IMG/VR virus record: IMGVR_UViG_2510065010_000001
Span: 32,001-96,000 of that record
Strand: one strand, 5' to 3'
From: a virus
Taxonomy: Duplodnaviria > Caudoviricetes
DNA: 64,000 nt
Part shown: piece by piece, positions 1-64,000 of the stretch
Layout: each line of letters starts with the position of its first letter
Numbering within the stretch: the first letter of the stretch is position 1
Translations under genes and position numbers: made by a program
Notes under the pieces: generated by a model
What the model was told of the DNA's origin: nothing
Seen by the model: the letters and a program-made list of their open reading frames with translations, nothing else
Database searches by the model: none

Positions 1-57
1 CACTTGTTACTGATATTCCGACTAAGAATAGTAGTCCGATCAAAACTTCCATGAGAG

Positions 58-612
58 TTACTTAAATATGTTTTCAACGCTTTCTTTTGATAAGTTGCTT
101 GGTTGCCATTCTTGACGACCAGAACTAACCCAGGTGCTTACCCTAATGACCTCACCTTTAATAAACTGTCCGATTGGTTCGAAAGAAGTAACCTCACCTT
201 CTTTGAAGGTTGTTTTGATGTTCCCGCAAAACTGGTAGATTTCGCGGCGAGACTCTACTACATAGCACCCTTCATCGTTATGCCGAATTTTGCCGTCAAT
301 GGGGGTGTAAAACTCACCGTCTTCATTAGGTAAGAACGCAACTTCATTCCAGGAGTTAACGGAAGTGACTTTATTAAATACTGAACCTGCGTAGATAGAA
401 CCTGACTGAGGTAAACTACCACGCCCATCGTCTGGACTGTCAGTAGGTGACGTTGAAGGTAAAGGGCGGGGACGGTTACGATCTCGCCACCATTGGGGAG
501 GAGCGTCAGCTTGTGCGTTGTTACCCTTTGTACCAAAAACAGCAGCTCCGATAAGTCCCCCCGCCATTACTAGAGAAATTCCAATAGGAATCAGGATTAA
601 ATTAAACTTCAT
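58..612 (-). CDS. Membrane-anchored/exported hypothetical protein
   Basis: 184-aa ORF; hydrophobic N-terminus, Pro/Ser linker, beta-rich C-terminal domain. Confidence 0.55.
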   Translation of the reverse strand: MKFNLILIPIGISLVMAGGLIGAAVFGTKGNNAQADAPPQWWRDRNRPRPLPSTSPTDSPDDGRGSLPQSGSIYAGSVFNKVTSVNSWNEVAFLPNEDGEFYTPIDGKIRHNDEGCYVVESRREIYQFCGNIKTTFKEGEVTSFEPIGQFIKGEVIRVSTWVSSGRQEWQPSNLSKESVENIFK

Positions 613-931
613 AGAGAAAGAAAGAATTGAATTTCTCTTTTAGCTTATCTAAAGTTCACCCGATTTGCATACAGAAGACACCATTTTCAATACACGTTTC
701 TCTGAAATCAGTAGCCTGTTCAGAAGAAACGTGAAAGTAAAACCGCTCGGTACTTCTGGCAGTTAGTCGAAATTTAGCAAACGTTAACTTCTTTGCATCT
801 ATATCTGACTGAACTAGAAATATAAGCATGTTCGTTAACTATCTATTAACTTGGGCAAGTTAGATACCAGACTTTTTGAAGCAACCAAAATGTGACAGAA
901 GTGATTGAAAACAACGATATGGAGTTAATCG

Positions 932-1150
932 CTATTGAGGTAGATAAAACCTTAAAAGTTTGTAATCTAAATTAGTGATTCCTACCTCTTCCAACTCGTC
1001 ATCTGTAAATAAAGAAGTACCATTGGCAGCACCTAATCCAAGAAAAACTGTTCGATTTCTGAAGAGGTAACTAGCATTCCACAATTCTGTTACATCTATG
1101 TCTTCGTCTGGTAGCTCAAACGAACCTGATAAAGTGAATTCAACTTTCAT
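932..1150 (-). CDS. Hypothetical protein
   Basis: 72-aa ORF in co-oriented run of small minus-strand genes. Confidence 0.55.
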   Translation of the reverse strand: MKVEFTLSGSFELPDEDIDVTELWNASYLFRNRTVFLGLGAANGTSLFTDDELEEVGITNLDYKLLRFYLPQ

Positions 1151-1300
1151 CGCACAATCCTTTGATAACGAAGACTAAATTCTTGAGGAAGTTGTTTTAC
1201 TGAAGCAGGCGCAGCTTTTACTACACCTTTCATGATAGGTGTTGGTGTCTGTTCGTAATATTCAATTGCTTTAATTAACAGATCTATCGACATAAAACTC

Positions 1301-1531
1301 CTAAGTATTAGATAGTTTATTTTGGATTTTTTCTAGCACTGCTGCGTTTAGAGTCTCAACAGCAATAGTTTTGCCATCTTCACTCAAGAATTCAACCTCA
1401 AAATTTTCTGAGTCGTAAACATGCACAACAGTTCCGATCGAACCCCTTTTAACAGTTAAACAATCAGCTAACAATCTCACACGAGATAGAAGAGAGACCT
1501 TATCCACGTTGGCTACCTGTATAAAAGACAC
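1301..1531 (-). CDS. DUF4926-like small protein
   Basis: VRL..D..V.RGSIGTVVHVY....FEVEF...DGKT pattern. Confidence 0.65.
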   Translation of the reverse strand: MSFIQVANVDKVSLLSRVRLLADCLTVKRGSIGTVVHVYDSENFEVEFLSEDGKTIAVETLNAAVLEKIQNKLSNT

Positions 1532-1802
1532 GTCCTAAGTTTTTCTCAACTTCTTCTGGTCGCACTACGATGTACCTATTGTGAACAACAAAGAACCGCA
1601 CACCTCTAAGAAGCAGCAGTACTCTGTCAGTGCAATACTTTGCAGTGTCGTAGAAGTAGTTATTAAGACCAATTTGCTCGGCTGGAAACCAAGAAGGAAT
1701 GCTACCGTTCCAGTCGTCTGTCCAAGCTTGACAAAGCGTAAAGTTGTAGCGAAGTATACCGGACTTCACTACAACGGTTACTGGGAGATTGGTTTTAAGC
1801 AT
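1500..1802 (-). CDS. Hypothetical protein
   Basis: 100-aa ORF overlapping its neighbours in a tight operon. Confidence 0.55.
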   Translation of the reverse strand: MLKTNLPVTVVVKSGILRYNFTLCQAWTDDWNGSIPSWFPAEQIGLNNYFYDTAKYCTDRVLLLLRGVRFFVVHNRYIVVRPEEVEKNLGRVFYTGSQRG

Positions 1803-2236
1803 TAGTTAGATAGGTGGATTATCAAAGCCTTTTTATGTAGTTCTGAACCTGCTTCAGCTTTACGGCAGACAAATTTAATTGCTCGGAAATCCTCGTCAAA
1901 AATTTCAGCCTCGTCTAAACGCTGGATTTGATAGACGAACCCATTATGAAAAACATCCCAACCTTCTGTTACTGCTTGGATTGAGTCTTCTTTAGTCCAA
2001 ACCTCATGTTCGTAAACAGTTAATAATTCTGGAGGACTGCTTTCCCAAACGTCTAAAGCTTCTTCAATATCATCGTATGACATTGACGCTACTTTTTCTT
2101 TAGCTAAGTGACCTAAAGCTAATATTTCTTTATCAGGAGTATCCGAGAACATCTCAACAAATTCATGCCCGTTTAACTCCTGTTCGCACTCCAGTTTAAG
2201 TCGAAGATATACATTGATTTTCTTTTTGATTTTCAT
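1802..2236 (-). CDS. Hypothetical phage-type protein
   Basis: 144-aa acidic ORF, coupled to neighbours. Confidence 0.65.
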   Translation of the reverse strand: MKIKKKINVYLRLKLECEQELNGHEFVEMFSDTPDKEILALGHLAKEKVASMSYDDIEEALDVWESSPPELLTVYEHEVWTKEDSIQAVTEGWDVFHNGFVYQIQRLDEAEIFDEDFRAIKFVCRKAEAGSELHKKALIIHLSN

Positions 2237-2936
2237 AGAGGATTTTGTTTAAACTGATAACACTGTTTCCAACTACTTTATAAGTTTGAGTTGCCCAATC
2301 TGGTAACTCAGCTGAATACACGGCTCCCAACTTTTCCAATTCCTCTTGGTTACATAAAATGTCTGCCTGCAAATCGTCCATTTGGTGAGGAGTTAAATCT
2401 ACCCAATGACTATTAACTATCTGCTGAGCAGCAATTAATTCATCGTGGTGAACGTCAAAAACCCAACGAGTTGTATAGGTTCTGTCACTATCTCCGTAAA
2501 TATGATCCCAACCATCTGAATGCGCATAGCGCTTCGTCAAAGTGACGGGAATAGTTTGTCTCCACTCACCTTCCTCCCGATCTTTATCCAATGCTGCTTC
2601 AATTTCAGCAAGACTTTGCGGTTCTAGTAGACTAAAAATTAATCCTTTCGCAAGAGTTGATGCTTCTTCATAGTTTGCACAATCCCAAATTTTGTCTTCA
2701 AATCTGGGATTATCTGTGTCGTAACTGATTTCAGAATTTTTATCTACCATCGAGAAGAGAGCGTCGGAAACTCCGTTTACGTTAGTTACGGTAGAAGAAC
2801 GTTCTGTTTTAAGATGGAAGGCTTCTACCTCTAAACGCTCTGCAAAAACATATTCAGGAATTGGGTAGCTCTGAATAGAAAAGGTATAGTCATGACCTAC
2901 GATTGTGATTTCCATGTTATGAGGCATTACCTGCAA
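2196..2936 (-). CDS. Hypothetical protein
   Basis: 246-aa ORF; start uncertain (ATG at ~2927 or ~2915). Confidence 0.65.
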   Translation of the reverse strand: MQVMPHNMEITIVGHDYTFSIQSYPIPEYVFAERLEVEAFHLKTERSSTVTNVNGVSDALFSMVDKNSEISYDTDNPRFEDKIWDCANYEEASTLAKGLIFSLLEPQSLAEIEAALDKDREEGEWRQTIPVTLTKRYAHSDGWDHIYGDSDRTYTTRWVFDVHHDELIAAQQIVNSHWVDLTPHQMDDLQADILCNQEELEKLGAVYSAELPDWATQTYKVVGNSVISLNKILYENQKENQCISST

Positions 2937-2942
2937 TAGCTA

Positions 2943-3380
2943 TTAAACAATCGGAAATTTGTTTTTATATTGGTCTAACAATTGAAAGAAGTACTTTAGA
3001 GGTTCCTCAGTTACTACTGCAATTGCTCTATCCCAAGAGTTTCCTGGTGCAACATTTAACGTTTGAAGTACCCAATCACCAAAATCTGCAAAGTGCTCTT
3101 TCTCCTTAGAAGGAACATCCCAGGTGGCAACGTTGTAACCACAAATGAATGCATACAACCGATGAATACAAGCACCTCCTAGATACATTTGTGGGCGTTG
3201 CTCAATTTTTTCTAGTAATTCGTAAAATTCCATTCTTGACACACTTTGATAATACAAACAAGATTGAGCTTCGCACTTAAACTCTCTTTCTATTAAATCT
3301 AGTTTAGGTGCATACTCAGTTTTAATGGAGGTAGCAACTGAGCAGGTTTGAAAATAAATACAATTGCTACACGATTTCAT
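2943..3380 (-). CDS. Hypothetical protein (Cys-rich N-terminus, helical C-terminal domain)
   Basis: CxxCxxxxxC start; C-terminal LLEKIEQRPQMYLG..LYAFICGY..F.DW motif. Confidence 0.6.
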   Translation of the reverse strand: MKSCSNCIYFQTCSVATSIKTEYAPKLDLIEREFKCEAQSCLYYQSVSRMEFYELLEKIEQRPQMYLGGACIHRLYAFICGYNVATWDVPSKEKEHFADFGDWVLQTLNVAPGNSWDRAIAVVTEEPLKYFFQLLDQYKNKFPIV

Positions 3381-3511
3381 AGCTTCAAATTACGAATTCT
3401 TTACCGTTCTATATCAAGAGTGCTCCAACCTTTTGCAATCATCACTCCTTCTAAGCTCAGAATCTTTTTGGTACAAACTGATCTCCTTGGTTAAGTGATG
3501 ACAAACTGCAC

Positions 3512-4039
3512 TTATTGTGCGTTTTTGATTGCCGTTTCTAATACCTTTTCAATTTCTACTGGGTAGAAATTCCAAGCGTCAACACCTACGTCAGCTCGAC
3601 GAAGATTGTTGCTGTATTCACACGGAGTTTTCGAATGTCGATGTCCATGCAAGTGAACACTCCCATAATGAGATCCGTTCCACTCTTGTATTGGATAGTG
3701 GAATAGTATTACAAACACCCCACCGACTTCAATTTCTGCATAATCTTCAACGCTTGTGATACGCCCGTGATTTCGAAAGAATTGCTTTTTTTTAAGGTCA
3801 TGGTTTCCCAATATGAGATGTATTTTGCCGTTTAGCTCTTCTAATATCAAATTGGTTTGATGAGAATTTCCAAAAGAGACATCACCTAGTAAATAAACAT
3901 GGTCTTCATCACTGATGGTAGAGTTCCAGTTATTAACAATAGTTGAGTTCATTTCTTCAACGGAGTTAAATGGTCGTTTTGCATACTGGATTATGTTTTT
4001 GTGGAAGAAATGCAGGTCGGAAGTTACGAAAGTTTTCAT
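3512..4039 (-). CDS. Calcineurin-like metallophosphoesterase (phage type)
   Basis: SDLHFFH, LGD, GNHD, FHYP, LHGHRH, DVGVD motifs. Confidence 0.92.
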   Translation of the reverse strand: MKTFVTSDLHFFHKNIIQYAKRPFNSVEEMNSTIVNNWNSTISDEDHVYLLGDVSFGNSHQTNLILEELNGKIHLILGNHDLKKKQFFRNHGRITSVEDYAEIEVGGVFVILFHYPIQEWNGSHYGSVHLHGHRHSKTPCEYSNNLRRADVGVDAWNFYPVEIEKVLETAIKNAQ

Positions 4040-4055
4040 TTATTTTTCTCTAAAT

Positions 4056-4313
4056 TTAACTACACGCAAAAGTATTAGACGCAATAAAACCAACCTTACC
4101 CTTATATTTAACGTGATAATAGGAACCACTCTCTTTTAAGACTTGAATGGTTCCACCTTTAGGAATAACCATTGCAGAGCCATCTTTATTTCTGTAAGTT
4201 ATATAAGGTGAAACTTTATAGACAAAAGTTGTTGGCTTTACGGTTGAACAAGTCGATGGTTGAGCTTTTACTGGTAGAGCTTGAGTTTGGAGTGCAATAG
4301 ATGCTACCAGCAA
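4056..4313 (-). CDS. Exported SH3b-like domain protein
   Basis: IPKGGTIQVLKESGSYYHVKYKGKVGFI is SH3b-like; start may be further upstream. Confidence 0.65.
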   Translation of the reverse strand: MLVASIALQTQALPVKAQPSTCSTVKPTTFVYKVSPYITYRNKDGSAMVIPKGGTIQVLKESGSYYHVKYKGKVGFIASNTFACS

Positions 4314-4370
4314 CCAATGAAGTTTTTGTATTTTGACAAATGTGAAAAGAACAAGACTTTGTTTCCAGAC

Positions 4371-4721
4371 TTATTTTACTTGTATCCTCCCTACAAGGGA
4401 AGGCATCTCAGACTTTAATCTTTCCTGGATTGCGAGAGCTTCAGATTGATTCGAGAAGTTAATAAATACTACTGCCCTTTTGTTTTTTGTGGTCAGACAA
4501 CGATAGCTGCGGGAATTCAAAGCTTTGAATTCTTCGTTGATAAGGTGCTTAGTGAATTGATCTTCTTCCTGGGATGGTTCGGTAAGTTCTAGGTGTACTT
4601 GCTGGTTATGTGTATACCTTTGGCACGGACTAAGAGCACCTGGTCCTGCCTGTGCAGGTATTGTTAATAAGACTAACCAGGTTAATGAAAACGGTACATG
4701 TTGAAATCTACACATTTGCAT
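4371..4721 (-). CDS. Exported hypothetical protein
   Basis: Signal-peptide-like N-terminus ending PAQA. Confidence 0.5.
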   Translation of the reverse strand: MQMCRFQHVPFSLTWLVLLTIPAQAGPGALSPCQRYTHNQQVHLELTEPSQEEDQFTKHLINEEFKALNSRSYRCLTTKNKRAVVFINFSNQSEALAIQERLKSEMPSLVGRIQVK

Positions 4722-4777
4722 AGCTGTATTCGACGGTTCGAACTGTAAGTTAGAGATAGTGAATTGATGAAAGACTT

Positions 4778-6109
4778 ATGCTCGGTGTTCCTACTCCATC
4801 TACTCAGTTTGAAGACTTTGGCTATCTCCAATCTAACCAAAGAATTTCTCTAGTCAACACTTCTCAATCTAATGATACCTTTCAGTTTTACTTGGAGAAG
4901 GAGGGGTACGTCACAGCAAGTACAGATGCCGTGGATGCCACCCTATCTTTATTGTCGTCAAGCGGTAGAGTTATTGAGCAGTCGGACTCGGACCTGGTTC
5001 GCAAAATCATTCCTGGACTTTACTTTATTAAAGCTGAAACCCCTTCTGGTAAATATGCTATTCAAGTTAAGCATTCTAGAAATCCAGACCTACCACCTTT
5101 GAAATTTGAAGATATGCAGTTCATTGGTCATGAAGGGGCTGTTGGCACAGTAAAAGTAAGTCTGAAGCAGAAACCGTTAAAACCTATCACCGCAGTATTT
5201 AACCCGGATCGTATTCAGTACACTACAGCGGATACAGACGGGGATATAACTAACGTTACTAAGAAGGAACTAAAGTTCACGCCGAAAGATTGGAACAAAC
5301 CCAAAACGATCGCATTTGTTGCGGAGTGGGATAACACTTCTAGCAATGCAGAACGGGAGCTTGGTTACGAGATACAAGACGGTAACCGTAAGAAAGCCTT
5401 TGAAAAAGCGATCGGCACAGTGACAAACACTTACGCGCCTGACCCAACTAAGTTTAATGTCCTGGTCGATTACCGTATGGTTGAGAACAACCCCGCCTGG
5501 ACGCAAGCTCGTCGTAGCTGGCTAGAGCAGGAAATTAATAAATGGGTGGCTCGAATTAGAAATGAGCTGCAACCTTACGACGACCGTTTTAATGTTTTTA
5601 TCGACCAGGCTCCATTTAGTACGTATGCCCATGTGGATGACATGATCATTTTTATAAGTGAAGACAACACGCCTGGGGCATTAGCCAGAACAGGTGCTAT
5701 GTACGGAAATTTAGCTGGTGAGGACACTTATCCTCGACTAATTACGATGCGTTTTAACTCAGACGTATATCAAGATACTGAGCTGCAATTTAGAGAGCTG
5801 GTTTCCCATGAAATGACTCATGCACTTGGTATGGTTGCATTAGAAGATAACGGTTTAGGTTTCCAGCATTTGCAGGGTTCCCCTGTACACACTGCTTTTA
5901 ATGGTCCCTATGCTCGTGCAGCCAATGGTAACCAAGCCGTTCCGTTGTATTCACAAGATACGTCCAACGAAGACGATCGAATTCACGTTCGGAACAGTGT
6001 GAATTCGATTATGGTTGACAATTTAGATAATGCACCATCAAGTTTTCCAACCACTTTGGATTGGGCTATTCTCGCAGACCACGGCTGGTTAGTACAGGGC
6101 GTCAATTGA
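4778..6109 (+). CDS. Zinc metalloprotease with N-terminal beta-sandwich (PPC-like) domains
   Basis: HEMTHALG zincin motif, downstream H and SIM Met-turn-like segment; FTPKDWNKP Ig-like repeat. Confidence 0.8.
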   Translation: MLGVPTPSTQFEDFGYLQSNQRISLVNTSQSNDTFQFYLEKEGYVTASTDAVDATLSLLSSSGRVIEQSDSDLVRKIIPGLYFIKAETPSGKYAIQVKHSRNPDLPPLKFEDMQFIGHEGAVGTVKVSLKQKPLKPITAVFNPDRIQYTTADTDGDITNVTKKELKFTPKDWNKPKTIAFVAEWDNTSSNAERELGYEIQDGNRKKAFEKAIGTVTNTYAPDPTKFNVLVDYRMVENNPAWTQARRSWLEQEINKWVARIRNELQPYDDRFNVFIDQAPFSTYAHVDDMIIFISEDNTPGALARTGAMYGNLAGEDTYPRLITMRFNSDVYQDTELQFRELVSHEMTHALGMVALEDNGLGFQHLQGSPVHTAFNGPYARAANGNQAVPLYSQDTSNEDDRIHVRNSVNSIMVDNLDNAPSSFPTTLDWAILADHGWLVQGVN

Positions 6110-6193
6110 GACTGAAACTTAATAATAGGAGTTACCTCTTATATATAGAGGGTGTTAGCTTGGATTTGAATGTTTCTTGAAATTAATAACTTT

Positions 6194-7045
6194 ATGAAAA
6201 AGCAACTCTTTGCTGCACTTACAGCAGTTGCTACTGTCGCAATTGGGGCAGTAGAGGCTAAAGCCGATGTCATTTGGGGTCAGGCTAACAGCCCAGTTCC
6301 TTACGAAAATGCTGAACCGTTTATTGGTACACAACTAGACGGGCTAACTGAAACACAGTTGAATGTACCTTGGTCTGTTGGTTGTCCTTCTGAGTCTTCT
6401 TCGAGTGTTGCGAGAGTTTATGGTTTTGCAGATTTTAACCAAGATGGCAATAAGGACGTTCTCTATCACCTATCTGACGGCGATGTTTACATTGCTTTAG
6501 GTACCGGTGCTTGGAACACCTACTCTTCTTGTGTACTTTTGCAAAACGTACCTCTTGATTGGTATGCTGTCCCCGCTAAATTAGTGGGTGATGGACATGT
6601 AGACATTGCTTGGCATAACAAATCTAGTGGTGCTTTTGGACTTTGGGAGATGAACGGTACGGCTGTTGCTGGATATGCTGGAGTTTCGGGTGCAGATACT
6701 ATTCCTCCTGAATGGATTCTATCCGCATCATCAGACTTTAACGCTGACGGAAAGGATGATCTTGTTTGGCGGAACACCACATCAGGACAGAACGCTATTT
6801 GGGTGTTAGACAACGGAACCATCGTTGATGTGAAGTTTCTGACAGATGTACCTTCTGGTTGGTATATTCGTGGGGCAGGAGATTACAACGGTGATGGTAA
6901 GCCTGATTTATTGTGGTGGTCACCTTCTGCAGCTCCAGATGGACTAACTGCAGTTTGGGTACTAAATGAGTATCTGCAGATTACTGCTGCTCCTTTGCTA
7001 ACATCCCCTGGTGCTAACTACATTCCTTTAGGTGGTTGGGATTAA
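6194..7045 (+). CDS. Secreted FG-GAP/VCBS-repeat protein
   Basis: Signal peptide; repeats DFNQDGNKDVL, DFNADGKDDLVWRN, GDYNGDGKPDLLW; second ATG (MKKQL) taken as start. Confidence 0.85.
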   Translation: MKKQLFAALTAVATVAIGAVEAKADVIWGQANSPVPYENAEPFIGTQLDGLTETQLNVPWSVGCPSESSSSVARVYGFADFNQDGNKDVLYHLSDGDVYIALGTGAWNTYSSCVLLQNVPLDWYAVPAKLVGDGHVDIAWHNKSSGAFGLWEMNGTAVAGYAGVSGADTIPPEWILSASSDFNADGKDDLVWRNTTSGQNAIWVLDNGTIVDVKFLTDVPSGWYIRGAGDYNGDGKPDLLWWSPSAAPDGLTAVWVLNEYLQITAAPLLTSPGANYIPLGGWD

Positions 7046-7061
7046 GTGCTAACTAAATAAT

Positions 7062-7091
7062 AAAACCGGGGAGAGTGTTCTTCCCGGTTTT
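7062..7091. terminator. Bidirectional intrinsic terminator
   Basis: aaaaccgggga..ttcccggtttt stem between convergent genes. Confidence 0.7.
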
Positions 7092-7217
7092 GTTATAAGA
7101 ACTCGAATGGTTCAAGTTCTTAGTGTAGCTAGAGTATGCCTTCTCCCGCCGTATTTAGTAATGTGTACGGTTAGCTACTTCTATATAGTAGCTTATGATG
7201 CACGAGATCGAAGCATT

Positions 7218-7919
7218 TTATCTTTTATATATGTCTGAAGCACGTCTTAAAATGAAGTTTTCATACCGTTTAAGAATTTGGACTGCTGGAACTTTTGGTG
7301 TGTTGAAAGGCAGTAAGATTTGACCACTTGTTAGTTTTAGTGCTGCTTCTAAACCAAAGATAGAAATTAGACTCTCGCTAACTACTTGCCTTAAACGGGA
7401 TGGCAGTGTAATTTCGGCAACAGACTGCTGAACATCTTTTAGGTCTGAACAAATTACTAAAGGGTCTTCACCTAAATCTCCTCCTACTATTGCTGATCTA
7501 TTAACACTACCCTCACTTGTTATGTAGTTCAAAGCACCGTTTACAAGCTCCACCTGTGTGGTACCGACACCAACAAAACGGGTGGTCATTATTGCTGCAA
7601 TTCTACTTGGAGTAGCCTTTGCTATTCTTTCATACGGTATGTTAGCAGGATTACCTGACGTTTGAAACTGCGTAGTTTCGTCTATGCCTGACGGTTCACC
7701 ACTAAGTGGTAAAAGAGAAACTTTGTTATTAACTCTTTCTAGTCCAGCCCAAACAATATAAATGTTTGTTTTCGGTATTGCTGCACAGTACATTAGTCCG
7801 AAAAATTGGCTATCTCTTGTCTTTAGAATACTTGTACCTGATGCAAATACTGGTGTTATAGACGTTAGAAAAAACGTAACAGCTAAAAGAACAGACAAAA
7901 ATGCTTTTTGAAAAGTCAC
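7218..7919 (-). CDS. Secreted protein, paralog family A (copy 1)
   Basis: Signal peptide; shares T.D.Q..G...C..IPK.N and L.Y......NRS.IV motifs with 20045..20761. Confidence 0.7.
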   Translation of the reverse strand: MTFQKAFLSVLLAVTFFLTSITPVFASGTSILKTRDSQFFGLMYCAAIPKTNIYIVWAGLERVNNKVSLLPLSGEPSGIDETTQFQTSGNPANIPYERIAKATPSRIAAIMTTRFVGVGTTQVELVNGALNYITSEGSVNRSAIVGGDLGEDPLVICSDLKDVQQSVAEITLPSRLRQVVSESLISIFGLEAALKLTSGQILLPFNTPKVPAVQILKRYENFILRRASDIYKR

Positions 7920-7976
7920 AGTTTGAGACGTAATTCAACAGCATAATTATGCTGTTGAATTCTTATGCTTGTGTGC

Positions 7977-8633
7977 TTAATTATTCTCTTGCACCCACGG
8001 AGGTTTTTCAAACTTGTGTTTTGTTTTGTTGATTAGCCTAACACTGACGATGCTGCCTAAGAAATTATTAATATGGTACGGCTCAAGACCCAACGAACTA
8101 ACTACCAAAGTTAGTTCGTCACTCTCCAATTCTTCGTCATTCATCTTCAACCCAGCTGGCAATCCAATCGAAATAGGAAAGGGGTTTAGACTTTCTACTT
8201 CTCTTAACAAAAAACTATGGTTGTAGCCTGAATTAGGCTCTTGCCTACTCATGTAGTGTTTGACTTGGACTAGACTTCTAGCCTCATCATATAGATATTC
8301 ATCTTCGTCAGGAGGTAGCCTGTCAACAAAGTGCCGCAACCGACGTATCTCTGATACGACTTTAAACTCTTTATCTGTAAACACTTCGTCATTGAGATTT
8401 TCCAAAATTGGTATCGAATCTCGATTAATAATCTCGGTGAGTTCCTCGTATCTTTGTTTATTGAAATCTAGAAACGTGTACAACTCCGTAAACAAAGTGT
8501 ATTTGGCTAATTTTTCCCACTTAAAGTAAACGTCTGAAATGGTCTGCTGTTTAGTTAGTACAGACTCTAAAAACCCATGCTGTTTTGCTAACCAAAGTAC
8601 TTGTTCAAGTGACGGCGAATAGTGTGCTTTCAT
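7977..8633 (-). CDS. Cytoplasmic hypothetical protein, putative partner family B (copy 1)
   Basis: 218-aa ORF next to a family A gene; weak similarity to 19281..19964. Confidence 0.6.
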   Translation of the reverse strand: MKAHYSPSLEQVLWLAKQHGFLESVLTKQQTISDVYFKWEKLAKYTLFTELYTFLDFNKQRYEELTEIINRDSIPILENLNDEVFTDKEFKVVSEIRRLRHFVDRLPPDEDEYLYDEARSLVQVKHYMSRQEPNSGYNHSFLLREVESLNPFPISIGLPAGLKMNDEELESDELTLVVSSLGLEPYHINNFLGSIVSVRLINKTKHKFEKPPWVQENN

Positions 8634-8927
8634 AAATTGTTTAGTTTAAGTTAGACATTAAAGCCATGCATAATATTCTCTGGCTAAGAATGAGCAAGAC
8701 TTTTGCAGGCTAGTCACAGTAATGTAATCAAGCATTACACATATTTTAACTTCTTTGTTATTAAACACTCTTCTGAAGAAAGATTGCGCATCTGTTTCGA
8801 ATAGTGTGAACTCTTTGTCATTTATATAGCCCAGACATTTAGATCACGCGGTTATTTAGATTGACCGTTCTATGAGGCAGAATGTGACTTGTGTTAGAAA
8901 TTAAATAACTCACTTTATAAAACTGTC

Positions 8928-9674
8928 ATGAACTTAACAACTCTTCTCAAGCAGGTAGACAAAGGGCTGTATAAACGGGAAGACACTGTTATATCCACTG
9001 AACTAGTTGATTTTTGTCTCTGGTATTCAGAAACTCAACCCAATCTTTACCCTCCAGATTGGCATCGTTGGTTAGGGTCTATTGTGATTGGCTGCTGTAG
9101 AACAGTTTTCTGGCAACAGCTAGATGTTTTGAATGTAACTCACAACTATTACTGCAATCGAAATAAAATAACCAACTTCAGATGTTTCGATCGTGATCAT
9201 TTAGAGTCTTTACATCCGGTGGTGAATTGGTCACATGTCAAGCACGAGGATATTAGGACTTACTTTGAGGAGCGTTATTGCTGTGTTGCGGATACATACA
9301 CAAATCTTAAACAGGTTGAAGAAAAATACCCTGATATTTCTGGAGATTTTCAGCAGCAAGCTGCTTTTTACTTATCAGTAGATGTTTCTGTTATTAACCA
9401 AGCTTGGGGTGATTTTCAGACCTTTCGTAGAGTTCTGGGAAGAGATTTAGGCGAACCTGAAATTATAAATGAAGGAGGTCTAGTCTGTACTATTTACCAA
9501 CCAGGTTATGGTGAAGGGTTTATGTGGTTAGACCAATATAAAAAGAAAATCGGAACATATGCATTGCCCGATTTTCTTTTTGTCAGTATTGTTGGTCAAG
9601 AATATCAGCTATTGAACTTAGATGAGTTTTTTCCTAATTGCGAACTTATTATCGGGGCACTAATGGACAAGTAG
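8928..9674 (+). CDS. Hypothetical protein
   Basis: 248-aa ORF. Confidence 0.7.
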   Translation: MNLTTLLKQVDKGLYKREDTVISTELVDFCLWYSETQPNLYPPDWHRWLGSIVIGCCRTVFWQQLDVLNVTHNYYCNRNKITNFRCFDRDHLESLHPVVNWSHVKHEDIRTYFEERYCCVADTYTNLKQVEEKYPDISGDFQQQAAFYLSVDVSVINQAWGDFQTFRRVLGRDLGEPEIINEGGLVCTIYQPGYGEGFMWLDQYKKKIGTYALPDFLFVSIVGQEYQLLNLDEFFPNCELIIGALMDK

Positions 9675-10278
9675 CAGGTACTTTTGGCATAGTCCCTCGT
9701 GGAGCTGCTTCTGGAAAGCGTTGCTTGATAATGATCGGAGGTGTCTCTCCATCTAAGAAAGTATCAATCTTGTTTCTCAACTGACTAGACCGCCCTAATA
9801 GGTCATCTTCCCACCAGCGTGCTGTAGAACAAGTTGTGGTAGGTGATATATCTGTGCCACGACGCACAACTCGACTTCCACCTTTAGTCCCCGTCTTATA
9901 GTTTTGCCATAAGGCTGTTCCTTGAAACCTCATCCCAACAGGACTTAGAATTGGCTTACTTCCTAACAAAACTGCTCCTAGACCATAAAAACCATACCTA
10001 AAAGGAATTATCATGTCGATGCTGCCTGTAGTTCTGACAGCACCAGCCCACCCTCTACCAGCAAAGATGCTACCTTTTGTTGTTCCTAATTCAAATACAT
10101 TTCTAGGTGCTATCGCGTAGATTGCAAATCCAGCTGATTCATAATTAGTTGGAGTACCGCTTAACGCATACAGAGCTACAGAGCCTCTAGCAACTGTAGG
10201 AGCAATAGCTGTTGCAAGAGTGTCGTCGTCATCTTGAGCGACACCATCAGGAGTTCTCTCCTGAAATAAGAGGTACAT
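9649..10278 (-). CDS. Hypothetical protein
   Basis: 209-aa ORF. Confidence 0.6.
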   Translation of the reverse strand: MYLLFQERTPDGVAQDDDDTLATAIAPTVARGSVALYALSGTPTNYESAGFAIYAIAPRNVFELGTTKGSIFAGRGWAGAVRTTGSIDMIIPFRYGFYGLGAVLLGSKPILSPVGMRFQGTALWQNYKTGTKGGSRVVRRGTDISPTTTCSTARWWEDDLLGRSSQLRNKIDTFLDGETPPIIIKQRFPEAAPRGTMPKVPATCPLVPR

Positions 10279-10305
10279 TATTGGTTTCTTAGTTTTAGGT
10301 TCTAA

Positions 10306-11826
10306 TTGACATCTCCCCCTGCTAGAAGCATGGGGATTCTAAACTGATGTTGCTACGGCGGCTATAAGCCGCACTTCGCAACGTTTACGATATGATTTAT
10401 TTAACCTCTTAAACAAGTCATATCGCTGTGGCACTGTCAAAGATGCCCTACCCACCTCGACTAGGTTTAATCCTAGCTGTGTGGCTACTTTTCTCATGAT
10501 GTTGGCACTTCCATTACAATCAGCGTTAATTAAGTGACCATCACGACTTTTATACAATCCACGTTTTACCCGTTGTCCTGACGGTTTCCATCCGTTGGGT
10601 TTTTCACCGTGTTTATGGAGGCTGTCGCCATCTAGGTAAGACACTTTCGATGTGTAAGCTTCTTCAGTAATTGTTAACTGTATTCCGTATTCTGGGCAAA
10701 GTTGTTTTAAGCGCTCAATCAATCTGCCTGTAGGTATGACCACAAAGTTTTGATTTCCACGCTTGCCCATATTGGAGCTATTCTTTTGACCGTCGTTCCA
10801 TCCAATAATCAGATTACCAACTTTATCATTAAGACATTGATTAACAATAAATCTTGCTGCTTTGTTAGTAGCATCCCGCATCTGATTATTACGTTTACGC
10901 TGTACTCGGTCTAAGTTGCTATCCCAATAAAAATCTGACTTCCCTTGTTTGTATTTAGCGACCAGACGGCAGTATCCTTGATTCATTGACTTAAGTTTCC
11001 TGCCATCAATAATCAAGCTTTTACCGCGAGTTGAAACACCTGTTAGCCAGTTAGTACCGCCGTGGTCAAAACTCCAAGCTTGGGAGTAATCAAGATTAGG
11101 ATTAACATCGATTGGTTCTTTGCCATCATCAATAACCCAATCAATCCATAATTCACCCAAATAAGGTCTGACTGTCACCTCTTTAACCCAATCAGAGTCA
11201 ATGAAATCTGGTAAGTGTAAAGTGATTTCAGTTAGTAACTGTGGTTTAGTTTCCTTGCTTATTGAAGGGTAAAAACAACCGTTTTTGTAGGTCAAAGCTT
11301 GACGTGGAAATGTTACTGCTGCTAAACCTCCCTTTTTACGATACTTAGGCAAAGATGGTCTATCAACATCACCTTGATAATATTTTTTGACCAACCCGTT
11401 GTAACTGGTTATTGATTCTCCCACAGTCTTGAGCGTTTGTTGTGCTGACTGTGCAGCCATTGCCTTGTAATGTGGGTTGTCTTTAAGAATTTTATCTAGC
11501 TCTGGGTAAGTAGTTTTGCAATGGTAGGTTTTCCACCCATAACGCAATTCATCACCTTTCCAGTATGTCGTAAAAGCATTTTCGGATTCTTGCAAACTTG
11601 CATAATGGGCTTGCTTTGTCACGTATATGGCGCAATTAATCAAGCTGTTAGCGTGTTCACATTGGTCAACCCAAAAAGCTTTTTCTTCATCGGGGAATTT
11701 AGCTTTTAGCGGTATTGTTCTGTACAACTTGTTATCACCTCCTGTTTAGGAGTATAGGCAACAGACTGGTAATACTCCAGTCTCTTTTCATCGAACGCAA
11801 TGTCTGCTTCTTTTACACTAACCAAG
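10306..11826 (-). mobile_element. IS200/IS605-family element with tnpB only (IS1341-like)
   Basis: Right end hairpin CCCCATGCTTCTAGCAGGGGG..GTCAA at 10306; left end after TTAG at 11817 or 11826; rejoining flanks creates a stop for the interrupted gene. Confidence 0.8.
10339..11727 (-). CDS. tnpB: RNA-guided endonuclease TnpB
   Basis: SFDHG, TEEAYTSK, NADCNGSANI motifs; RuvC-II region reads IGWN as in cyanobacterial TnpBs. Confidence 0.92.
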   Translation of the reverse strand: MYRTIPLKAKFPDEEKAFWVDQCEHANSLINCAIYVTKQAHYASLQESENAFTTYWKGDELRYGWKTYHCKTTYPELDKILKDNPHYKAMAAQSAQQTLKTVGESITSYNGLVKKYYQGDVDRPSLPKYRKKGGLAAVTFPRQALTYKNGCFYPSISKETKPQLLTEITLHLPDFIDSDWVKEVTVRPYLGELWIDWVIDDGKEPIDVNPNLDYSQAWSFDHGGTNWLTGVSTRGKSLIIDGRKLKSMNQGYCRLVAKYKQGKSDFYWDSNLDRVQRKRNNQMRDATNKAARFIVNQCLNDKVGNLIIGWNDGQKNSSNMGKRGNQNFVVIPTGRLIERLKQLCPEYGIQLTITEEAYTSKVSYLDGDSLHKHGEKPNGWKPSGQRVKRGLYKSRDGHLINADCNGSANIMRKVATQLGLNLVEVGRASLTVPQRYDLFKRLNKSYRKRCEVRLIAAVATSV

Positions 11827-12278
11827 CTAAATCCTCTATATTTAATCAGACGGTCTTCACCTTCTTCAAAACAAAAGGTATTAGCATTGTCATTTGAAAA
11901 AGGTGTTCCAGTCCAAATTGGATTTCCGTCATCGTCTTCGCCATCTAAATAAGTGCAGGCGATCGACTTGGCGTAATCTTCAGCTAGAGCTGAGTTTGGA
12001 CAGTTAAATGTAATTGCATCGTCATACTCGTGCTCTCCATCAATTATTGTGACTCGAAGCTCGTAGTTAGTTGACTTGCCAGCTTCTTGTTCTAGATGCT
12101 CTATGTAGCCACACAGTCCAAGGCTGTACTCATGGAGTAATCTAATCTGATAGACCAGTTCTTCACCAGATTGACTATTTTTACCATTGATACCATTGCA
12201 CAGTTGTGCAGATAGCTCGTGTATTTTTACAACATCCTTCTTGATGTACTGAAAGTCTTGTTCGTTTAGAGTTATCAT
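11706..12278 (-). CDS. Hypothetical protein; C-terminus extended by IS left end
   Basis: 190-aa ORF running into the IS left end. Confidence 0.65.
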   Translation of the reverse strand: MITLNEQDFQYIKKDVVKIHELSAQLCNGINGKNSQSGEELVYQIRLLHEYSLGLCGYIEHLEQEAGKSTNYELRVTIIDGEHEYDDAITFNCPNSALAEDYAKSIACTYLDGEDDDGNPIWTGTPFSNDNANTFCFEEGEDRLIKYRGFSLVSVKEADIAFDEKRLEYYQSVAYTPKQEVITSCTEQYR

Positions 12279-12289
12279 TGTTACTTCTG

Positions 12290-12505
12290 CTAGAAGTTAA
12301 ACAGCAAGGTGAAACCTGCTTTCTTAGTCGCCTTCAAAACAGCATTCGGGTGCTGGTTTCCACCTCTTAGCTCTTTTAGAATTTTGTCTTCAACTTTTTT
12401 GTCGTAAATTTTGTCCCCGGAAGCCATTGCATTTCCGCGAACAGGTGTATCTTCTTCGATGGCTTTTACACTAATCTGAACTTCTCCAATTTTTTCAATG
12501 TGCAT
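12290..12505 (-). CDS. Hypothetical protein (possibly truncated)
   Basis: 71-aa ORF with EDTPVRGNAMASGD motif. Confidence 0.5.
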   Translation of the reverse strand: MHIEKIGEVQISVKAIEEDTPVRGNAMASGDKIYDKKVEDKILKELRGGNQHPNAVLKATKKAGFTLLFNF

Positions 12506-12670
12506 ATAGGGTTTAAGTCAAGTTGCAAATAACTAAGTAGCGTTATGTTCATATGAAAATAACTTATGAAGGCGTTTAACTCCTTCAAGGTCAGTAGTGG
12601 TGCTGACTGTTATGCGATTGTTTTCAACCTTAAACTGACAACTTCCCACGGCTAGAAGCCAGGGGGTTCT

Positions 12671-14227
12671 TTAGGTTATCGGTTTCTCCCTCAGGCTCTC
12701 GCACGAAGCTACAGCATCCTGGGTCTTAAAATCTTCCCCTAAAGCTTTCGAGACGACCCTCTCCGACGCAGCGTTGTCACTACGTTGACAAACCATCGGT
12801 TTGCCGATTGAAGATTGGTTATAGCGCGTGGTCGCCTGTTGCCAAGCCTTCATCAGGATGGTGTCCCAACCTTGACCCCAGACTTGATTGGCTAGAGTCG
12901 CATTGAAACAGGCGGTTTCAAGATCCACAAATTGACCCAAGAATCCGCTAAACAGATCCCGTTGGGCAATAATGCCGCACTCACAGCGATGCACTCGCAT
13001 TGAGAGCGGCTTTTTGTGGATTCGACCACAGAGACAACGTTGAGATAGCTTGGTTTCCCTGGTTGGAAACTCAAATACAGTGGCTGACGCAGCAGTTTCA
13101 GCTATCCGTCGCAACCGCTCAACAAACATACCGGGGGCACGTCTGCCCACCGACTTTCCGTACATCCTTTGGAAGGCTCTGTACGAAAGCTTTTCTAGCT
13201 TCACCACATTGCCCAAACTGAACACTTCATGGGCGAGTTGATTTTGCAAACTTTTTCGATGTGCCGTCAGTTGACGCTCAATCTCTGCCTTCGAGGAGCG
13301 GGTTTTGAGATAGGTCTTGGAGTGCTGCCAACGCTTTGAACCTTTCTTGACTTTCCCTTTCTTCTTACGCCCCTTAGCATCGACAAAATTAGGTTCAAAG
13401 TTGTCTGGGTTGTTGGCTCTGCGTTGCCGCTCCATTTTGCGCTGCAATCGTCGAACCTCTCTATCCTTGTTCGCCAGTTCATCGCAGAACGGTTTTAATT
13501 CGGCTTGCTCATTGCCAACAATCGCAATGGTGGATGTGCCGATGTCCAGTCCGACAACGCCTTCTCCCATTTGATGCTTGGGCTTCTGAAAAGGCTTCCC
13601 TTCGTTGATGAGTTGTACGTAAAACAGGTTTTGTCCTCTGACCTTACGACGCACCAGACGAACGTATTTAACTGGACTATTTAGCCCGTGCAGGATGACC
13701 GGATCATTCTGATCAATCAGTGGATTCAGAACCAGTCCCGACCAATGGACTTGCTCATTCCTCCAACGAATTCCGGTTGTGTTGGTCTTCCCTTCTAGGC
13801 TATCAAGCTGATTTTTGCTCTTGAAGCGAACCTTCCTGGCTTTGCCGAAATTGACTCGCTCTGTTGCCTGAAATGCGCGAGTTGCAAGTTTCTGAGCGGT
13901 GTTGGCATCAATATGTTTGGCAATCCATCCACCTCCACCATTGCGGATTTCGGTTGCATAGGCATGGAGCGCATATTCGGTATAACCTACAAATTCCCGT
14001 GCGGTCTGAAAGGCTTTGGTTCGCTCTTTCCCTTTCGATAAGGTCTTAGCAAACTGGTACAGCTTCGATTGCTTGTAGAGTCCCAATCGCTTCACCGATT
14101 CTCCCAGGCAGGCGTTATAGAGTTGACGACCAGCTTCTAACCGAGCCAACAAGACTCGCGCCTCTGATGGACTAACCACTAGAGGAATGTCGGTTACAAA
14201 GCTGGGTGTTTTTGCTCTTTTTGCCAT
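12671..14227 (-). CDS. tnpB: RNA-guided endonuclease TnpB
   Basis: RQLYNACL; RuvC GLDIG / KLEKL / QRDLFS; CxC..CxCG zinc ribbon. Confidence 0.9.
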   Translation of the reverse strand: MAKRAKTPSFVTDIPLVVSPSEARVLLARLEAGRQLYNACLGESVKRLGLYKQSKLYQFAKTLSKGKERTKAFQTAREFVGYTEYALHAYATEIRNGGGGWIAKHIDANTAQKLATRAFQATERVNFGKARKVRFKSKNQLDSLEGKTNTTGIRWRNEQVHWSGLVLNPLIDQNDPVILHGLNSPVKYVRLVRRKVRGQNLFYVQLINEGKPFQKPKHQMGEGVVGLDIGTSTIAIVGNEQAELKPFCDELANKDREVRRLQRKMERQRRANNPDNFEPNFVDAKGRKKKGKVKKGSKRWQHSKTYLKTRSSKAEIERQLTAHRKSLQNQLAHEVFSLGNVVKLEKLSYRAFQRMYGKSVGRRAPGMFVERLRRIAETAASATVFEFPTRETKLSQRCLCGRIHKKPLSMRVHRCECGIIAQRDLFSGFLGQFVDLETACFNATLANQVWGQGWDTILMKAWQQATTRYNQSSIGKPMVCQRSDNAASERVVSKALGEDFKTQDAVASCESLREKPIT

Positions 14228-14229
14228 CT

Positions 14230-14478
14230 CTATCCAGGGAAAGAATCTGAAAAGTAGCGGTTATAAGCGATGCGATCATACTGCCCAAAGTTTTTGGGAT
14301 TCTGTTTCAGGACGTTGAGATGCTGACCGTACTTCAGCCTGTACCCGTTTGGCAGTTGAATCTCAAACCGCCGAGAAAGCTTGCCTAAAAATACAAGTTG
14401 TTGCCACCTATCCTGTGTCATCGGGCTGGGGAATACGGCAATTAAATCACCTCGTTTGTTGCGCCGAATCACATTCAT
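14230..14478 (-). CDS. IS passenger hypothetical protein
   Basis: 82-aa ORF coupled between the 155-aa ORF and tnpB. Confidence 0.6.
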   Translation of the reverse strand: MNVIRRNKRGDLIAVFPSPMTQDRWQQLVFLGKLSRRFEIQLPNGYRLKYGQHLNVLKQNPKNFGQYDRIAYNRYFSDSFPG

Positions 14479-14942
14479 TCGCTGATCATCTCCCCTTCAA
14501 ACTTGCGCTCACGCAACATCACGTTTACCCGGTCAATTAAGCCTCTACGTTTTGCTTCTTTCTTAACCTCTTTAGACTCTTCGATGCACATTTCCTCTTC
14601 AATCCCATAGACCGCTTCTTGAAACTGCTTGTTGATGCGTATCCAGTCATCTGCTAGTTCTCGCGTTTTGACTTCTTGCGGATCAAGTTTTTGATGTCCA
14701 GATGCCTGCATCAAACCAGTAACCTTTTGCTTGTTCCACCTGAAAAACGGAGTCCCATCTTTGAGCGGAGTTGACTTGCAGAACTCCTCAGATAAAGCTT
14801 GCTCAGTGGGCTTGCCATCCTCAGAGCGTAATCCCAACTCTTTCAGCTTCTTTCCAATTGCCACAGCCGACAGTCCAAACTGCTTTCCGAGCGTGGTTTG
14901 ATTGACCCAGGCATCTGAAAATTTCTGTTTCTTTTTGCCCAT
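14475..14942 (-). CDS. IS passenger protein with antirepressor-like winged HTH
   Basis: QTTLGKQFGLSAVAIGKKLKELGL..GKPTE..F.W pattern. Confidence 0.65.
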   Translation of the reverse strand: MGKKKQKFSDAWVNQTTLGKQFGLSAVAIGKKLKELGLRSEDGKPTEQALSEEFCKSTPLKDGTPFFRWNKQKVTGLMQASGHQKLDPQEVKTRELADDWIRINKQFQEAVYGIEEEMCIEESKEVKKEAKRRGLIDRVNVMLRERKFEGEMISE

Positions 14943-15001
14943 ACCGCGATTCCACTATAAGATCATTAGGTATCTATATGTATAGCGCATTGTATAGCGA
15001 T

Positions 15002-15151
15002 ATGGCAAGAACAAATACACTACCAATTCGATTAACAGACTTGGAGTTAGCAAAGCTAAAGGCTGAGGCAGAACGACAAGACATCTCAATGTCAGAAGTG
15101 ATTAGAGCCTGGATTAACGTCTTGCCTGAACCAGACGGGAAACGTCGATAA
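15002..15151 (+). CDS. Ribbon-helix-helix (CopG-like) protein, 49 aa, not in ORF track
   Basis: Manual translation MARTNTLPIRLTDLELAKLKAEAERQDISMSEVIRAWINVLP. Confidence 0.8.
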   Translation: MARTNTLPIRLTDLELAKLKAEAERQDISMSEVIRAWINVLPEPDGKRR

Positions 15152-15419
15152 GCGAATACTCTGCCGACCTCCGGGGCATCGAACCCCATCGGTCGGCGCG
15201 GGAGGGTTCCGCTTCCTCACCCGTGTCTAAAGCCAGGGGCATCCGCGTTCCCTCCCCAGCCCTCCCATTTCCGGTGACAAAATACTAAAAAATTTCTCAA
15301 CTACTTAACAGTTTCGTAGGGAGTTTGCATCTTTCTGCATTAGTACTGAACAAAATATTGAACACCTTGCGCGCAGATAAACAATCTATGGTTGTTGCAG
15401 CTCTGTTCAACACTTTTTT

Positions 15420-16178
15420 ATGAAACCAATATTAAAAAGGTTTTTCTGTTTCTTAGCTCTTCTCGTTACTCTCTCGAACCTTGGAACTTTACCTTCTCTG
15501 GCAGGCTCGGTACCTGTACAATTTGCCACTACCAGTGGTAACGAAGCAAGCGGGTACTTTGGTTGTGTGATCGAGAGTAAAACTAAACGCCCGGTTTTTG
15601 GAACTATTCTTCATGCTTCTCCAACACCCAGCAGTGTTGGAGGTAGTGGTAAAAACCTTTTAAGCGCTATCAAAGGTAGCGTTTTATTTACTACTAACAA
15701 TATAACTGAGAGAGTACAGCTTAGACCTCTGTCCCAGACGATCAAATACGGTCAATCTTTTGGGTTTTCCGTGCGTATCCCTGATGGAGGCTTGGCTTTG
15801 GTTGCTGTGGGTAGACCCGTAACTGCTTTAACTTCCTATAAGTTAGATGCAAAACTCTTTTGGGTTGACCGAGCAGTGAACCCGATTCGTCCGAGAAATT
15901 CACAACTGGTTACAGTGGATATAGACGGAAAAACTCCAACTCGTTTGTTACCTAGCGGCATTTGCGTCGATGAATCCAAATTTGATGACCAGGACAACCT
16001 TAAAATCTTTAACTGGGGCTGGCAATCTATAAAGGCTCGAATCTCTCAATACTCGCTATCTAACGATAACTTAAGAGATGGATTTTTCGGATTTGTTCTT
16101 GGAGTTGGTGAAGTACTCCGCTGTCTTTTCGGTGGATGTAGTATTGAAAGACCTGGCGGATTTCAGTTTTCACCTTGA
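15420..16178 (+). CDS. Secreted protein, paralog family A (divergent copy 2)
   Basis: Signal peptide; GYFGCVIESKT and RNSQLV..C motifs; hydrophobic C-terminus. Confidence 0.6.
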   Translation: MKPILKRFFCFLALLVTLSNLGTLPSLAGSVPVQFATTSGNEASGYFGCVIESKTKRPVFGTILHASPTPSSVGGSGKNLLSAIKGSVLFTTNNITERVQLRPLSQTIKYGQSFGFSVRIPDGGLALVAVGRPVTALTSYKLDAKLFWVDRAVNPIRPRNSQLVTVDIDGKTPTRLLPSGICVDESKFDDQDNLKIFNWGWQSIKARISQYSLSNDNLRDGFFGFVLGVGEVLRCLFGGCSIERPGGFQFSP

Positions 16179-16643
16179 ATTTACGCTAGTAGCGTAAGAG
16201 AGCCACACCTGAATTAAATCTTCATTACTAACTAAACCACTCGTCAGACTACCAACCTTGCTATTTGCATCTCTTACAATTAAAGGTTTGTTCTTTAACA
16301 AACAAGGATGCACCCCGCACAAGTCTGTTAGTTCTACGCCATCTGAGCCAAATAGTGTATAGATTACTATTTCAAACTCAGGTGGCGTTTTTAGTCCACC
16401 CACTGCATCAACTAAATCACTAATAAGTGGGTCTTCGAGATTAGGCTCTAATGAGTCAGGGCAGATTATTAGCTCATTTATTTCTTTGTTTAGCCCTAAC
16501 GCACGACGATTAAGCTCGTCCGTCGTTAGCTCCTCATTTATTAAGCTTAACAACTTTGGTAAGTTAACTAAACTAGCCTCAGTTGGCGAGACTAGATGCT
16601 GGTTATTTTCTGCAAAACGGAATAGATCTTTTAACGTTTCCAC
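16170..16643 (-). CDS. Hypothetical protein, putative partner family B (copy 2)
   Basis: Convergent with the family A gene; ELIICPD resembles ELVVKPD in 19281..19964. Confidence 0.55.
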   Translation of the reverse strand: METLKDLFRFAENNQHLVSPTEASLVNLPKLLSLINEELTTDELNRRALGLNKEINELIICPDSLEPNLEDPLISDLVDAVGGLKTPPEFEIVIYTLFGSDGVELTDLCGVHPCLLKNKPLIVRDANSKVGSLTSGLVSNEDLIQVWLSYATSVNSR

Positions 16644-17294
16644 GAGTTTTGCTCAACAAATGCAAAAAAATACTTGACCACCTTAGTCAAACACCATCGG
16701 CAGTCAAGCATTCATAATTTTCTTGTCTTTACTGTATCACATCTTAAGAGTTTTTGGAGGTTGGTCAGACTGATATAAACCAGTCCATCCAATACTGGAT
16801 GAACTCTTCAGACTTTTCAAGTTGTTTCAGTTTTGTTGCTACTCCTTCTTCTATAGCAAGGGCAGTTTCCGCAAACCCAGTACCCAGAACAAGCATTAAG
16901 AGTAATGCCACTAATATCTTTTTTATCCTTTTCATTGAAAAATCTCTCTGTTAATAAGCCAAGTCTACAAAGAGGAATATTTTCTTTTGAGTTTGAATTA
17001 TTAATTTTGGCTGTAAACCTGAAAATTTTTTCTAAAAGAAATCCCCTCAGGATTACTCCATCGGGGATTTGTAGGTTAAGCAAGAAGTTCAGTCCTTCTC
17101 ACTCAAATTCTAGCAAATGCTGGCTTGTTAGACTTCAAACGCTTGGGAATGCTTTTGAACTTTTAACCCTGGCGTTCCCCATTTTTCACAAGCTATATAC
17201 TGTTCTGTGTACTCTTTCCGGTGTTGCACCGAGGTGTAAAAGTTAATGTTGACTTCTCCGCCATTTGAAAAAGGCGGATTCTAAGCGGATGTTG

Positions 17295-18677
17295 CTACGC
17301 GCTCTGAAGAGACGCTTCGCAACGCTTACGATATGATTTCTTCAATCCCTTGAATAGATCGTATCGTTTTGGCAGAGTCAAAACTGCCCTAACGGACTCG
17401 GTTAGAACGATGCCTAACTGTGCCGATACCTTTCTGAGGATATTAGCCGCTCCATTGCAATCTGCATTAATCAGAATGCTTTGAGCGGTTTTGTATTGCC
17501 CCCGTTTGATGCGCTTTCCCGATGGTTTCCAGCTTGCGGGTTTTTCACCGTATGTTGGCAAGAAATCCTCATCAATGAATGACGCTTTCGATGTGTACGA
17601 TTCTTCAGTTTCAGTAAACTGAATGCCGCTTTCTTCGCACAGTTGCTTAATGCGATTCTTCAATCGCGATGTGGGAATCTGCACAAATTCTTGATTGTTC
17701 TTCGCACCGATATTGATTCCGTCTTTGTTGCCTTCATTCCAACCGAAAACGACATGACCGATACGGTTTTCGAGGCAGTGATTGATTACTAATCTTGCTG
17801 CTTTGTTAATCGCATCTCTAATTTGACGGTTACGTTTTTCGGTGATTCTAGCTAACTCGAAATCCCAGTATTTAGCAGGCTTGCCAGTCTTGAGAGAGGC
17901 AACGCGGCGATTGTAATTCTGGTTAATCGATTTGAGCTTGCGTCCGTCAACGATGAAACTTTTACCGCGTGTTGAGACACAGGTTAACCAGTTTGATAGA
18001 CCTGGATCAATCCCTAGCGCTTGAGTTGAATCTAATCCTAAGTGACAGGTTGCGCCATCGTTACCATGCTTATAAACGTACTCAGCATAGAATTCGTTGT
18101 TTCTGGGCAGAATTCGCAACTCTACAATTTGATCTGCTTTGATGCCAAAAGCACCATTGATTCTAAGCTCTGACAATCCGAAATGTTCTTTGACAGACGC
18201 GGCATTTTCTTGGCTAATCGGGATTCTGCATTCACCCGTTTCGATATCGAACTGCAACGCCTGTGCAGGAAACGTAATCGGAGCTAAACCGCCTTTTGTC
18301 CGATAATTCGGCATTCTGGGCTTATCAACTTCACCCTTAAAGAACAGTTGCAGCAACTTGTTGAAACTGGTGAAAGACTCAGAAACGCTCTTTAACGTCT
18401 GTTGAGCGCATTGACCGCCTAGCACCTTGTAATGCGGATTGTCTTTCATGACGCTGCACAGATGAGCGTATGGTGCTTTTACCGTTTTCGTTTTGAACTC
18501 AGAGCGGTAAAAGCCATTTGCATCAAAGAATTCAACCCGTGGGCAATCCTCAAAATGAGATTGACGCACTTCAAACAAAGTGGAGTTAATCAAGCTGTTT
18601 GAATGTTGGCACTGATGCACCAAATACGCCATTACTTCGTCCGAAACATTGAGTTTAACTTGAATCGTGCCGTACAT
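17295..18677 (-). CDS. tnpB: RNA-guided endonuclease TnpB
   Basis: GIDPG, TEESYTSK, NADCNGAANI; related to the TnpB at 10339. Confidence 0.93.
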   Translation of the reverse strand: MYGTIQVKLNVSDEVMAYLVHQCQHSNSLINSTLFEVRQSHFEDCPRVEFFDANGFYRSEFKTKTVKAPYAHLCSVMKDNPHYKVLGGQCAQQTLKSVSESFTSFNKLLQLFFKGEVDKPRMPNYRTKGGLAPITFPAQALQFDIETGECRIPISQENAASVKEHFGLSELRINGAFGIKADQIVELRILPRNNEFYAEYVYKHGNDGATCHLGLDSTQALGIDPGLSNWLTCVSTRGKSFIVDGRKLKSINQNYNRRVASLKTGKPAKYWDFELARITEKRNRQIRDAINKAARLVINHCLENRIGHVVFGWNEGNKDGINIGAKNNQEFVQIPTSRLKNRIKQLCEESGIQFTETEESYTSKASFIDEDFLPTYGEKPASWKPSGKRIKRGQYKTAQSILINADCNGAANILRKVSAQLGIVLTESVRAVLTLPKRYDLFKGLKKSYRKRCEASLQSA

Positions 18678-18738
18678 TCTGAATCACCTCCTGTATTCTA
18701 GTACAATATTAACAACGCGGTCTAACAATAAAATCCAT

Positions 18739-19149
18739 ATGAAGTTATCACCCAAAGATTACGAATACCGTCGCACTGAAGGATCTGTGTCCTCAATCAA
18801 CTATCACTTCATCTCTGTCCCTAAACGGCGTAAAGCGGTTCTTGTTCAAGATGTGGCGAAACGATTGCAAGAAATTATCTTTGAGTTAGTCACTGAGCAT
18901 AACTGGAGACTGATTGCGCTCGAAATTATGCCGGATCACGTTCATATGCTCAATAACGCTCCGACCGATGAATCAGCAGCACAGATAGCTAGATGGGTTA
19001 AAGGCAGAGCGGCTAGGATATTGAGGTTAGAATTTCCGCAACTTAAAAAACTACCATGTCTGTGGAGTCCCAGTTACTTTGTTGCAACCACTGGGCAAGT
19101 CAGCACAGACACGGTGATGAAATACATTGAGAACCAACGGAATAAATAA
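18739..19149 (+). CDS. tnpA: IS200-type Y1 HUH transposase
   Basis: YHF..PKRR, PDHVH, LWSPSYF, YIENQ. Confidence 0.93.
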   Translation: MKLSPKDYEYRRTEGSVSSINYHFISVPKRRKAVLVQDVAKRLQEIIFELVTEHNWRLIALEIMPDHVHMLNNAPTDESAAQIARWVKGRAARILRLEFPQLKKLPCLWSPSYFVATTGQVSTDTVMKYIENQRNK

Positions 19150-19280
19150 CCCGGACACACAGAGGGCTAAAGCCCGTTGTTAGCTTTCACCCCTCGATTA
19201 GAAATCGAAGGCTCTCAGCATGATTCAGGTAGGTTTGTAAAACCGGACCCACGGACAGGCTGAATGTATCTTTATTGGTT

Positions 19281-19964
19281 TTACACATCAACAAAAAGAA
19301 AAATTACTTCTTGACTACCTAGAACTAATTTTTCTTCACTTTTTAACTGTCTATCTGACCTTACGACAAATGTGACTTTGTTGGTCATCAATCCTACAAA
19401 CTTCTTCAAGACCTGTTGAAAGGTAGACTCTTCGTTGAGGATGAAGTAATAATTGTCATCTACCTCCCAGGAGTTGTCCGTGTTATTAATAGCACTTTGT
19501 ACAAAACCCGGCAGGTTATTACTTAAACTTAGTCTACTCTTTACAAACTCTGTGTTTAATAGATTTTTGTAATTTTCTGGTATATCTATATTAACTATAG
19601 GACTAAGACTTTTGACGAATTCTGCAAGTTTTAGGTCCGTAGGGTCTGGTTTTACTACAAGTTCTTCTAGTGTTACTTTCGATTTTTCATACAAATATTC
19701 GTATAGTGTTTTTCCGGTAAGTTCATTTGGATGATTTTTGAACCTAAACACTTCCTGCTCTTTTGCATCTATTAAATCGTTGTGGCATGACCAACACACT
19801 TTTTTTACTATATCTTTAACCCAGACTTTCCACTCGTCAGGTTCGTCACCTCTAAACTGTAGAAAATCACGAACCCAAAAAGCTTTCTCAAGCTCATAGC
19901 TCCAGAAGTAAGGTATTTCCATATTTTTTCTCATAGTATAAAGGTTGAGCATAGTATAGCTCAA
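19281..19964 (-). CDS. Hypothetical protein, putative partner family B (copy 3)
   Basis: 227-aa ORF downstream of family A copy 3. Confidence 0.6.
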   Translation of the reverse strand: MSYTMLNLYTMRKNMEIPYFWSYELEKAFWVRDFLQFRGDEPDEWKVWVKDIVKKVCWSCHNDLIDAKEQEVFRFKNHPNELTGKTLYEYLYEKSKVTLEELVVKPDPTDLKLAEFVKSLSPIVNIDIPENYKNLLNTEFVKSRLSLSNNLPGFVQSAINNTDNSWEVDDNYYFILNEESTFQQVLKKFVGLMTNKVTFVVRSDRQLKSEEKLVLGSQEVIFLFVDV

Positions 19965-20044
19965 CCTTTAATTCGTTTAATAAGTTTTAGACTTAATGGT
20001 TAAGATGATTCTGAGTTTGGGACTTCACACTTGTCTTTAGACCA

Positions 20045-20761
20045 TCAGAAACTTAGCTGACGTTGTTGAATTGATGAGATAACAAAGTCTATCAGCACTT
20101 TAATAATCCCAGTAAGTGCACTTAATCCTGCACCAACAAGGGTTCCAGCTCCACCAACTTTAATTGCTAAATCTGCCATTCCGATTGCCATCTGTCTAAT
20201 GAAACCTTTAAGCGTTGCATCTATCGACAGGGCATTCAAACCATCTAGAAAGTCGATGTAGCTAGCACACGTTACACTTGGGCTAAGGTCACCACTGAAA
20301 CTCTCGACAATTTTTGACCGATTAAGAGCATTGTTGTTGTTGAAGTAGTCTAGCCTAGCACTTAGAACTGCTGGTATCTCTTGCAATCCAGACACTTGTG
20401 TGAAGAAAGTTGCTACTGCGATTTTTCCTTGTTTAATTGTTGCTGCGTATGGATTTCTTGTTGTTACTCCTTCACGATTTCCTCCAGCCTTACTGTTAAA
20501 AGTTTGTGCTCTTACAATTATTCTGTACAACCCTGTGTATCTCTCTAAAGCTTTTACTTCACTTGACTTTACTGGGACTAATCCAGATATTGCAAACGCC
20601 CAATTAGACTTTGGGATTACGAAGCATCCGAATGCACCATACAGTTGATTATCCTGAGTTCTTACGGCTATAACGTTATTAGCTAAAGCATTGACAGGAT
20701 TAGTAATTACAATCAATCCTGTTAACACCACGCACAGCAGCACTTTAAGGACTTTATTCAT
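20045..20761 (-). CDS. Secreted protein, paralog family A (copy 3)
   Basis: Signal peptide; aligns by eye to 7218..7919; Gly-rich hydrophobic C-terminal helix. Confidence 0.7.
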   Translation of the reverse strand: MNKVLKVLLCVVLTGLIVITNPVNALANNVIAVRTQDNQLYGAFGCFVIPKSNWAFAISGLVPVKSSEVKALERYTGLYRIIVRAQTFNSKAGGNREGVTTRNPYAATIKQGKIAVATFFTQVSGLQEIPAVLSARLDYFNNNNALNRSKIVESFSGDLSPSVTCASYIDFLDGLNALSIDATLKGFIRQMAIGMADLAIKVGGAGTLVGAGLSALTGIIKVLIDFVISSIQQRQLSF

Positions 20762-20880
20762 TTTTTTAGTAAACTCTTCTTTTCTCTTTTAAGCTTTTAT
20801 TGCTCTTATTATGTACTCATAAAAATGATTGGAGATAAGTATTTTTATCGATCGCTCGTAAAACCCCTGTGCCTAGCTAC

Positions 20881-20913
20881 AAGCCCCGTCCCCTTGTGGG
20901 CGGGGTAATTGAC
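20881..20913 (+). mobile_element. Solo IS200/IS605-type end (hairpin + TGAC)
   Basis: aagccccgtccccttgtgggcggggtaattgac; sister copy at 31250. Confidence 0.55.
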
Positions 20914-20935
20914 TTAACTTGCTGCTGTGGTTAAT

Positions 20936-20961
20936 AAAAAGGGAGGTTTACCTCCCCTTTC
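20936..20961 (-). terminator. Intrinsic terminator
   Basis: gggagg-ttta-cctccc stem with U-tract downstream of 20992 gene. Confidence 0.65.
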
Positions 20962-20991
20962 TGTAATTTACCGAAACCATTCAATTTCAGC

Positions 20992-22122
20992 TTACAACAC
21001 GCCACCTAAGAACAACAGGCTGCGTACAGTACCAGGCGCACCCACTGATTTAATAACAAAGTGAGTCACCAGTCCGGTAAGAATTAGCACGGCACCAGGG
21101 ATTACTCCAGCACCGAGGATAACCGTTAGTGTGGCAATTGCCAGTGCAATAAAGTGAGCACCAGATTGCAGCCCTATCACTTTGTAGTTGTTGTAAACGT
21201 AAGGTAGGAGGATTCTTGAAACGATTGCTCCCACGAGAAGTAGTGCGATCGCTTCAAACCCAACACCTAGCGGCAACTCCATCGCCAACACAGATTTACC
21301 CGTTGCGATGCCCTGAATAGTTGCAATCAAACCGAATGCTTCGATTGCTTGTTCGGCAGCAGCGCTTGTTAATTGGGTTCCGGCATTAGTCTTACGACTG
21401 GTTGCTTGGGTTATTAAGTTAGGTGAGATACCAGGCGTTGCCATTGCAAGGATGGTACCAATTGATAACTTAATAAAGTCGGGAAGCCAGATGGTTTTGA
21501 TTACGCCTTCAAACTGAAGGCGGGGGTCAGGCTGACCGGGTTCTGTTTTCTTAGGACGCATTGCATCAATGCAACCTGGAATTAAAAAGACTGCTGCTCC
21601 TAACACGTAAATTGGGTTAGAGATATTTAGCATTGGTGCCAGGGCAAAGAATGCTTGAGAGAAGAACAGATAACCCAGAATTACCCACCAATGTTGTTTG
21701 AAACTACCCCACAGCAATGCAGTTATTAACACTGCAACAACTGGAGTGATAGGTAGGGTTGTGAATGGGATAACAATTCCGCCGAGCCAGGTTGCTGCAA
21801 AGATGCCTAGAGCACTACCGATTACTTTTGCCCAGTAGGATGATTCGGTCATCTGTTTGGGGTCAATTTGGTGTTGCTCTTCTTGAGCGCCGCTAGCAAC
21901 GTTTACGTTACCGCTGGCATTAGGTGTAAGTGCTTCTTTGGCACTACCTAAAATATTTGAAACTGTATAGGCAGTGATAGTAGCAGCGATTGCTGCATCT
22001 GGTCCAAGTAGACCAAGGACTGAGGCACCTGCAACTGCATGTTGAGGTCCGAGTCCGGGAATTAAGGCAGTCCCTACTCCAATGAGGGTACCACCGATCG
22101 CTCCTGCAATTAGTCCGATCAT
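20992..22122 (-). CDS. Polytopic membrane protein, TctA/DUF112-like permease
   Basis: About 10 hydrophobic segments; duplicated G..G....LIPG / TPGISP motif; strong RBS GGAGGG. Confidence 0.65.
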   Translation of the reverse strand: MIGLIAGAIGGTLIGVGTALIPGLGPQHAVAGASVLGLLGPDAAIAATITAYTVSNILGSAKEALTPNASGNVNVASGAQEEQHQIDPKQMTESSYWAKVIGSALGIFAATWLGGIVIPFTTLPITPVVAVLITALLWGSFKQHWWVILGYLFFSQAFFALAPMLNISNPIYVLGAAVFLIPGCIDAMRPKKTEPGQPDPRLQFEGVIKTIWLPDFIKLSIGTILAMATPGISPNLITQATSRKTNAGTQLTSAAAEQAIEAFGLIATIQGIATGKSVLAMELPLGVGFEAIALLLVGAIVSRILLPYVYNNYKVIGLQSGAHFIALAIATLTVILGAGVIPGAVLILTGLVTHFVIKSVGAPGTVRSLLFLGGVL

Positions 22123-22191
22123 GTCGTTACCCTCCTTGGGTAAGTCTTTATGGTTGTAGTTGAAAACTTGAACAGTTCGAGAACTTAAAAC

Positions 22192-22221
22192 AAAAAATCC
22201 CGCCGGGTGATGGCGGGATTT
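22192..22221 (-). terminator. Intrinsic terminator
   Basis: aatcccgcc..ggcgggatt stem followed by U-tract on minus strand. Confidence 0.7.
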
Positions 22222-22247
22222 AGCAGTTCGGACGTGATGAAACGTGT

Positions 22248-22550
22248 CTACAGCTTATCACTTACTTGTTCTTTTAGAAATGGGCTTCCAGAGAGCAACA
22301 TGCTGCTAATAATGTTCTGTCGTGCCATGCACAGAATTAATGTGTCTTGCAGTAAACCGACCAGCTGCTCTTTGCTGGCATTGCGAAACTGACGGCACAT
22401 GTTTAGATAATGGAATTGTTGCTCCATTGATAGATCTTTAGCCTTTTCAGCTAGTTCTCTATCAGTGTATCCGCCGCAAGAGTCTCCTCTCATTTCGTTA
22501 AGGTCAGGTTGGTTGGGTTGATCATGGTCGTCTGGATAAAGAATGGTCAT
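22248..22550 (-). CDS. NblA-like phycobilisome degradation protein (tentative)
   Basis: LSMEQQFHY....Q....S.EQL..LL......M.RQN resembles the NblA LSLEQQF..EQA..M..N pattern; extended N-terminus. Confidence 0.65.
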   Translation of the reverse strand: MTILYPDDHDQPNQPDLNEMRGDSCGGYTDRELAEKAKDLSMEQQFHYLNMCRQFRNASKEQLVGLLQDTLILCMARQNIISSMLLSGSPFLKEQVSDKL

Positions 22551-22736
22551 GGTTTTTTTCCTGCGTAATAGAAGAAGTTTGGTCTAAGTGTAACGGGAAA
22601 TCGGAGTAAACCGGAATTCCACTTTTATACTCTCTCCTCTGTAAGCCATCAAACCAGCACCTAGAGACTTGCTCACACTGATTTGAGGTAAAGGGTAGGA
22701 AAGAACTAGGGAGTTACACTGCCCTTGTGATAAGGT

Positions 22737-24134
22737 TCAAGTAGGTCGCGCTACTGGTCGTATAGAACCTTCATCACACCACCCTGTTACTAGGAGTGGC
22801 TTTGAATAGTAACGCTGGCAGAATTTGAGCGCAATATTGCGACACGCATTCAAGCCAGCGTTAATGATTTTTCCAGATCGGGAAACTGCCAAGGAGCCAG
22901 GATGATAACCTTCCGCTTGCCGGAAGTAATCCCAGTTCTCCTCGTCAAAAACCAGCCATTGAGCTTGCCACATCGCACTGACCCGCATTACAGGTTCACC
23001 GCTTATCGCCTCGGTGTTCGATGTGTTTCGAGGGTTGACCCTGGCAGTTAGAATGTTGTGGTCCTGTCGCGCAATCCGGGCTACTTGCTGCCACACTGCC
23101 GACTTCAGCCAGTAAGCTCGTTTTTGGTTTGAACGTCTGGAGTACTTCCCTTTCTGGGGTCGCAACCTAGTCAGGTGTTCAAACACAATGACAGCGCATC
23201 CATGACGAGCGGCAAACTCAGTAATTTGCCGAGCCTGCTTTCTGGCTTGGTCTTGCTCGGTATTACGAACTTTCTGCCAACGGGTTGAGGCAAACCCTTC
23301 GCCAATGATCCCAGTCCGATTCATCGATTGGGCAATCTTGCCGATTCGTGACTTCCTAAGTGTTGTATGGCATTTGTGACCGGATGTTATCATCCGGGCG
23401 ACTTCACGTAATTTGCCATTCACTTCCACGTCGTAGACTGCACATTTGGTGAGTTCCCCATCCAGGTCAAGATCAACCGAGCAGATCCGGCTTCCATCCT
23501 GCATCACCTTGTTTAATCCACCAGTGGCAAGCTGGTAACGTTCCACGACCCAACTTAGCCATGCTGAGCCATTTGCCCTGGTGACCAGGGTGGGGGTAGA
23601 AAGCGTCCATCCCTCTGGGTGCTGGGGAGATTGATAGGTGAATTTAACCCATTTCCAGACTCCTTTAACGACAATCTTCAAGACTATGGACCGCCCGTCA
23701 TCCTCTTTGAACATCCCTGCGTATAGCGTGGCATTGAGGCGTAATTCAGTGGGCAAGGTGGGAGGACGATGCTTCTTGGACGACTTACCCCTCCTGGCTA
23801 ACCGCTTCGCTTCTCGCGCCTGCCAGTTCTGATAACTAGAGCGCCAGGATTTATAGATGCCAATCGCCTTCGCTAAGGCTGCACGTCGGAATAGCTGTGG
23901 GCAGTCAAACGGGAATGTTTGGGCTGCCTCTGGGCTGAAGAATCGCGGTTCATAGTAACGCTTGAAGTCAGCCACATCTACGCCACCTGGGTCCTCTGCA
24001 ATAATCAGCAACCAGAATAAAGCAATATCACTGAACAGTTGATTGGTTTCGGTTAAATCAAATCCATCACGCAGCAACTTGGTTTGCAGCGTTTTAGTTT
24101 CAATTCGATAGCCTTTCTTTTTGCTCAGTGGCAT
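22737..24134 (-). CDS. tnpB: TnpB-family protein with atypical RuvC-III
   Basis: SVDLD, VFEHL, VNPRNTS; RuvC-III reads NAGLNA instead of NADxNA; no zinc-ribbon cysteines. Confidence 0.8.
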   Translation of the reverse strand: MPLSKKKGYRIETKTLQTKLLRDGFDLTETNQLFSDIALFWLLIIAEDPGGVDVADFKRYYEPRFFSPEAAQTFPFDCPQLFRRAALAKAIGIYKSWRSSYQNWQAREAKRLARRGKSSKKHRPPTLPTELRLNATLYAGMFKEDDGRSIVLKIVVKGVWKWVKFTYQSPQHPEGWTLSTPTLVTRANGSAWLSWVVERYQLATGGLNKVMQDGSRICSVDLDLDGELTKCAVYDVEVNGKLREVARMITSGHKCHTTLRKSRIGKIAQSMNRTGIIGEGFASTRWQKVRNTEQDQARKQARQITEFAARHGCAVIVFEHLTRLRPQKGKYSRRSNQKRAYWLKSAVWQQVARIARQDHNILTARVNPRNTSNTEAISGEPVMRVSAMWQAQWLVFDEENWDYFRQAEGYHPGSLAVSRSGKIINAGLNACRNIALKFCQRYYSKPLLVTGWCDEGSIRPVARPT

Positions 24135-24193
24135 TGTTCTACTTGTTGTACTTCAGGGTCGTTTTGGATTTCTTTTTTGTACCTTCTTAGGAA

Positions 24194-24459
24194 CTGACAT
24201 CCTCCCGACGCTGATGCTTCGCATACAGCGCGGGGTTCCTCCTTCATCCAGCCGACTTGTCCAAACCAATTGCTTGATTCAGATAGAGGTCGTTCTGTCC
24301 AGAGGCGTTCATTCCGGTATGCCCTACCGTACTCAAACCAGCCAGCCTCAATCCCTTCTCCAGGATGTTCCACGCTGCATTTTTATCTCTGCATCGAACA
24401 GAGCCGCAGTGAGGACATACATGGGTGCGAGTGCTGACTGGATACCCGTTTAGTTTTAA
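24194..24459 (-). mobile_element. 266-bp internally deleted IS605-type element (tnpB 3' end only)
   Basis: Starts after TTAC, ends GTCAG; encodes HVCPHCG..RDKNAAWNI; removal rejoins a 50-aa ORF 24543-24460 + 24193-24125 in frame. Confidence 0.8.
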
Positions 24460-24572
24460 GTAACAGGACCACCAGATGGCGTTTTCTTTGACTATCCACC
24501 ACCCTAACTGGATGGTCTTGAATACTTTGTACAACTGATACATTACGGTTTACATGGGAGATTAATAGGTTT

Positions 24573-25313
24573 TTAGCACAATTGGCTTATAGAGACATCC
24601 GTGTTGAATCGTGATACGTATTTCTTTGGAGGAGTTCTACTGCAGTTGCATCTTTTGCATAGAATTCTCAGCGTTGCGTTCTTTTTGTGGAATCTTCTCC
24701 ATGTTGCTTTGAACTTATTATCCTCCTTCTTAAATATTCGGAAGTGGTATACAGGGTCGTCATCAAACTCCATTGGGACGCTAGTTACAGTCTCCTCGAA
24801 TTTTTCCACTAAGGTTATTAATGGTTCTATATGGTCAACTTCAGGACGATCTAAGCTTCCACACAGCTCACATACAAGTGGGTTATCGCTTTTGAACTTA
24901 AGGATTTGGTCATCAACTGAATTTCTGTACGCTTCTAACCTACTGTTATCTGGCGTGTCTTTTTCAGGAGATATGCACACTTCATAACTGAAGTCTACAG
25001 AAGACCCATCTAGACGCTGCACGTAAAAACAATAACAGTTAGACTTATTAACCCCTTGTTGATTTTGTGTCCGTTTCACAAATATAGCTTTCACACCATT
25101 TCCGATCTTTTCATTTGCTTGAGGGTGGCGATCAAGCAATGCTCTGATGATCTCGAACTCCCGACCTCTCAGTTGTTTATTAATGTTCTTCTTTAGCAGG
25201 AACTTTATATTTCTAGTCGCCTCAGCCTTTGTTTCATACTTGACTATGCCAAGGTCTACAGGTTTAGCGTGTTTTGGTGGTTTTCGCTTTTGTTTTTGGT
25301 GTTCTAGCAACAT
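24573..25313 (-). CDS. DCL/DUF3223 domain fused to HNH endonuclease
   Basis: RHP...EKIG.G......CFYV.R.DGS..DFSY..C, then CxxC..EVDH..LRILCxxCN. Confidence 0.8.
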   Translation of the reverse strand: MLLEHQKQKRKPPKHAKPVDLGIVKYETKAEATRNIKFLLKKNINKQLRGREFEIIRALLDRHPQANEKIGNGVKAIFVKRTQNQQGVNKSNCYCFYVQRLDGSSVDFSYEVCISPEKDTPDNSRLEAYRNSVDDQILKFKSDNPLVCELCGSLDRPEVDHIEPLITLVEKFEETVTSVPMEFDDDPVYHFRIFKKEDNKFKATWRRFHKKNATLRILCKRCNCSRTPPKKYVSRFNTDVSISQLC

Positions 25314-25490
25314 GCGTTTGCTCTATTAATATCAAAAGAACTCCAGCATAAGCTAGAGTTCCGAGTTAAAGTAAAGGTGGTAACTAACACAACGCTTCTG
25401 CTGGGTGCCAACCGCTGAAGCATTCCCCCTTTTACAAGTGCTAATGAAAGCTTACCTGTTAAAAGAGTGTCAAAGACTGCTTGGAGCTTT

Positions 25491-25574
25491 TAGCTATCAA
25501 GGGGCTTCTAGATTGGTAGAAGTTTGTAGCTATCAAGGGGCTTCTAGATTGGTAGAAGTTTGTAGCTATCAAGG
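25491..25574 (+). repeat. 36-bp tandem repeat, 2.3 copies
   Basis: tagctatcaaggggcttctagattggtagaagtttg at 25491 and 25527, partial at 25563. Confidence 0.9.
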
Positions 25575-25589
25575 AGTCTCGACATTCTT

Positions 25590-27458
25590 ATGGTAGCAGT
25601 TGTTCAGTTAAAACACCCACTCTTTGCAGATAAACCTGAAAAAGTATCAAGGGCGATCGCTTCACTAAATGCCTGTAGTGGTTCATCTGATACTCTTAGA
25701 ATTCTTCAAAAACCCACTCAAACCTGCGCCAGCCAAGCATTCCAACTCTTACGTTCTTCTGACCACTCTTCCCACTCTTCCCACTCTTCCCACTCTTCCC
25801 ACTCTTCCCACTCTTCCCACTCTTACAACGCATTCCAACTCTTACGTTCTTCTGACCACTCTTCCCACTCTTACAACGCATTCCAACTTTTACGTTCTTT
25901 AGACCACTCATTCCACTTAAGTTATTCCAACGATCCTAACTGCTCTAGCTATACATCCCAACTCTTACATTTTTCTAACCACTCAAATCACTCAGCCTGT
26001 TCTAGCTGTTCTAACCGATTTAGTTGTTCTAGCCACTCATTTCAGCTTTTACATGTTTCTAAAGCTTCAAGCTGGTCTACTTGTGTAAGAGATTCTAATG
26101 GGTTTAATCCATCTTACGTTTCTAACCCTAGTCAGGTTAGTTCTAGTGGCTCTGATGATCTTTCGTTTGTATCAAGTAGGAGTGGTCAGAGAGTATCTAG
26201 GTGGTTAGGCAAGTTATTAGGGTATTTATCAGACAGCGATGCCGGGGCGAGTGGGAATAGAGATCAGTTTAATAGTTCTAATAAGGTTATTGGTAGCAGT
26301 TGCGAGTCAGCTGGGCGGCAGTTAGTTGGCAAACGTTTGTCTTTGGTTGATAACAGCATTGGGTTAGGTGTTATCAGTAGCAAGACTGGGGCGGCTGGCA
26401 GTTACGCCTCTAATAAGGTATCGTCTAGTTCACGTAGAGAGCGTTCTGTTCGTGGGTTATCCCGCAGTGGTTCAAAAACTATCCGGCGTGGGATTTTAGA
26501 GTTAGCCTCACGAAGTCAGTCAGCTGGTGGGTTAATGGAGTTTATTACTTTGACAGTACCTACCAGGCGAGCTGGTGGGGATTTGTCATCTATGGATTTC
26601 AGCGCACTCAACAATAACTTTGCCTCTATAGCCACAGAGATACGTAAGGGGTTAGAGAATGTTAATAAATCTGCAGGTAAGGCTGGTGTGCCGACCGTTT
26701 CAGTCACGTCAGAAGTTTTTCTGGTTAAGGAATTACAGGTTAGCCGTTCTCTTTTTAATCATGTTCCCGTACCACATTTGCACATTGTTTGTAGGGTTGC
26801 TGGGAGTGCTGACAGTGGTGGGATGAATAAACACGAGCGCGACGTGTGGCGTGAGATTATCACTAACTTGTGGAAGAAAGCCTTATTAAAGCGATTTACT
26901 AATAAATGGAATTATTACAACTGGGCGGCGTGTTCGTCTTCTCAGCCTGTTCGTAACGTAAAAGCCACAGCACGGTATCTTGCTAAATGGGAGAGTAAAG
27001 GTAGCAATGATATTGAGAACTTGAAGGATTCGGGTATTGACGTTACTTCTCTAGCTGGGCGTTGGTATTACTGCTCTAACCGTCTTCGGAAGGTGCTAGA
27101 AGACCAGACAGTCGTTTTAACGGATCAGCAACAGGAGCGTTTACAGGAGTGGGTTCAAACTAGAGATCGTAGGTATATCCGCCACGCTCATTTTGTGAAA
27201 CCACATCAGCATTGTGGGTCTATTGGAGCTTCTGTCCAGTTGACAGATGAAGGTATTGCTGAATTGTTGTTGGAGTCGGAAGAAGTTAAGCAAGCGTCTG
27301 TTTTACCATCTACGAACTTTATTTACAAGATTGCTCTTTTCTTGTGTCTTTTTTGCCCGATGTCTGCTTTCGCTTGTTGTGTCGTCACACTGCACTACTT
27401 TGACTATTTCTTATTAAGTGCCGAACGTGGTCCTCCTCCTCCTCCTGCGAAAACCTAA
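25590..27458 (+). CDS. HUH rolling-circle replication initiator-like protein with Ser/His-rich N-terminus
   Basis: Motif I FITLT, motif II PHLHIV, motif III YLAK; true start may be downstream. Confidence 0.8.
   Translation: MVAVVQLKHPLFADKPEKVSRAIASLNACSGSSDTLRILQKPTQTCASQAFQLLRSSDHSSHSSHSSHSSHSSHSSHSYNAFQLLRSSDHSSHSYNAFQLLRSLDHSFHLSYSNDPNCSSYTSQLLHFSNHSNHSACSSCSNRFSCSSHSFQLLHVSKASSWSTCVRDSNGFNPSYVSNPSQVSSSGSDDLSFVSSRSGQRVSRWLGKLLGYLSDSDAGASGNRDQFNSSNKVIGSSCESAGRQLVGKRLSLVDNSIGLGVISSKTGAAGSYASNKVSSSSRRERSVRGLSRSGSKTIRRGILELASRSQSAGGLMEFITLTVPTRRAGGDLSSMDFSALNNNFASIATEIRKGLENVNKSAGKAGVPTVSVTSEVFLVKELQVSRSLFNHVPVPHLHIVCRVAGSADSGGMNKHERDVWREIITNLWKKALLKRFTNKWNYYNWAACSSSQPVRNVKATARYLAKWESKGSNDIENLKDSGIDVTSLAGRWYYCSNRLRKVLEDQTVVLTDQQQERLQEWVQTRDRRYIRHAHFVKPHQHCGSIGASVQLTDEGIAELLLESEEVKQASVLPSTNFIYKIALFLCLFCPMSAFACCVVTLHYFDYFLLSAERGPPPPPAKT
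25738..25910 (+). repeat. Nested CCACTCTTC (about 7 copies) and 48-bp tandem repeats
   Basis: Read directly; encodes SHS repeats. Confidence 0.9.
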
Positions 27459-27475
27459 CCCTTACCTAACCCTTG

Positions 27476-27519
27476 CCGATCTCAAGCATAAGTACTAGCG
27501 TACTTATGCTTGAGATCGG
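27476..27519. repeat. Perfect 20-bp inverted repeat with 4-nt loop
   Basis: ccgatctcaagcataagtac-tagc-gtacttatgcttgagatcgg, 17 bp after the Rep stop. Confidence 0.95.
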
Positions 27520-27839
27520 GGCGCGATTGCGTTTCAGCCCCCTCTCGCTCCTTTCGTGCCTCTTTTCGCCTCTTCTGCGTCTTCCAACCTTAGTGAACCA
27601 AGTGTTCTCGTAGCACAGCGGCTATATTTCCCACCATATGTTTGTGCTGGTGTACTTGCTCCAGGGACATCCACTCCCCGTCTTCTGCTCTACCGAGGCA
27701 AGTTACAGAGTCTTCTGGGATTATTAATCCTGGTTCATCAGATTCAGCGTGGCTGAAATATTGAGCCACTCTCACAGCATAGTAAAAACGGCTGAAACCC
27801 ACTGTTTCCTCGGACTCCACAGAATTGTGGAATCGGGAG

Positions 27840-28259
27840 TTAGTTCCCCCGTACTGAATGAATCCCCTCTTTATTAAACTGAACCCACCCGTGTCCTTCC
27901 ACCTTTCCATACACACCGTCGCCGTGTTCTCTGACTTCTAGCAGCCTTCCTTCAACTGCTGCATCTTTGTCAGGTTGCCATTTCACGAGGCTGAAGGTGC
28001 CCCCTTGTTTAGTAAGGGTTGCTTTGCCACGACCGAGCTTGCCATTGTCTATAGACCCATATGCGTTCAGCTGGTGACCTGTTTGGTCAGTGATGGTTAC
28101 GCTGCGTCCGTCTTGATGGATTACCTGAGCATTGTTAATAACAAAACTCGAACTGTTCGAGATCTGAGCTTGTGCGATAGTTACCTGCTTGGTTGGTGTG
28201 ATTCGCATGACGAGTCCAACTGCGATCGCAGTAACCGCACCGAAAATTAATAATTTCAT
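27840..28259 (-). CDS. Exported hypothetical protein
   Basis: Hydrophobic N-terminus, RBS GGAGGA. Confidence 0.6.
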   Translation of the reverse strand: MKLLIFGAVTAIAVGLVMRITPTKQVTIAQAQISNSSSFVINNAQVIHQDGRSVTITDQTGHQLNAYGSIDNGKLGRGKATLTKQGGTFSLVKWQPDKDAAVEGRLLEVREHGDGVYGKVEGHGWVQFNKEGIHSVRGN

Positions 28260-28290
28260 GATCTTTGTCCTCCAGATAGATTACCTTTGT

Positions 28291-29061
28291 CTATTCATTG
28301 AATTCTTTTTTGTTTTCTTCAGTTAGGAAGTTCCTAAGTTCTGGGTGATCAGCAATTAAGATTGATAATTTTTTCATCGTTGTTAGGTCGTTTCTGTTAC
28401 TTTCCACAAGGTTGTTTAGGTTATATGCTGCCTCTTTCCAATTCACTATTTCAGTCAGTTCTTTTGCAATTTTGCTAATCTCTTTTAACACTGATTTTTG
28501 ACCTTCTATAGCGTCTGACAGTTCTCTTATATTTCTATTCAGCTGTGCAAACGTTAGTAACAACCCAAAGTCATCTGTCGTAGGTTCTTTCACTTCTTTT
28601 TTATAATTGCTGTCTGCTGCAAACTCCGCTAGTACCCTTATGCCTTTGCGAACCGGGTCTTTAAGTCTTATTGTTATTTCGTTTATCAAATAGTTTATTT
28701 TCTCTAATTTCAGTTCTCTTAACTTGTCTTTCAGCGTTTCTAATTCTTCATCTGGACCGCAGTTTAACGACCCGTTTAGGATTGGGTCGTACTTATTGAT
28801 CAACTTGTTTTCAAGTTCTCTTAGTCCATTAGTGCTTGCTTCTAACCACGCTATGTGCACATCTCTTTTGTCAACTAAGAATTCCAACTTATGATGTCTT
28901 CTCCACCTGTCTTTTATGTTGGTGCTCATTCCTATATAAAGTATTTCTGTTCTACCTAGTACGAAGTACACTCCTGCTACTTCTGGTAGGTTACTTCTAT
29001 TACTTACTGCTACCTTAGGTAGTTCAGTTATGTTGACTTCATTTATGCAGTAAATATCCAT
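28291..29061 (-). CDS. GIY-YIG nuclease with C-terminal coiled coil
   Basis: GVYF..LYIG.S.N...R...H, E..LI....P.LN. Confidence 0.85.
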   Translation of the reverse strand: MDIYCINEVNITELPKVAVSNRSNLPEVAGVYFVLGRTEILYIGMSTNIKDRWRRHHKLEFLVDKRDVHIAWLEASTNGLRELENKLINKYDPILNGSLNCGPDEELETLKDKLRELKLEKINYLINEITIRLKDPVRKGIRVLAEFAADSNYKKEVKEPTTDDFGLLLTFAQLNRNIRELSDAIEGQKSVLKEISKIAKELTEIVNWKEAAYNLNNLVESNRNDLTTMKKLSILIADHPELRNFLTEENKKEFNE

Positions 29062-29165
29062 ATTTTTAAGTTTTTGTCGTTTTGACTATGCTAGTTTATA
29101 TTTGTGAGGTCACAAGCCTCACAACTTAAAGTCTTGTGGTCACAAGTAATGTCACAACACAAAAT

Positions 29166-29957
29166 ATGAACTCTAAAATCCGTGAAACTCCCGCTACTGC
29201 TGACTTTTCTGTTTCAGACTCCGACTCTTCGCCTAAGGGGTCACAATGTGGTGTCACATGTGAACCCCTTGTGAGGGGTTGTGAACCCCTTGTGAGGGGT
29301 TGTGAACCCCTTGTGAGGGATAACCCTGATTTTTATACTCGCAAGAATTTATCTGAGTTGTTGGGTGGTATTCACGTCAATTCCGTAGATAACTACCTTC
29401 GTAAGATGAGTGAAGTTAACTGGGGTGGACGTATCTTTCGCGATGCCAATGGTTATCAACCTTGGGTTTTAGATGAATTGCGAATTTACCAAAAGTCTTG
29501 TGCACCTACTGTTTTTGTAGACGGGACGTTGGTTACTAATACCAATCGGATTTCTTTTGAGCAATACAAGGAGCAGGTTGAGCGACGTATAGGTACGTAT
29601 GTCGAACCTGTTGAGGTAGAAGATGAAGAGGACTGGTTGCCAGTTGTTTCAGTTTCTCAAGCTATCAATGACTCTTCTATACCTTCTTCTGTGGAAGGGT
29701 TTACGGCTGCTCTTCGTACCTTTAGCAGTAATACTGACCAACAGTTGATTATGCAGGGGTTTGAGCAGGGTCGTCAGTTAGGTAAACGGGTTCGAGAGGC
29801 TCGTATTGCTGGGTTTGAACTGGAAATAGCTGCCGGATCGGTTGAACTTTCGAATGATAGAGCTAAGACCCAGCAGGAAACGGTTGCTCAGGCAGAGAAG
29901 CAAGTTGAGAAGCGAGTTAGTGCTGAAAAAAAGCGTTTCAAGCAACGCTCTTCTTAG
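29166..29957 (+). CDS. Putative HTH DNA-binding protein
   Basis: YTRKNLSELLGGIHVNSVDNY HTH-like segment, helical C-terminus; start uncertain. Confidence 0.55.
   Translation: MNSKIRETPATADFSVSDSDSSPKGSQCGVTCEPLVRGCEPLVRGCEPLVRDNPDFYTRKNLSELLGGIHVNSVDNYLRKMSEVNWGGRIFRDANGYQPWVLDELRIYQKSCAPTVFVDGTLVTNTNRISFEQYKEQVERRIGTYVEPVEVEDEEDWLPVVSVSQAINDSSIPSSVEGFTAALRTFSSNTDQQLIMQGFEQGRQLGKRVREARIAGFELEIAAGSVELSNDRAKTQQETVAQAEKQVEKRVSAEKKRFKQRSS
29259..29319 (+). repeat. 21-bp tandem repeat, about 3 copies
   Basis: tgtgaaccccttgtgaggggt repeated; self-complementary core. Confidence 0.9.
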
Positions 29958-30056
29958 CATTTTTGCTCTTAGTCACTTACTCTTTCTACATCATCCATAA
30001 TTGCCAGCAGAACGTCTCTAGCCCTCAACAGGTACAAACACGCCAGAAACCATAAG

Positions 30057-30086
30057 AAAACCCCCAGGAAAGCTCCTGGGGGTTCT
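30057..30086. terminator. Bidirectional terminator
   Basis: aacccccagg-aaagct-cctgggggtt between convergent genes. Confidence 0.75.
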
Positions 30087-30123
30087 TGCGTTTGTGGTAT
30101 CTTTTCTACACTGACTGGGTTAA

Positions 30124-30855
30124 TTATCCCACGATAACCAGATTTTCAGCCGCAGTTTGATCGATAATCTCTTCTCTAACCAACATTGGCTTAACCTTCG
30201 TGTGGGTTTCTGGCTCAACCTTGTTTGTCCAGATTTTACTGCTATGCAACAGTAAGTCTCCGGGAGTGAACAAAGGTTCACCACGTCCGCCCTTCAAGTA
30301 GCGTGGAACTCCAGCTGGGTTGTACAACTGTGAAACACTGCCTACACTTGCCTTGAACACTGACTTTTTCAGGTCTTTGCAAACCAATGTGACCGGGGTT
30401 GTGTACGTCGGAGATACGATGTTTGCGCGAGTTACGCTGTATCTCGTAAACTCCTGCCCATTGTCGAACACAGTAGTGAATTCTTCAACGATGTCGGTTG
30501 CAACAACATTGAACTGCAGGTAAAAACAGAACCGATTTCGACGGGCACGAGCGTACTTATTAAATACATCCCGGAAGTCAACCTTGTTGAACACTGCATG
30601 TATGCTCAGCATTACTGCATCATCCCCATATTGGGAAATCTCTTCAGGCTGGTTCTTTGAGATAATCGCTCTACAAATCTTTAGCGCCAAGCTATATCTG
30701 GGTTTTACTTTGCCAGTAATGCCGATCAGAACGTTTTCCTGACTTAGATTTGCGTTATTATCGCTCGATTCTTCACTAATCTTATTTTCAGCTTTTCCGA
30801 TTTTAACTGGGTTGTACCACAAGAGGTCTTCAGATGTCAGTGTCATGTCAATCAT
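30124..30855 (-). CDS. Hypothetical protein
   Basis: 243-aa ORF with terminator. Confidence 0.7.
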   Translation of the reverse strand: MIDMTLTSEDLLWYNPVKIGKAENKISEESSDNNANLSQENVLIGITGKVKPRYSLALKICRAIISKNQPEEISQYGDDAVMLSIHAVFNKVDFRDVFNKYARARRNRFCFYLQFNVVATDIVEEFTTVFDNGQEFTRYSVTRANIVSPTYTTPVTLVCKDLKKSVFKASVGSVSQLYNPAGVPRYLKGGRGEPLFTPGDLLLHSSKIWTNKVEPETHTKVKPMLVREEIIDQTAAENLVIVG

Positions 30856-31249
30856 TAGTTAGGTTTACAAAGGCTTTTTCAAAGTAATCTCACTTTACTT
30901 CAATAGAATTCAAAATGGAACAGTTTAGAGCCTAAAACTGACCCTAAACTGTCACTTTATTGTTTCTTCATGAAGAATAATGAGATTTTTAAGTGCAATT
31001 GGGCACAAACAAAGCGGTGCATAAAGAGCCTAGAAAATGCACCGCTTTGTTCATGTCCGATAGATTGTGGCTATTCGATACTTAATCCTCTCAGGTTACG
31101 GATTATTATCTCTCTAGCGTCTACTACGCTCATGTCTTTACGGACATTCTTGTTCACTTTTTTAACCTTTTGTGCTGTTTGTTCACGCACATTCCTTGAC
31201 ACGGGCATTAATGTCATGTGGAGTAGACGGATTCATCTCTTTCTCCGAG

Positions 31250-31282
31250 AAACCCAATCCCCTTGTGGGTTGGGTTGTTGAC
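31250..31282 (+). mobile_element. Solo IS200/IS605-type end
   Basis: aaacccaatccccttgtgggttgggttgttgac; same architecture as 20881. Confidence 0.5.
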
Positions 31283-31286
31283 ATAG

Positions 31287-31808
31287 CTAAACGGTTAATC
31301 CATCTACATCTACAGTTTTGTAAGAGACATACTCTCTTTGCCTACGTGCTGCACTCTTGTATTTATGCGCTGGGTTAACGCATTGATCTTTATTTGTACA
31401 ATTGTGCATTGCTAGGAGACTTACGCTTTTTGGTAGTTCTTCACTGGTAGAGCATACCCACACTAGTCTCGCAGCTTGGATTGGCTGCGAGTTTATATAC
31501 ATCGTTGGGTATCGCCTCGTTGTTGTTTTCCCATTCTTGTTTGTCTTCTTAACTGTGTGAAATTTACCTTTCCACAACCAACAGGCATCGTTTGGGTCTG
31601 CATTTTCAGGTACTAAGGTGAAATATCGACTTCGACCATATACCGTCAGTGCAACTTGGTCTAAGGGACTAAGTATTTCCCTAGTTAGTATGTCCGGTGT
31701 TCTTCTCAGCTTATTTGCCTGTTTTTGAGCTTCTGTTATTACTCCTTTGGGGACACCCATCTTCATCAACTCTTCTATGAAGCGTTGCCGTTGCTTTGAG
31801 GTTTTCAT
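31287..31808 (-). CDS. HNH/His-Cys type homing endonuclease-like protein
   Basis: CWLWKG..YP..A.RL.W..HNC....CVNPAH. Confidence 0.8.
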   Translation of the reverse strand: MKTSKQRQRFIEELMKMGVPKGVITEAQKQANKLRRTPDILTREILSPLDQVALTVYGRSRYFTLVPENADPNDACWLWKGKFHTVKKTNKNGKTTTRRYPTMYINSQPIQAARLVWVCSTSEELPKSVSLLAMHNCTNKDQCVNPAHKYKSAARRQREYVSYKTVDVDGLTV

Positions 31809-31916
31809 ATCTCACATCTAATTCAACTTCTATACAATAGCTTATGACTAGGTACGCTGAATAAAACTAAGATTGGGCGCGTAACACTTTTGTGTTGTCG
31901 TCATAACACTGAGGGT

Positions 31917-32015
31917 TAGGGTCGCATACACAATTGTTTAGGGTCGCTGACAGAATGCTTTAGGGTCGCAGCTATACTTATTTATGTTCACCCTAAAGAT
32001 AGGTTTTAGGGTCGC
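31917..32015 (+). repeat. Iteron-like TAGGGTCGC, 4 copies
   Basis: Copies at 31917, 31939, 31961, 32007 (spacing 22, 22, 46). Confidence 0.85.
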
Positions 32016-32055
32016 ATAACGCTCTCAAGCTCAATAAAGTCGTTGATTTATAAGA

Positions 32056-32086
32056 AAAGGGCGCAAAAATCGATTTTTGCGCCCTT
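32056..32086 (-). terminator. Intrinsic terminator
   Basis: aagggcgcaaaaatcgatttttgcgccctt palindrome downstream of 32129 gene. Confidence 0.7.
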
Positions 32087-32128
32087 CTACTGTCTTGGAG
32101 GACATGCTTTGAAATTTCACGTCGAGCG

Positions 32129-32776
32129 TTATTTCTTCACGCTACGCCGACGAGGAGACTTTGAAGTTTGTTCAACGCCAGGTGCATCGCTACCTGAGAT
32201 ACTGCTGAAATCGTTTTCTACTGGACTTTTCAGTGAATCCGTATTATTAATTTCACCTGACTCTGTAGCGCTATCAGGTTGTTCAGTAGTCTCTGAGCTT
32301 GCTTGATCTTCAGTTAATAAAACGGTTTCCAGATCAGCAGCAATGCTGTTATTAGTAGTAGTGCTACTAAAATCATCTGAAGTTAATAACTCAGTGTTTG
32401 CTTGAGCTTGTGTATCTTCAGTCACATCACTTTCTGCTGCTTCAGTGCTTGAGTTGGTGATAACTAAGTTATTAACTGTCTCAATGTCCGATTCTTCCGT
32501 GAAGTTATTAAACTCCTCGTTTTTGGCATGTGCTCGATTACTCAAGTACGCCTGTATTTTAATAACCTGTTGAAGACCAAGTGCAGAGACAGCGCTCAAA
32601 CTTTTAATAAAGATGAGGCTGATAATAAACAACACCTTACTCAGAAGATTGAAGGTAGCGATCAGCTCTTGCTTGGTTTGTTCAGTTAATAAGTTTTCTT
32701 TGACTTGAGTGTGCAGACGAACTGATGCATCAGATTGGAGCGCATCAAGTTGCGCGATCGTATTTTGTACGTTCAT
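32129..32776 (-). CDS. Hypothetical membrane protein with acidic disordered tail
   Basis: One hydrophobic segment, S/T/E-rich C-terminus. Confidence 0.65.
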   Translation of the reverse strand: MNVQNTIAQLDALQSDASVRLHTQVKENLLTEQTKQELIATFNLLSKVLFIISLIFIKSLSAVSALGLQQVIKIQAYLSNRAHAKNEEFNNFTEESDIETVNNLVITNSSTEAAESDVTEDTQAQANTELLTSDDFSSTTTNNSIAADLETVLLTEDQASSETTEQPDSATESGEINNTDSLKSPVENDFSSISGSDAPGVEQTSKSPRRRSVKK

Positions 32777-33255
32777 GGTTTTGATTTCCTAATTTTGTGA
32801 TTGAAAGGGCATTGAAGGGTAGCCCTAGACTCCGCCAGGTATCGATACCTGGTAAAACCGCCGCTGGTCGGAGTAGTTAGTTAATTACTTTCTGTGAGCC
32901 TATAATTCAAGTCTTGTTGTACAAGCGCACGTATCTAGCTGGAGCGCTGTTCTTTAGATATAAGTTGCTTAAACCGTTCAATAAAGCTTTCAGAGGCAGA
33001 AAAACTTAAAATTGTGCTGGTCTTCCTCCTTTTGGGTTTTCCCGAAGGAACGGGAAAACCTCATAGTCTTTACCTTTCACCCGATGACTTTATTTTTTCT
33101 TTTCTCCCAAGGATTTTTTCAGTGAACTTATCTGCTCCAACATTAAACCACCCGTACTGCACAAGTGTGTGCAGGAGTGCAGGAGTGCAGCAAGGACATA
33201 TAAGTGGTTCGAGGTTAGGGAGCATTTTATTAACTCAGAAGACTTTGTGAACTAC

Positions 33256-34650
33256 CTACACCGCACTTCGTGTCGGTGTAGGCTTCTGGCACATTTTTAA
33301 TGTTTCCAGAACTTCCTTCGAGGTACTATTAGTGGTAGATTCAGTTACCACCAGATTCCCTCTACGGCGTTTTATCGTGGGGAACAGTCCCAGCCCCACA
33401 CGCTTTAGGTTGATTCCGGCGTTAATATCCCGGTCAACCCACAGCATTTCAGATTCATCCCAGTACCCTCGAATACTGCAATCCGTGAACACAAATTCAT
33501 CACGATACGCCAGTAATTGAGATGTATATGCAGGTTTTACTGCCATTGTCCTAGCTCCAGCTTTTCCAGCTATGTATTCTAGGACTTTGAAAAAGTTACC
33601 AAATGCAGCATCATTCCAAGATTTGTTCAATCCTGATTTGGCTGATTGCCCATTAGGGAGATAATTACCATCTTGGTCTTGTTTTGCTTTATTCCTTTTT
33701 GATAAAGCTTTTAGATTTAAGTCTTCGTGGACAAAAACTTTTTTACCAGTTCTGACAAGTCTATGAGCAGTTTTAAAAGCGTGGTCTTTCCTTGCTCTGG
33801 CTATGCGCTGATGTTCTCTTGCTTCTCGTTTTGCTAGTTTGCGTCTTGCTCTACTACCTTTCTTTTTAGTAGACTTGCGATGCGACACTTTGGCTAGACG
33901 TTGTTCCGACTTTCTGAATGATTTCAGTGCAGGGAGTTTGGTATTTTCGCTAGTAGCTAGATAATCATCTTCATGGAGTACCGCATCAATCCCAATCGTG
34001 TTTTCCCATGTTGGTACTATTTCGTCATGGGTGAACTCCGGTACGCTTGGATCTTCTAGACAGATAGTTAAATACCACCCATCAGCTTTTAAGGTAAGCA
34101 GTGCATTTTTGAGCGTAAACCCTTCAGGTAATGGTCGGTGCAGTCTTACCTTTACCCAACCTTTGAGTTTAGAAAAAGATAAAAATAACCAGTCTTTCTC
34201 TACACGCTCTATCGTTATAGCTTGCCCTTCTATCTTCATAGTGCGGTAACGAGCAGCATTCTTAAATCGTGGTTTACCACTACGATTGCCGTTACCATCA
34301 CCCTTAATAAAACGCCCAAAAGCCAAGTCAACCCGTTTGCAAACATCTTGTAATGTTTGGGAGGGTACGCGAGAAAAATCTAGTAACTCGCCAGAATGAG
34401 CGACTTTTATCAAATCTTCTTTGATAATTGGTAACTGTTTTTTCTGGGAGTAAAAATCAGGATTGTCTCGCAGTTGAGGTAATGAGCAGATTAACGGGCA
34501 AGCGTTAATACTATTGCGGTTATTTTCCCACCAATCAAATCTATCTCCTAGTTGCTTGTTGTACCAGTATCGACAGACTCGCAACCAATAATTGAGTTCT
34601 AGTTTTTGATTGGTATTTGGATAAGTTCGATACTGATAATTAAGCAACAT
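33256..34650 (-). CDS. tnpB: RNA-guided endonuclease TnpB
   Basis: YQYRTYP HTH start; RuvC GIDAV / HEDL / DRDINA. Confidence 0.92.
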   Translation of the reverse strand: MLLNYQYRTYPNTNQKLELNYWLRVCRYWYNKQLGDRFDWWENNRNSINACPLICSLPQLRDNPDFYSQKKQLPIIKEDLIKVAHSGELLDFSRVPSQTLQDVCKRVDLAFGRFIKGDGNGNRSGKPRFKNAARYRTMKIEGQAITIERVEKDWLFLSFSKLKGWVKVRLHRPLPEGFTLKNALLTLKADGWYLTICLEDPSVPEFTHDEIVPTWENTIGIDAVLHEDDYLATSENTKLPALKSFRKSEQRLAKVSHRKSTKKKGSRARRKLAKREAREHQRIARARKDHAFKTAHRLVRTGKKVFVHEDLNLKALSKRNKAKQDQDGNYLPNGQSAKSGLNKSWNDAAFGNFFKVLEYIAGKAGARTMAVKPAYTSQLLAYRDEFVFTDCSIRGYWDESEMLWVDRDINAGINLKRVGLGLFPTIKRRRGNLVVTESTTNSTSKEVLETLKMCQKPTPTRSAV

Positions 34651-34652
34651 AA

Positions 34653-34997
34653 TTAAGCTACAACCACCTTCATAAAACGAGTGGGACGGTTAAGCTTGTA
34701 GTCTACTGTGCGCTCATCAATATATTCACGATGATTTACATATCCTTTAACGTAGTCACCAACACGGGCATCAAACTCTACAGTGTCTCCAGGTTTTAAG
34801 TCTAGGGATTGAATTGTTTTTCCAACGGTGAACCAGATGTGGTCTGTAACTTGCTTACCTGTATCCACAAGGCACACATCTTTAAACAATATTGTCGGTT
34901 CTGGGTATCCGTGATAGTTGGTCTTTTTGCCGAACCGTTCAACGGTAGCTCTGAACCTCATTCTTTTCTCATTAAGGGTTTTAAGCTCTTTACGCAT
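34653..34997 (-). CDS. IS passenger protein (OB-fold-like)
   Basis: 114-aa ORF between tnpA and tnpB; DHIWF..GD.V.FDARV..Y.KGY. Confidence 0.75.
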   Translation of the reverse strand: MRKELKTLNEKRMRFRATVERFGKKTNYHGYPEPTILFKDVCLVDTGKQVTDHIWFTVGKTIQSLDLKPGDTVEFDARVGDYVKGYVNHREYIDERTVDYKLNRPTRFMKVVVA

Positions 34998-35062
34998 CTT
35001 ATTAGCTGGGCAACGCTATTATTTTAATATACACTGAATATGACGCAATCAATATAAAGTTT

Positions 35063-35518
35063 GTGAAAAATGATTTTGTCTCAAAGGGAAGGTCTATCAG
35101 TGACCTTAAAGCTCATCTCGTCCTGACAACAAAATATCGTCGCAAAGCCATCACAAGCGAGATGCTACAGCGATTGCATATTATCCTTGAAGATTTGCTG
35201 ATTAGATGGGAATGTAAGCTTGTAGAGTTTAGTGGTGAATCAGACCACGTACATCTGCTGTTTCAATACCACCCCGACTTACAATTAAGTACGTTGGTGG
35301 GCAACATTAAATCCACAACTTCCCGCAGACTCAGGCAAGAGTTTTCAGATCATTTAAGTCGCTTCTACACCAAAGATGTTTTTTGGAATGGTTCATATTT
35401 TATTGCTAGTTGCGGAGGAGTGACCATCTCAACTTTGAAACAGTACATTCAAGCGCAAGAAAAACCTGAAATTGGCGATTCCTCATCGACTCCCTGCCCT
35501 ATCAATCCTGCGGATTGA
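35063..35518 (+). CDS. tnpA: IS200-type Y1 HUH transposase
   Basis: HLVLTTKYRR, DHVHLL, FW..SYF, YIQAQ. Confidence 0.93.
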   Translation: MKNDFVSKGRSISDLKAHLVLTTKYRRKAITSEMLQRLHIILEDLLIRWECKLVEFSGESDHVHLLFQYHPDLQLSTLVGNIKSTTSRRLRQEFSDHLSRFYTKDVFWNGSYFIASCGGVTISTLKQYIQAQEKPEIGDSSSTPCPINPAD

Positions 35519-35600
35519 ATTGGTTGTGAGTCAATTCGTCATCGCCCAAAAATTCATCTCATCACTCCTGCTTCGCAGTGAGTGAGAGGCTTCTTTTTGT

Positions 35601-35912
35601 TTAAGCTAAAACTTCATCGAACACTTCTTCAGGTACTACTTCTAGAAACTTAATTTGTCTGGCTTTCCAATCTAAACTTCTTACTTGGTCAGTTAGAATT
35701 ACGCCTTGAGTTTTACACACGTCTGGTAGTCTTACTTCGAATGGATAGCCTTTTTCTTTGCTAGTGATTGGCACGGCTATCATCAGTAAACTTTTTTGGT
35801 TATAGGTTTTTTTACTTATTACAAGGGCTGGTCGTTTGCCTTTCTGCTCTCTACCCATCGTAGGGTCTAAACTTAACAGTATTATCTCTCCTTGTTCAGG
35901 ACAATAAAACAC
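35601..35912 (-). CDS. mazF: MazF/PemK toxin, C-terminus clipped by IS
   Basis: LDP..G.EQ.G.RPALV.S...YN, VPITS..KGYPFEV, DQVRSLDW.AR. Confidence 0.92.
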   Translation of the reverse strand: MFYCPEQGEIILLSLDPTMGREQKGKRPALVISKKTYNQKSLLMIAVPITSKEKGYPFEVRLPDVCKTQGVILTDQVRSLDWKARQIKFLEVVPEEVFDEVLA

Positions 35913-36154
35913 CAGACCTCCTTGCCAGCTTGGTCACCGAAATCTACAGCTTCGTGTCTGTTTTCATCCGTGATTTTATTAACAAGGTCTTCCAGTACGT
36001 AGGTCCTTCTTTTTTTAATCGGTTTGACCACTAGCTCATTACCTCTAAGCTCAATATTTACTGTTGCGCCTTCTGTTAAATTTAATTCTTGTGCGAATTG
36101 ATTCGGTATTCTAATAGCCAAGCTATTTCCCCACTTTGAGACGACGTGTTTCAT
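35882..36154 (-). CDS. mazE: MazE/AbrB antitoxin
   Basis: KWGNSLAIRIP, L..L...IT.EN.H..VDFG...GKE.W. Confidence 0.92.
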   Translation of the reverse strand: MKHVVSKWGNSLAIRIPNQFAQELNLTEGATVNIELRGNELVVKPIKKRRTYVLEDLVNKITDENRHEAVDFGDQAGKEVWCFIVLNKER

Positions 36155-36597
36155 AATCAACACAATTTTGGATATACAAAGTATATCCACTACGTGTTAT
36201 TTTACAAAAAAGTTTGGGCAGACTTCTGCTCAAACTTAATAAACCTATCTATTCTGTTTTAATTAATGCCAGCTAACCTTTCACCGATAAACTGTGCAGC
36301 TTTACCCACTAATGTCAGAAAGAATCCTACGATTGCACCACCTAACGGTAATGCAGGTTCAAGAAGGAAACTTTCTAACCAGCTAGGGTCTGCTTCAGCA
36401 AGGTTATTAAAGTAACCTTGTTTTTCACCAAACCACACTAGCCCATTTTTATCAAAGTACAGAGAAGGGGGGTTGTTGACGCATTACCTCGAACTGTTTA
36501 CTTTACGTTCTCTCCAGGGCAGACCTATGCGCACCCATTCGTTGTTAATAAACTTTTCGCGTTGACATAGAACATACCGTCGAGTTTATCTGGTGAA

Positions 36598-36670
36598 CCC
36601 AGAGTGCAGGATTCGAACCTGCGTGGGGCATCTTAGAAGGATGCTGCTTAATCCGCTCAGCCAACTCTGG
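36598..36670 (-). tRNA. tRNA-Arg (UCU)
   Basis: Cloverleaf: acceptor CCAGAGT/ACTCTGG, anticodon arm GCATC-CTTCTAA-GATGC, T arm GCAGG-TTCGAAT-CCTGC; CCA not encoded. Confidence 0.93.
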
Positions 36671-36845
36671 TTAATAGGAGGGAGCGACCCTTCTATAGAG
36701 ACTTCACGTATCTCATTTGAATGCACTACGTCCTGTAGGTCCCGGAGCAGTGGCAGTACGAGGAAACTCCACTGTCGTTGGTTAATAACAAACCCCGTCG
36801 AGTTGGTTTTAACCAATACTTAACTTTTCTTAGTACATTGCAAGG

Positions 36846-37409
36846 TTACATTCCTAAACTTGAATTTACCTGCTTTGTGTTTAATCCGTATTTTCTTGCC
36901 CATTTACGTGCAGCATTGTCGCTTACTCCATATTTTAATCCTATTGCAACCCAGGACATCTCTGATATATCTTTTTCAAGCTCTTCTTTAGAAGGTCTGT
37001 TAACTTTTCTCTTTGCTATTGCGCTGCATTCATTTGAGCAATATTTTTCATTTAAGGTTGATTGAATTATCTCATTGCAGGTCATACAAAATCTGGCACC
37101 GTCTACCGCTTTTCTTTCTTGGCTGCTAATTTTGAAGTTTCCTTCGTATGGTGCTCCAATACTAATCCAATAATGCAGTTTTGTATGTTGACTATTTTCT
37201 ATAACAATTAGGTTTACGCTTCGGTTGTCATCTCTTATGCCATTAAGGTGATGAACTACCTCGTTTTCTCTGATTTTTCTGTTAATACTGTTTTCTGCCA
37301 CTAAAATGTGCTCGTACACATATCCTAACCAGTTTTCACTTTTCATAGCTCTTGCGTGTTCTGGCTTATATATCACTCTATAACCGTTCAATATTCTTAC
37401 TGATTTCAT
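36846..37409 (-). CDS. HNH homing endonuclease with C-terminal Zn/HTH domain
   Basis: YVYEH.LV.E..VHHLNG.RDDNR..NL; CxxC, YCS.EC, IG.KYGVSDNA.RKW. Confidence 0.88.
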   Translation of the reverse strand: MKSVRILNGYRVIYKPEHARAMKSENWLGYVYEHILVAENSINRKIRENEVVHHLNGIRDDNRSVNLIVIENSQHTKLHYWISIGAPYEGNFKISSQERKAVDGARFCMTCNEIIQSTLNEKYCSNECSAIAKRKVNRPSKEELEKDISEMSWVAIGLKYGVSDNAARKWARKYGLNTKQVNSSLGM

Positions 37410-37517
37410 CTTTTTACCTATAGGTGTTATCTGTAGTGGGAAACTTGATTTGACTTTAATATTTCAATAAAAAAGGACGACTTGCGCCGTCCCAGAGTAC
37501 TAATTCCTGTTTCTAAC

Positions 37518-37718
37518 TTACCACTGCTCGAAGGTGTAAGCAGGAATTAAAACAACATCACCTTCAACATCCACCCCTAACGATGAGCTAAGGATGACGC
37601 ATTCAATAGCATCGCCAAGGTTGGCAAGTACTTCGAGAACGCTGTCGTTGATGAAAAGCATCAGACCAGGAACGAACGTTTCTTGGAACTTATTAATAGA
37701 CATTGGTTTTTCTCCCAT
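37518..37718 (-). CDS. Small hypothetical protein
   Basis: ATG at 37718 or 37703 downstream of hairpin; terminator-like stem at ~37470. Confidence 0.5.
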   Translation of the reverse strand: MGEKPMSINKFQETFVPGLMLFINDSVLEVLANLGDAIECVILSSSLGVDVEGDVVLIPAYTFEQW

Positions 37719-37730
37719 TTGGTTTAAGCA

Positions 37731-37776
37731 AACAAAAGTGGGGGCGATCAGATTACTGATCGCCCCCACTTTTGTT
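37731..37776. repeat. Perfect 21-bp inverted repeat with 4-nt loop
   Basis: aacaaaagtgggggcgatcag-atta-ctgatcgcccccacttttgtt. Confidence 0.95.
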
Positions 37777-37996
37777 AACTCAAGATTTTTAGTCAACGTT
37801 TTCTGATTCCCACAGTCCTAATGGAATCACTTCTCCTGTTCTTTAATAATATTCATGGTGGAAGAACTTTAGAGGTTTATTAAACCTAACGGATTTTTAC
37901 TTTTGTCTTTTTACTTTGATGTTAAAGCACAATGGTATTAGCACAATAGGCTTCTGTTTAATTATTAAAGTTTTTTAATTTACCCATCGGTCTGTT

Positions 37997-38659
37997 ATGC
38001 CAACTGAAGAACTGCAGGAAATTCAAGAGATTATCGAGGCTTACAACAAACTAGGGCAGCTCTTGCAAAATTATCTAGGCAATGCCCCTTCTGTCCAGAA
38101 TAGTAACGGAAGCGTTGATATTAAGGGCAGCAAAAAGGGTAGCAAGAAAGGTGACACTGGAAAATCTAACCATTTACTCACTTACCCATCTATATATATA
38201 GATGGTGCTTGCCAATCAACCGAGGGTGGTTGGGGAGTAGTCGTTTATTTGGATGAAGGCGTTACTTTGGAGCGGGGCGGTTACGTTGCAGATACAACTT
38301 GCAATCGCATGGAATTGCAGGCAGCTATTGAAGCTGTCCGGTTGTTACAGCAACTTAACTTAGAGCTTGATTATAAAGTTCCTGTTTACACTGACAGCCA
38401 ATACGTCCAGAAAGGTATCACAATCTGGATTAATAACTGGAAGCGCAATGGTTGGCAGGGTTCATCAGGTGAGGTGAAGAATGTTAGTTTATGGGTTGAA
38501 CTGGACACACTTAATAAAGAAGTGTTAGTCGATTGGAGATGGGTGAAGGGGCACATTGGTGTGCAGGGAAATGAACGTGCAGACTTCATTGCAACAGCGT
38601 TTGCTGCTCAAAAGCAGATAACTTTACACAACAGTTTTGATTTGTCTGCTTTTGAGTGA
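37997..38659 (+). CDS. rnhA: Ribonuclease HI with N-terminal extension
   Basis: YIDGAC, NRMELQA, YTDSQY, WVKGH, GNERAD. Confidence 0.93.
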   Translation: MPTEELQEIQEIIEAYNKLGQLLQNYLGNAPSVQNSNGSVDIKGSKKGSKKGDTGKSNHLLTYPSIYIDGACQSTEGGWGVVVYLDEGVTLERGGYVADTTCNRMELQAAIEAVRLLQQLNLELDYKVPVYTDSQYVQKGITIWINNWKRNGWQGSSGEVKNVSLWVELDTLNKEVLVDWRWVKGHIGVQGNERADFIATAFAAQKQITLHNSFDLSAFE

Positions 38660-38669
38660 AATGCGATTC

Positions 38670-39545
38670 TTACAATTTTCCTTCGTATTCTTCTATTGTT
38701 ACACTGTTCAGGTATTTTATTTCTTTTTTTAGTTCTTTTACACGTTCATAATTTGGATTTATTTTTGATTCTAGTTTTGTTAGTTCTTCGTTGAGCTTGT
38801 TTAATTTACTTTCACGAAGTTCTTTTGTCGTAAGGGGTTTTATAACTGCACTACCTTCGTTTCGCTTGTATAACGTTCTAGTAGGCTTAAACGTCCTCGG
38901 CACTTCTTTTATGTAGTTATAAATGGATATTGACCTCCAGCCTTGGTTTTCTGTTTCTATTTGTATGTGTGGAGTTGTTTTATTTTCTCCTGTTCCAACT
39001 AAGATTCTGGCGTTTGTTATAACACCTCCAAATTTTTTGTTAGACCAAGAAGCTGCGTTTACTAACATACAAGTTAAAACTTTGTCTTTTTCTTCTAGTC
39101 TTATTTTACTACCTGGTTTTTTACCAACACACTTACTAAATATCCATCTGTAATGCGTTTTTATTTCTTCCATACTTCTAAAATCGTAGCCATTAATTTC
39201 ATACACATAAAATTCTTTGTCTATTTCTGGTTCATAAGTTACAACAATGTCTAATTTACTGCATTCTGGCTTTATCACGTCTTCTACTAAATTATTTCTG
39301 CCATATTCTGGCACAATTAAATGGATTCTTTTCTCTTTTTTTGGAAAGCATACTCCATATAGGAGTACTTGTCCTATTGCTTCTTTCCAGCCTTTTAAGA
39401 ATTTAACTTCAATTACTTGCGTTGCTGTTAGGATGTCTATCCTTCCAAACTTAGTTTGTACCTCTTTTTCAGCACCCATTATTGATTCAACCAACTTGTC
39501 TCTGTAGAAGCACTCTAACGCTTTGTTGTTTGTTATTTTTGTCAT
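38670..39545 (-). CDS. PD-(D/E)xK nuclease-like domain plus divergent DCL-like domain
   Basis: GRIDILT...IEVK..WKEAIGQ; central region weakly resembles the DUF3223 part of 24573..25313. Confidence 0.65.
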   Translation of the reverse strand: MTKITNNKALECFYRDKLVESIMGAEKEVQTKFGRIDILTATQVIEVKFLKGWKEAIGQVLLYGVCFPKKEKRIHLIVPEYGRNNLVEDVIKPECSKLDIVVTYEPEIDKEFYVYEINGYDFRSMEEIKTHYRWIFSKCVGKKPGSKIRLEEKDKVLTCMLVNAASWSNKKFGGVITNARILVGTGENKTTPHIQIETENQGWRSISIYNYIKEVPRTFKPTRTLYKRNEGSAVIKPLTTKELRESKLNKLNEELTKLESKINPNYERVKELKKEIKYLNSVTIEEYEGKL

Positions 39546-39686
39546 CTTATTTCTACGCCTTTTTTTAATTTTTTTGTTTTTACCGTTTTAATCTCTAAAT
39601 TTTAACTAACTAGAATAACAAGGTTTACAAGCATCATTAATGTTGTTTGAAGTTTAGCCTGCTTGCGTTTGAGAGTCTCAAGAACT

Positions 39687-40508
39687 TTAAGAATTGAATC
39701 CAGTTCTACTGATCATTTTCTGAACCTGTTCCCCGACGTTAATGGTTTTAATAACAACATCAGGATTCTTCACACGATATACCCTGAAGATTTCATCAGC
39801 AAATGAATGTCCGATAGAATCTACTGCGTGGAAATCTAGAACAATCTCTTTGAATGCTGACAACCTGTTTAATAATCTTTTTGCTTGAGAGCGACTCACT
39901 AGGTTCTCGTCGCTGCCATATCGAACCAGGTATACAGGAATTAACGTTCGATCGAAATAATACTCAATGTCAAGTGTGTAGCAGTCAAACACTTCATGCG
40001 TCCGTCGCGTCGTGTTGTCTGAAAGTTTCATAACAACACACGTGCCTTCAGTGAGTTCTTGTTCTTCCACAACCCAATCGTTTGGTTGGTCAAACCTGTG
40101 AGAGAACAACAAGTTCCCAGATCTAATTGTGAACTCGTCGAACATTCGTGAAGTGAAGAATATCCCTTGACCAGTATGCTCTTCCGGGCTGGTTGTAAAC
40201 TTTCCTTTTACTAGCTCAAGTACAGCTAGCATTTCATTCCATAGCCCCGCCGCTTCTTGAACTTTCTTGAAAATCCCTACACCATCATCTTTAATCTCTA
40301 TCTCTGTCACTCCGGCATCTCTGGAAAGACTGATTGTTAAAACACGCCCCTCTGAATGGTCAATGCAGTTATTAACCATCTCTGCAAACCCGTAGCTCCA
40401 GAACTCTAAGACCGTTCTTGCCAGGTCTTGGAATAAAGGTTGGAAGTCGCGGCTCCACACTTCTTCTTCTGAGATGTCTGATAGGTTATACGTTTTGGTT
40501 AACTTCAT
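39687..40508 (-). CDS. HATPase + STAS-like (DUF4325) protein
   Basis: EMVNNCIDHS, DDGVGI, GQGIFFTSR, SRSQAKR, SFADEIFR. Confidence 0.88.
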   Translation of the reverse strand: MKLTKTYNLSDISEEEVWSRDFQPLFQDLARTVLEFWSYGFAEMVNNCIDHSEGRVLTISLSRDAGVTEIEIKDDGVGIFKKVQEAAGLWNEMLAVLELVKGKFTTSPEEHTGQGIFFTSRMFDEFTIRSGNLLFSHRFDQPNDWVVEEQELTEGTCVVMKLSDNTTRRTHEVFDCYTLDIEYYFDRTLIPVYLVRYGSDENLVSRSQAKRLLNRLSAFKEIVLDFHAVDSIGHSFADEIFRVYRVKNPDVVIKTINVGEQVQKMISRTGFNS

Positions 40509-40643
40509 TCTTTAATCACTACTTTTGCTAGAACCGCCTGCGTTGCATCTTTTCGATCAGTTTACTAATAACATTACTCAGTTTAACGTAATCGCTGTAG
40601 GACACATGCGGTTTTACTAAGGACAACGCTGCATCAGTGTTTA

Positions 40644-41605
40644 CCGCTAATTAAAACCTGATGAAATCTGTAATTTCTACAGAAATCTAGGCTTTCGCAA
40701 TCGTAGCGGTACGATTACTGCACCGTGGGTTCGCACCACGCTTAGAAGTGCTTTTACGCTTGCTCTGCACTCTGCCAGAAGGTTCGGCACAAAGCATGGC
40801 CTCTAATTGGCTGTTAGCCAGTGTAAAATACTGATGCCGTCTGATAGGCTTCAGCTTGTTATGTAGCGTGTACCATGCTGACCATACGTGCTTTGCCGAC
40901 TTCACATCAGCATAGGCGTTGCGGTTAGGTACACGCTCTGACAATCTCATGGCTCTACGCGCTAGAACCATTGCAGCAGCGGTATCCAAAGATAGGCCGT
41001 ACTGTCTCATAAATTTCACTAATCCAATCGTTGAACTATAGGCAGGATTGACTTTAATCAATTCAATTCCTGCCAGTTCACATTTCTGCTCCAGCAACGT
41101 GGTGAACTTGCCATAAATAAAACCTGAGAGCATCCTCGCATACCGCCTACCTTGCTCTCTCATCTGTGACTTCTTACTCTGGAAGTCCAGATTTTCAATC
41201 ACAATTGGGCACCGAAAGGTTTGAGCCAGTGTTACCAGTTGCTTCGTCACATCATGCAACGTGGCGGCAATCTGACCAGATCGACGGCTATGCAAGTTGA
41301 TTTTGAACTGGCCGTGATGCTTCAGGTTGCCGTCTCGATCCACGTATGTCCAACCGATGACACCTGGGTTAATATCCACTCCCAAGCAACCATACTGTTT
41401 TGGCAAGCTCTTACGGTCTGGAACTAATTCCCCGGTCTGCTCCCACTTGCGGAGAGTCTCTATTGAAACCCCTAGCAAGTCTGCTGCTACCCCTATCTTG
41501 ATAAATCTGCTTTTAGGAGAATGCACCGCTAACTTGTACTTTAGACTGCATGTAATGTTCAAGCATCTCAATCCTACGGATATTGATCGCAGCATACCTA
41601 CGTTG
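40644..41605 (-). mobile_element. Internally deleted IS607-family element
   Basis: MerR-type HTH of serine transposase (IGVAADLLGVSIETLRKWE) fused in frame to TnpB RuvC half (GVDINP, IENL, VNPAYSS); ends approximate. Confidence 0.8.
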
Positions 41606-41629
41606 GAAACTGCTGAGGCGTTTATTAAT

Positions 41630-41735
41630 GCTGAAGAGGAAGAGAGTAGGGAAGAGTGCACGGCGTAGGTAAGAGTGGGAAGAGTGGGAAGAGCGGGAAG
41701 AGCAGATTGGATTGGGAAGAGTGCACGGCGTAAAC
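41630..41735 (+). repeat. Purine-rich GGGAAGAG(T) repeat cluster
   Basis: gggaagagtgcacggcgta twice plus 9-bp tandem units. Confidence 0.8.
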
Positions 41736-42055
41736 ACCCTTGAAATGAAGCGTGGGAAGGGTTAAGTTTACATTCTGATGAGAGGATTAAATAGACGGCT
41801 ATTACAGGGTTAAAAGTGAGCACATAATCAACGTAGAATGTGCTAGTAAAAAAATTGCCGATCGCACTCTTCCCATATAGCGCGCCCACCCCCAAACTCT
41901 TTACAATACTCACTCCCGAATTTTCACACCCCCTCTAAAATGCAAACCTCAGCCATTCTCCATCGGATGAGGTTTGCATATGAACCTGCCAAATGCTTTC
42001 CCGGCTGTAGGCAGGTTCTACTTTTTGGGTATAAAACTAATATGCTTGTATTACC

Positions 42056-42152
42056 CAACGAGTTTATTGGGTTTCAGCCGCCTATTCCTTAAAAGTTGTA
42101 TTGGGATTGTACAGGTGTTCTATTAAGTCAACGAGTTTATTGGGTTTCAGCC
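42056..42152 (+). repeat. 24-bp direct repeat pair, 73-bp period
   Basis: caacgagtttattgggtttcagcc at 42056 and 42129. Confidence 0.9.
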
Positions 42153-42155
42153 TTT

Positions 42156-42293
42156 CTAGTGCATCCTTCCCTTCCTGTTTCCTAGTCTAAACTCTTCGCA
42201 TTCTGCACACATACCAACAATAAACTCGTTATCTTTTAGAGGACAGCCGCATATGCGACATACCGATTTGGATGGGTTTATTAGTCTTCTCAT
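42156..42293 (-). CDS. 45-aa zinc-finger protein, not in ORF track
   Basis: MRRLINPSKSVCRICGCPLKDNEFIVGMCAECEEF..; two CxxC pairs. Confidence 0.65.
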   Translation of the reverse strand: MRRLINPSKSVCRICGCPLKDNEFIVGMCAECEEFRLGNRKGRMH

Positions 42294-42419
42294 TTAGTTT
42301 TTATAAAAATTTAAAAAACACACGTACAAGCAGTGCGTGTGTTTCCAAAATGGATATTGCGTTTGTGTTTTAAAGAAGCTTTCTATAAAGCATCACCTGT
42401 ACTTAGGCGCGATCGCCAC

Positions 42420-42629
42420 TCAATTCAACTCTGCCGCGTGTACCTGTTTAGCTTCTGCAGCTACGGACTGTACCTTTTTCAGAGTATTAATGCATTGTTC
42501 CAACTCTGCGTAGGTTAACCCATGTAGCAGGATGTGTTCTTCATCCACAGTTACCCGCAGACCCATCACACAGTCTACAGCTTCATCGCAAAGGTTAATA
42601 ATTTCTTGAAATCCACTTACAGCATCCAT
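42420..42629 (-). CDS. Hypothetical protein
   Basis: 69-aa ORF. Confidence 0.55.
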   Translation of the reverse strand: MDAVSGFQEIINLCDEAVDCVMGLRVTVDEEHILLHGLTYAELEQCINTLKKVQSVAAEAKQVHAAELN

Positions 42630-42760
42630 ACACCAAATTTTTAATAAACAACAGTAAAGTAGCCACGGGTTAAATGAAAATATGTACCCGTGGCTTTATT
42701 CTCGTCAACTGCGTCCTCACCAGTGTCAGCCTCGCTCCAGATCTGCGCCAAATAGTTTAC

Positions 42761-42821
42761 AGATAAGGAGGGCTGGGGAACCGGATAAAGCCCACTGGCT
42801 TCAGCCGTGGGAGTGGATCAA
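42761..42821 (+). mobile_element. 61-bp miniature IS200/IS605 derivative
   Basis: Follows TTAC, single hairpin cccactggcttcagccgtggg, ends TCAA; shares GGAGGGCTGGGG with the left end at ~15260. Confidence 0.7.
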
Positions 42822-43095
42822 TGGTATAACCTCTTGGGGTTTTGACGTATGTCAAATTAGCTTTCCTCCAACCAAATTACTCCAATATCCAACCATTCGT
42901 TGTCCAGTAATATTTGCCGTTGGCAGACCAGCTTTCCAGTTGGTTCTCCATCACACATTTCTGGTTCTCGAATGATTCGAGTTCTGTATCGTTCTAACAC
43001 GGTCATGGGTTAAACTCCTACAGTTTGACTGTATTGCTTTAACAAACCTTGCACCCGTTGCACTTTCTTGAACAACTCTGCCCGGTAGTTTCGAC

Positions 43096-43425
43096 TTAGT
43101 GTATCGGCTTCCAAACATCTGGAGTACCTAGAATTTCACTTTTGTTACTGTACCACTCACCTTTTATGAAGTAGCCATATTCGGTCCGGTCTTCCAGCAG
43201 CCAATGCATGTGAATTCCAACAAACTCAACCGGGTTAATCCCACTGATCCAGGCGTTCTCATACTTTGCGATCGCTATGATTGCATAAATAAGAGAAGTC
43301 TTGTTAAGACCACTTGGTAAGTTAATAACTACACTACGGTCTTCTTTCTTCTCGGCTTCTGGTCTTTCTAGCACTAGAACTGTGTCGCCGCCGTAGATGT
43401 TTCTGTTGACTTTAATTCTGTTCAT
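43096..43425 (-). CDS. Hypothetical protein
   Basis: 109-aa ORF. Confidence 0.6.
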   Translation of the reverse strand: MNRIKVNRNIYGGDTVLVLERPEAEKKEDRSVVINLPSGLNKTSLIYAIIAIAKYENAWISGINPVEFVGIHMHWLLEDRTEYGYFIKGEWYSNKSEILGTPDVWKPIH

Positions 43426-43716
43426 TGCTTTCCAAAATTAAACTATACTGTCACAGCTTTAATAAATATTTTTCTCTCGACTGTCAGACCAAATTAAATA
43501 TAGCTGTAAACCATAAGAAAACAAGCGGTGCAATCTCCTAAAGGAAACTACACCGCTGCTGCACTTATCACAAGGAACCCAAACTTAACTTTTCAAGCCT
43601 GTCTCATTCAGTTTGCGTAGGCTAACCCGCAAAGACTACCTGGCTAAGTTAATAAATTAATTAACCAGGTAGTTTCGACTAATCAACTAGGAAACACACG
43701 ACCGACCACCTACAGC

Positions 43717-43974
43717 TTACTTCCTGCGACCAGGAGTATAAATAGGTTCGCCATGAGAATTTTCACTAGAATCTAGAGTTTCGACAGCTTTTGCCAAACA
43801 GCGCCTTTGGCCAGCACCCGTGGACGCGGAACCCAAGCAAGATAATTGACCGTTCGCTTCAGCAGGAGTAATAAACCCTACTAAACCAACAACAAAAGAA
43901 ATGCTCAGCGCAGCTAAAATATTCCAAACAGCAAACTTTAACACGTAACCATCAACAGTGTGATTCTGACGCAT
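43717..43974 (-). CDS. Small membrane/exported protein
   Basis: Hydrophobic helix; RBS GGAGG upstream. Confidence 0.6.
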   Translation of the reverse strand: MRQNHTVDGYVLKFAVWNILAALSISFVVGLVGFITPAEANGQLSCLGSASTGAGQRRCLAKAVETLDSSENSHGEPIYTPGRRK

Positions 43975-44082
43975 AACCTAATCCTCCAAGTCGTTTAGAT
44001 AAACAAAAAACCCTCCAATTAACCCGAAAGTTAATAAGAAGGTTTGTTGTGCATCTAAACTAAAATGCGCCGGAACTACATC

Positions 44083-44108
44083 TATATATATATATATATA
44101 TATATATA
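44083..44108. repeat. (TA)13 microsatellite
   Basis: Read directly; flanked by atc..gat, forming a palindrome. Confidence 0.9.
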
Positions 44109-44137
44109 GATATAAATGAGTCCGACGCACTATTAGC

Positions 44138-44806
44138 TTACTTACGACCACCCAAAGAAGCAGGGATTGCAACCGGGCGGCGAGTCACAGGAGCAGAAGC
44201 AACAGCTTGAACTTCAGTACTTCCAGAGAAAGGTGTCTCGCGACGGGTAACATTACCCTTCTTGAGTTCACCAACTGGAGCAACAAAGCTAGCACCGTTA
44301 CCCATCCAGAAGTTGTCGATTGCATAGCTCTCCCAAAGAGAACCATTAATCTCAACATCTTCTTCCTGCATCAGGTCAAACACGATGAACGAGTCAGCTT
44401 GAGGCAGCGCAGGAGACAAGAAGTATGCACCAGAACCAGTGGTTAGTACAACTTCCCCGCTTTTGAACTCTTGACCAATCATGCGGGTAGCATAGTTAGA
44501 CAAAGACTTCCAAATGCCAGCTTCAAAATCAGACTCGCGGATATTGATTGCAGCTTTAGCATGTTTGTGATTGCCGTTCTCATACGCCATACCAAGAGCA
44601 TGGAATAAGTCGATACGAACAGACACTTGGATACTGCCATCATCTTGATGAACAGCACCACGAACAGCCAAAGCACAACGCTCCCGAACAACTCCATCCT
44701 TACCAGTCTCTTTATACATCAAAGACTGCAAAGAAATAGGCGTAATACCATCCTTAAAGGAAGGAGCAGCATTCAGTTCAGCGTTGTAAATAGCAATAGT
44801 CGTCAT
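44138..44806 (-). CDS. Hypothetical early protein (possible ssDNA-binding protein)
   Basis: RBS AGGAG; beta-rich core with low-complexity tail; downstream of helicase. Confidence 0.6.
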   Translation of the reverse strand: MTTIAIYNAELNAAPSFKDGITPISLQSLMYKETGKDGVVRERCALAVRGAVHQDDGSIQVSVRIDLFHALGMAYENGNHKHAKAAINIRESDFEAGIWKSLSNYATRMIGQEFKSGEVVLTTGSGAYFLSPALPQADSFIVFDLMQEEDVEINGSLWESYAIDNFWMGNGASFVAPVGELKKGNVTRRETPFSGSTEVQAVASAPVTRRPVAIPASLGGRK

Positions 44807-44993
44807 GGTCAATTTCTCCTAAAAGTTTAATATGGTGGCTTCATACCGCGAAGCGCTCCACCCCCGGTTAATACCCGCATTCCATGTATTCAGGTATTCC
44901 AAGAGATTCACGCACACAGGCGAAGCCTCCACCCCCGGCTTATACCGGGGTAGAGTATGGGACTGAGAATAAGAATTTTAATAACTGTCAGAA

Positions 44994-46871
44994 CTACGCG
45001 GCAACTTTTAAGTCATCTGGTGTAAACCAAACAAACTGAACGTTGTCTTTGATCCAAGTGAAGGCTTCATCATCGTTGAGTAGTAACTCACCCATTGCAG
45101 CCCTGTCCTTTACACACATCCCAATGATGTTATCCATCTGATAGATAACACACGTTTCGGATTCAGATAAAACGCTGGCTTTAGGATTCGCTACGTATTC
45201 AACTTCCATAAGTAAATGGTCACGCACCCAAACTTTGCTGTCGCCAGCGTCAGACCAAACGGCTGGGTAAACCTTTTGCCCCAAGGCTCTAAACATCCCT
45301 ATTTCAGCTTTGGTAATAAATTGCTTCACTCGATGTTCGCAATGCACCACTTTATTAAGGATGTTTGGTTTGTTGCACAGGATATGCAAATATTCCGGGT
45401 TTGTCACCCGACTGCACACAACATACAACAACCCGTGAGTTTTTCTCCCACTATTCAGGTGATACACCAGCGGTTCGTTGATTGTTAACCCTTGGCACTT
45501 CCAAGGAGTCATTGAATGACACAGTACGCCGGGTAAAGCCCTGAATTTACCAATGGGTTTACCCTTTTTCCCAACAGGAAGAGGAACATCAACAGGGCTA
45601 ATCCAGTGAAGTTCACCATCTGGTAACTCAATCTGAATACGTGTCGGTTCAAGCTTCTTGATTATTCCAACTGTTCCGTTAACCAGCTTCTCGCTGATGT
45701 TCACTCGAACCATGAACTTTAACCCAGTTGCCAGAGTCATCTCTTCACTTAAAGGAGCCACTTCTTTGAGAATTCGTGCTCTCAAAGATTTAAGAGACTC
45801 ATTATCTGAAGTCGCCATCCCCATATCAGCAGTGTAAGTTCTGATCGTCTCACCCCGCTGCTTCGCAGCTTGAAGAACAACTTTGTTGTGGTCTGCTACT
45901 TCTTTATTAGTATTGAACAAGTGGATCGCATCATCTAATGATGCCAAGTCCAAACGTTCGTTACTTCTAAAGTTAATAAAGTCGTCACCTCTTTGGGTCC
46001 AGACTCGACTTAGTAACCGAGATACTTTTGGGTGATTAAAGTTGTTACCGTCACCCATCTCGTTTAGAGCTTCCACAAACCAACCATCACTACTTTTCTG
46101 ACGATGATTAGTAACGAGCGAAATTGCAGTTGCTCTCCAAGGTTGCTCATACTTTCTACGCTCTAATTCAAATGGTCCTTCACCGTCTACTAGCATAGAG
46201 CCGTATAGTCGAACATCATCTTTGTGAGAGCCAGCTTGGTGAAACTTAGCCTGCTCAAATGCCAAACTGTTAAAAACCTGCCAGGGAAGATTTTCTTGTT
46301 TGTCAATGATTAACAACTGACGGAAGTCACCAGTCAGGACAAATCGAACCCGACGGTTTGGACAGCATCGTTTAATAACTTGGTAAGTAAGTACCAAGTC
46401 CTCAGATGAAACCATTGACATTTCATCAATGAACACAACTAAGTCGCATTTCTCACGAGGATCAAAGTTAGCTGCAACATCTTCGGCTCTAGCGATCGTG
46501 CTGACACGAATCCAATGGTCACTGCAGAAATCGCGCATTCCAGCAGGAAGTGTAGACCCACCTGCACGTAATCCTGCAAACTTATTAAGTGTGCCTTCAC
46601 CTTGAGCGTTTCTGGCAGCAACACCTGTGGATGCACACACACGTACTTCATGTCCCTGCATTTTGAGCAAAGTTCTAGCTGCATTAATGATGAAAGTCTT
46701 TCCACTTCCACCTCTTCCTAACAACGCAATGCAATCATATACACCTGACCCAATTGTTGACATAGCTACTAATTGGTCGTCACTCATCGTTTCCCAGTAA
46801 GGCAAATCTTGAATTGCCTCGTTTTGATTAGATAACCAGGCTTTTGCAGCTAGCAAATCCATCTCTTTCAT
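44994..46871 (-). CDS. Pif1/RecD-like SF1B helicase
   Basis: GRGGSGKT, ASTGVAA, DEMSMV, GDFRQL, LVNGTVG, KCQGLTI, LYVVCSRV. Confidence 0.92.
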   Translation of the reverse strand: MKEMDLLAAKAWLSNQNEAIQDLPYWETMSDDQLVAMSTIGSGVYDCIALLGRGGSGKTFIINAARTLLKMQGHEVRVCASTGVAARNAQGEGTLNKFAGLRAGGSTLPAGMRDFCSDHWIRVSTIARAEDVAANFDPREKCDLVVFIDEMSMVSSEDLVLTYQVIKRCCPNRRVRFVLTGDFRQLLIIDKQENLPWQVFNSLAFEQAKFHQAGSHKDDVRLYGSMLVDGEGPFELERRKYEQPWRATAISLVTNHRQKSSDGWFVEALNEMGDGNNFNHPKVSRLLSRVWTQRGDDFINFRSNERLDLASLDDAIHLFNTNKEVADHNKVVLQAAKQRGETIRTYTADMGMATSDNESLKSLRARILKEVAPLSEEMTLATGLKFMVRVNISEKLVNGTVGIIKKLEPTRIQIELPDGELHWISPVDVPLPVGKKGKPIGKFRALPGVLCHSMTPWKCQGLTINEPLVYHLNSGRKTHGLLYVVCSRVTNPEYLHILCNKPNILNKVVHCEHRVKQFITKAEIGMFRALGQKVYPAVWSDAGDSKVWVRDHLLMEVEYVANPKASVLSESETCVIYQMDNIIGMCVKDRAAMGELLLNDDEAFTWIKDNVQFVWFTPDDLKVAA

Positions 46872-46940
46872 ATGTCCCCCTTAAGACTTGAATCGTTCAA
46901 AAGTAAACAAACAGGGGAGGAGTTACCCTCCCCTACCGAG

Positions 46941-48041
46941 CTAAAACAAATCAAGGTCAATCTCTACAACCTCTCCTTGTATCGCTACTGCAATCGTTTT
47001 GCAGAACTCCCAGCATTGAGCAACTGTGATTGATTTCTCAACCAAGCTCAAAGATGGGTTTATGGTTGTTAGCCAACTTACGAAGTTGTCAACCATCGAC
47101 TTGTGTGTGTCTTCTCCAGCAACATCAAACTGCCCTTTGGATATTAGTGCTGCCATCTCTGCAGTCAACTTAATAAAATCTTCCGGGCTTTCATAGAAGT
47201 CAGTCACTTCTCCAGACTTTGAGATGTTCCTACAGGCTGCAACTTCCTTAGCTGCTGAATAAATATCCAGTGCACAAGCACCGTTCATATCAGCAGCGTT
47301 CAGTTCTTTCTCAAACTTTGCTATCACTTCTGGGTTCGTTGTACCCAGATCCATACCCTGGATTACTGGAATCAACGTACCAAAAATGACATCGTATGCT
47401 TCCCAGCTTAGACCTCCTAGAGGTACTTCGTAAATCTCAGCAAGGATCAGGACTAAAGATTTGTTCTTTGTGAACTCTGGAGGAGTCCAATCTGGGAACA
47501 GTTTCTTTAGGTCGTCTTGCAAAGACCAGACAAGGCTCAAGTACAGATCAGCTGTTAAGAACAATCTATGCACCCAACCAACAGCCTCTTGAAACATCAA
47601 GGTGCTTCCTTCCAGCATCCCAGGCAAGCTCTTTCGAGTTTGCTTGTCTCGTAAATCAGTCGAGCATAAGTCAATGCTGAGATTCTTTGCACCCAAACCA
47701 CGTTTCTTGGCTACTGCCTTTTCAGAAGGTACGTTGTAGTGGTCACCCCAATAGGCACCACCTGGTACTAGTTGATCTGAACCTGTCCTTTTAACTACGT
47801 TACTAACAACATCATCAAATGTCGTTAACTCTAAGTTGGAGTCTCCTGCATCGCAGAATACTCTGTTATCACCATCACAGTCACCCGCATCACGTACATT
47901 ACCGATCGGGCTAATGTACGCAGTATCTTCTTCAAACCAATCTGCAAGAGGATGATCATCGTAAATGACACGAACCTTCATAATAGAAGGTGTTGTCATG
48001 GGAGCACGACTCATCATTACTTTCTTTCCGTCTAAACTCAT
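46941..48041 (-). CDS. Two-barrel RNA polymerase, catalytic (beta'-like C-terminal) chain
   Basis: VMMSRAP (cf. beta' VLLNRAP) and AGDCDGD (cf. NADFDGD); RBS GGAGGACAT before ATG 48041. Confidence 0.8.
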   Translation of the reverse strand: MSLDGKKVMMSRAPMTTPSIMKVRVIYDDHPLADWFEEDTAYISPIGNVRDAGDCDGDNRVFCDAGDSNLELTTFDDVVSNVVKRTGSDQLVPGGAYWGDHYNVPSEKAVAKKRGLGAKNLSIDLCSTDLRDKQTRKSLPGMLEGSTLMFQEAVGWVHRLFLTADLYLSLVWSLQDDLKKLFPDWTPPEFTKNKSLVLILAEIYEVPLGGLSWEAYDVIFGTLIPVIQGMDLGTTNPEVIAKFEKELNAADMNGACALDIYSAAKEVAACRNISKSGEVTDFYESPEDFIKLTAEMAALISKGQFDVAGEDTHKSMVDNFVSWLTTINPSLSLVEKSITVAQCWEFCKTIAVAIQGEVVEIDLDLF

Positions 48042-48122
48042 ATGTCCTCCAAGAAAATGAGTAAGCGGAGCCAAACTGACTCCGCTCGGTGTACGACGTG
48101 ATATTGGTCATTGAACTGTTAC

Positions 48123-51100
48123 TTAACTGAAAACTCGTTCCATCAAAGAATGAACCGAGTTCTTACGAGCAGAATCCCGCACCCACACTTCATTTACAGG
48201 GATACCTGGTAACGCCATCGTCTTTGCCTGCATGGACATGCGGCAGAACGCAGCAGATTTTACCAAAGCACCACTCTCAGTCAACTTCGTAAGAGCACCC
48301 TTTGCGCGACCCGCAAGCTGTAGATATTCAGGACTATTCGTTGCAGCACCGTTGATGTATTGAACAACCAGTTGAGTGATCAGGTCACTCATTCCATCTA
48401 CACTTGCAAAATCTGTATTTGCATCCTGTGCTGCCACAGCGGGTAGGTACACACTGAAGTGCCCCTTAATGCCACAGCAAACACTGAATACACAATTTCT
48501 AAACATTGGAGCCAGAAGTTTCAACAGGTTACCTGCATTAACCGGGTTATTAACCAGGTCACGAAGCTCCTCGGTTTGCAGCAGACTAGCTGCATTTGAG
48601 TCGCCTAGCATATACATTGGTAAATCGTTTCCACCTTTGGCTTTGATGGTTTGATTCTTTGCCATCGCAAAGAATACAGCAGATTTGTGGACCTGCTTGA
48701 ACCCATCCTTTACTAGTCGTTGCGCAAACGCAGGATCTTCTGTCTCAACAGCACGGGCTACTCCAGCCATCAAAGGTGTTTGTCCTACACTTGCACGAAC
48801 ACTTGACAACTCAGCTTTCACTGGTTGCCACACTGCACCCGTCTTATTTGTCCCTGCATAAGACCAAGCACGTTGTACAAAATACTCCACACCTTCAACA
48901 GTGTAAAACACAAGTACGTTGGTCTTATGGTTTTCAATGCACCCGTCAGCATAAACTTCAATGCTTTCTGCATTACTTGGGATGGCATACCCTACAGAAG
49001 TAGGTTCAACCGTTTCCCAACCTTTTGCACCCTTGTACATTTTCTTCAGCACAGTAGTCCACTCTGCAGAAGCGTCTGCATGTCTGAACCAAATTGCGCG
49101 TCCGAACTTGGCTTCAAACCAGTTGATTAGCTGCTGGTATTTACCCATTACAGCCAGAACTGGTGACCACTCCAGATAATTCGCACCCTCAACCCCGACT
49201 AAAGAGTTACACTCTTCAATCAGTTTCAAACCTTCTGCATCGGCATTATTAATTGCAGTGCATACTGCAACATCTGCGATAGATTGCACCAGGTCTAGCC
49301 ACTTATTTGTGTCTGCAAAGAATACAGACCGTGCATTCAACTCTGCGTTGAGGTTGTTGTGAACAACGTCAGGTGTGTAGCGGGAAAGCATACACTTGAT
49401 ATTGTTCCGACCTTTGATTTGATGTTCTCTAGTTTGTGTCACTAACACAACTTGCAGAGTGGTGCGGTTCCCTGCAACTTTAGCCAACCGCCAGCGGATC
49501 TCTAGCAAGTAAGCATCAGGAGTGTTATTTGTGATGGTGTGTCTAAAACAACCCTCTTCTGTAATGTAAGGTACATCACAGATAGGTTCCTTATCAGCAA
49601 TCCGCAATGGTTGTTCCATGCGAATCACTTGCCAGCCTCTACGTTCAAATTGCTGACCACCAACCAATGACACTACAGCACCCGCTAATTCCTCCTCCTT
49701 AATTACTCCTGGTACATTAGGTTGTACCGTTTGCGTATGTTTGACTAACAGTGTTGGTCCTTCACCCCAGTAAACTGCCATACCAGCAGGAAAAGTGGCA
49801 TGAGGTGAAACTACTGCTTCCACAACCCAGTTATTACTTGATTCAACAGATTGACCAAAGCGTTTCAAGCCTCTGGTACTTCCTCCTTCCAGCAAACCAA
49901 CACAAGCTGCGTCCATTGCTGTACGCTTAATCAGCTTGGCTAATTTAGAAGACAACCCGATAATTAGATGCTGAGAAGCAGTCTTAATAACCTCCTCGTC
50001 AGAACCACTCAAACCAAACTGTTGACGGGCATATTCTGCAATTGCAGCTTCAGTGTTGTCAGTTAGCTGACTTAGCACTTCCCGCACAAACTGCTCACGC
50101 AGCTCGCTTGGTACGTGCTTTGCTTGGATGCAACTGCGACGACCATCGATAAACTGACCCCGTGGCATACGAACTAAGTTGAACCCTAACAAAGCACTAC
50201 GGTCCACAACATGCTTTGCAGGTAACTTTGCACCCTTTATTTGGACACCGTTCTTCTCTACATCACCAAGACTGGTTACTCCAATCTCACGGTTGTAAAT
50301 AACTTTGGTGTTCCATTCACCGTCTACTTGATACCGAGCAAACCCAAAGGGCATATCGGTTGCAGATAATCTGGTGACCGTAACATAACGGTCGTAGTAA
50401 GTGCGATCGCCATCATAGGCTTGCGCTTCATCATCTGACTGCACTGGCAGCTCAACGAACATTTTCTTAGATACCAACTGACCCAATTCAGGAACAGGAG
50501 CAGTTAGATATTTTGCACCCAACATGACCAATCCGTACAGGAATGTGCCATAGCTATTAACTAAGGACATGTCTTCTGCAGGAATGCGTACTCCACGACC
50601 ACGACCAGTCAGGCTGCTAACCAACAGCATGTTATTAAACCGTAGGTTACGGCTAACTTCAAACACGCCATCCTTAGCAGTGACTCGGAATTCGTACTCG
50701 TCGATCCACACGCTGAAACCATCTTCTCCGGTGGCAGACACTTGAATAGGTGAGACACCACCTTTACAGAGTGCTCCTGCTAACCAATCAATTACAACTG
50801 CAACGTCAGCTTGTGTTGCATTGAAATCAAAACAACGGGTCCAGTTGTGATCGACGTATACGATGCGGTCTTGCACCCCAAACACTTGCTCAATCACTGG
50901 ACGAGCAAGTGCATAAGTTAATAACTTGAACTCTACTCCTAAGTTGGCGTAAACACCTGTCAAGAGAGCTTGACGTACACACCATTCTTCTAGCGCGTGT
51001 GTGTGAGCTAACCTCTTAACAATTTCACCGTCCTTAATCAAAGAACGGTATTGAGACATTGCAGTACCCAATACAGAGGGTTGTTGTACAAACCGACCGT

Positions 51101-51440
51101 ATTGTTTCAGCACGTCAAGTCCTGCAATGTGCAGACTGTTGTTACGGGTGTGATCTGCAAAGTAGAACACTTCATCCAGCTCAATAGGAAAAGTAAGTTG
51201 AGCTGTTTGTCTTAAACGCAAATAACACCATGCAGCAAACAAAGAAGCTTGCACAGAGCTTACAGCGTTAATAACGTTGTTGCTCAGAATACGACCAGCA
51301 AGCTTCTCACCCATAACAGCGGTAATAGCTTCACCAGGTGTGAGCTTACTTACAGCTGCGATATTGAATTGTGTGCGACCTTTCATAGCGTAGAAAGGAT
51401 CAGCAAGTACGTTCCAGTTGTTGTTCAATTGTAAATCCAT
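48123..51440 (-). CDS. Two-barrel RNA polymerase, large chain (beta-like + start of beta' barrel)
   Basis: IKGRNNIKCMLS (cf. beta DKMAGRHGNKGVIS); C-terminal RMSMQAKTMALPGIPVNEVWV (cf. beta' RVDYSGRSVI..); RBS GGAGGACATC. Confidence 0.65.
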   Translation of the reverse strand: MDLQLNNNWNVLADPFYAMKGRTQFNIAAVSKLTPGEAITAVMGEKLAGRILSNNVINAVSSVQASLFAAWCYLRLRQTAQLTFPIELDEVFYFADHTRNNSLHIAGLDVLKQYGRFVQQPSVLGTAMSQYRSLIKDGEIVKRLAHTHALEEWCVRQALLTGVYANLGVEFKLLTYALARPVIEQVFGVQDRIVYVDHNWTRCFDFNATQADVAVVIDWLAGALCKGGVSPIQVSATGEDGFSVWIDEYEFRVTAKDGVFEVSRNLRFNNMLLVSSLTGRGRGVRIPAEDMSLVNSYGTFLYGLVMLGAKYLTAPVPELGQLVSKKMFVELPVQSDDEAQAYDGDRTYYDRYVTVTRLSATDMPFGFARYQVDGEWNTKVIYNREIGVTSLGDVEKNGVQIKGAKLPAKHVVDRSALLGFNLVRMPRGQFIDGRRSCIQAKHVPSELREQFVREVLSQLTDNTEAAIAEYARQQFGLSGSDEEVIKTASQHLIIGLSSKLAKLIKRTAMDAACVGLLEGGSTRGLKRFGQSVESSNNWVVEAVVSPHATFPAGMAVYWGEGPTLLVKHTQTVQPNVPGVIKEEELAGAVVSLVGGQQFERRGWQVIRMEQPLRIADKEPICDVPYITEEGCFRHTITNNTPDAYLLEIRWRLAKVAGNRTTLQVVLVTQTREHQIKGRNNIKCMLSRYTPDVVHNNLNAELNARSVFFADTNKWLDLVQSIADVAVCTAINNADAEGLKLIEECNSLVGVEGANYLEWSPVLAVMGKYQQLINWFEAKFGRAIWFRHADASAEWTTVLKKMYKGAKGWETVEPTSVGYAIPSNAESIEVYADGCIENHKTNVLVFYTVEGVEYFVQRAWSYAGTNKTGAVWQPVKAELSSVRASVGQTPLMAGVARAVETEDPAFAQRLVKDGFKQVHKSAVFFAMAKNQTIKAKGGNDLPMYMLGDSNAASLLQTEELRDLVNNPVNAGNLLKLLAPMFRNCVFSVCCGIKGHFSVYLPAVAAQDANTDFASVDGMSDLITQLVVQYINGAATNSPEYLQLAGRAKGALTKLTESGALVKSAAFCRMSMQAKTMALPGIPVNEVWVRDSARKNSVHSLMERVFS

Positions 51441-51476
51441 GATGTCCTCCAAGAAGTAAAATGTGAGTGAAAGAAA

Positions 51477-52661
51477 CTAAGCAAACGGATTTGGTCTTTT
51501 AGAGATGTTGCCGATGGGCATACTTTCGATAGGTTCTTCAACATCTTCTTCAGACTCTTCGCAGTAGTCATCATCTGCTACACCAGAACTAGCTGTCTCT
51601 ATGTCCATAAGTTGAAATTCATCGTCTTCTTCAACGGAAAGGTGCTGAAGCTTTTCGAGAATTGCAGCAGAGGTCATTTGAGTAGCAGTAGGCTGGGTAA
51701 CAGGAGTTTGAGTGTTAGCAGTTACTTCAACTTTGCTCTTTTGAGGAAGAGGAGTTTCAGCAACTTTGGTTGCAACAGTTGGCATTCTGCGTTCTACTTT
51801 TGGAGTAGGAATACCAACTTCACGACGGGACCGTGCTTGCATCACCTCTTCAGCAAGCTTTTCTTTTAGGCTCTTACCACCAACCATCAAGTCTGCTCTA
51901 ACACGGAGTTTGTTCAACCCAGTAGCTAGAGCGGTAGAGCTACCAACTTTCCGACCACCAACTAGGTAAGCTCCGTTAAATGCAGCACCCCAGAACGGTT
52001 GACCGTCAACACCATCAAAGGATTTTGTGTACTGAGGAAATCCAACCATGCAAACTAGAAACTGCTCTCCAGCAGCAACACCTAATTCGTCTGCCAGGTC
52101 GTTCATTAACTCCGTAAACTGCTGACGGGCAGCATCGTGATAGTCAGACCAGTTATCAACTGTTCTATTTGCAGTAGATAACTGCATAGAAACTGCTGGA
52201 CGGTCTTCCCCCTTGCGATTAAAGGGTTCTCGATACATTACAGGTACAGGCACAACTAAGTCGTCATCACCATAAAACTCTGCTTCTACAAACAGGTCTG
52301 GTTTGACAACCGCGTTCTTACCCCATTCACCACAGGGTAGATACTTAGACTCTTTAGCAAAAGCAGCATTACGAATGCTTGGTGATGCGTAGGTCAAGTT
52401 ACCGTCTTTATCTAGACGAACTGCAAAGACACCTACACATACACTTTTCGCTCTAAACTGCTTTGCAGGTGCAACGGCAAGGTCAGAGCGGAATACAAAC
52501 AACTCCCGTAGGCGGGAGGGAACCATGTTGAGGTCAACATCTTCGATGTCAACACCAACCGGACGTAATCCTAAGTCTTCTCCGATAGAAGGGCTACCAG
52601 CTCCGCTATCTCCTAGACCCTGTTCAATTAACTCAACAATTGTCTCGCTTAAAACAGTCAT
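51477..52661 (-). CDS. Hypothetical protein with acidic tail (SSB-like or RNAP accessory)
   Basis: 394 aa, first large gene of the RNAP operon, ends acidic..PNPFA. Confidence 0.65.
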   Translation of the reverse strand: MTVLSETIVELIEQGLGDSGAGSPSIGEDLGLRPVGVDIEDVDLNMVPSRLRELFVFRSDLAVAPAKQFRAKSVCVGVFAVRLDKDGNLTYASPSIRNAAFAKESKYLPCGEWGKNAVVKPDLFVEAEFYGDDDLVVPVPVMYREPFNRKGEDRPAVSMQLSTANRTVDNWSDYHDAARQQFTELMNDLADELGVAAGEQFLVCMVGFPQYTKSFDGVDGQPFWGAAFNGAYLVGGRKVGSSTALATGLNKLRVRADLMVGGKSLKEKLAEEVMQARSRREVGIPTPKVERRMPTVATKVAETPLPQKSKVEVTANTQTPVTQPTATQMTSAAILEKLQHLSVEEDDEFQLMDIETASSGVADDDYCEESEEDVEEPIESMPIGNISKRPNPFA

Positions 52662-52843
52662 CGTTTTACTCTCCGTGTTTGAGTTAGAAATCTTTTCGTC
52701 AGCAGCAATTGCTTCGTCTTCTTCAAAACGCCAGAAGGCTTATGAATAGAAGACTAGCTGTGTTTTCTTCGCAAGAGCGATCATTTCGTGATTGATGTTC
52801 AACATTGGATTTCTCCTTAAAACAAGATTTACGGCTGTAAAAA

Positions 52844-52956
52844 CAGCCACCCATAAGTTGAACTTCTTGAACGGTTCAACTTATGGGTGGCTGGGCGAGA
52901 GTTGCCCCTCGCCAGAATCTTATATATAGGGGGCTGTATATACAGCCTCCTATATA
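52844..52956. promoter_or_regulatory. Triple-hairpin control region upstream of RNAP operon
   Basis: 20-bp perfect stem 52844-52893 containing TTGAACGGTTCAA, then two more inverted repeats. Confidence 0.6.
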
Positions 52957-52962
52957 CGTACC

Positions 52963-53580
52963 TTACTTAGTAGGTGGGTTACCAAACACAAACGTATCCT
53001 TCTTCTCTACCGCTAGTCCCAGTAGTAGTAGCATACGCATACCTTCTACCCCGAACGTAGTAGTAGCTACCTTGGTAGGTAGGTTCCACACACCACGTTC
53101 TACTAGACTACGGCGTGTCTGCCACACTGCTAGTACACTAGGCTTCCACCGGATGTACTTCATCATGTAGGCTTCTACATCCTTAACAAAGGACAGTCTA
53201 TGCTTACGCTCTGTGATGTCCAACCACATTACAGGTACGTCTGTGTCCTTCTGTAGGTGCATGTGTGCACCATTGAGACTAGACTTCACTTGGTACCCAA
53301 ACAGATGACCACCATCAGTCTCTACCACTAGGTCGATCTTCAGGTCATCATCTGCCTTGCTACCAGTAGGTGCAAGGTACACATCCTTGACACCATCAAA
53401 GCATCCTAGTAGTAGGTCACGTACCAGTTGCTCTGTTGCTCTACCCTTGTTGTACTCAGGGGTGTTGTATCTGTTACTCATCTTCATACGCTTACGCCAG
53501 TTACCTGACGCACTGTTGTTGTACATCACGTCTAAGAACAGCTCTTCTGTTAGGCTGTACTCTCTACCGATGATATGCAT
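52963..53580 (-). CDS. PD-(D/E)xK-family nuclease-like protein
   Basis: G...E, D..KIDLVV....GYQVKSS. Confidence 0.65.
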   Translation of the reverse strand: MHIIGREYSLTEELFLDVMYNNSASGNWRKRMKMSNRYNTPEYNKGRATEQLVRDLLLGCFDGVKDVYLAPTGSKADDDLKIDLVVETDGGHLFGYQVKSSLNGAHMHLQKDTDVPVMWLDITERKHRLSFVKDVEAYMMKYIRWKPSVLAVWQTRRSLVERGVWNLPTKVATTTFGVEGMRMLLLLGLAVEKKDTFVFGNPPTK

Positions 53581-53987
53581 GTTGTCTCTCCAAAAGCAGT
53601 GAAGAAACAAGATGATTGGCAATGGCTTAATCGCCCTGCTGTTCACCTCGTCTCACCGAAGAGAGAATTAATCTGAAAACTAAAAGACCCCCTATCCCCT
53701 ATCCGTATAAATTACCCAATTTTTTAGCGCCCCAATTTTCTACACGGAAATTTCCTCCGTCCAGAAAATTATACTCAACCCACTATTTCTCTAACCACCC
53801 TCACATTCACAGGAAACTTACTTCATTCCTTAGAGCACTCAAACAAAGAATCCAGCTTATTAAGCTGAATCTTTCTACTCACTGTCTATGTGCTACACCA
53901 TTAATAGAGCAATCTTTAACATCTATAAAAGCTCAACGCTAACTCTTCTGCTAAATTATCGTTTGTTCCAGTTTTTACTATTAGAAC

Positions 53988-54654
53988 CTAGCAGTGATAA
54001 AGGTAGCCAAACCAAGTTTGGAGTAGTTCGTCTAAACTTGCAGTAACCATTTTGTGTACTGATTTCACGTCTGCATCTGCATTAATTCGGATGATTGCCC
54101 TGGGATACTGTTCGTGCAACTGCTTATAGACAGCTCGAACTTTTTCGTGAAAGAGTAATGATTCTTCGTCGAAATGATTGTTTTGGACTCTGACTTTAAG
54201 ACGCTCTAGCGCTATTTGTGGAGACACGTCTAACCATATAGTAGTACTCGGTAATACTCCTTGCACACTAAAGTTGTTTAACCAATTCAAAATACCCATA
54301 TTAAACCCACGACCGCCCCCCCTGATATGCAAGAGTGGAGTCGATAAACCGATCGCACAGTACCAGATTTCCCTTTATTAGTTCAGGTTTAATAACTCTT
54401 GAAACATGCTCAGCACGGTCAGCTTGGTAAAGCAACAACTCTGCGTGGGTGGATAGCTTATTGTTCAGTAGTAGTGAATGCAACTCTTTACCTAACTCAG
54501 TACCACCTGGCTCTCTTGTTACGATAATCTTCTTCAAACCCTTTTCTATTTTCTCTTTCCAACCACTGGTTTCTAACCACTGCACTAGCATGATAAGTTG
54601 TGTGGTTTTTCCAGAACCATCTATTCCTTCAAAGGTTACTAACTTTCCGTTCAT
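53988..54654 (-). pseudogene. tmk: Thymidylate kinase, frameshifted at a G7 tract
   Basis: [29 protein letters not shown]; second half continues in another frame after 54316-54322. Confidence 0.88.
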
Positions 54655-54661
54655 AAAATTC

Positions 54662-54964
54662 CTAATCAATACTAATTCCACGGCAGCGCGTGGGGATTCC
54701 GTAACTAAATGTTGGTCTTGCTAAAATGAATGCATCAAGCACCAGTACTTTACAATCCCACGGCAAAATAACGGATCGACCGTGACTTACAGTACTAAAC
54801 CGACACGTTTGAGTTTCTTGATCAAGCTTAATAAAGGGTATCTCTACCCAAATTTCTTTCTCTTCAAATGCCTGCTCCATCCATTGAGAAGGTACCTTAG
54901 CTTTTATAGGAGTTTGCATACTCGCATGTAACTCCAAATCACGTAAAGTTATTGGTTGTGTCAT
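54662..54964 (-). CDS. Hypothetical protein
   Basis: 100-aa ORF, coupled. Confidence 0.55.
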
Positions 54965-55188
54965 AGTACTTCTTTCACACTAATAGACTGGGTACCAGGA
55001 ATGTATACATACGTGGGGCTTTCAGTATCATTACGACAAAACTCTAAGACAATCATCCCAGTATGAATCTGCGTCTTGCGATACTCTCCAGTAAAGCAAT
55101 GCTTACCGTCATGAACTTTGTAAGTTTTATTATTTTGTAGAGTTATTAATTCAGACAACTTGAACCGTTCAAGTTTTTGTGACATCAC
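54961..55188 (-). CDS. Hypothetical protein
   Basis: 75-aa ORF with RBS GGAG. Confidence 0.55.
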   Translation of the reverse strand: MMSQKLERFKLSELITLQNNKTYKVHDGKHCFTGEYRKTQIHTGMIVLEFCRNDTESPTYVYIPGTQSISVKEVL

Positions 55189-55423
55189 TGTTCTCCATAT
55201 TAATTTTATTAAGTTCGATGGAGAGTTTTTTCCATCCGTTTTGTTCTAGGTAACCACTTGCAACTGTCAGGTCAGTAACATTGTTTGAGCCGTTCACAGC
55301 ACAGATAACCATGACTACTGCAAGTTTTATGGCAACGTATTTATCGAGGGTTATTAGCCTAAATGCATATAACCACTATGAGCGTTTTTGCACTCTGTAA
55401 ATCTTTTTAGGAATTTCTTTAGG

Positions 55424-55654
55424 TTATCTTTGCTTTGCATTTGCAATCTCATTCCTTTTCTTCTGTGCCTTAGTCATCCAATCTGCTGGAACATGCTTTC
55501 GAAACCAGTAGTAAACAGTGTTTTCACTAACACCAGCTTGTTTAGCAATTTCTTTCACTGAGACTCCCTTCTCGTAACAGGTAAATGCTGCGAGGTACTT
55601 TTTATCTCCACTCTGCATTTGGGTTGAATACTCCTTGTTCTTGATTATAGTCAT
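55424..55654 (-). CDS. Small helix-turn-helix protein
   Basis: GVSVKEIAKQAGVSENTVYYW. Confidence 0.8.
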   Translation of the reverse strand: MTIIKNKEYSTQMQSGDKKYLAAFTCYEKGVSVKEIAKQAGVSENTVYYWFRKHVPADWMTKAQKKRNEIANAKQR

Positions 55655-56624
55655 CCGACAAATAACTTTTTCCTGGTGGCTTTAGTCGTGTGTTGTAACT
55701 TGTATTGGGTGGGTGAACCAACCAGCCTTGGTCAAAAGCATTAATAAACCCGAATTCTTGAATCCAGTATTCGCCATACAGGAATAGATGAACTTCTTCT
55801 ACGACTCTGATAACCGGAACAAGTTCAGGTAGCATGGTTATTTCATTAATAACTTCTTCTTCTAAGTAAGGACGAGTAATACTTGGAGCAACTACTCGGA
55901 TAATTGGATGCGTCAAAGCGTAAGGAGCTGACCCTGAAACTTCGGTAGTAGAAGGAGCTGTAGGATTTCCTAAAACTGCACCTGCTTCCGATGGTGACTG
56001 TCGAGCACAATCGTCAGTTCTCTCGTGGGTAGCTTGAATTGAACCACCCGACGAACGTATTTCAAAATTGAATCCACTGACAGAAGAAGTAGCACGAAGT
56101 CCCCACAATCTTCCGGCGTTTACGTCTAAACTTATTAACTCACCCAAAGTTTGCTGACTAGTGATTACCCCTTCGGAGTTAAAGAGGTAAACACGATCGC
56201 TGGCTGTACCTTCAGAAGTTGGTTTTGACATTAATTGCCAAACAACACGAGTTACTAGTGTGTCTGTCCACAACTCAGTTCTGTGGTTAATATTGGCTGT
56301 ATATTCCCAACCATAGAAGTCATTAAACTCTGCAAGCTCTCCTGCATCTGCTCGAAGTTTTTGAGCACTATAGACTTTCTCAATAAATTCTCTCTTTAGA
56401 GCGTAATGATGTGAAAACGTATCTGGGTGCCCGGTCGGTGCTCCTGGCATCACTTGTAATTCCAAGTCAGTACCATGCTCTAGTTCTGAAAATTCTCTCT
56501 GTAATATCTCATCTTGATAATTAATCCACTCTTGGGCAACAACCCAGTCCATTTGTAGAGTTGGGTCATAGATTACTCGCTCTCTAATTCTTAGGTCGAG
56601 TAAAGGTTCACTTCTATCAACCAT
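55602..56624 (-). CDS. Hypothetical (probable virion/baseplate) protein
   Basis: 340 aa directly downstream of PAAR. Confidence 0.6.
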   Translation of the reverse strand: MVDRSEPLLDLRIRERVIYDPTLQMDWVVAQEWINYQDEILQREFSELEHGTDLELQVMPGAPTGHPDTFSHHYALKREFIEKVYSAQKLRADAGELAEFNDFYGWEYTANINHRTELWTDTLVTRVVWQLMSKPTSEGTASDRVYLFNSEGVITSQQTLGELISLDVNAGRLWGLRATSSVSGFNFEIRSSGGSIQATHERTDDCARQSPSEAGAVLGNPTAPSTTEVSGSAPYALTHPIIRVVAPSITRPYLEEEVINEITMLPELVPVIRVVEEVHLFLYGEYWIQEFGFINAFDQGWLVHPPNTSYNTRLKPPGKSYLSDDYNQEQGVFNPNAEWR

Positions 56625-56635
56625 GTTTAATAAGA

Positions 56636-56935
56636 CTAACCAATAAATGTATCTTTAGAACCCACACGGGTAATACCACAACGAACTGGGTCACCCACAC
56701 GAGCCATCTGACGCCCTTCGATAAACACTTTAGAAGACCCTCTCAAAATCCGATTCGGGCAAGGGCAGCAACTACCACAACAATTAGTGCAAACACCTCC
56801 ATTGAGAGTAGCTTGCCGCCCATTAACAAATACACTACGTGCTCCAGTTATTACCTGCCCATTAGGGCATCGTTTTTTCTTGCAGTTACAAATACAAATA
56901 ACTGGATCTCCTACACGTAGCGCATTAATACCCAT
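56636..56935 (-). CDS. Cys-rich PAAR-like spike tip protein
   Basis: RVGD..C, GARSVFVNGRQA, GSSKVFIEGRQMARVGD..CG....GS..TFIG. Confidence 0.9.
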   Translation of the reverse strand: MGINALRVGDPVICICNCKKKRCPNGQVITGARSVFVNGRQATLNGGVCTNCCGSCCPCPNRILRGSSKVFIEGRQMARVGDPVRCGITRVGSKDTFIG

Positions 56936-56937
56936 TA

Positions 56938-57606
56938 TTAACTCTCTAAAACTGCTGTAATTGCTTCAGTTACTTCTGGGTCATCAGACTCCAACTCAAT
57001 TGTATCTTTTTCATCTTCAGATAGAACCTGAACAGGTTTATCAACTTTCTCAACTTTGGTTACCTGAATTCCAGGAATCTTGTGCAGGTATTCCGTTAGA
57101 ATTTCTTCGGACGTAGACCCAACAAATGCTCGAATGTTGTGTCTAAAGTGAATCAGGTTGGATGCAATTTGATTAAGCTTTCCTTCAATATAGGTATTCT
57201 CATCTTCCCTTAGCTGAGAAGTCCGGTCTAACGTCTGATGTAACAGTGCGACTTCGAGTCTAAGCTTACGCAATTTTTCTTCTGTCACTGACTTTATTTG
57301 AGGATCGATGATAGTCAGCACTCTTTGTTCGGCTTCTGCCAGTAAGTTGAGAACGGTTTGAAATGCGTTGAAGCGATTAAAAACGTCAGGACCCATAGCG
57401 TAGTATTTGATTGCGCTACTCTCAAAATCTCTAGGGGAGTTAACCAAAACTAGGTCACTGTGTTGAAGCCAGTGTCTCCCAGCCATGATTTCAATATCTC
57501 CGGTTTTTTTAAAAGTAACGCTGCTTTCATTCAGCTTTAACGTAGGCTCTACGGCTACTAAAAACTGCCAAGCCATCTTGAGACGGCTAAATAAACGGTT
57601 ACACAT
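56938..57606 (-). CDS. Hypothetical protein, possibly spike-associated
   Basis: Upstream of PAAR; VTFKKTGDIEI beta-strand segment, then coiled coil. Confidence 0.55.
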   Translation of the reverse strand: MCNRLFSRLKMAWQFLVAVEPTLKLNESSVTFKKTGDIEIMAGRHWLQHSDLVLVNSPRDFESSAIKYYAMGPDVFNRFNAFQTVLNLLAEAEQRVLTIIDPQIKSVTEEKLRKLRLEVALLHQTLDRTSQLREDENTYIEGKLNQIASNLIHFRHNIRAFVGSTSEEILTEYLHKIPGIQVTKVEKVDKPVQVLSEDEKDTIELESDDPEVTEAITAVLES

Positions 57607-57675
57607 GAGCGGTAGTTGTTTAGGACAATTTCAGTATCACTCACATTGCTCACTTCGTACTACCGTAACTATTAA

Positions 57676-57912
57676 ATGTCTTCTTTAGTAAAGTCTAATC
57701 GGAAACGTTTAGCTGAAATACGTCAGCAAACGAACATGACTGCCGCCGAAATCACAGCCAGGTTATTAGATTGCTATGAGCTTGAAGACCTCTCGTTTTT
57801 AGTGAGCAGGATACGGCATGTTCGAAACGATGGGTTTTTCACACCTAAGCAGATCACTCAGTTAAGTGTGCTTGCTACACAGGTGTCCACTATTCTTAAG
57901 CAACTTCACTAA
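57676..57912 (+). CDS. Hypothetical protein
   Basis: 78-aa ORF just upstream of the giant ORF. Confidence 0.6.
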   Translation: MSSLVKSNRKRLAEIRQQTNMTAAEITARLLDCYELEDLSFLVSRIRHVRNDGFFTPKQITQLSVLATQVSTILKQLH

Positions 57913-57921
57913 CAAAGTCGT

Positions 57922-64000: not shown

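What the first reader, a model, noticed from the sequence alone, without database searches (positions are those of the whole stretch)
46941..51440. Minimal two-barrel RNA polymerase split inside its catalytic barrel
Seen: the 366-aa gene starts SLDGKKVMMSRAP..TAYISP..AGDCDGD, with order and spacing like beta' HPVLLNRAP..AIQLHP..NADFDGD. The upstream 1105-aa gene has a beta-like two-lysine motif (IKGRNNIKCMLS) and ends with a segment like the first strands of the beta' barrel. Both have the same TTCTTGGAGGACAT RBS and a hairpin lies between them, so the split looks genuine. Known: two-barrel phage RNAPs include single-chain YonO and phi14:2 gp66 and multi-chain phiKZ/AR9 enzymes. Inference: a compact beta-beta'N fusion plus a separate catalytic chain, a divergent cyanophage non-virion RNAP of about 1470 aa in total.
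Basis: partly seen in the sequence, partly recalled or inferred. Interest (0 to 1): 0.9.

Follow-up and report, generated by a model that had tools for sequence, protein, structure and literature searches.

The report
Phage RNA polymerase split inside barrel
A prophage in a cyanobacterial chromosome encodes a very divergent relative of cellular RNA polymerase as two proteins, cut in the middle of the small barrel that holds the catalytic metal site, whereas most relatives make it as one chain.

Summary
The reading is largely supported.

- **Large chain (1105 aa):** it models confidently. Residues 1-~900 match the second-largest (beta/Rpb2) subunit of cellular and viral RNA polymerases and no other fold at comparable scores.
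- **Ancestral form:** 59 of 71 relatives found with the large chain carry DxDGD just past the point where it ends, so the one-chain form is ancestral.
- **Where the cut lies:** the two window proteins abut on consecutive residues (236|237) of a fused relative. That relative's model has a double-psi beta-barrel at about 197-311. The barrel therefore takes two strands and a helix from the large chain, and four strands plus DCDGD from the small chain.
- **Is the split genuine?** It is shared by a well-supported clade. In a 60-63% identical relative both genes are intact, with saturated synonymous change.
- **Setting:** a myovirus-type prophage distantly related to Microcystis phage Ma-LMM01. The gene is followed by, and in some relatives fused to, a PIF1/Dda-like helicase.

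Co-assembly, activity and the "non-virion" role were not tested. This scan had already noted the fused form on other DNA.

The parts
51477..52661 (-). Conserved upstream gene (394 aa) of unknown function; first gene of the conserved block.
   Evidence: No Pfam or PHROGs hit. A homologue sits in the same position before the polymerase in L006 (431 aa, 43% identity) and in L010 (388 aa, 34% identity, E 1e-47).
51442..51455 (-). TTCTTGGAGGACAT ribosome-binding motif before the large chain's ATG at 51440.
48123..51440 (-). Large chain, 1105 aa plus stop: a beta-like module followed by a connector and the first third of the catalytic barrel.
   Evidence: AlphaFold2 model with mean pLDDT 88.1 and pTM 0.82. 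Fold searches. 71 relatives found.
48705..51440 (-). Residues 1-912: the part that superposes, in the same order, on beta/Rpb2-type subunits.
   Evidence: Second-look aligner on Foldseek's hits: Z 9.0-9.8 with 399-508 residues aligned; most rows span model 1..886-912 against, for example, Rpb2 27..1104-1154, and six rows start near model residue 207. Foldseek-independent search: top 9 of 48,161 chains are all such subunits at Z 7.1-8.6, and the next row is at Z 5.2.
49425..49745 (-). Residues 566-672: a small beta-sandwich insert resembling biotinyl/lipoyl-type hybrid barrels and the E. coli beta flap, just before the basic motif.
   Evidence: Weak matches only, Z 4.3-5.2, including 3tbi_B (beta-flap domain) at Z 4.5 over model 564..671.
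49383..49418 (-). IKGRNNIKCMLS (residues 675-686) with invariant K676, R678 and K682: candidate active-site basic residues of the beta-like barrel.
   Evidence: 30 of 30 in alignment A3.
48126..48251 (-). Residues 1064-1105: strand 1, strand 2 and helix 1 of the catalytic (beta'-like) double-psi beta-barrel.
   Evidence: P0001 857-1105 aligns with P0040 2-236. In the P0040 model the strands are at 195-205 and 215-219 and the helix at 227-234. The barrel spans about 197-311.
48042..48122 (-). 81-nt spacer that takes the place of a 3-residue linker in fused relatives; it holds the hairpin and the second RBS.
48063..48087 (-). 11-pair hairpin, terminator-like, with an imperfect T tract.
   Evidence: L006 has a different hairpin sequence followed by six T at the same place.
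46941..48041 (-). Small chain, 366 aa plus stop: strands 3-6 of the catalytic barrel with the metal-binding loop, then a helical region.
   Evidence: P0002 2-342 aligns with P0040 237-549 (E 6e-32). Eight relatives of 357-373 aa, plus one 223-aa fragment, at 57-68% identity, all separate genes.
48000..48011 (-). SRAP (residues 11-14), with invariant R12 and P14.
   Evidence: 28 of 28 in A5. It corresponds to the invariant Arg and Pro of the eight residues listed in PMC2919709.
47868..47882 (-). DCDGD (residues 54-58): the predicted metal-binding aspartate triad.
   Evidence: Invariant D54, D56, G57 and D58. Present in 59 of 71 relatives that were found with the large chain alone.
46910..46937 (-). 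12-pair terminator-like hairpin directly after the small chain.
44994..46871 (-). Dda/PIF1-like helicase (625 aa), conserved partner gene downstream.
   Evidence: Pfam AAA_30 at 2e-13 and PIF1 at 5.7e-8; PHROG 325 (Dda-like helicase) at 8.6e-36. Same position in L006 and L010 (42% identity, E 2e-144). Fused to the polymerase in 3 of 4 long relatives tested.

Best explanation
The two genes encode one enzyme: a very divergent two-barrel (double-psi beta-barrel) nucleotide polymerase of a myovirus-type prophage, most likely a DNA-dependent RNA polymerase that transcribes phage genes.

Shown here:
- The family is ancestrally a single chain of about 1440-1470 aa.
- Its first ~900 residues have the fold and domain order of the beta/Rpb2 subunit.
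- The remainder holds a double-psi beta-barrel with an invariant R-x-P...DxDGD.
- In the window's clade an ~80-nt spacer (stop, hairpin, RBS, ATG) replaces a 3-residue linker in the loop between helix 1 and strand 3 of that barrel.
- Both halves have stayed intact and conserved since.

Inferred:
- The two chains fold together, so that two strands and a helix from the large chain and four strands from the small chain close one barrel next to the beta-like barrel's K-x-R-x3-K motif.
- The enzyme makes RNA on DNA.
- It works with the neighbouring PIF1/Dda-like helicase.
- It is the intracellular ('non-virion') partner of the giant DFDGD-bearing protein encoded at the head of the virion genes.
For: 1. 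**Beta-like fold.** The large chain models at pLDDT 88.1, pTM 0.82.
   - Foldseek against PDB gives 112 hits at E <= 1e-3. All rows listed (ranks to 50) are second-largest RNA polymerase subunits, the best being 9dvs_C at 1.1e-5.
   - In the Foldseek-independent search of 48,161 chains, the top 9 are all such subunits (Z 7.1-8.6), followed by a gap to 5.2.
2. **DxDGD in relatives found without it.** phmmer with the large chain, which has no DxDGD, finds 71 relatives; 59 carry D-x-D-G-D just after the matched part. Three more break off inside the motif.
3. **Invariant residues.** K676/R678/K682 are invariant in 30 of 30. R12/P14/G53/D54/D56/G57/D58 are invariant in 28 of 28.
4. **The cut is inside the barrel.** The window chains map to residues 2-236 and 237-549 of the fused fragment P0040.
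   - P0040 models at pLDDT 83.2.
   - It has a DPBB at about 197-311: p97 N-domain Z 9.5-9.8 at rmsd about 2 Å, and designed DPBB 7dww Z 8.9 with 85 of 86 residues aligned.
   - As a whole it best matches RDR2 (Z 12.2), QDE-1 (9.9-10.5) and phage P74 gp62 (8.9).
   - Foldseek's weak hits are nearly all largest subunits, led by AR9 nvRNAP chain d.
5. **The split is kept.**
   - P0001, P0012 and P0083 form a 100/100 clade, sister to fused P0014/P0084 (14 rows chosen out of about 76 relatives).
   - In L006 both genes are intact. Synonymous sites are saturated (pS 0.78-0.80) against pN 0.27-0.29.
6. **Phage setting.**
   - Portal, major head, sheath and terminase genes lie just past the window.
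   - Ma-LMM01 gp064 is a distant fused member (hhalign probability 92.5%, E 5e-7).
   - L010 is a 195-kb viral contig with the fused form and the same neighbours.
7. **The element seems to have its own replication enzymes.** PolA-like pieces lie at 802-804 kb and a DnaG-like gene at 786.5 kb.
Against: - Co-assembly was not tested, and no model of the window's own pair exists. The barrel is seen only in a 28-32% identical fused fragment.
- Sequence-level links to known polymerases are weak:
  - No Pfam or PHROGs hit for either chain or for 24 fused relatives.
  - Profile against PDB sequences gives only E 0.34 (QDE-1) and 1.9 (Pol IV), although both fall on the right segment.
  - No similarity to YonO.
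- Foldseek with the beta'-like model gave no hit at E <= 1e-3.
- The acidic residue expected in the beta-like barrel is not invariant: E or D in 19 of 30 at position 560.
- The match for the flap-like insert is weak (Z about 5).
- There is no expression evidence.
- The prophage may be decaying:
  - six TnpB-type ORFs in the window;
  - a thymidylate kinase read as two overlapping ORFs;
  - a PolA in pieces, one with a TAA.
- The best structural matches of the catalytic half are RNA-dependent enzymes, and the conserved partner is a DNA helicase. The template and biological role are therefore open.
Confidence: 0.65

Rival explanations
1. It is a two-chain two-barrel polymerase, but not a general transcriptase. 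It would make RNA on single-stranded DNA or RNA opened by the linked helicase, for example as primers or as regulatory or interference RNA. The analogy to the way QDE-1 works with a helicase and an ssDNA-binding protein is recalled, not checked here.
For: The catalytic half's best structural matches are RDR2 and QDE-1 (Z 12.2 and 9.9-10.5). A PIF1/Dda-like helicase follows the gene in 3 of 3 loci read (window, L006, L010). It is fused to the polymerase in 3 of 4 long relatives tested. The block lies among nucleotide and replication-type genes: thymidylate kinase and RNase H.
Against: The large chain matches beta/Rpb2 subunits over about 900 residues rather than the N-terminal parts of RdRPs. 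The same stretch of chromosome holds a DnaG-like primase gene and PolA-like pieces, so priming need not depend on this enzyme. Neither point is decisive.
Confidence: 0.15
2. The split is gene decay: a nonsense or insertion lesion in a dying prophage, and the two ORFs are remnants.
For: The prophage carries many transposon-type ORFs and at least one frameshifted gene. There is no expression evidence.
Against: - The same cut, with its own RBS and ATG, is present in L006 at 60-63% identity. Synonymous sites are saturated and both ORFs are full length.
- Eight separate small-chain relatives of 357-373 aa keep every catalytic residue.
- The polymerase genes are the best-conserved of the four genes compared.
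Confidence: 0.05
3. The two ORFs are read into one chain by ribosomes that bypass the 81-nt gap (take-off at the last sense codon, landing on the same codon after the ATG).
For: The last sense codon recurs just after the downstream start in both DNA loci available: the window has AGT-TAA ... ATG-AGT-TTA, and L006 has AAG-TAA ... ATG-TCT-AAG-TTA. A hairpin lies in the gap in both.
Against: - A strong RBS and ATG at normal spacing explain the downstream ORF without any bypass.
- In the third pair the large chain ends in Cys and the small chain begins M-A-L-N-N, so there is no match. This pair is P0012 and P0004, paired only because both are on record from a 137,349-nt contig.
- The pattern was noticed after the fact, in two loci only.
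Confidence: 0.03

Closest known systems
Single-chain two-barrel RNA polymerases of Thermus phages P23-45/P74-26 (gp64/gp62 non-virion enzyme, gp96 tape-measure-fused virion enzyme; Chaban et al. 2024, PMC10770324; abstract, sections 11-12 and passages read)
   Same: Phage-encoded enzyme with both barrels, no accessory subunits known, and far diverged from cellular enzymes. It coexists in the same phage with a giant virion-region protein carrying DxDGD. P74 gp62 matches at Z 8.9 with 275 residues aligned, and P23-45 gp96 at Z 8.4.
   Different: No detectable sequence similarity. Those enzymes are single chains. Here the large chain looks beta-like over about 900 residues, and the catalytic barrel is divided between two genes. 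Activity is shown for the Thermus enzymes and not here.
QDE-1 and RDR2 (eukaryotic RNA-silencing two-barrel polymerases)
   Same: Best structural matches of the catalytic half: ZmRDR2 at Z 12.2 (306 aligned) and QDE-1 at Z 9.9-10.5. They are also the only polymerase-related sequence-profile hits, and these fall on the R-x-P...DxDGD segment (E 0.34).
   Different: No Pfam RdRP hit. The N-terminal 900 residues match beta/Rpb2 subunits instead. Bacterial virus setting; two chains.
YonO of Bacillus prophage SPbeta and 'YonO-like' proteins of firmicute and cyanobacterial genomes (PMC5467207 and PMC2919709; passages, and section 8 of the latter, read)
   Same: Prophage-borne, highly divergent two-barrel polymerase sharing the invariant R, P, three D and two basic residues. 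The 2010 paper already mentions unnamed 'cyanobacterial gene products' of this general kind.
   Different: hhalign of the family profile against YonO gives probability 0.1%. This enzyme is nearly twice as long as the 839-aa yonO product, is helicase-linked, and is split. Whether the 2010 'cyanobacterial' family is this one cannot be told, because its supplement is closed.
Multi-chain RNA polymerases of phiKZ/AR9-type jumbo phages, and the cyanobacterial gamma/beta' split
   Same: Catalytic subunits divided among several polypeptides. AR9 nvRNAP chains are among the hits for both halves: 7s00_C at Z 7.3 and 7s00_d as Foldseek's best at 5.5e-3.
   Different: According to PMC7598289 (passages), the beta' split site in those enzymes follows the DPBB and coincides with the cyanobacterial one. 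Here the cut lies inside the DPBB, before the catalytic loop.
Ma-LMM01 gp064 (1673 aa, annotated hypothetical) of Microcystis phages
   Same: Distant fused member of the same family: hhalign probability 92.5%, E 5e-7, 272 columns, including R-x-P and a GDADGD loop. That phage also has a giant gp080 next to head and tail genes, as here.
   Different: Single chain. No tblastn-level similarity. No helicase is annotated beside it.

Membership tests
Two-barrel (double-psi beta-barrel) RNA polymerase superfamily | Catalytic barrel with a D-x-D-x-D metal-binding loop | tested here: met
   DCDGD at small-chain residues 54-58. D54, D56 and D58 are invariant in 28 of 28, and the motif is in 59 of 71 relatives. 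In the fused homologue model the loop sits between helix 2 and strand 6 of a DPBB.
Two-barrel (double-psi beta-barrel) RNA polymerase superfamily | Invariant Arg and Pro (R-x-P) about 40 residues before the Asp loop (Rpb1 R446/P448 in PMC2919709) | tested here: met
   R12 and P14 are invariant in 28 of 28. The reference residues are taken from the paper.
Two-barrel (double-psi beta-barrel) RNA polymerase superfamily | Second barrel supplying two invariant basic residues | tested here: met
   K676, R678 and K682 are invariant in 30 of 30, within a chain whose fold matches beta/Rpb2. Which two of the three sit at the canonical positions was not checked, because no coordinates were available.
Two-barrel (double-psi beta-barrel) RNA polymerase superfamily | Invariant Asp in the second barrel (Rpb2 D837 / QDE-1 D709) | tested here: inconclusive
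   The best candidate, position 560, is E or D in 19 of 30. D710 and D716 are invariant or nearly so, but lie after the basic motif.
Two-barrel (double-psi beta-barrel) RNA polymerase superfamily | Templated NTP polymerisation | not testable with these tools
   Needs enzyme assays.
Beta/Rpb2-type second-largest subunit (multisubunit-like clade) | Overall fold and domain order of beta/Rpb2 | tested here: met
   Z 9.0-9.8 with 399-508 residues aligned; most rows span model 1..886-912, and six rows start near model residue 207. Top 9 of 48,161 chains are such subunits, followed by a gap.
Beta/Rpb2-type second-largest subunit (multisubunit-like clade) | Sandwich-barrel hybrid (flap-type) insert in the beta barrel (feature named in PMC7824862) | tested here: inconclusive
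   Residues 566-672 match biotinyl-type hybrid barrels at Z 4.7-5.2 and the E. coli beta-flap domain at Z 4.5. These scores are too weak to decide.
YonO family | Detectable sequence or profile similarity to YonO | tested here: not met
   hhalign probability 0.1%.
Eukaryotic-type RdRP (Pfam RdRP) | Pfam family match | tested here: not met
   No Pfam family for either chain at E <= 1, nor for 24 fused relatives at E <= 0.01. The structural resemblance of the catalytic half remains.
Two-chain enzyme with a barrel assembled from both chains | The chains bind and close one barrel | not testable with these tools
Inferred from the abutting alignment to a fused homologue.

The most novel reading that the evidence does not exclude
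The 81-nt gap is not a gene boundary for the ribosome. Peptidyl-tRNA would take off at the last sense codon of the large ORF and land on the identical codon just after the downstream ATG, as described for T4 gene 60 (recalled). Part of the product would then be a single 1470-aa chain. The matching codon differs between the two lineages read (AGT in the window, AAG in L006), which would be covariation.
Probability: 0.03. Interest if true: 0.9.

Novelty: new variant of a known kind. Interest (0 to 1): 0.6.

Why it matters
- **A new place for a polymerase to be cut.** The double-psi beta-barrel with DxDGD is the most conserved element of all cellular RNA polymerases. The known splits of beta'-type subunits that I could read about lie after it. 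A natural enzyme whose catalytic barrel is closed by two polypeptides (2 + 4 strands) would show that this fold can be assembled in trans at a site that is not its symmetry point. That bears on ideas of how the barrel, and multi-subunit polymerases, arose.
- **A family spanning several gene layouts.** The same family occurs fused to a helicase, as a single chain, cut inside the barrel, and perhaps cut after the catalytic loop. This makes it a compact system for studying how polymerases gain and lose subunit boundaries.
- **A testable correction to a published model.** A distant fused member is gp064 of Microcystis phage Ma-LMM01. The one transcriptome study I read concluded that all phases of that phage's transcription use host sigma-70 and found no phage-specific promoter motifs (PMC5780444). 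If these phages carry their own polymerases, that model needs re-testing.

Tried and rejected
**Family and sequence searches that found nothing**
- Pfam and PHROGs gave no polymerase-related family for either chain: PHROGs none, and for the large chain two Pfam rows far below their cut-offs (DivIC, DUF5817_CT).
- Pfam gave nothing for 24 fused relatives.
- tblastn of both chains against 50,697 phage records gave no match. tblastn of the small chain against 72,556 plasmids gave no match.
- The small chain was not found in 40 related genomes searched, 34 of them at least 90% complete.
- Two genome-contig scans found no relative.

**Weak or blank comparisons**
- hhalign against YonO showed no similarity.
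- hhalign against the window's own giant ORF and against Ma-LMM01 gp080 matched only the DxDGD neighbourhood (probability 1.7% and 0.9%).
- BLASTP of the giant ORF against the 3301-aa relative P0062 found nothing (E 0.73). I therefore do not claim that the giant protein is a paralogue.
- The ESM Atlas gave no usable hit. Its own model of the small chain is poor (pTM 0.19), and it has no model of the 394-aa protein.
- Rfam on the whole window found only the tRNA.
- Sigma-70-type promoter scan: 16 sites found against 22.6 expected, so no signal.

**Expression and read data**
- No RNA holder was listed.
- The one DNA run laid gave four contigs of 151-215 nt, none across the junction.
- This says nothing about expression or habitat.

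**Tools unavailable**
DNA context of most relatives, including P0085, P0015 and P0087, could not be read.

**Papers and supplements**
- Supplements are closed. Supplementary Data 3 of PMC10770324 (23 polymerase families) and Supplementary Data S2 of PMC2919709 (the 'cyanobacterial' YonO-like proteins) may already list this family.
- Searches behind the statement that I found no paper describing it or a within-barrel split. In one search none of the 15 papers listed (of 107 found) holds Ma-LMM01 together with a two-barrel term.
- The crAss-like phage preprint and PMC7281927 gave only general background.

**Readings rejected**
- An intein or intron joining the halves: the spacer is 81 nt and Rfam found no match.
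- A contig-end artefact: the window lies inside a single 5.53-Mb contig.

Full report
**What is there**

The window is part of a single 5.53-Mb contig. The organism is a cyanobacterium: 18 phycobilisome-protein matches, and the control genomes ring only in Synechococcus.

On the minus strand lie four genes in a row:
- a 394-aa ORF (51477-52661);
- the 1105-aa large chain (48123-51440);
- the 366-aa small chain (46941-48041);
- a 625-aa helicase (44994-46871).

- The small chain begins MSLDGKKVMMSRAP and carries TAYISP and AGDCDGD.
- The large chain carries IKGRNNIKCMLS at residues 675-686.
- The 14-mer TTCTTGGAGGACAT stands before both start codons and nowhere else exactly.
- The 81-nt spacer holds an 11-pair hairpin.

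**The family is ancestrally one chain**

Neither protein hits a polymerase-related Pfam or PHROGs family; the large chain's only Pfam rows lie far below their cut-offs. An exhaustive phmmer search with the large chain found 71 relatives: 49 at E <= 1e-10 and 28 at E <= 1e-30.

The large chain has no DxDGD. Even so, 59 of the 71 carry D-x-D-G-D some 50-70 residues beyond the end of the matched part. Of the 12 without it:
- three stop inside the motif;
- most of the rest are short fragments;
- P0012 and the fragment P0031 end at the window's own break point.

The closest fused relative, P0014 (58% identical, 1471 aa), reads straight through. Its sequence ...SVYGMMQSTYK-CKE-LDGRKVIMSRAP covers the place where the window has ...SVHSLMERVFS, stop, 81 nt, then MS-LDGKKVMMSRAP.

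Across 24-30 relatives the invariant columns are:
- K676, R678, K682, N698, D710 and K713 in the large part;
- R, P and G-D-x-D-G-D in the small part.

Six of these columns correspond to six of the eight residues that Ruprich-Robert and Thuriaux list as common to all two-barrel polymerases (section 8 of PMC2919709), and the K676/R678/K682 motif supplies candidates for the two basic ones. The eighth, an Asp of the second barrel, I could not place with confidence.

**Fold of the large chain**

With a 30-row alignment the large chain models at mean pLDDT 88.1 and pTM 0.82.
- Foldseek against PDB gives 112 hits at E <= 1e-3. Every row listed is a second-largest RNA polymerase subunit: bacterial and plastid beta, archaeal B, or Rpb2 of Pol I-V.
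- A second-look structural alignment puts Z at 9.0-9.8. In most rows model residues 1..886-912 lie along nearly the whole of Rpb2 or beta.
- The search that does not rely on Foldseek (48,161 chains) ranks nine such subunits first at Z 7.1-8.6. They include vaccinia, ASFV, phiKZ and AR9 enzymes. The score then drops to 5.2.
- Residues 566-672, just before the basic motif, weakly resemble biotinyl-type hybrid barrels and the E. coli beta flap (Z 4.5-5.2). If real, this insert would place the enzyme nearer the multisubunit clade than YonO or the RdRPs (criterion from PMC7824862). I rate it inconclusive.
- Among predicted viral structures the best matches are uncharacterised proteins of Acinetobacter phage ME3 (E 1.1e-12) and Microcystis phage MaMV-DC (1.9e-7). 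Rpb2 homologues of poxviruses and giant viruses follow.

**Where the cut lies**

I therefore folded P0040, a natural 573-aa fragment of a fused relative that spans the junction (pLDDT 83.2, pTM 0.82).

BLASTP maps large-chain residues 857-1105 onto P0040 2-236 (E 6e-38), and small-chain residues 2-342 onto P0040 237-549 (E 6e-32). The two window proteins thus abut on consecutive residues, with nothing lost.

In the model, residues about 197-311 form a double-psi beta-barrel:
- p97/CDC48 N-domains match at Z 9.5-9.8, with about 90 residues at rmsd about 2 Å;
- a designed DPBB (7dww) matches at Z 8.9, with 85 of 86 residues;
- the VAT DPBB matches at Z 8.4.

The elements in order are:
- strands at 195-205 and 215-219, and a helix at 227-234;
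- the junction;
- strands at 242-246, 254-261 and 275-278, and a helix at 282-286;
- the DFDGD loop at 289-293, and a strand at 294-300.

So the cut falls in the loop between helix 1 and strand 3. The large chain brings two strands and a helix. The small chain brings four strands and the metal site.

As a whole the fragment best matches these enzymes:

| Match | Z | Residues aligned |
|---|---|---|
| RDR2 | 12.2 | 306 |
| QDE-1 | 9.9-10.5 | 305-351 |
| Phage P74 gp62 | 8.9 | 275 |
| P23-45 gp96 | 8.4 | 190 |

Several largest subunits also match. Foldseek alone gave only weak hits, none at E <= 1e-3. Nearly all were largest subunits, led by the AR9 non-virion enzyme. A profile of 24 fused relatives against PDB sequences gave E 0.34 for QDE-1 and 1.9 for Pol IV. 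Both fall on the R-x-P...DxDGD segment and are not significant alone.

**Is the split real and kept?**

- Eight separate small-chain relatives of 357-373 aa (57-68% identical) keep every catalytic residue.
- A tree of 14 rows (the closest relatives plus three outgroups, chosen out of about 76) puts the three split large chains in one 100/100 clade. Its sister is the fused pair P0014/P0084.
- One relative could be read as DNA. L006, from a 582-kb metagenome contig, has the same four genes in the same order. A stop falls at the same point. Its spacer has a different hairpin sequence followed by six T, then an RBS and ATG.
- Between the window and L006, synonymous sites are saturated (pS 0.78-0.80). 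Non-synonymous differences are 0.27-0.29 for both chains.
- The polymerase genes are the best conserved of the four: 63% and 60% identity, against 43% and 52% for the neighbours.

This is not what a decaying gene looks like.

P0085 (1125 aa) also ends at this junction but groups with fused relatives (96/95 support). It may be a second, independent cut. Without its DNA I cannot exclude a truncated record.

**Setting**

The genes lie in a myovirus-type prophage.
- The giant ORF that starts at 57922 runs to 3311 aa and carries GDFDGD.
- It is followed by portal, major head, tail sheath and large terminase genes.
- The giant ORF weakly matches gp080 of the Ma-LMM01 group of Microcystis phages (29% over 160 aa, 9 records). 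That phage has the same order of giant gene, head and sheath genes.
- Ma-LMM01 gp064 (1673 aa, annotated hypothetical) is a distant fused member of the present family: hhalign probability 92.5%, E 5e-7, 272 columns, with R-x-P and GDADGD.
- L010, a 195-kb IMG/VR contig, has the fused 1442-aa form between homologues of the 394-aa protein (34% identity) and the helicase (42% identity).
- The helicase follows the polymerase in all three loci read. It is fused to its C-terminus in 3 of 4 long relatives tested (P0020, P0023 and P0028; not P0026).

This agrees with what earlier agents of this scan reported for the fused form on other DNA.

**Function**

I read the pair as a phage DNA-dependent RNA polymerase, for four reasons.
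- The large chain is beta-like over its length.
- All well-studied phage enzymes of this superfamily are transcriptases (PMC5467207, PMC10770324).
- The same stretch of chromosome has PolA-like pieces and a DnaG-like gene that could serve replication. I did not map the prophage's ends, so this is inference.
- A giant DxDGD protein beside the virion genes, together with a smaller intracellular enzyme, recalls the virion/non-virion pairs of P23-45.

The main rival is a helicase-coupled enzyme that copies single-stranded templates. The resemblance to RDR2 and QDE-1, and the obligatory helicase, keep it alive.

The hairpins after each chain look like intrinsic terminators. They could set the ratio of the two chains, but nothing here tests that.

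**Comparison and novelty**

Single-chain and multi-chain two-barrel phage polymerases are a known kind. 'YonO-like' proteins in cyanobacterial genomes were mentioned in 2010 and 2017 without detail.

What I did not find in print is this family by name, its presence in Ma-LMM01-type phages, or a cut inside the catalytic barrel.
- The review of jumbo-phage enzymes places their beta' split after the barrel, at the same place as the cyanobacterial gamma/beta' split.
- The one Ma-LMM01 transcriptome paper I read attributes all phases to host sigma-70.
- Closed supplements of two papers may list the family.

I file the finding as a new variant of a known kind.

Noticed in passing
window 57922-64000 and beyond (L004:726-10661): Giant 3311-aa ORF with a GDFDGD loop at about residue 2271, directly upstream of portal, head, sheath and terminase genes. 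It weakly matches Ma-LMM01-group gp080 (29% over 160 aa). Against the family profile only the DxDGD neighbourhood aligns, so its relation to the split enzyme is open.
   Followed up: partly
L005:31334-36355 (Microcystis phage Ma-LMM01 gp064): This 1673-aa 'hypothetical protein' is a distant fused member of the family (hhalign probability 92.5%). It lies next to the early-gene block gp054-gp063 described in PMC5780444. That paper found no phage-specific promoter motifs and concluded that all phases of transcription depend on host sigma-70.
   Followed up: partly
window 48123-48128 and 48036-48041; L006 7939-7944 and 7992-8003: The last sense codon of the large chain recurs just after the small chain's ATG in both DNA loci (AGT in the window, AAG in L006). 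In each case it is followed by TAA upstream and TTA downstream. A third pair, known only as proteins, shows no such match.
   Followed up: partly
proteins P0015 and P0087 (relatives, no DNA): Two related proteins from different contigs both end at ...EDHLQ, 12 residues after DNDGD. This may be a second cut site in this family, right after the catalytic loop. P0085 may be an independent cut at the window's site.
   Followed up: no
window 53988-54681 (-): Thymidylate kinase is read as two overlapping ORFs in different frames (126 aa with Pfam Thymidylate_kin positions 1-100 of 185, then 114 aa). This is a frameshift or a sequencing error.
   Followed up: partly
window 10339-11727, 12671-14227, 17295-18677, 22737-24134, 33256-34650, 40687-41913: Six TnpB/IS605-OrfB-type or related transposon ORFs. 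Also a GIY-YIG gene (28291-29061), an HNH gene (36846-37409), RNase H (37997-38659) and tRNA-Arg(TCT) (36598-36670). The region is heavily colonised by mobile genes.
   Followed up: partly
G000:C1:802321-803984 and 786552-786824 (outside the window): A second, fragmented family-A DNA polymerase (three pieces, one with a TAA) and a second DnaG-like primase gene. They probably belong to the same prophage.
   Followed up: no
BFVD entry A0A172Q0S6 (Acinetobacter phage vB_AbaM_ME3): An uncharacterised 798-aa protein of this jumbo phage is the best viral structural match of the large chain (E 1.1e-12, TM 0.42 by target). This hints at unrecognised beta-like proteins in other jumbo phages.
   Followed up: no
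L002:6083-13042 (IMG/VR contig, 189.8 kb): A 2319-aa ORF with 27% identity to small-chain residues 11-228. Probably a polymerase-helicase fusion of the same family; not examined.
   Followed up: no
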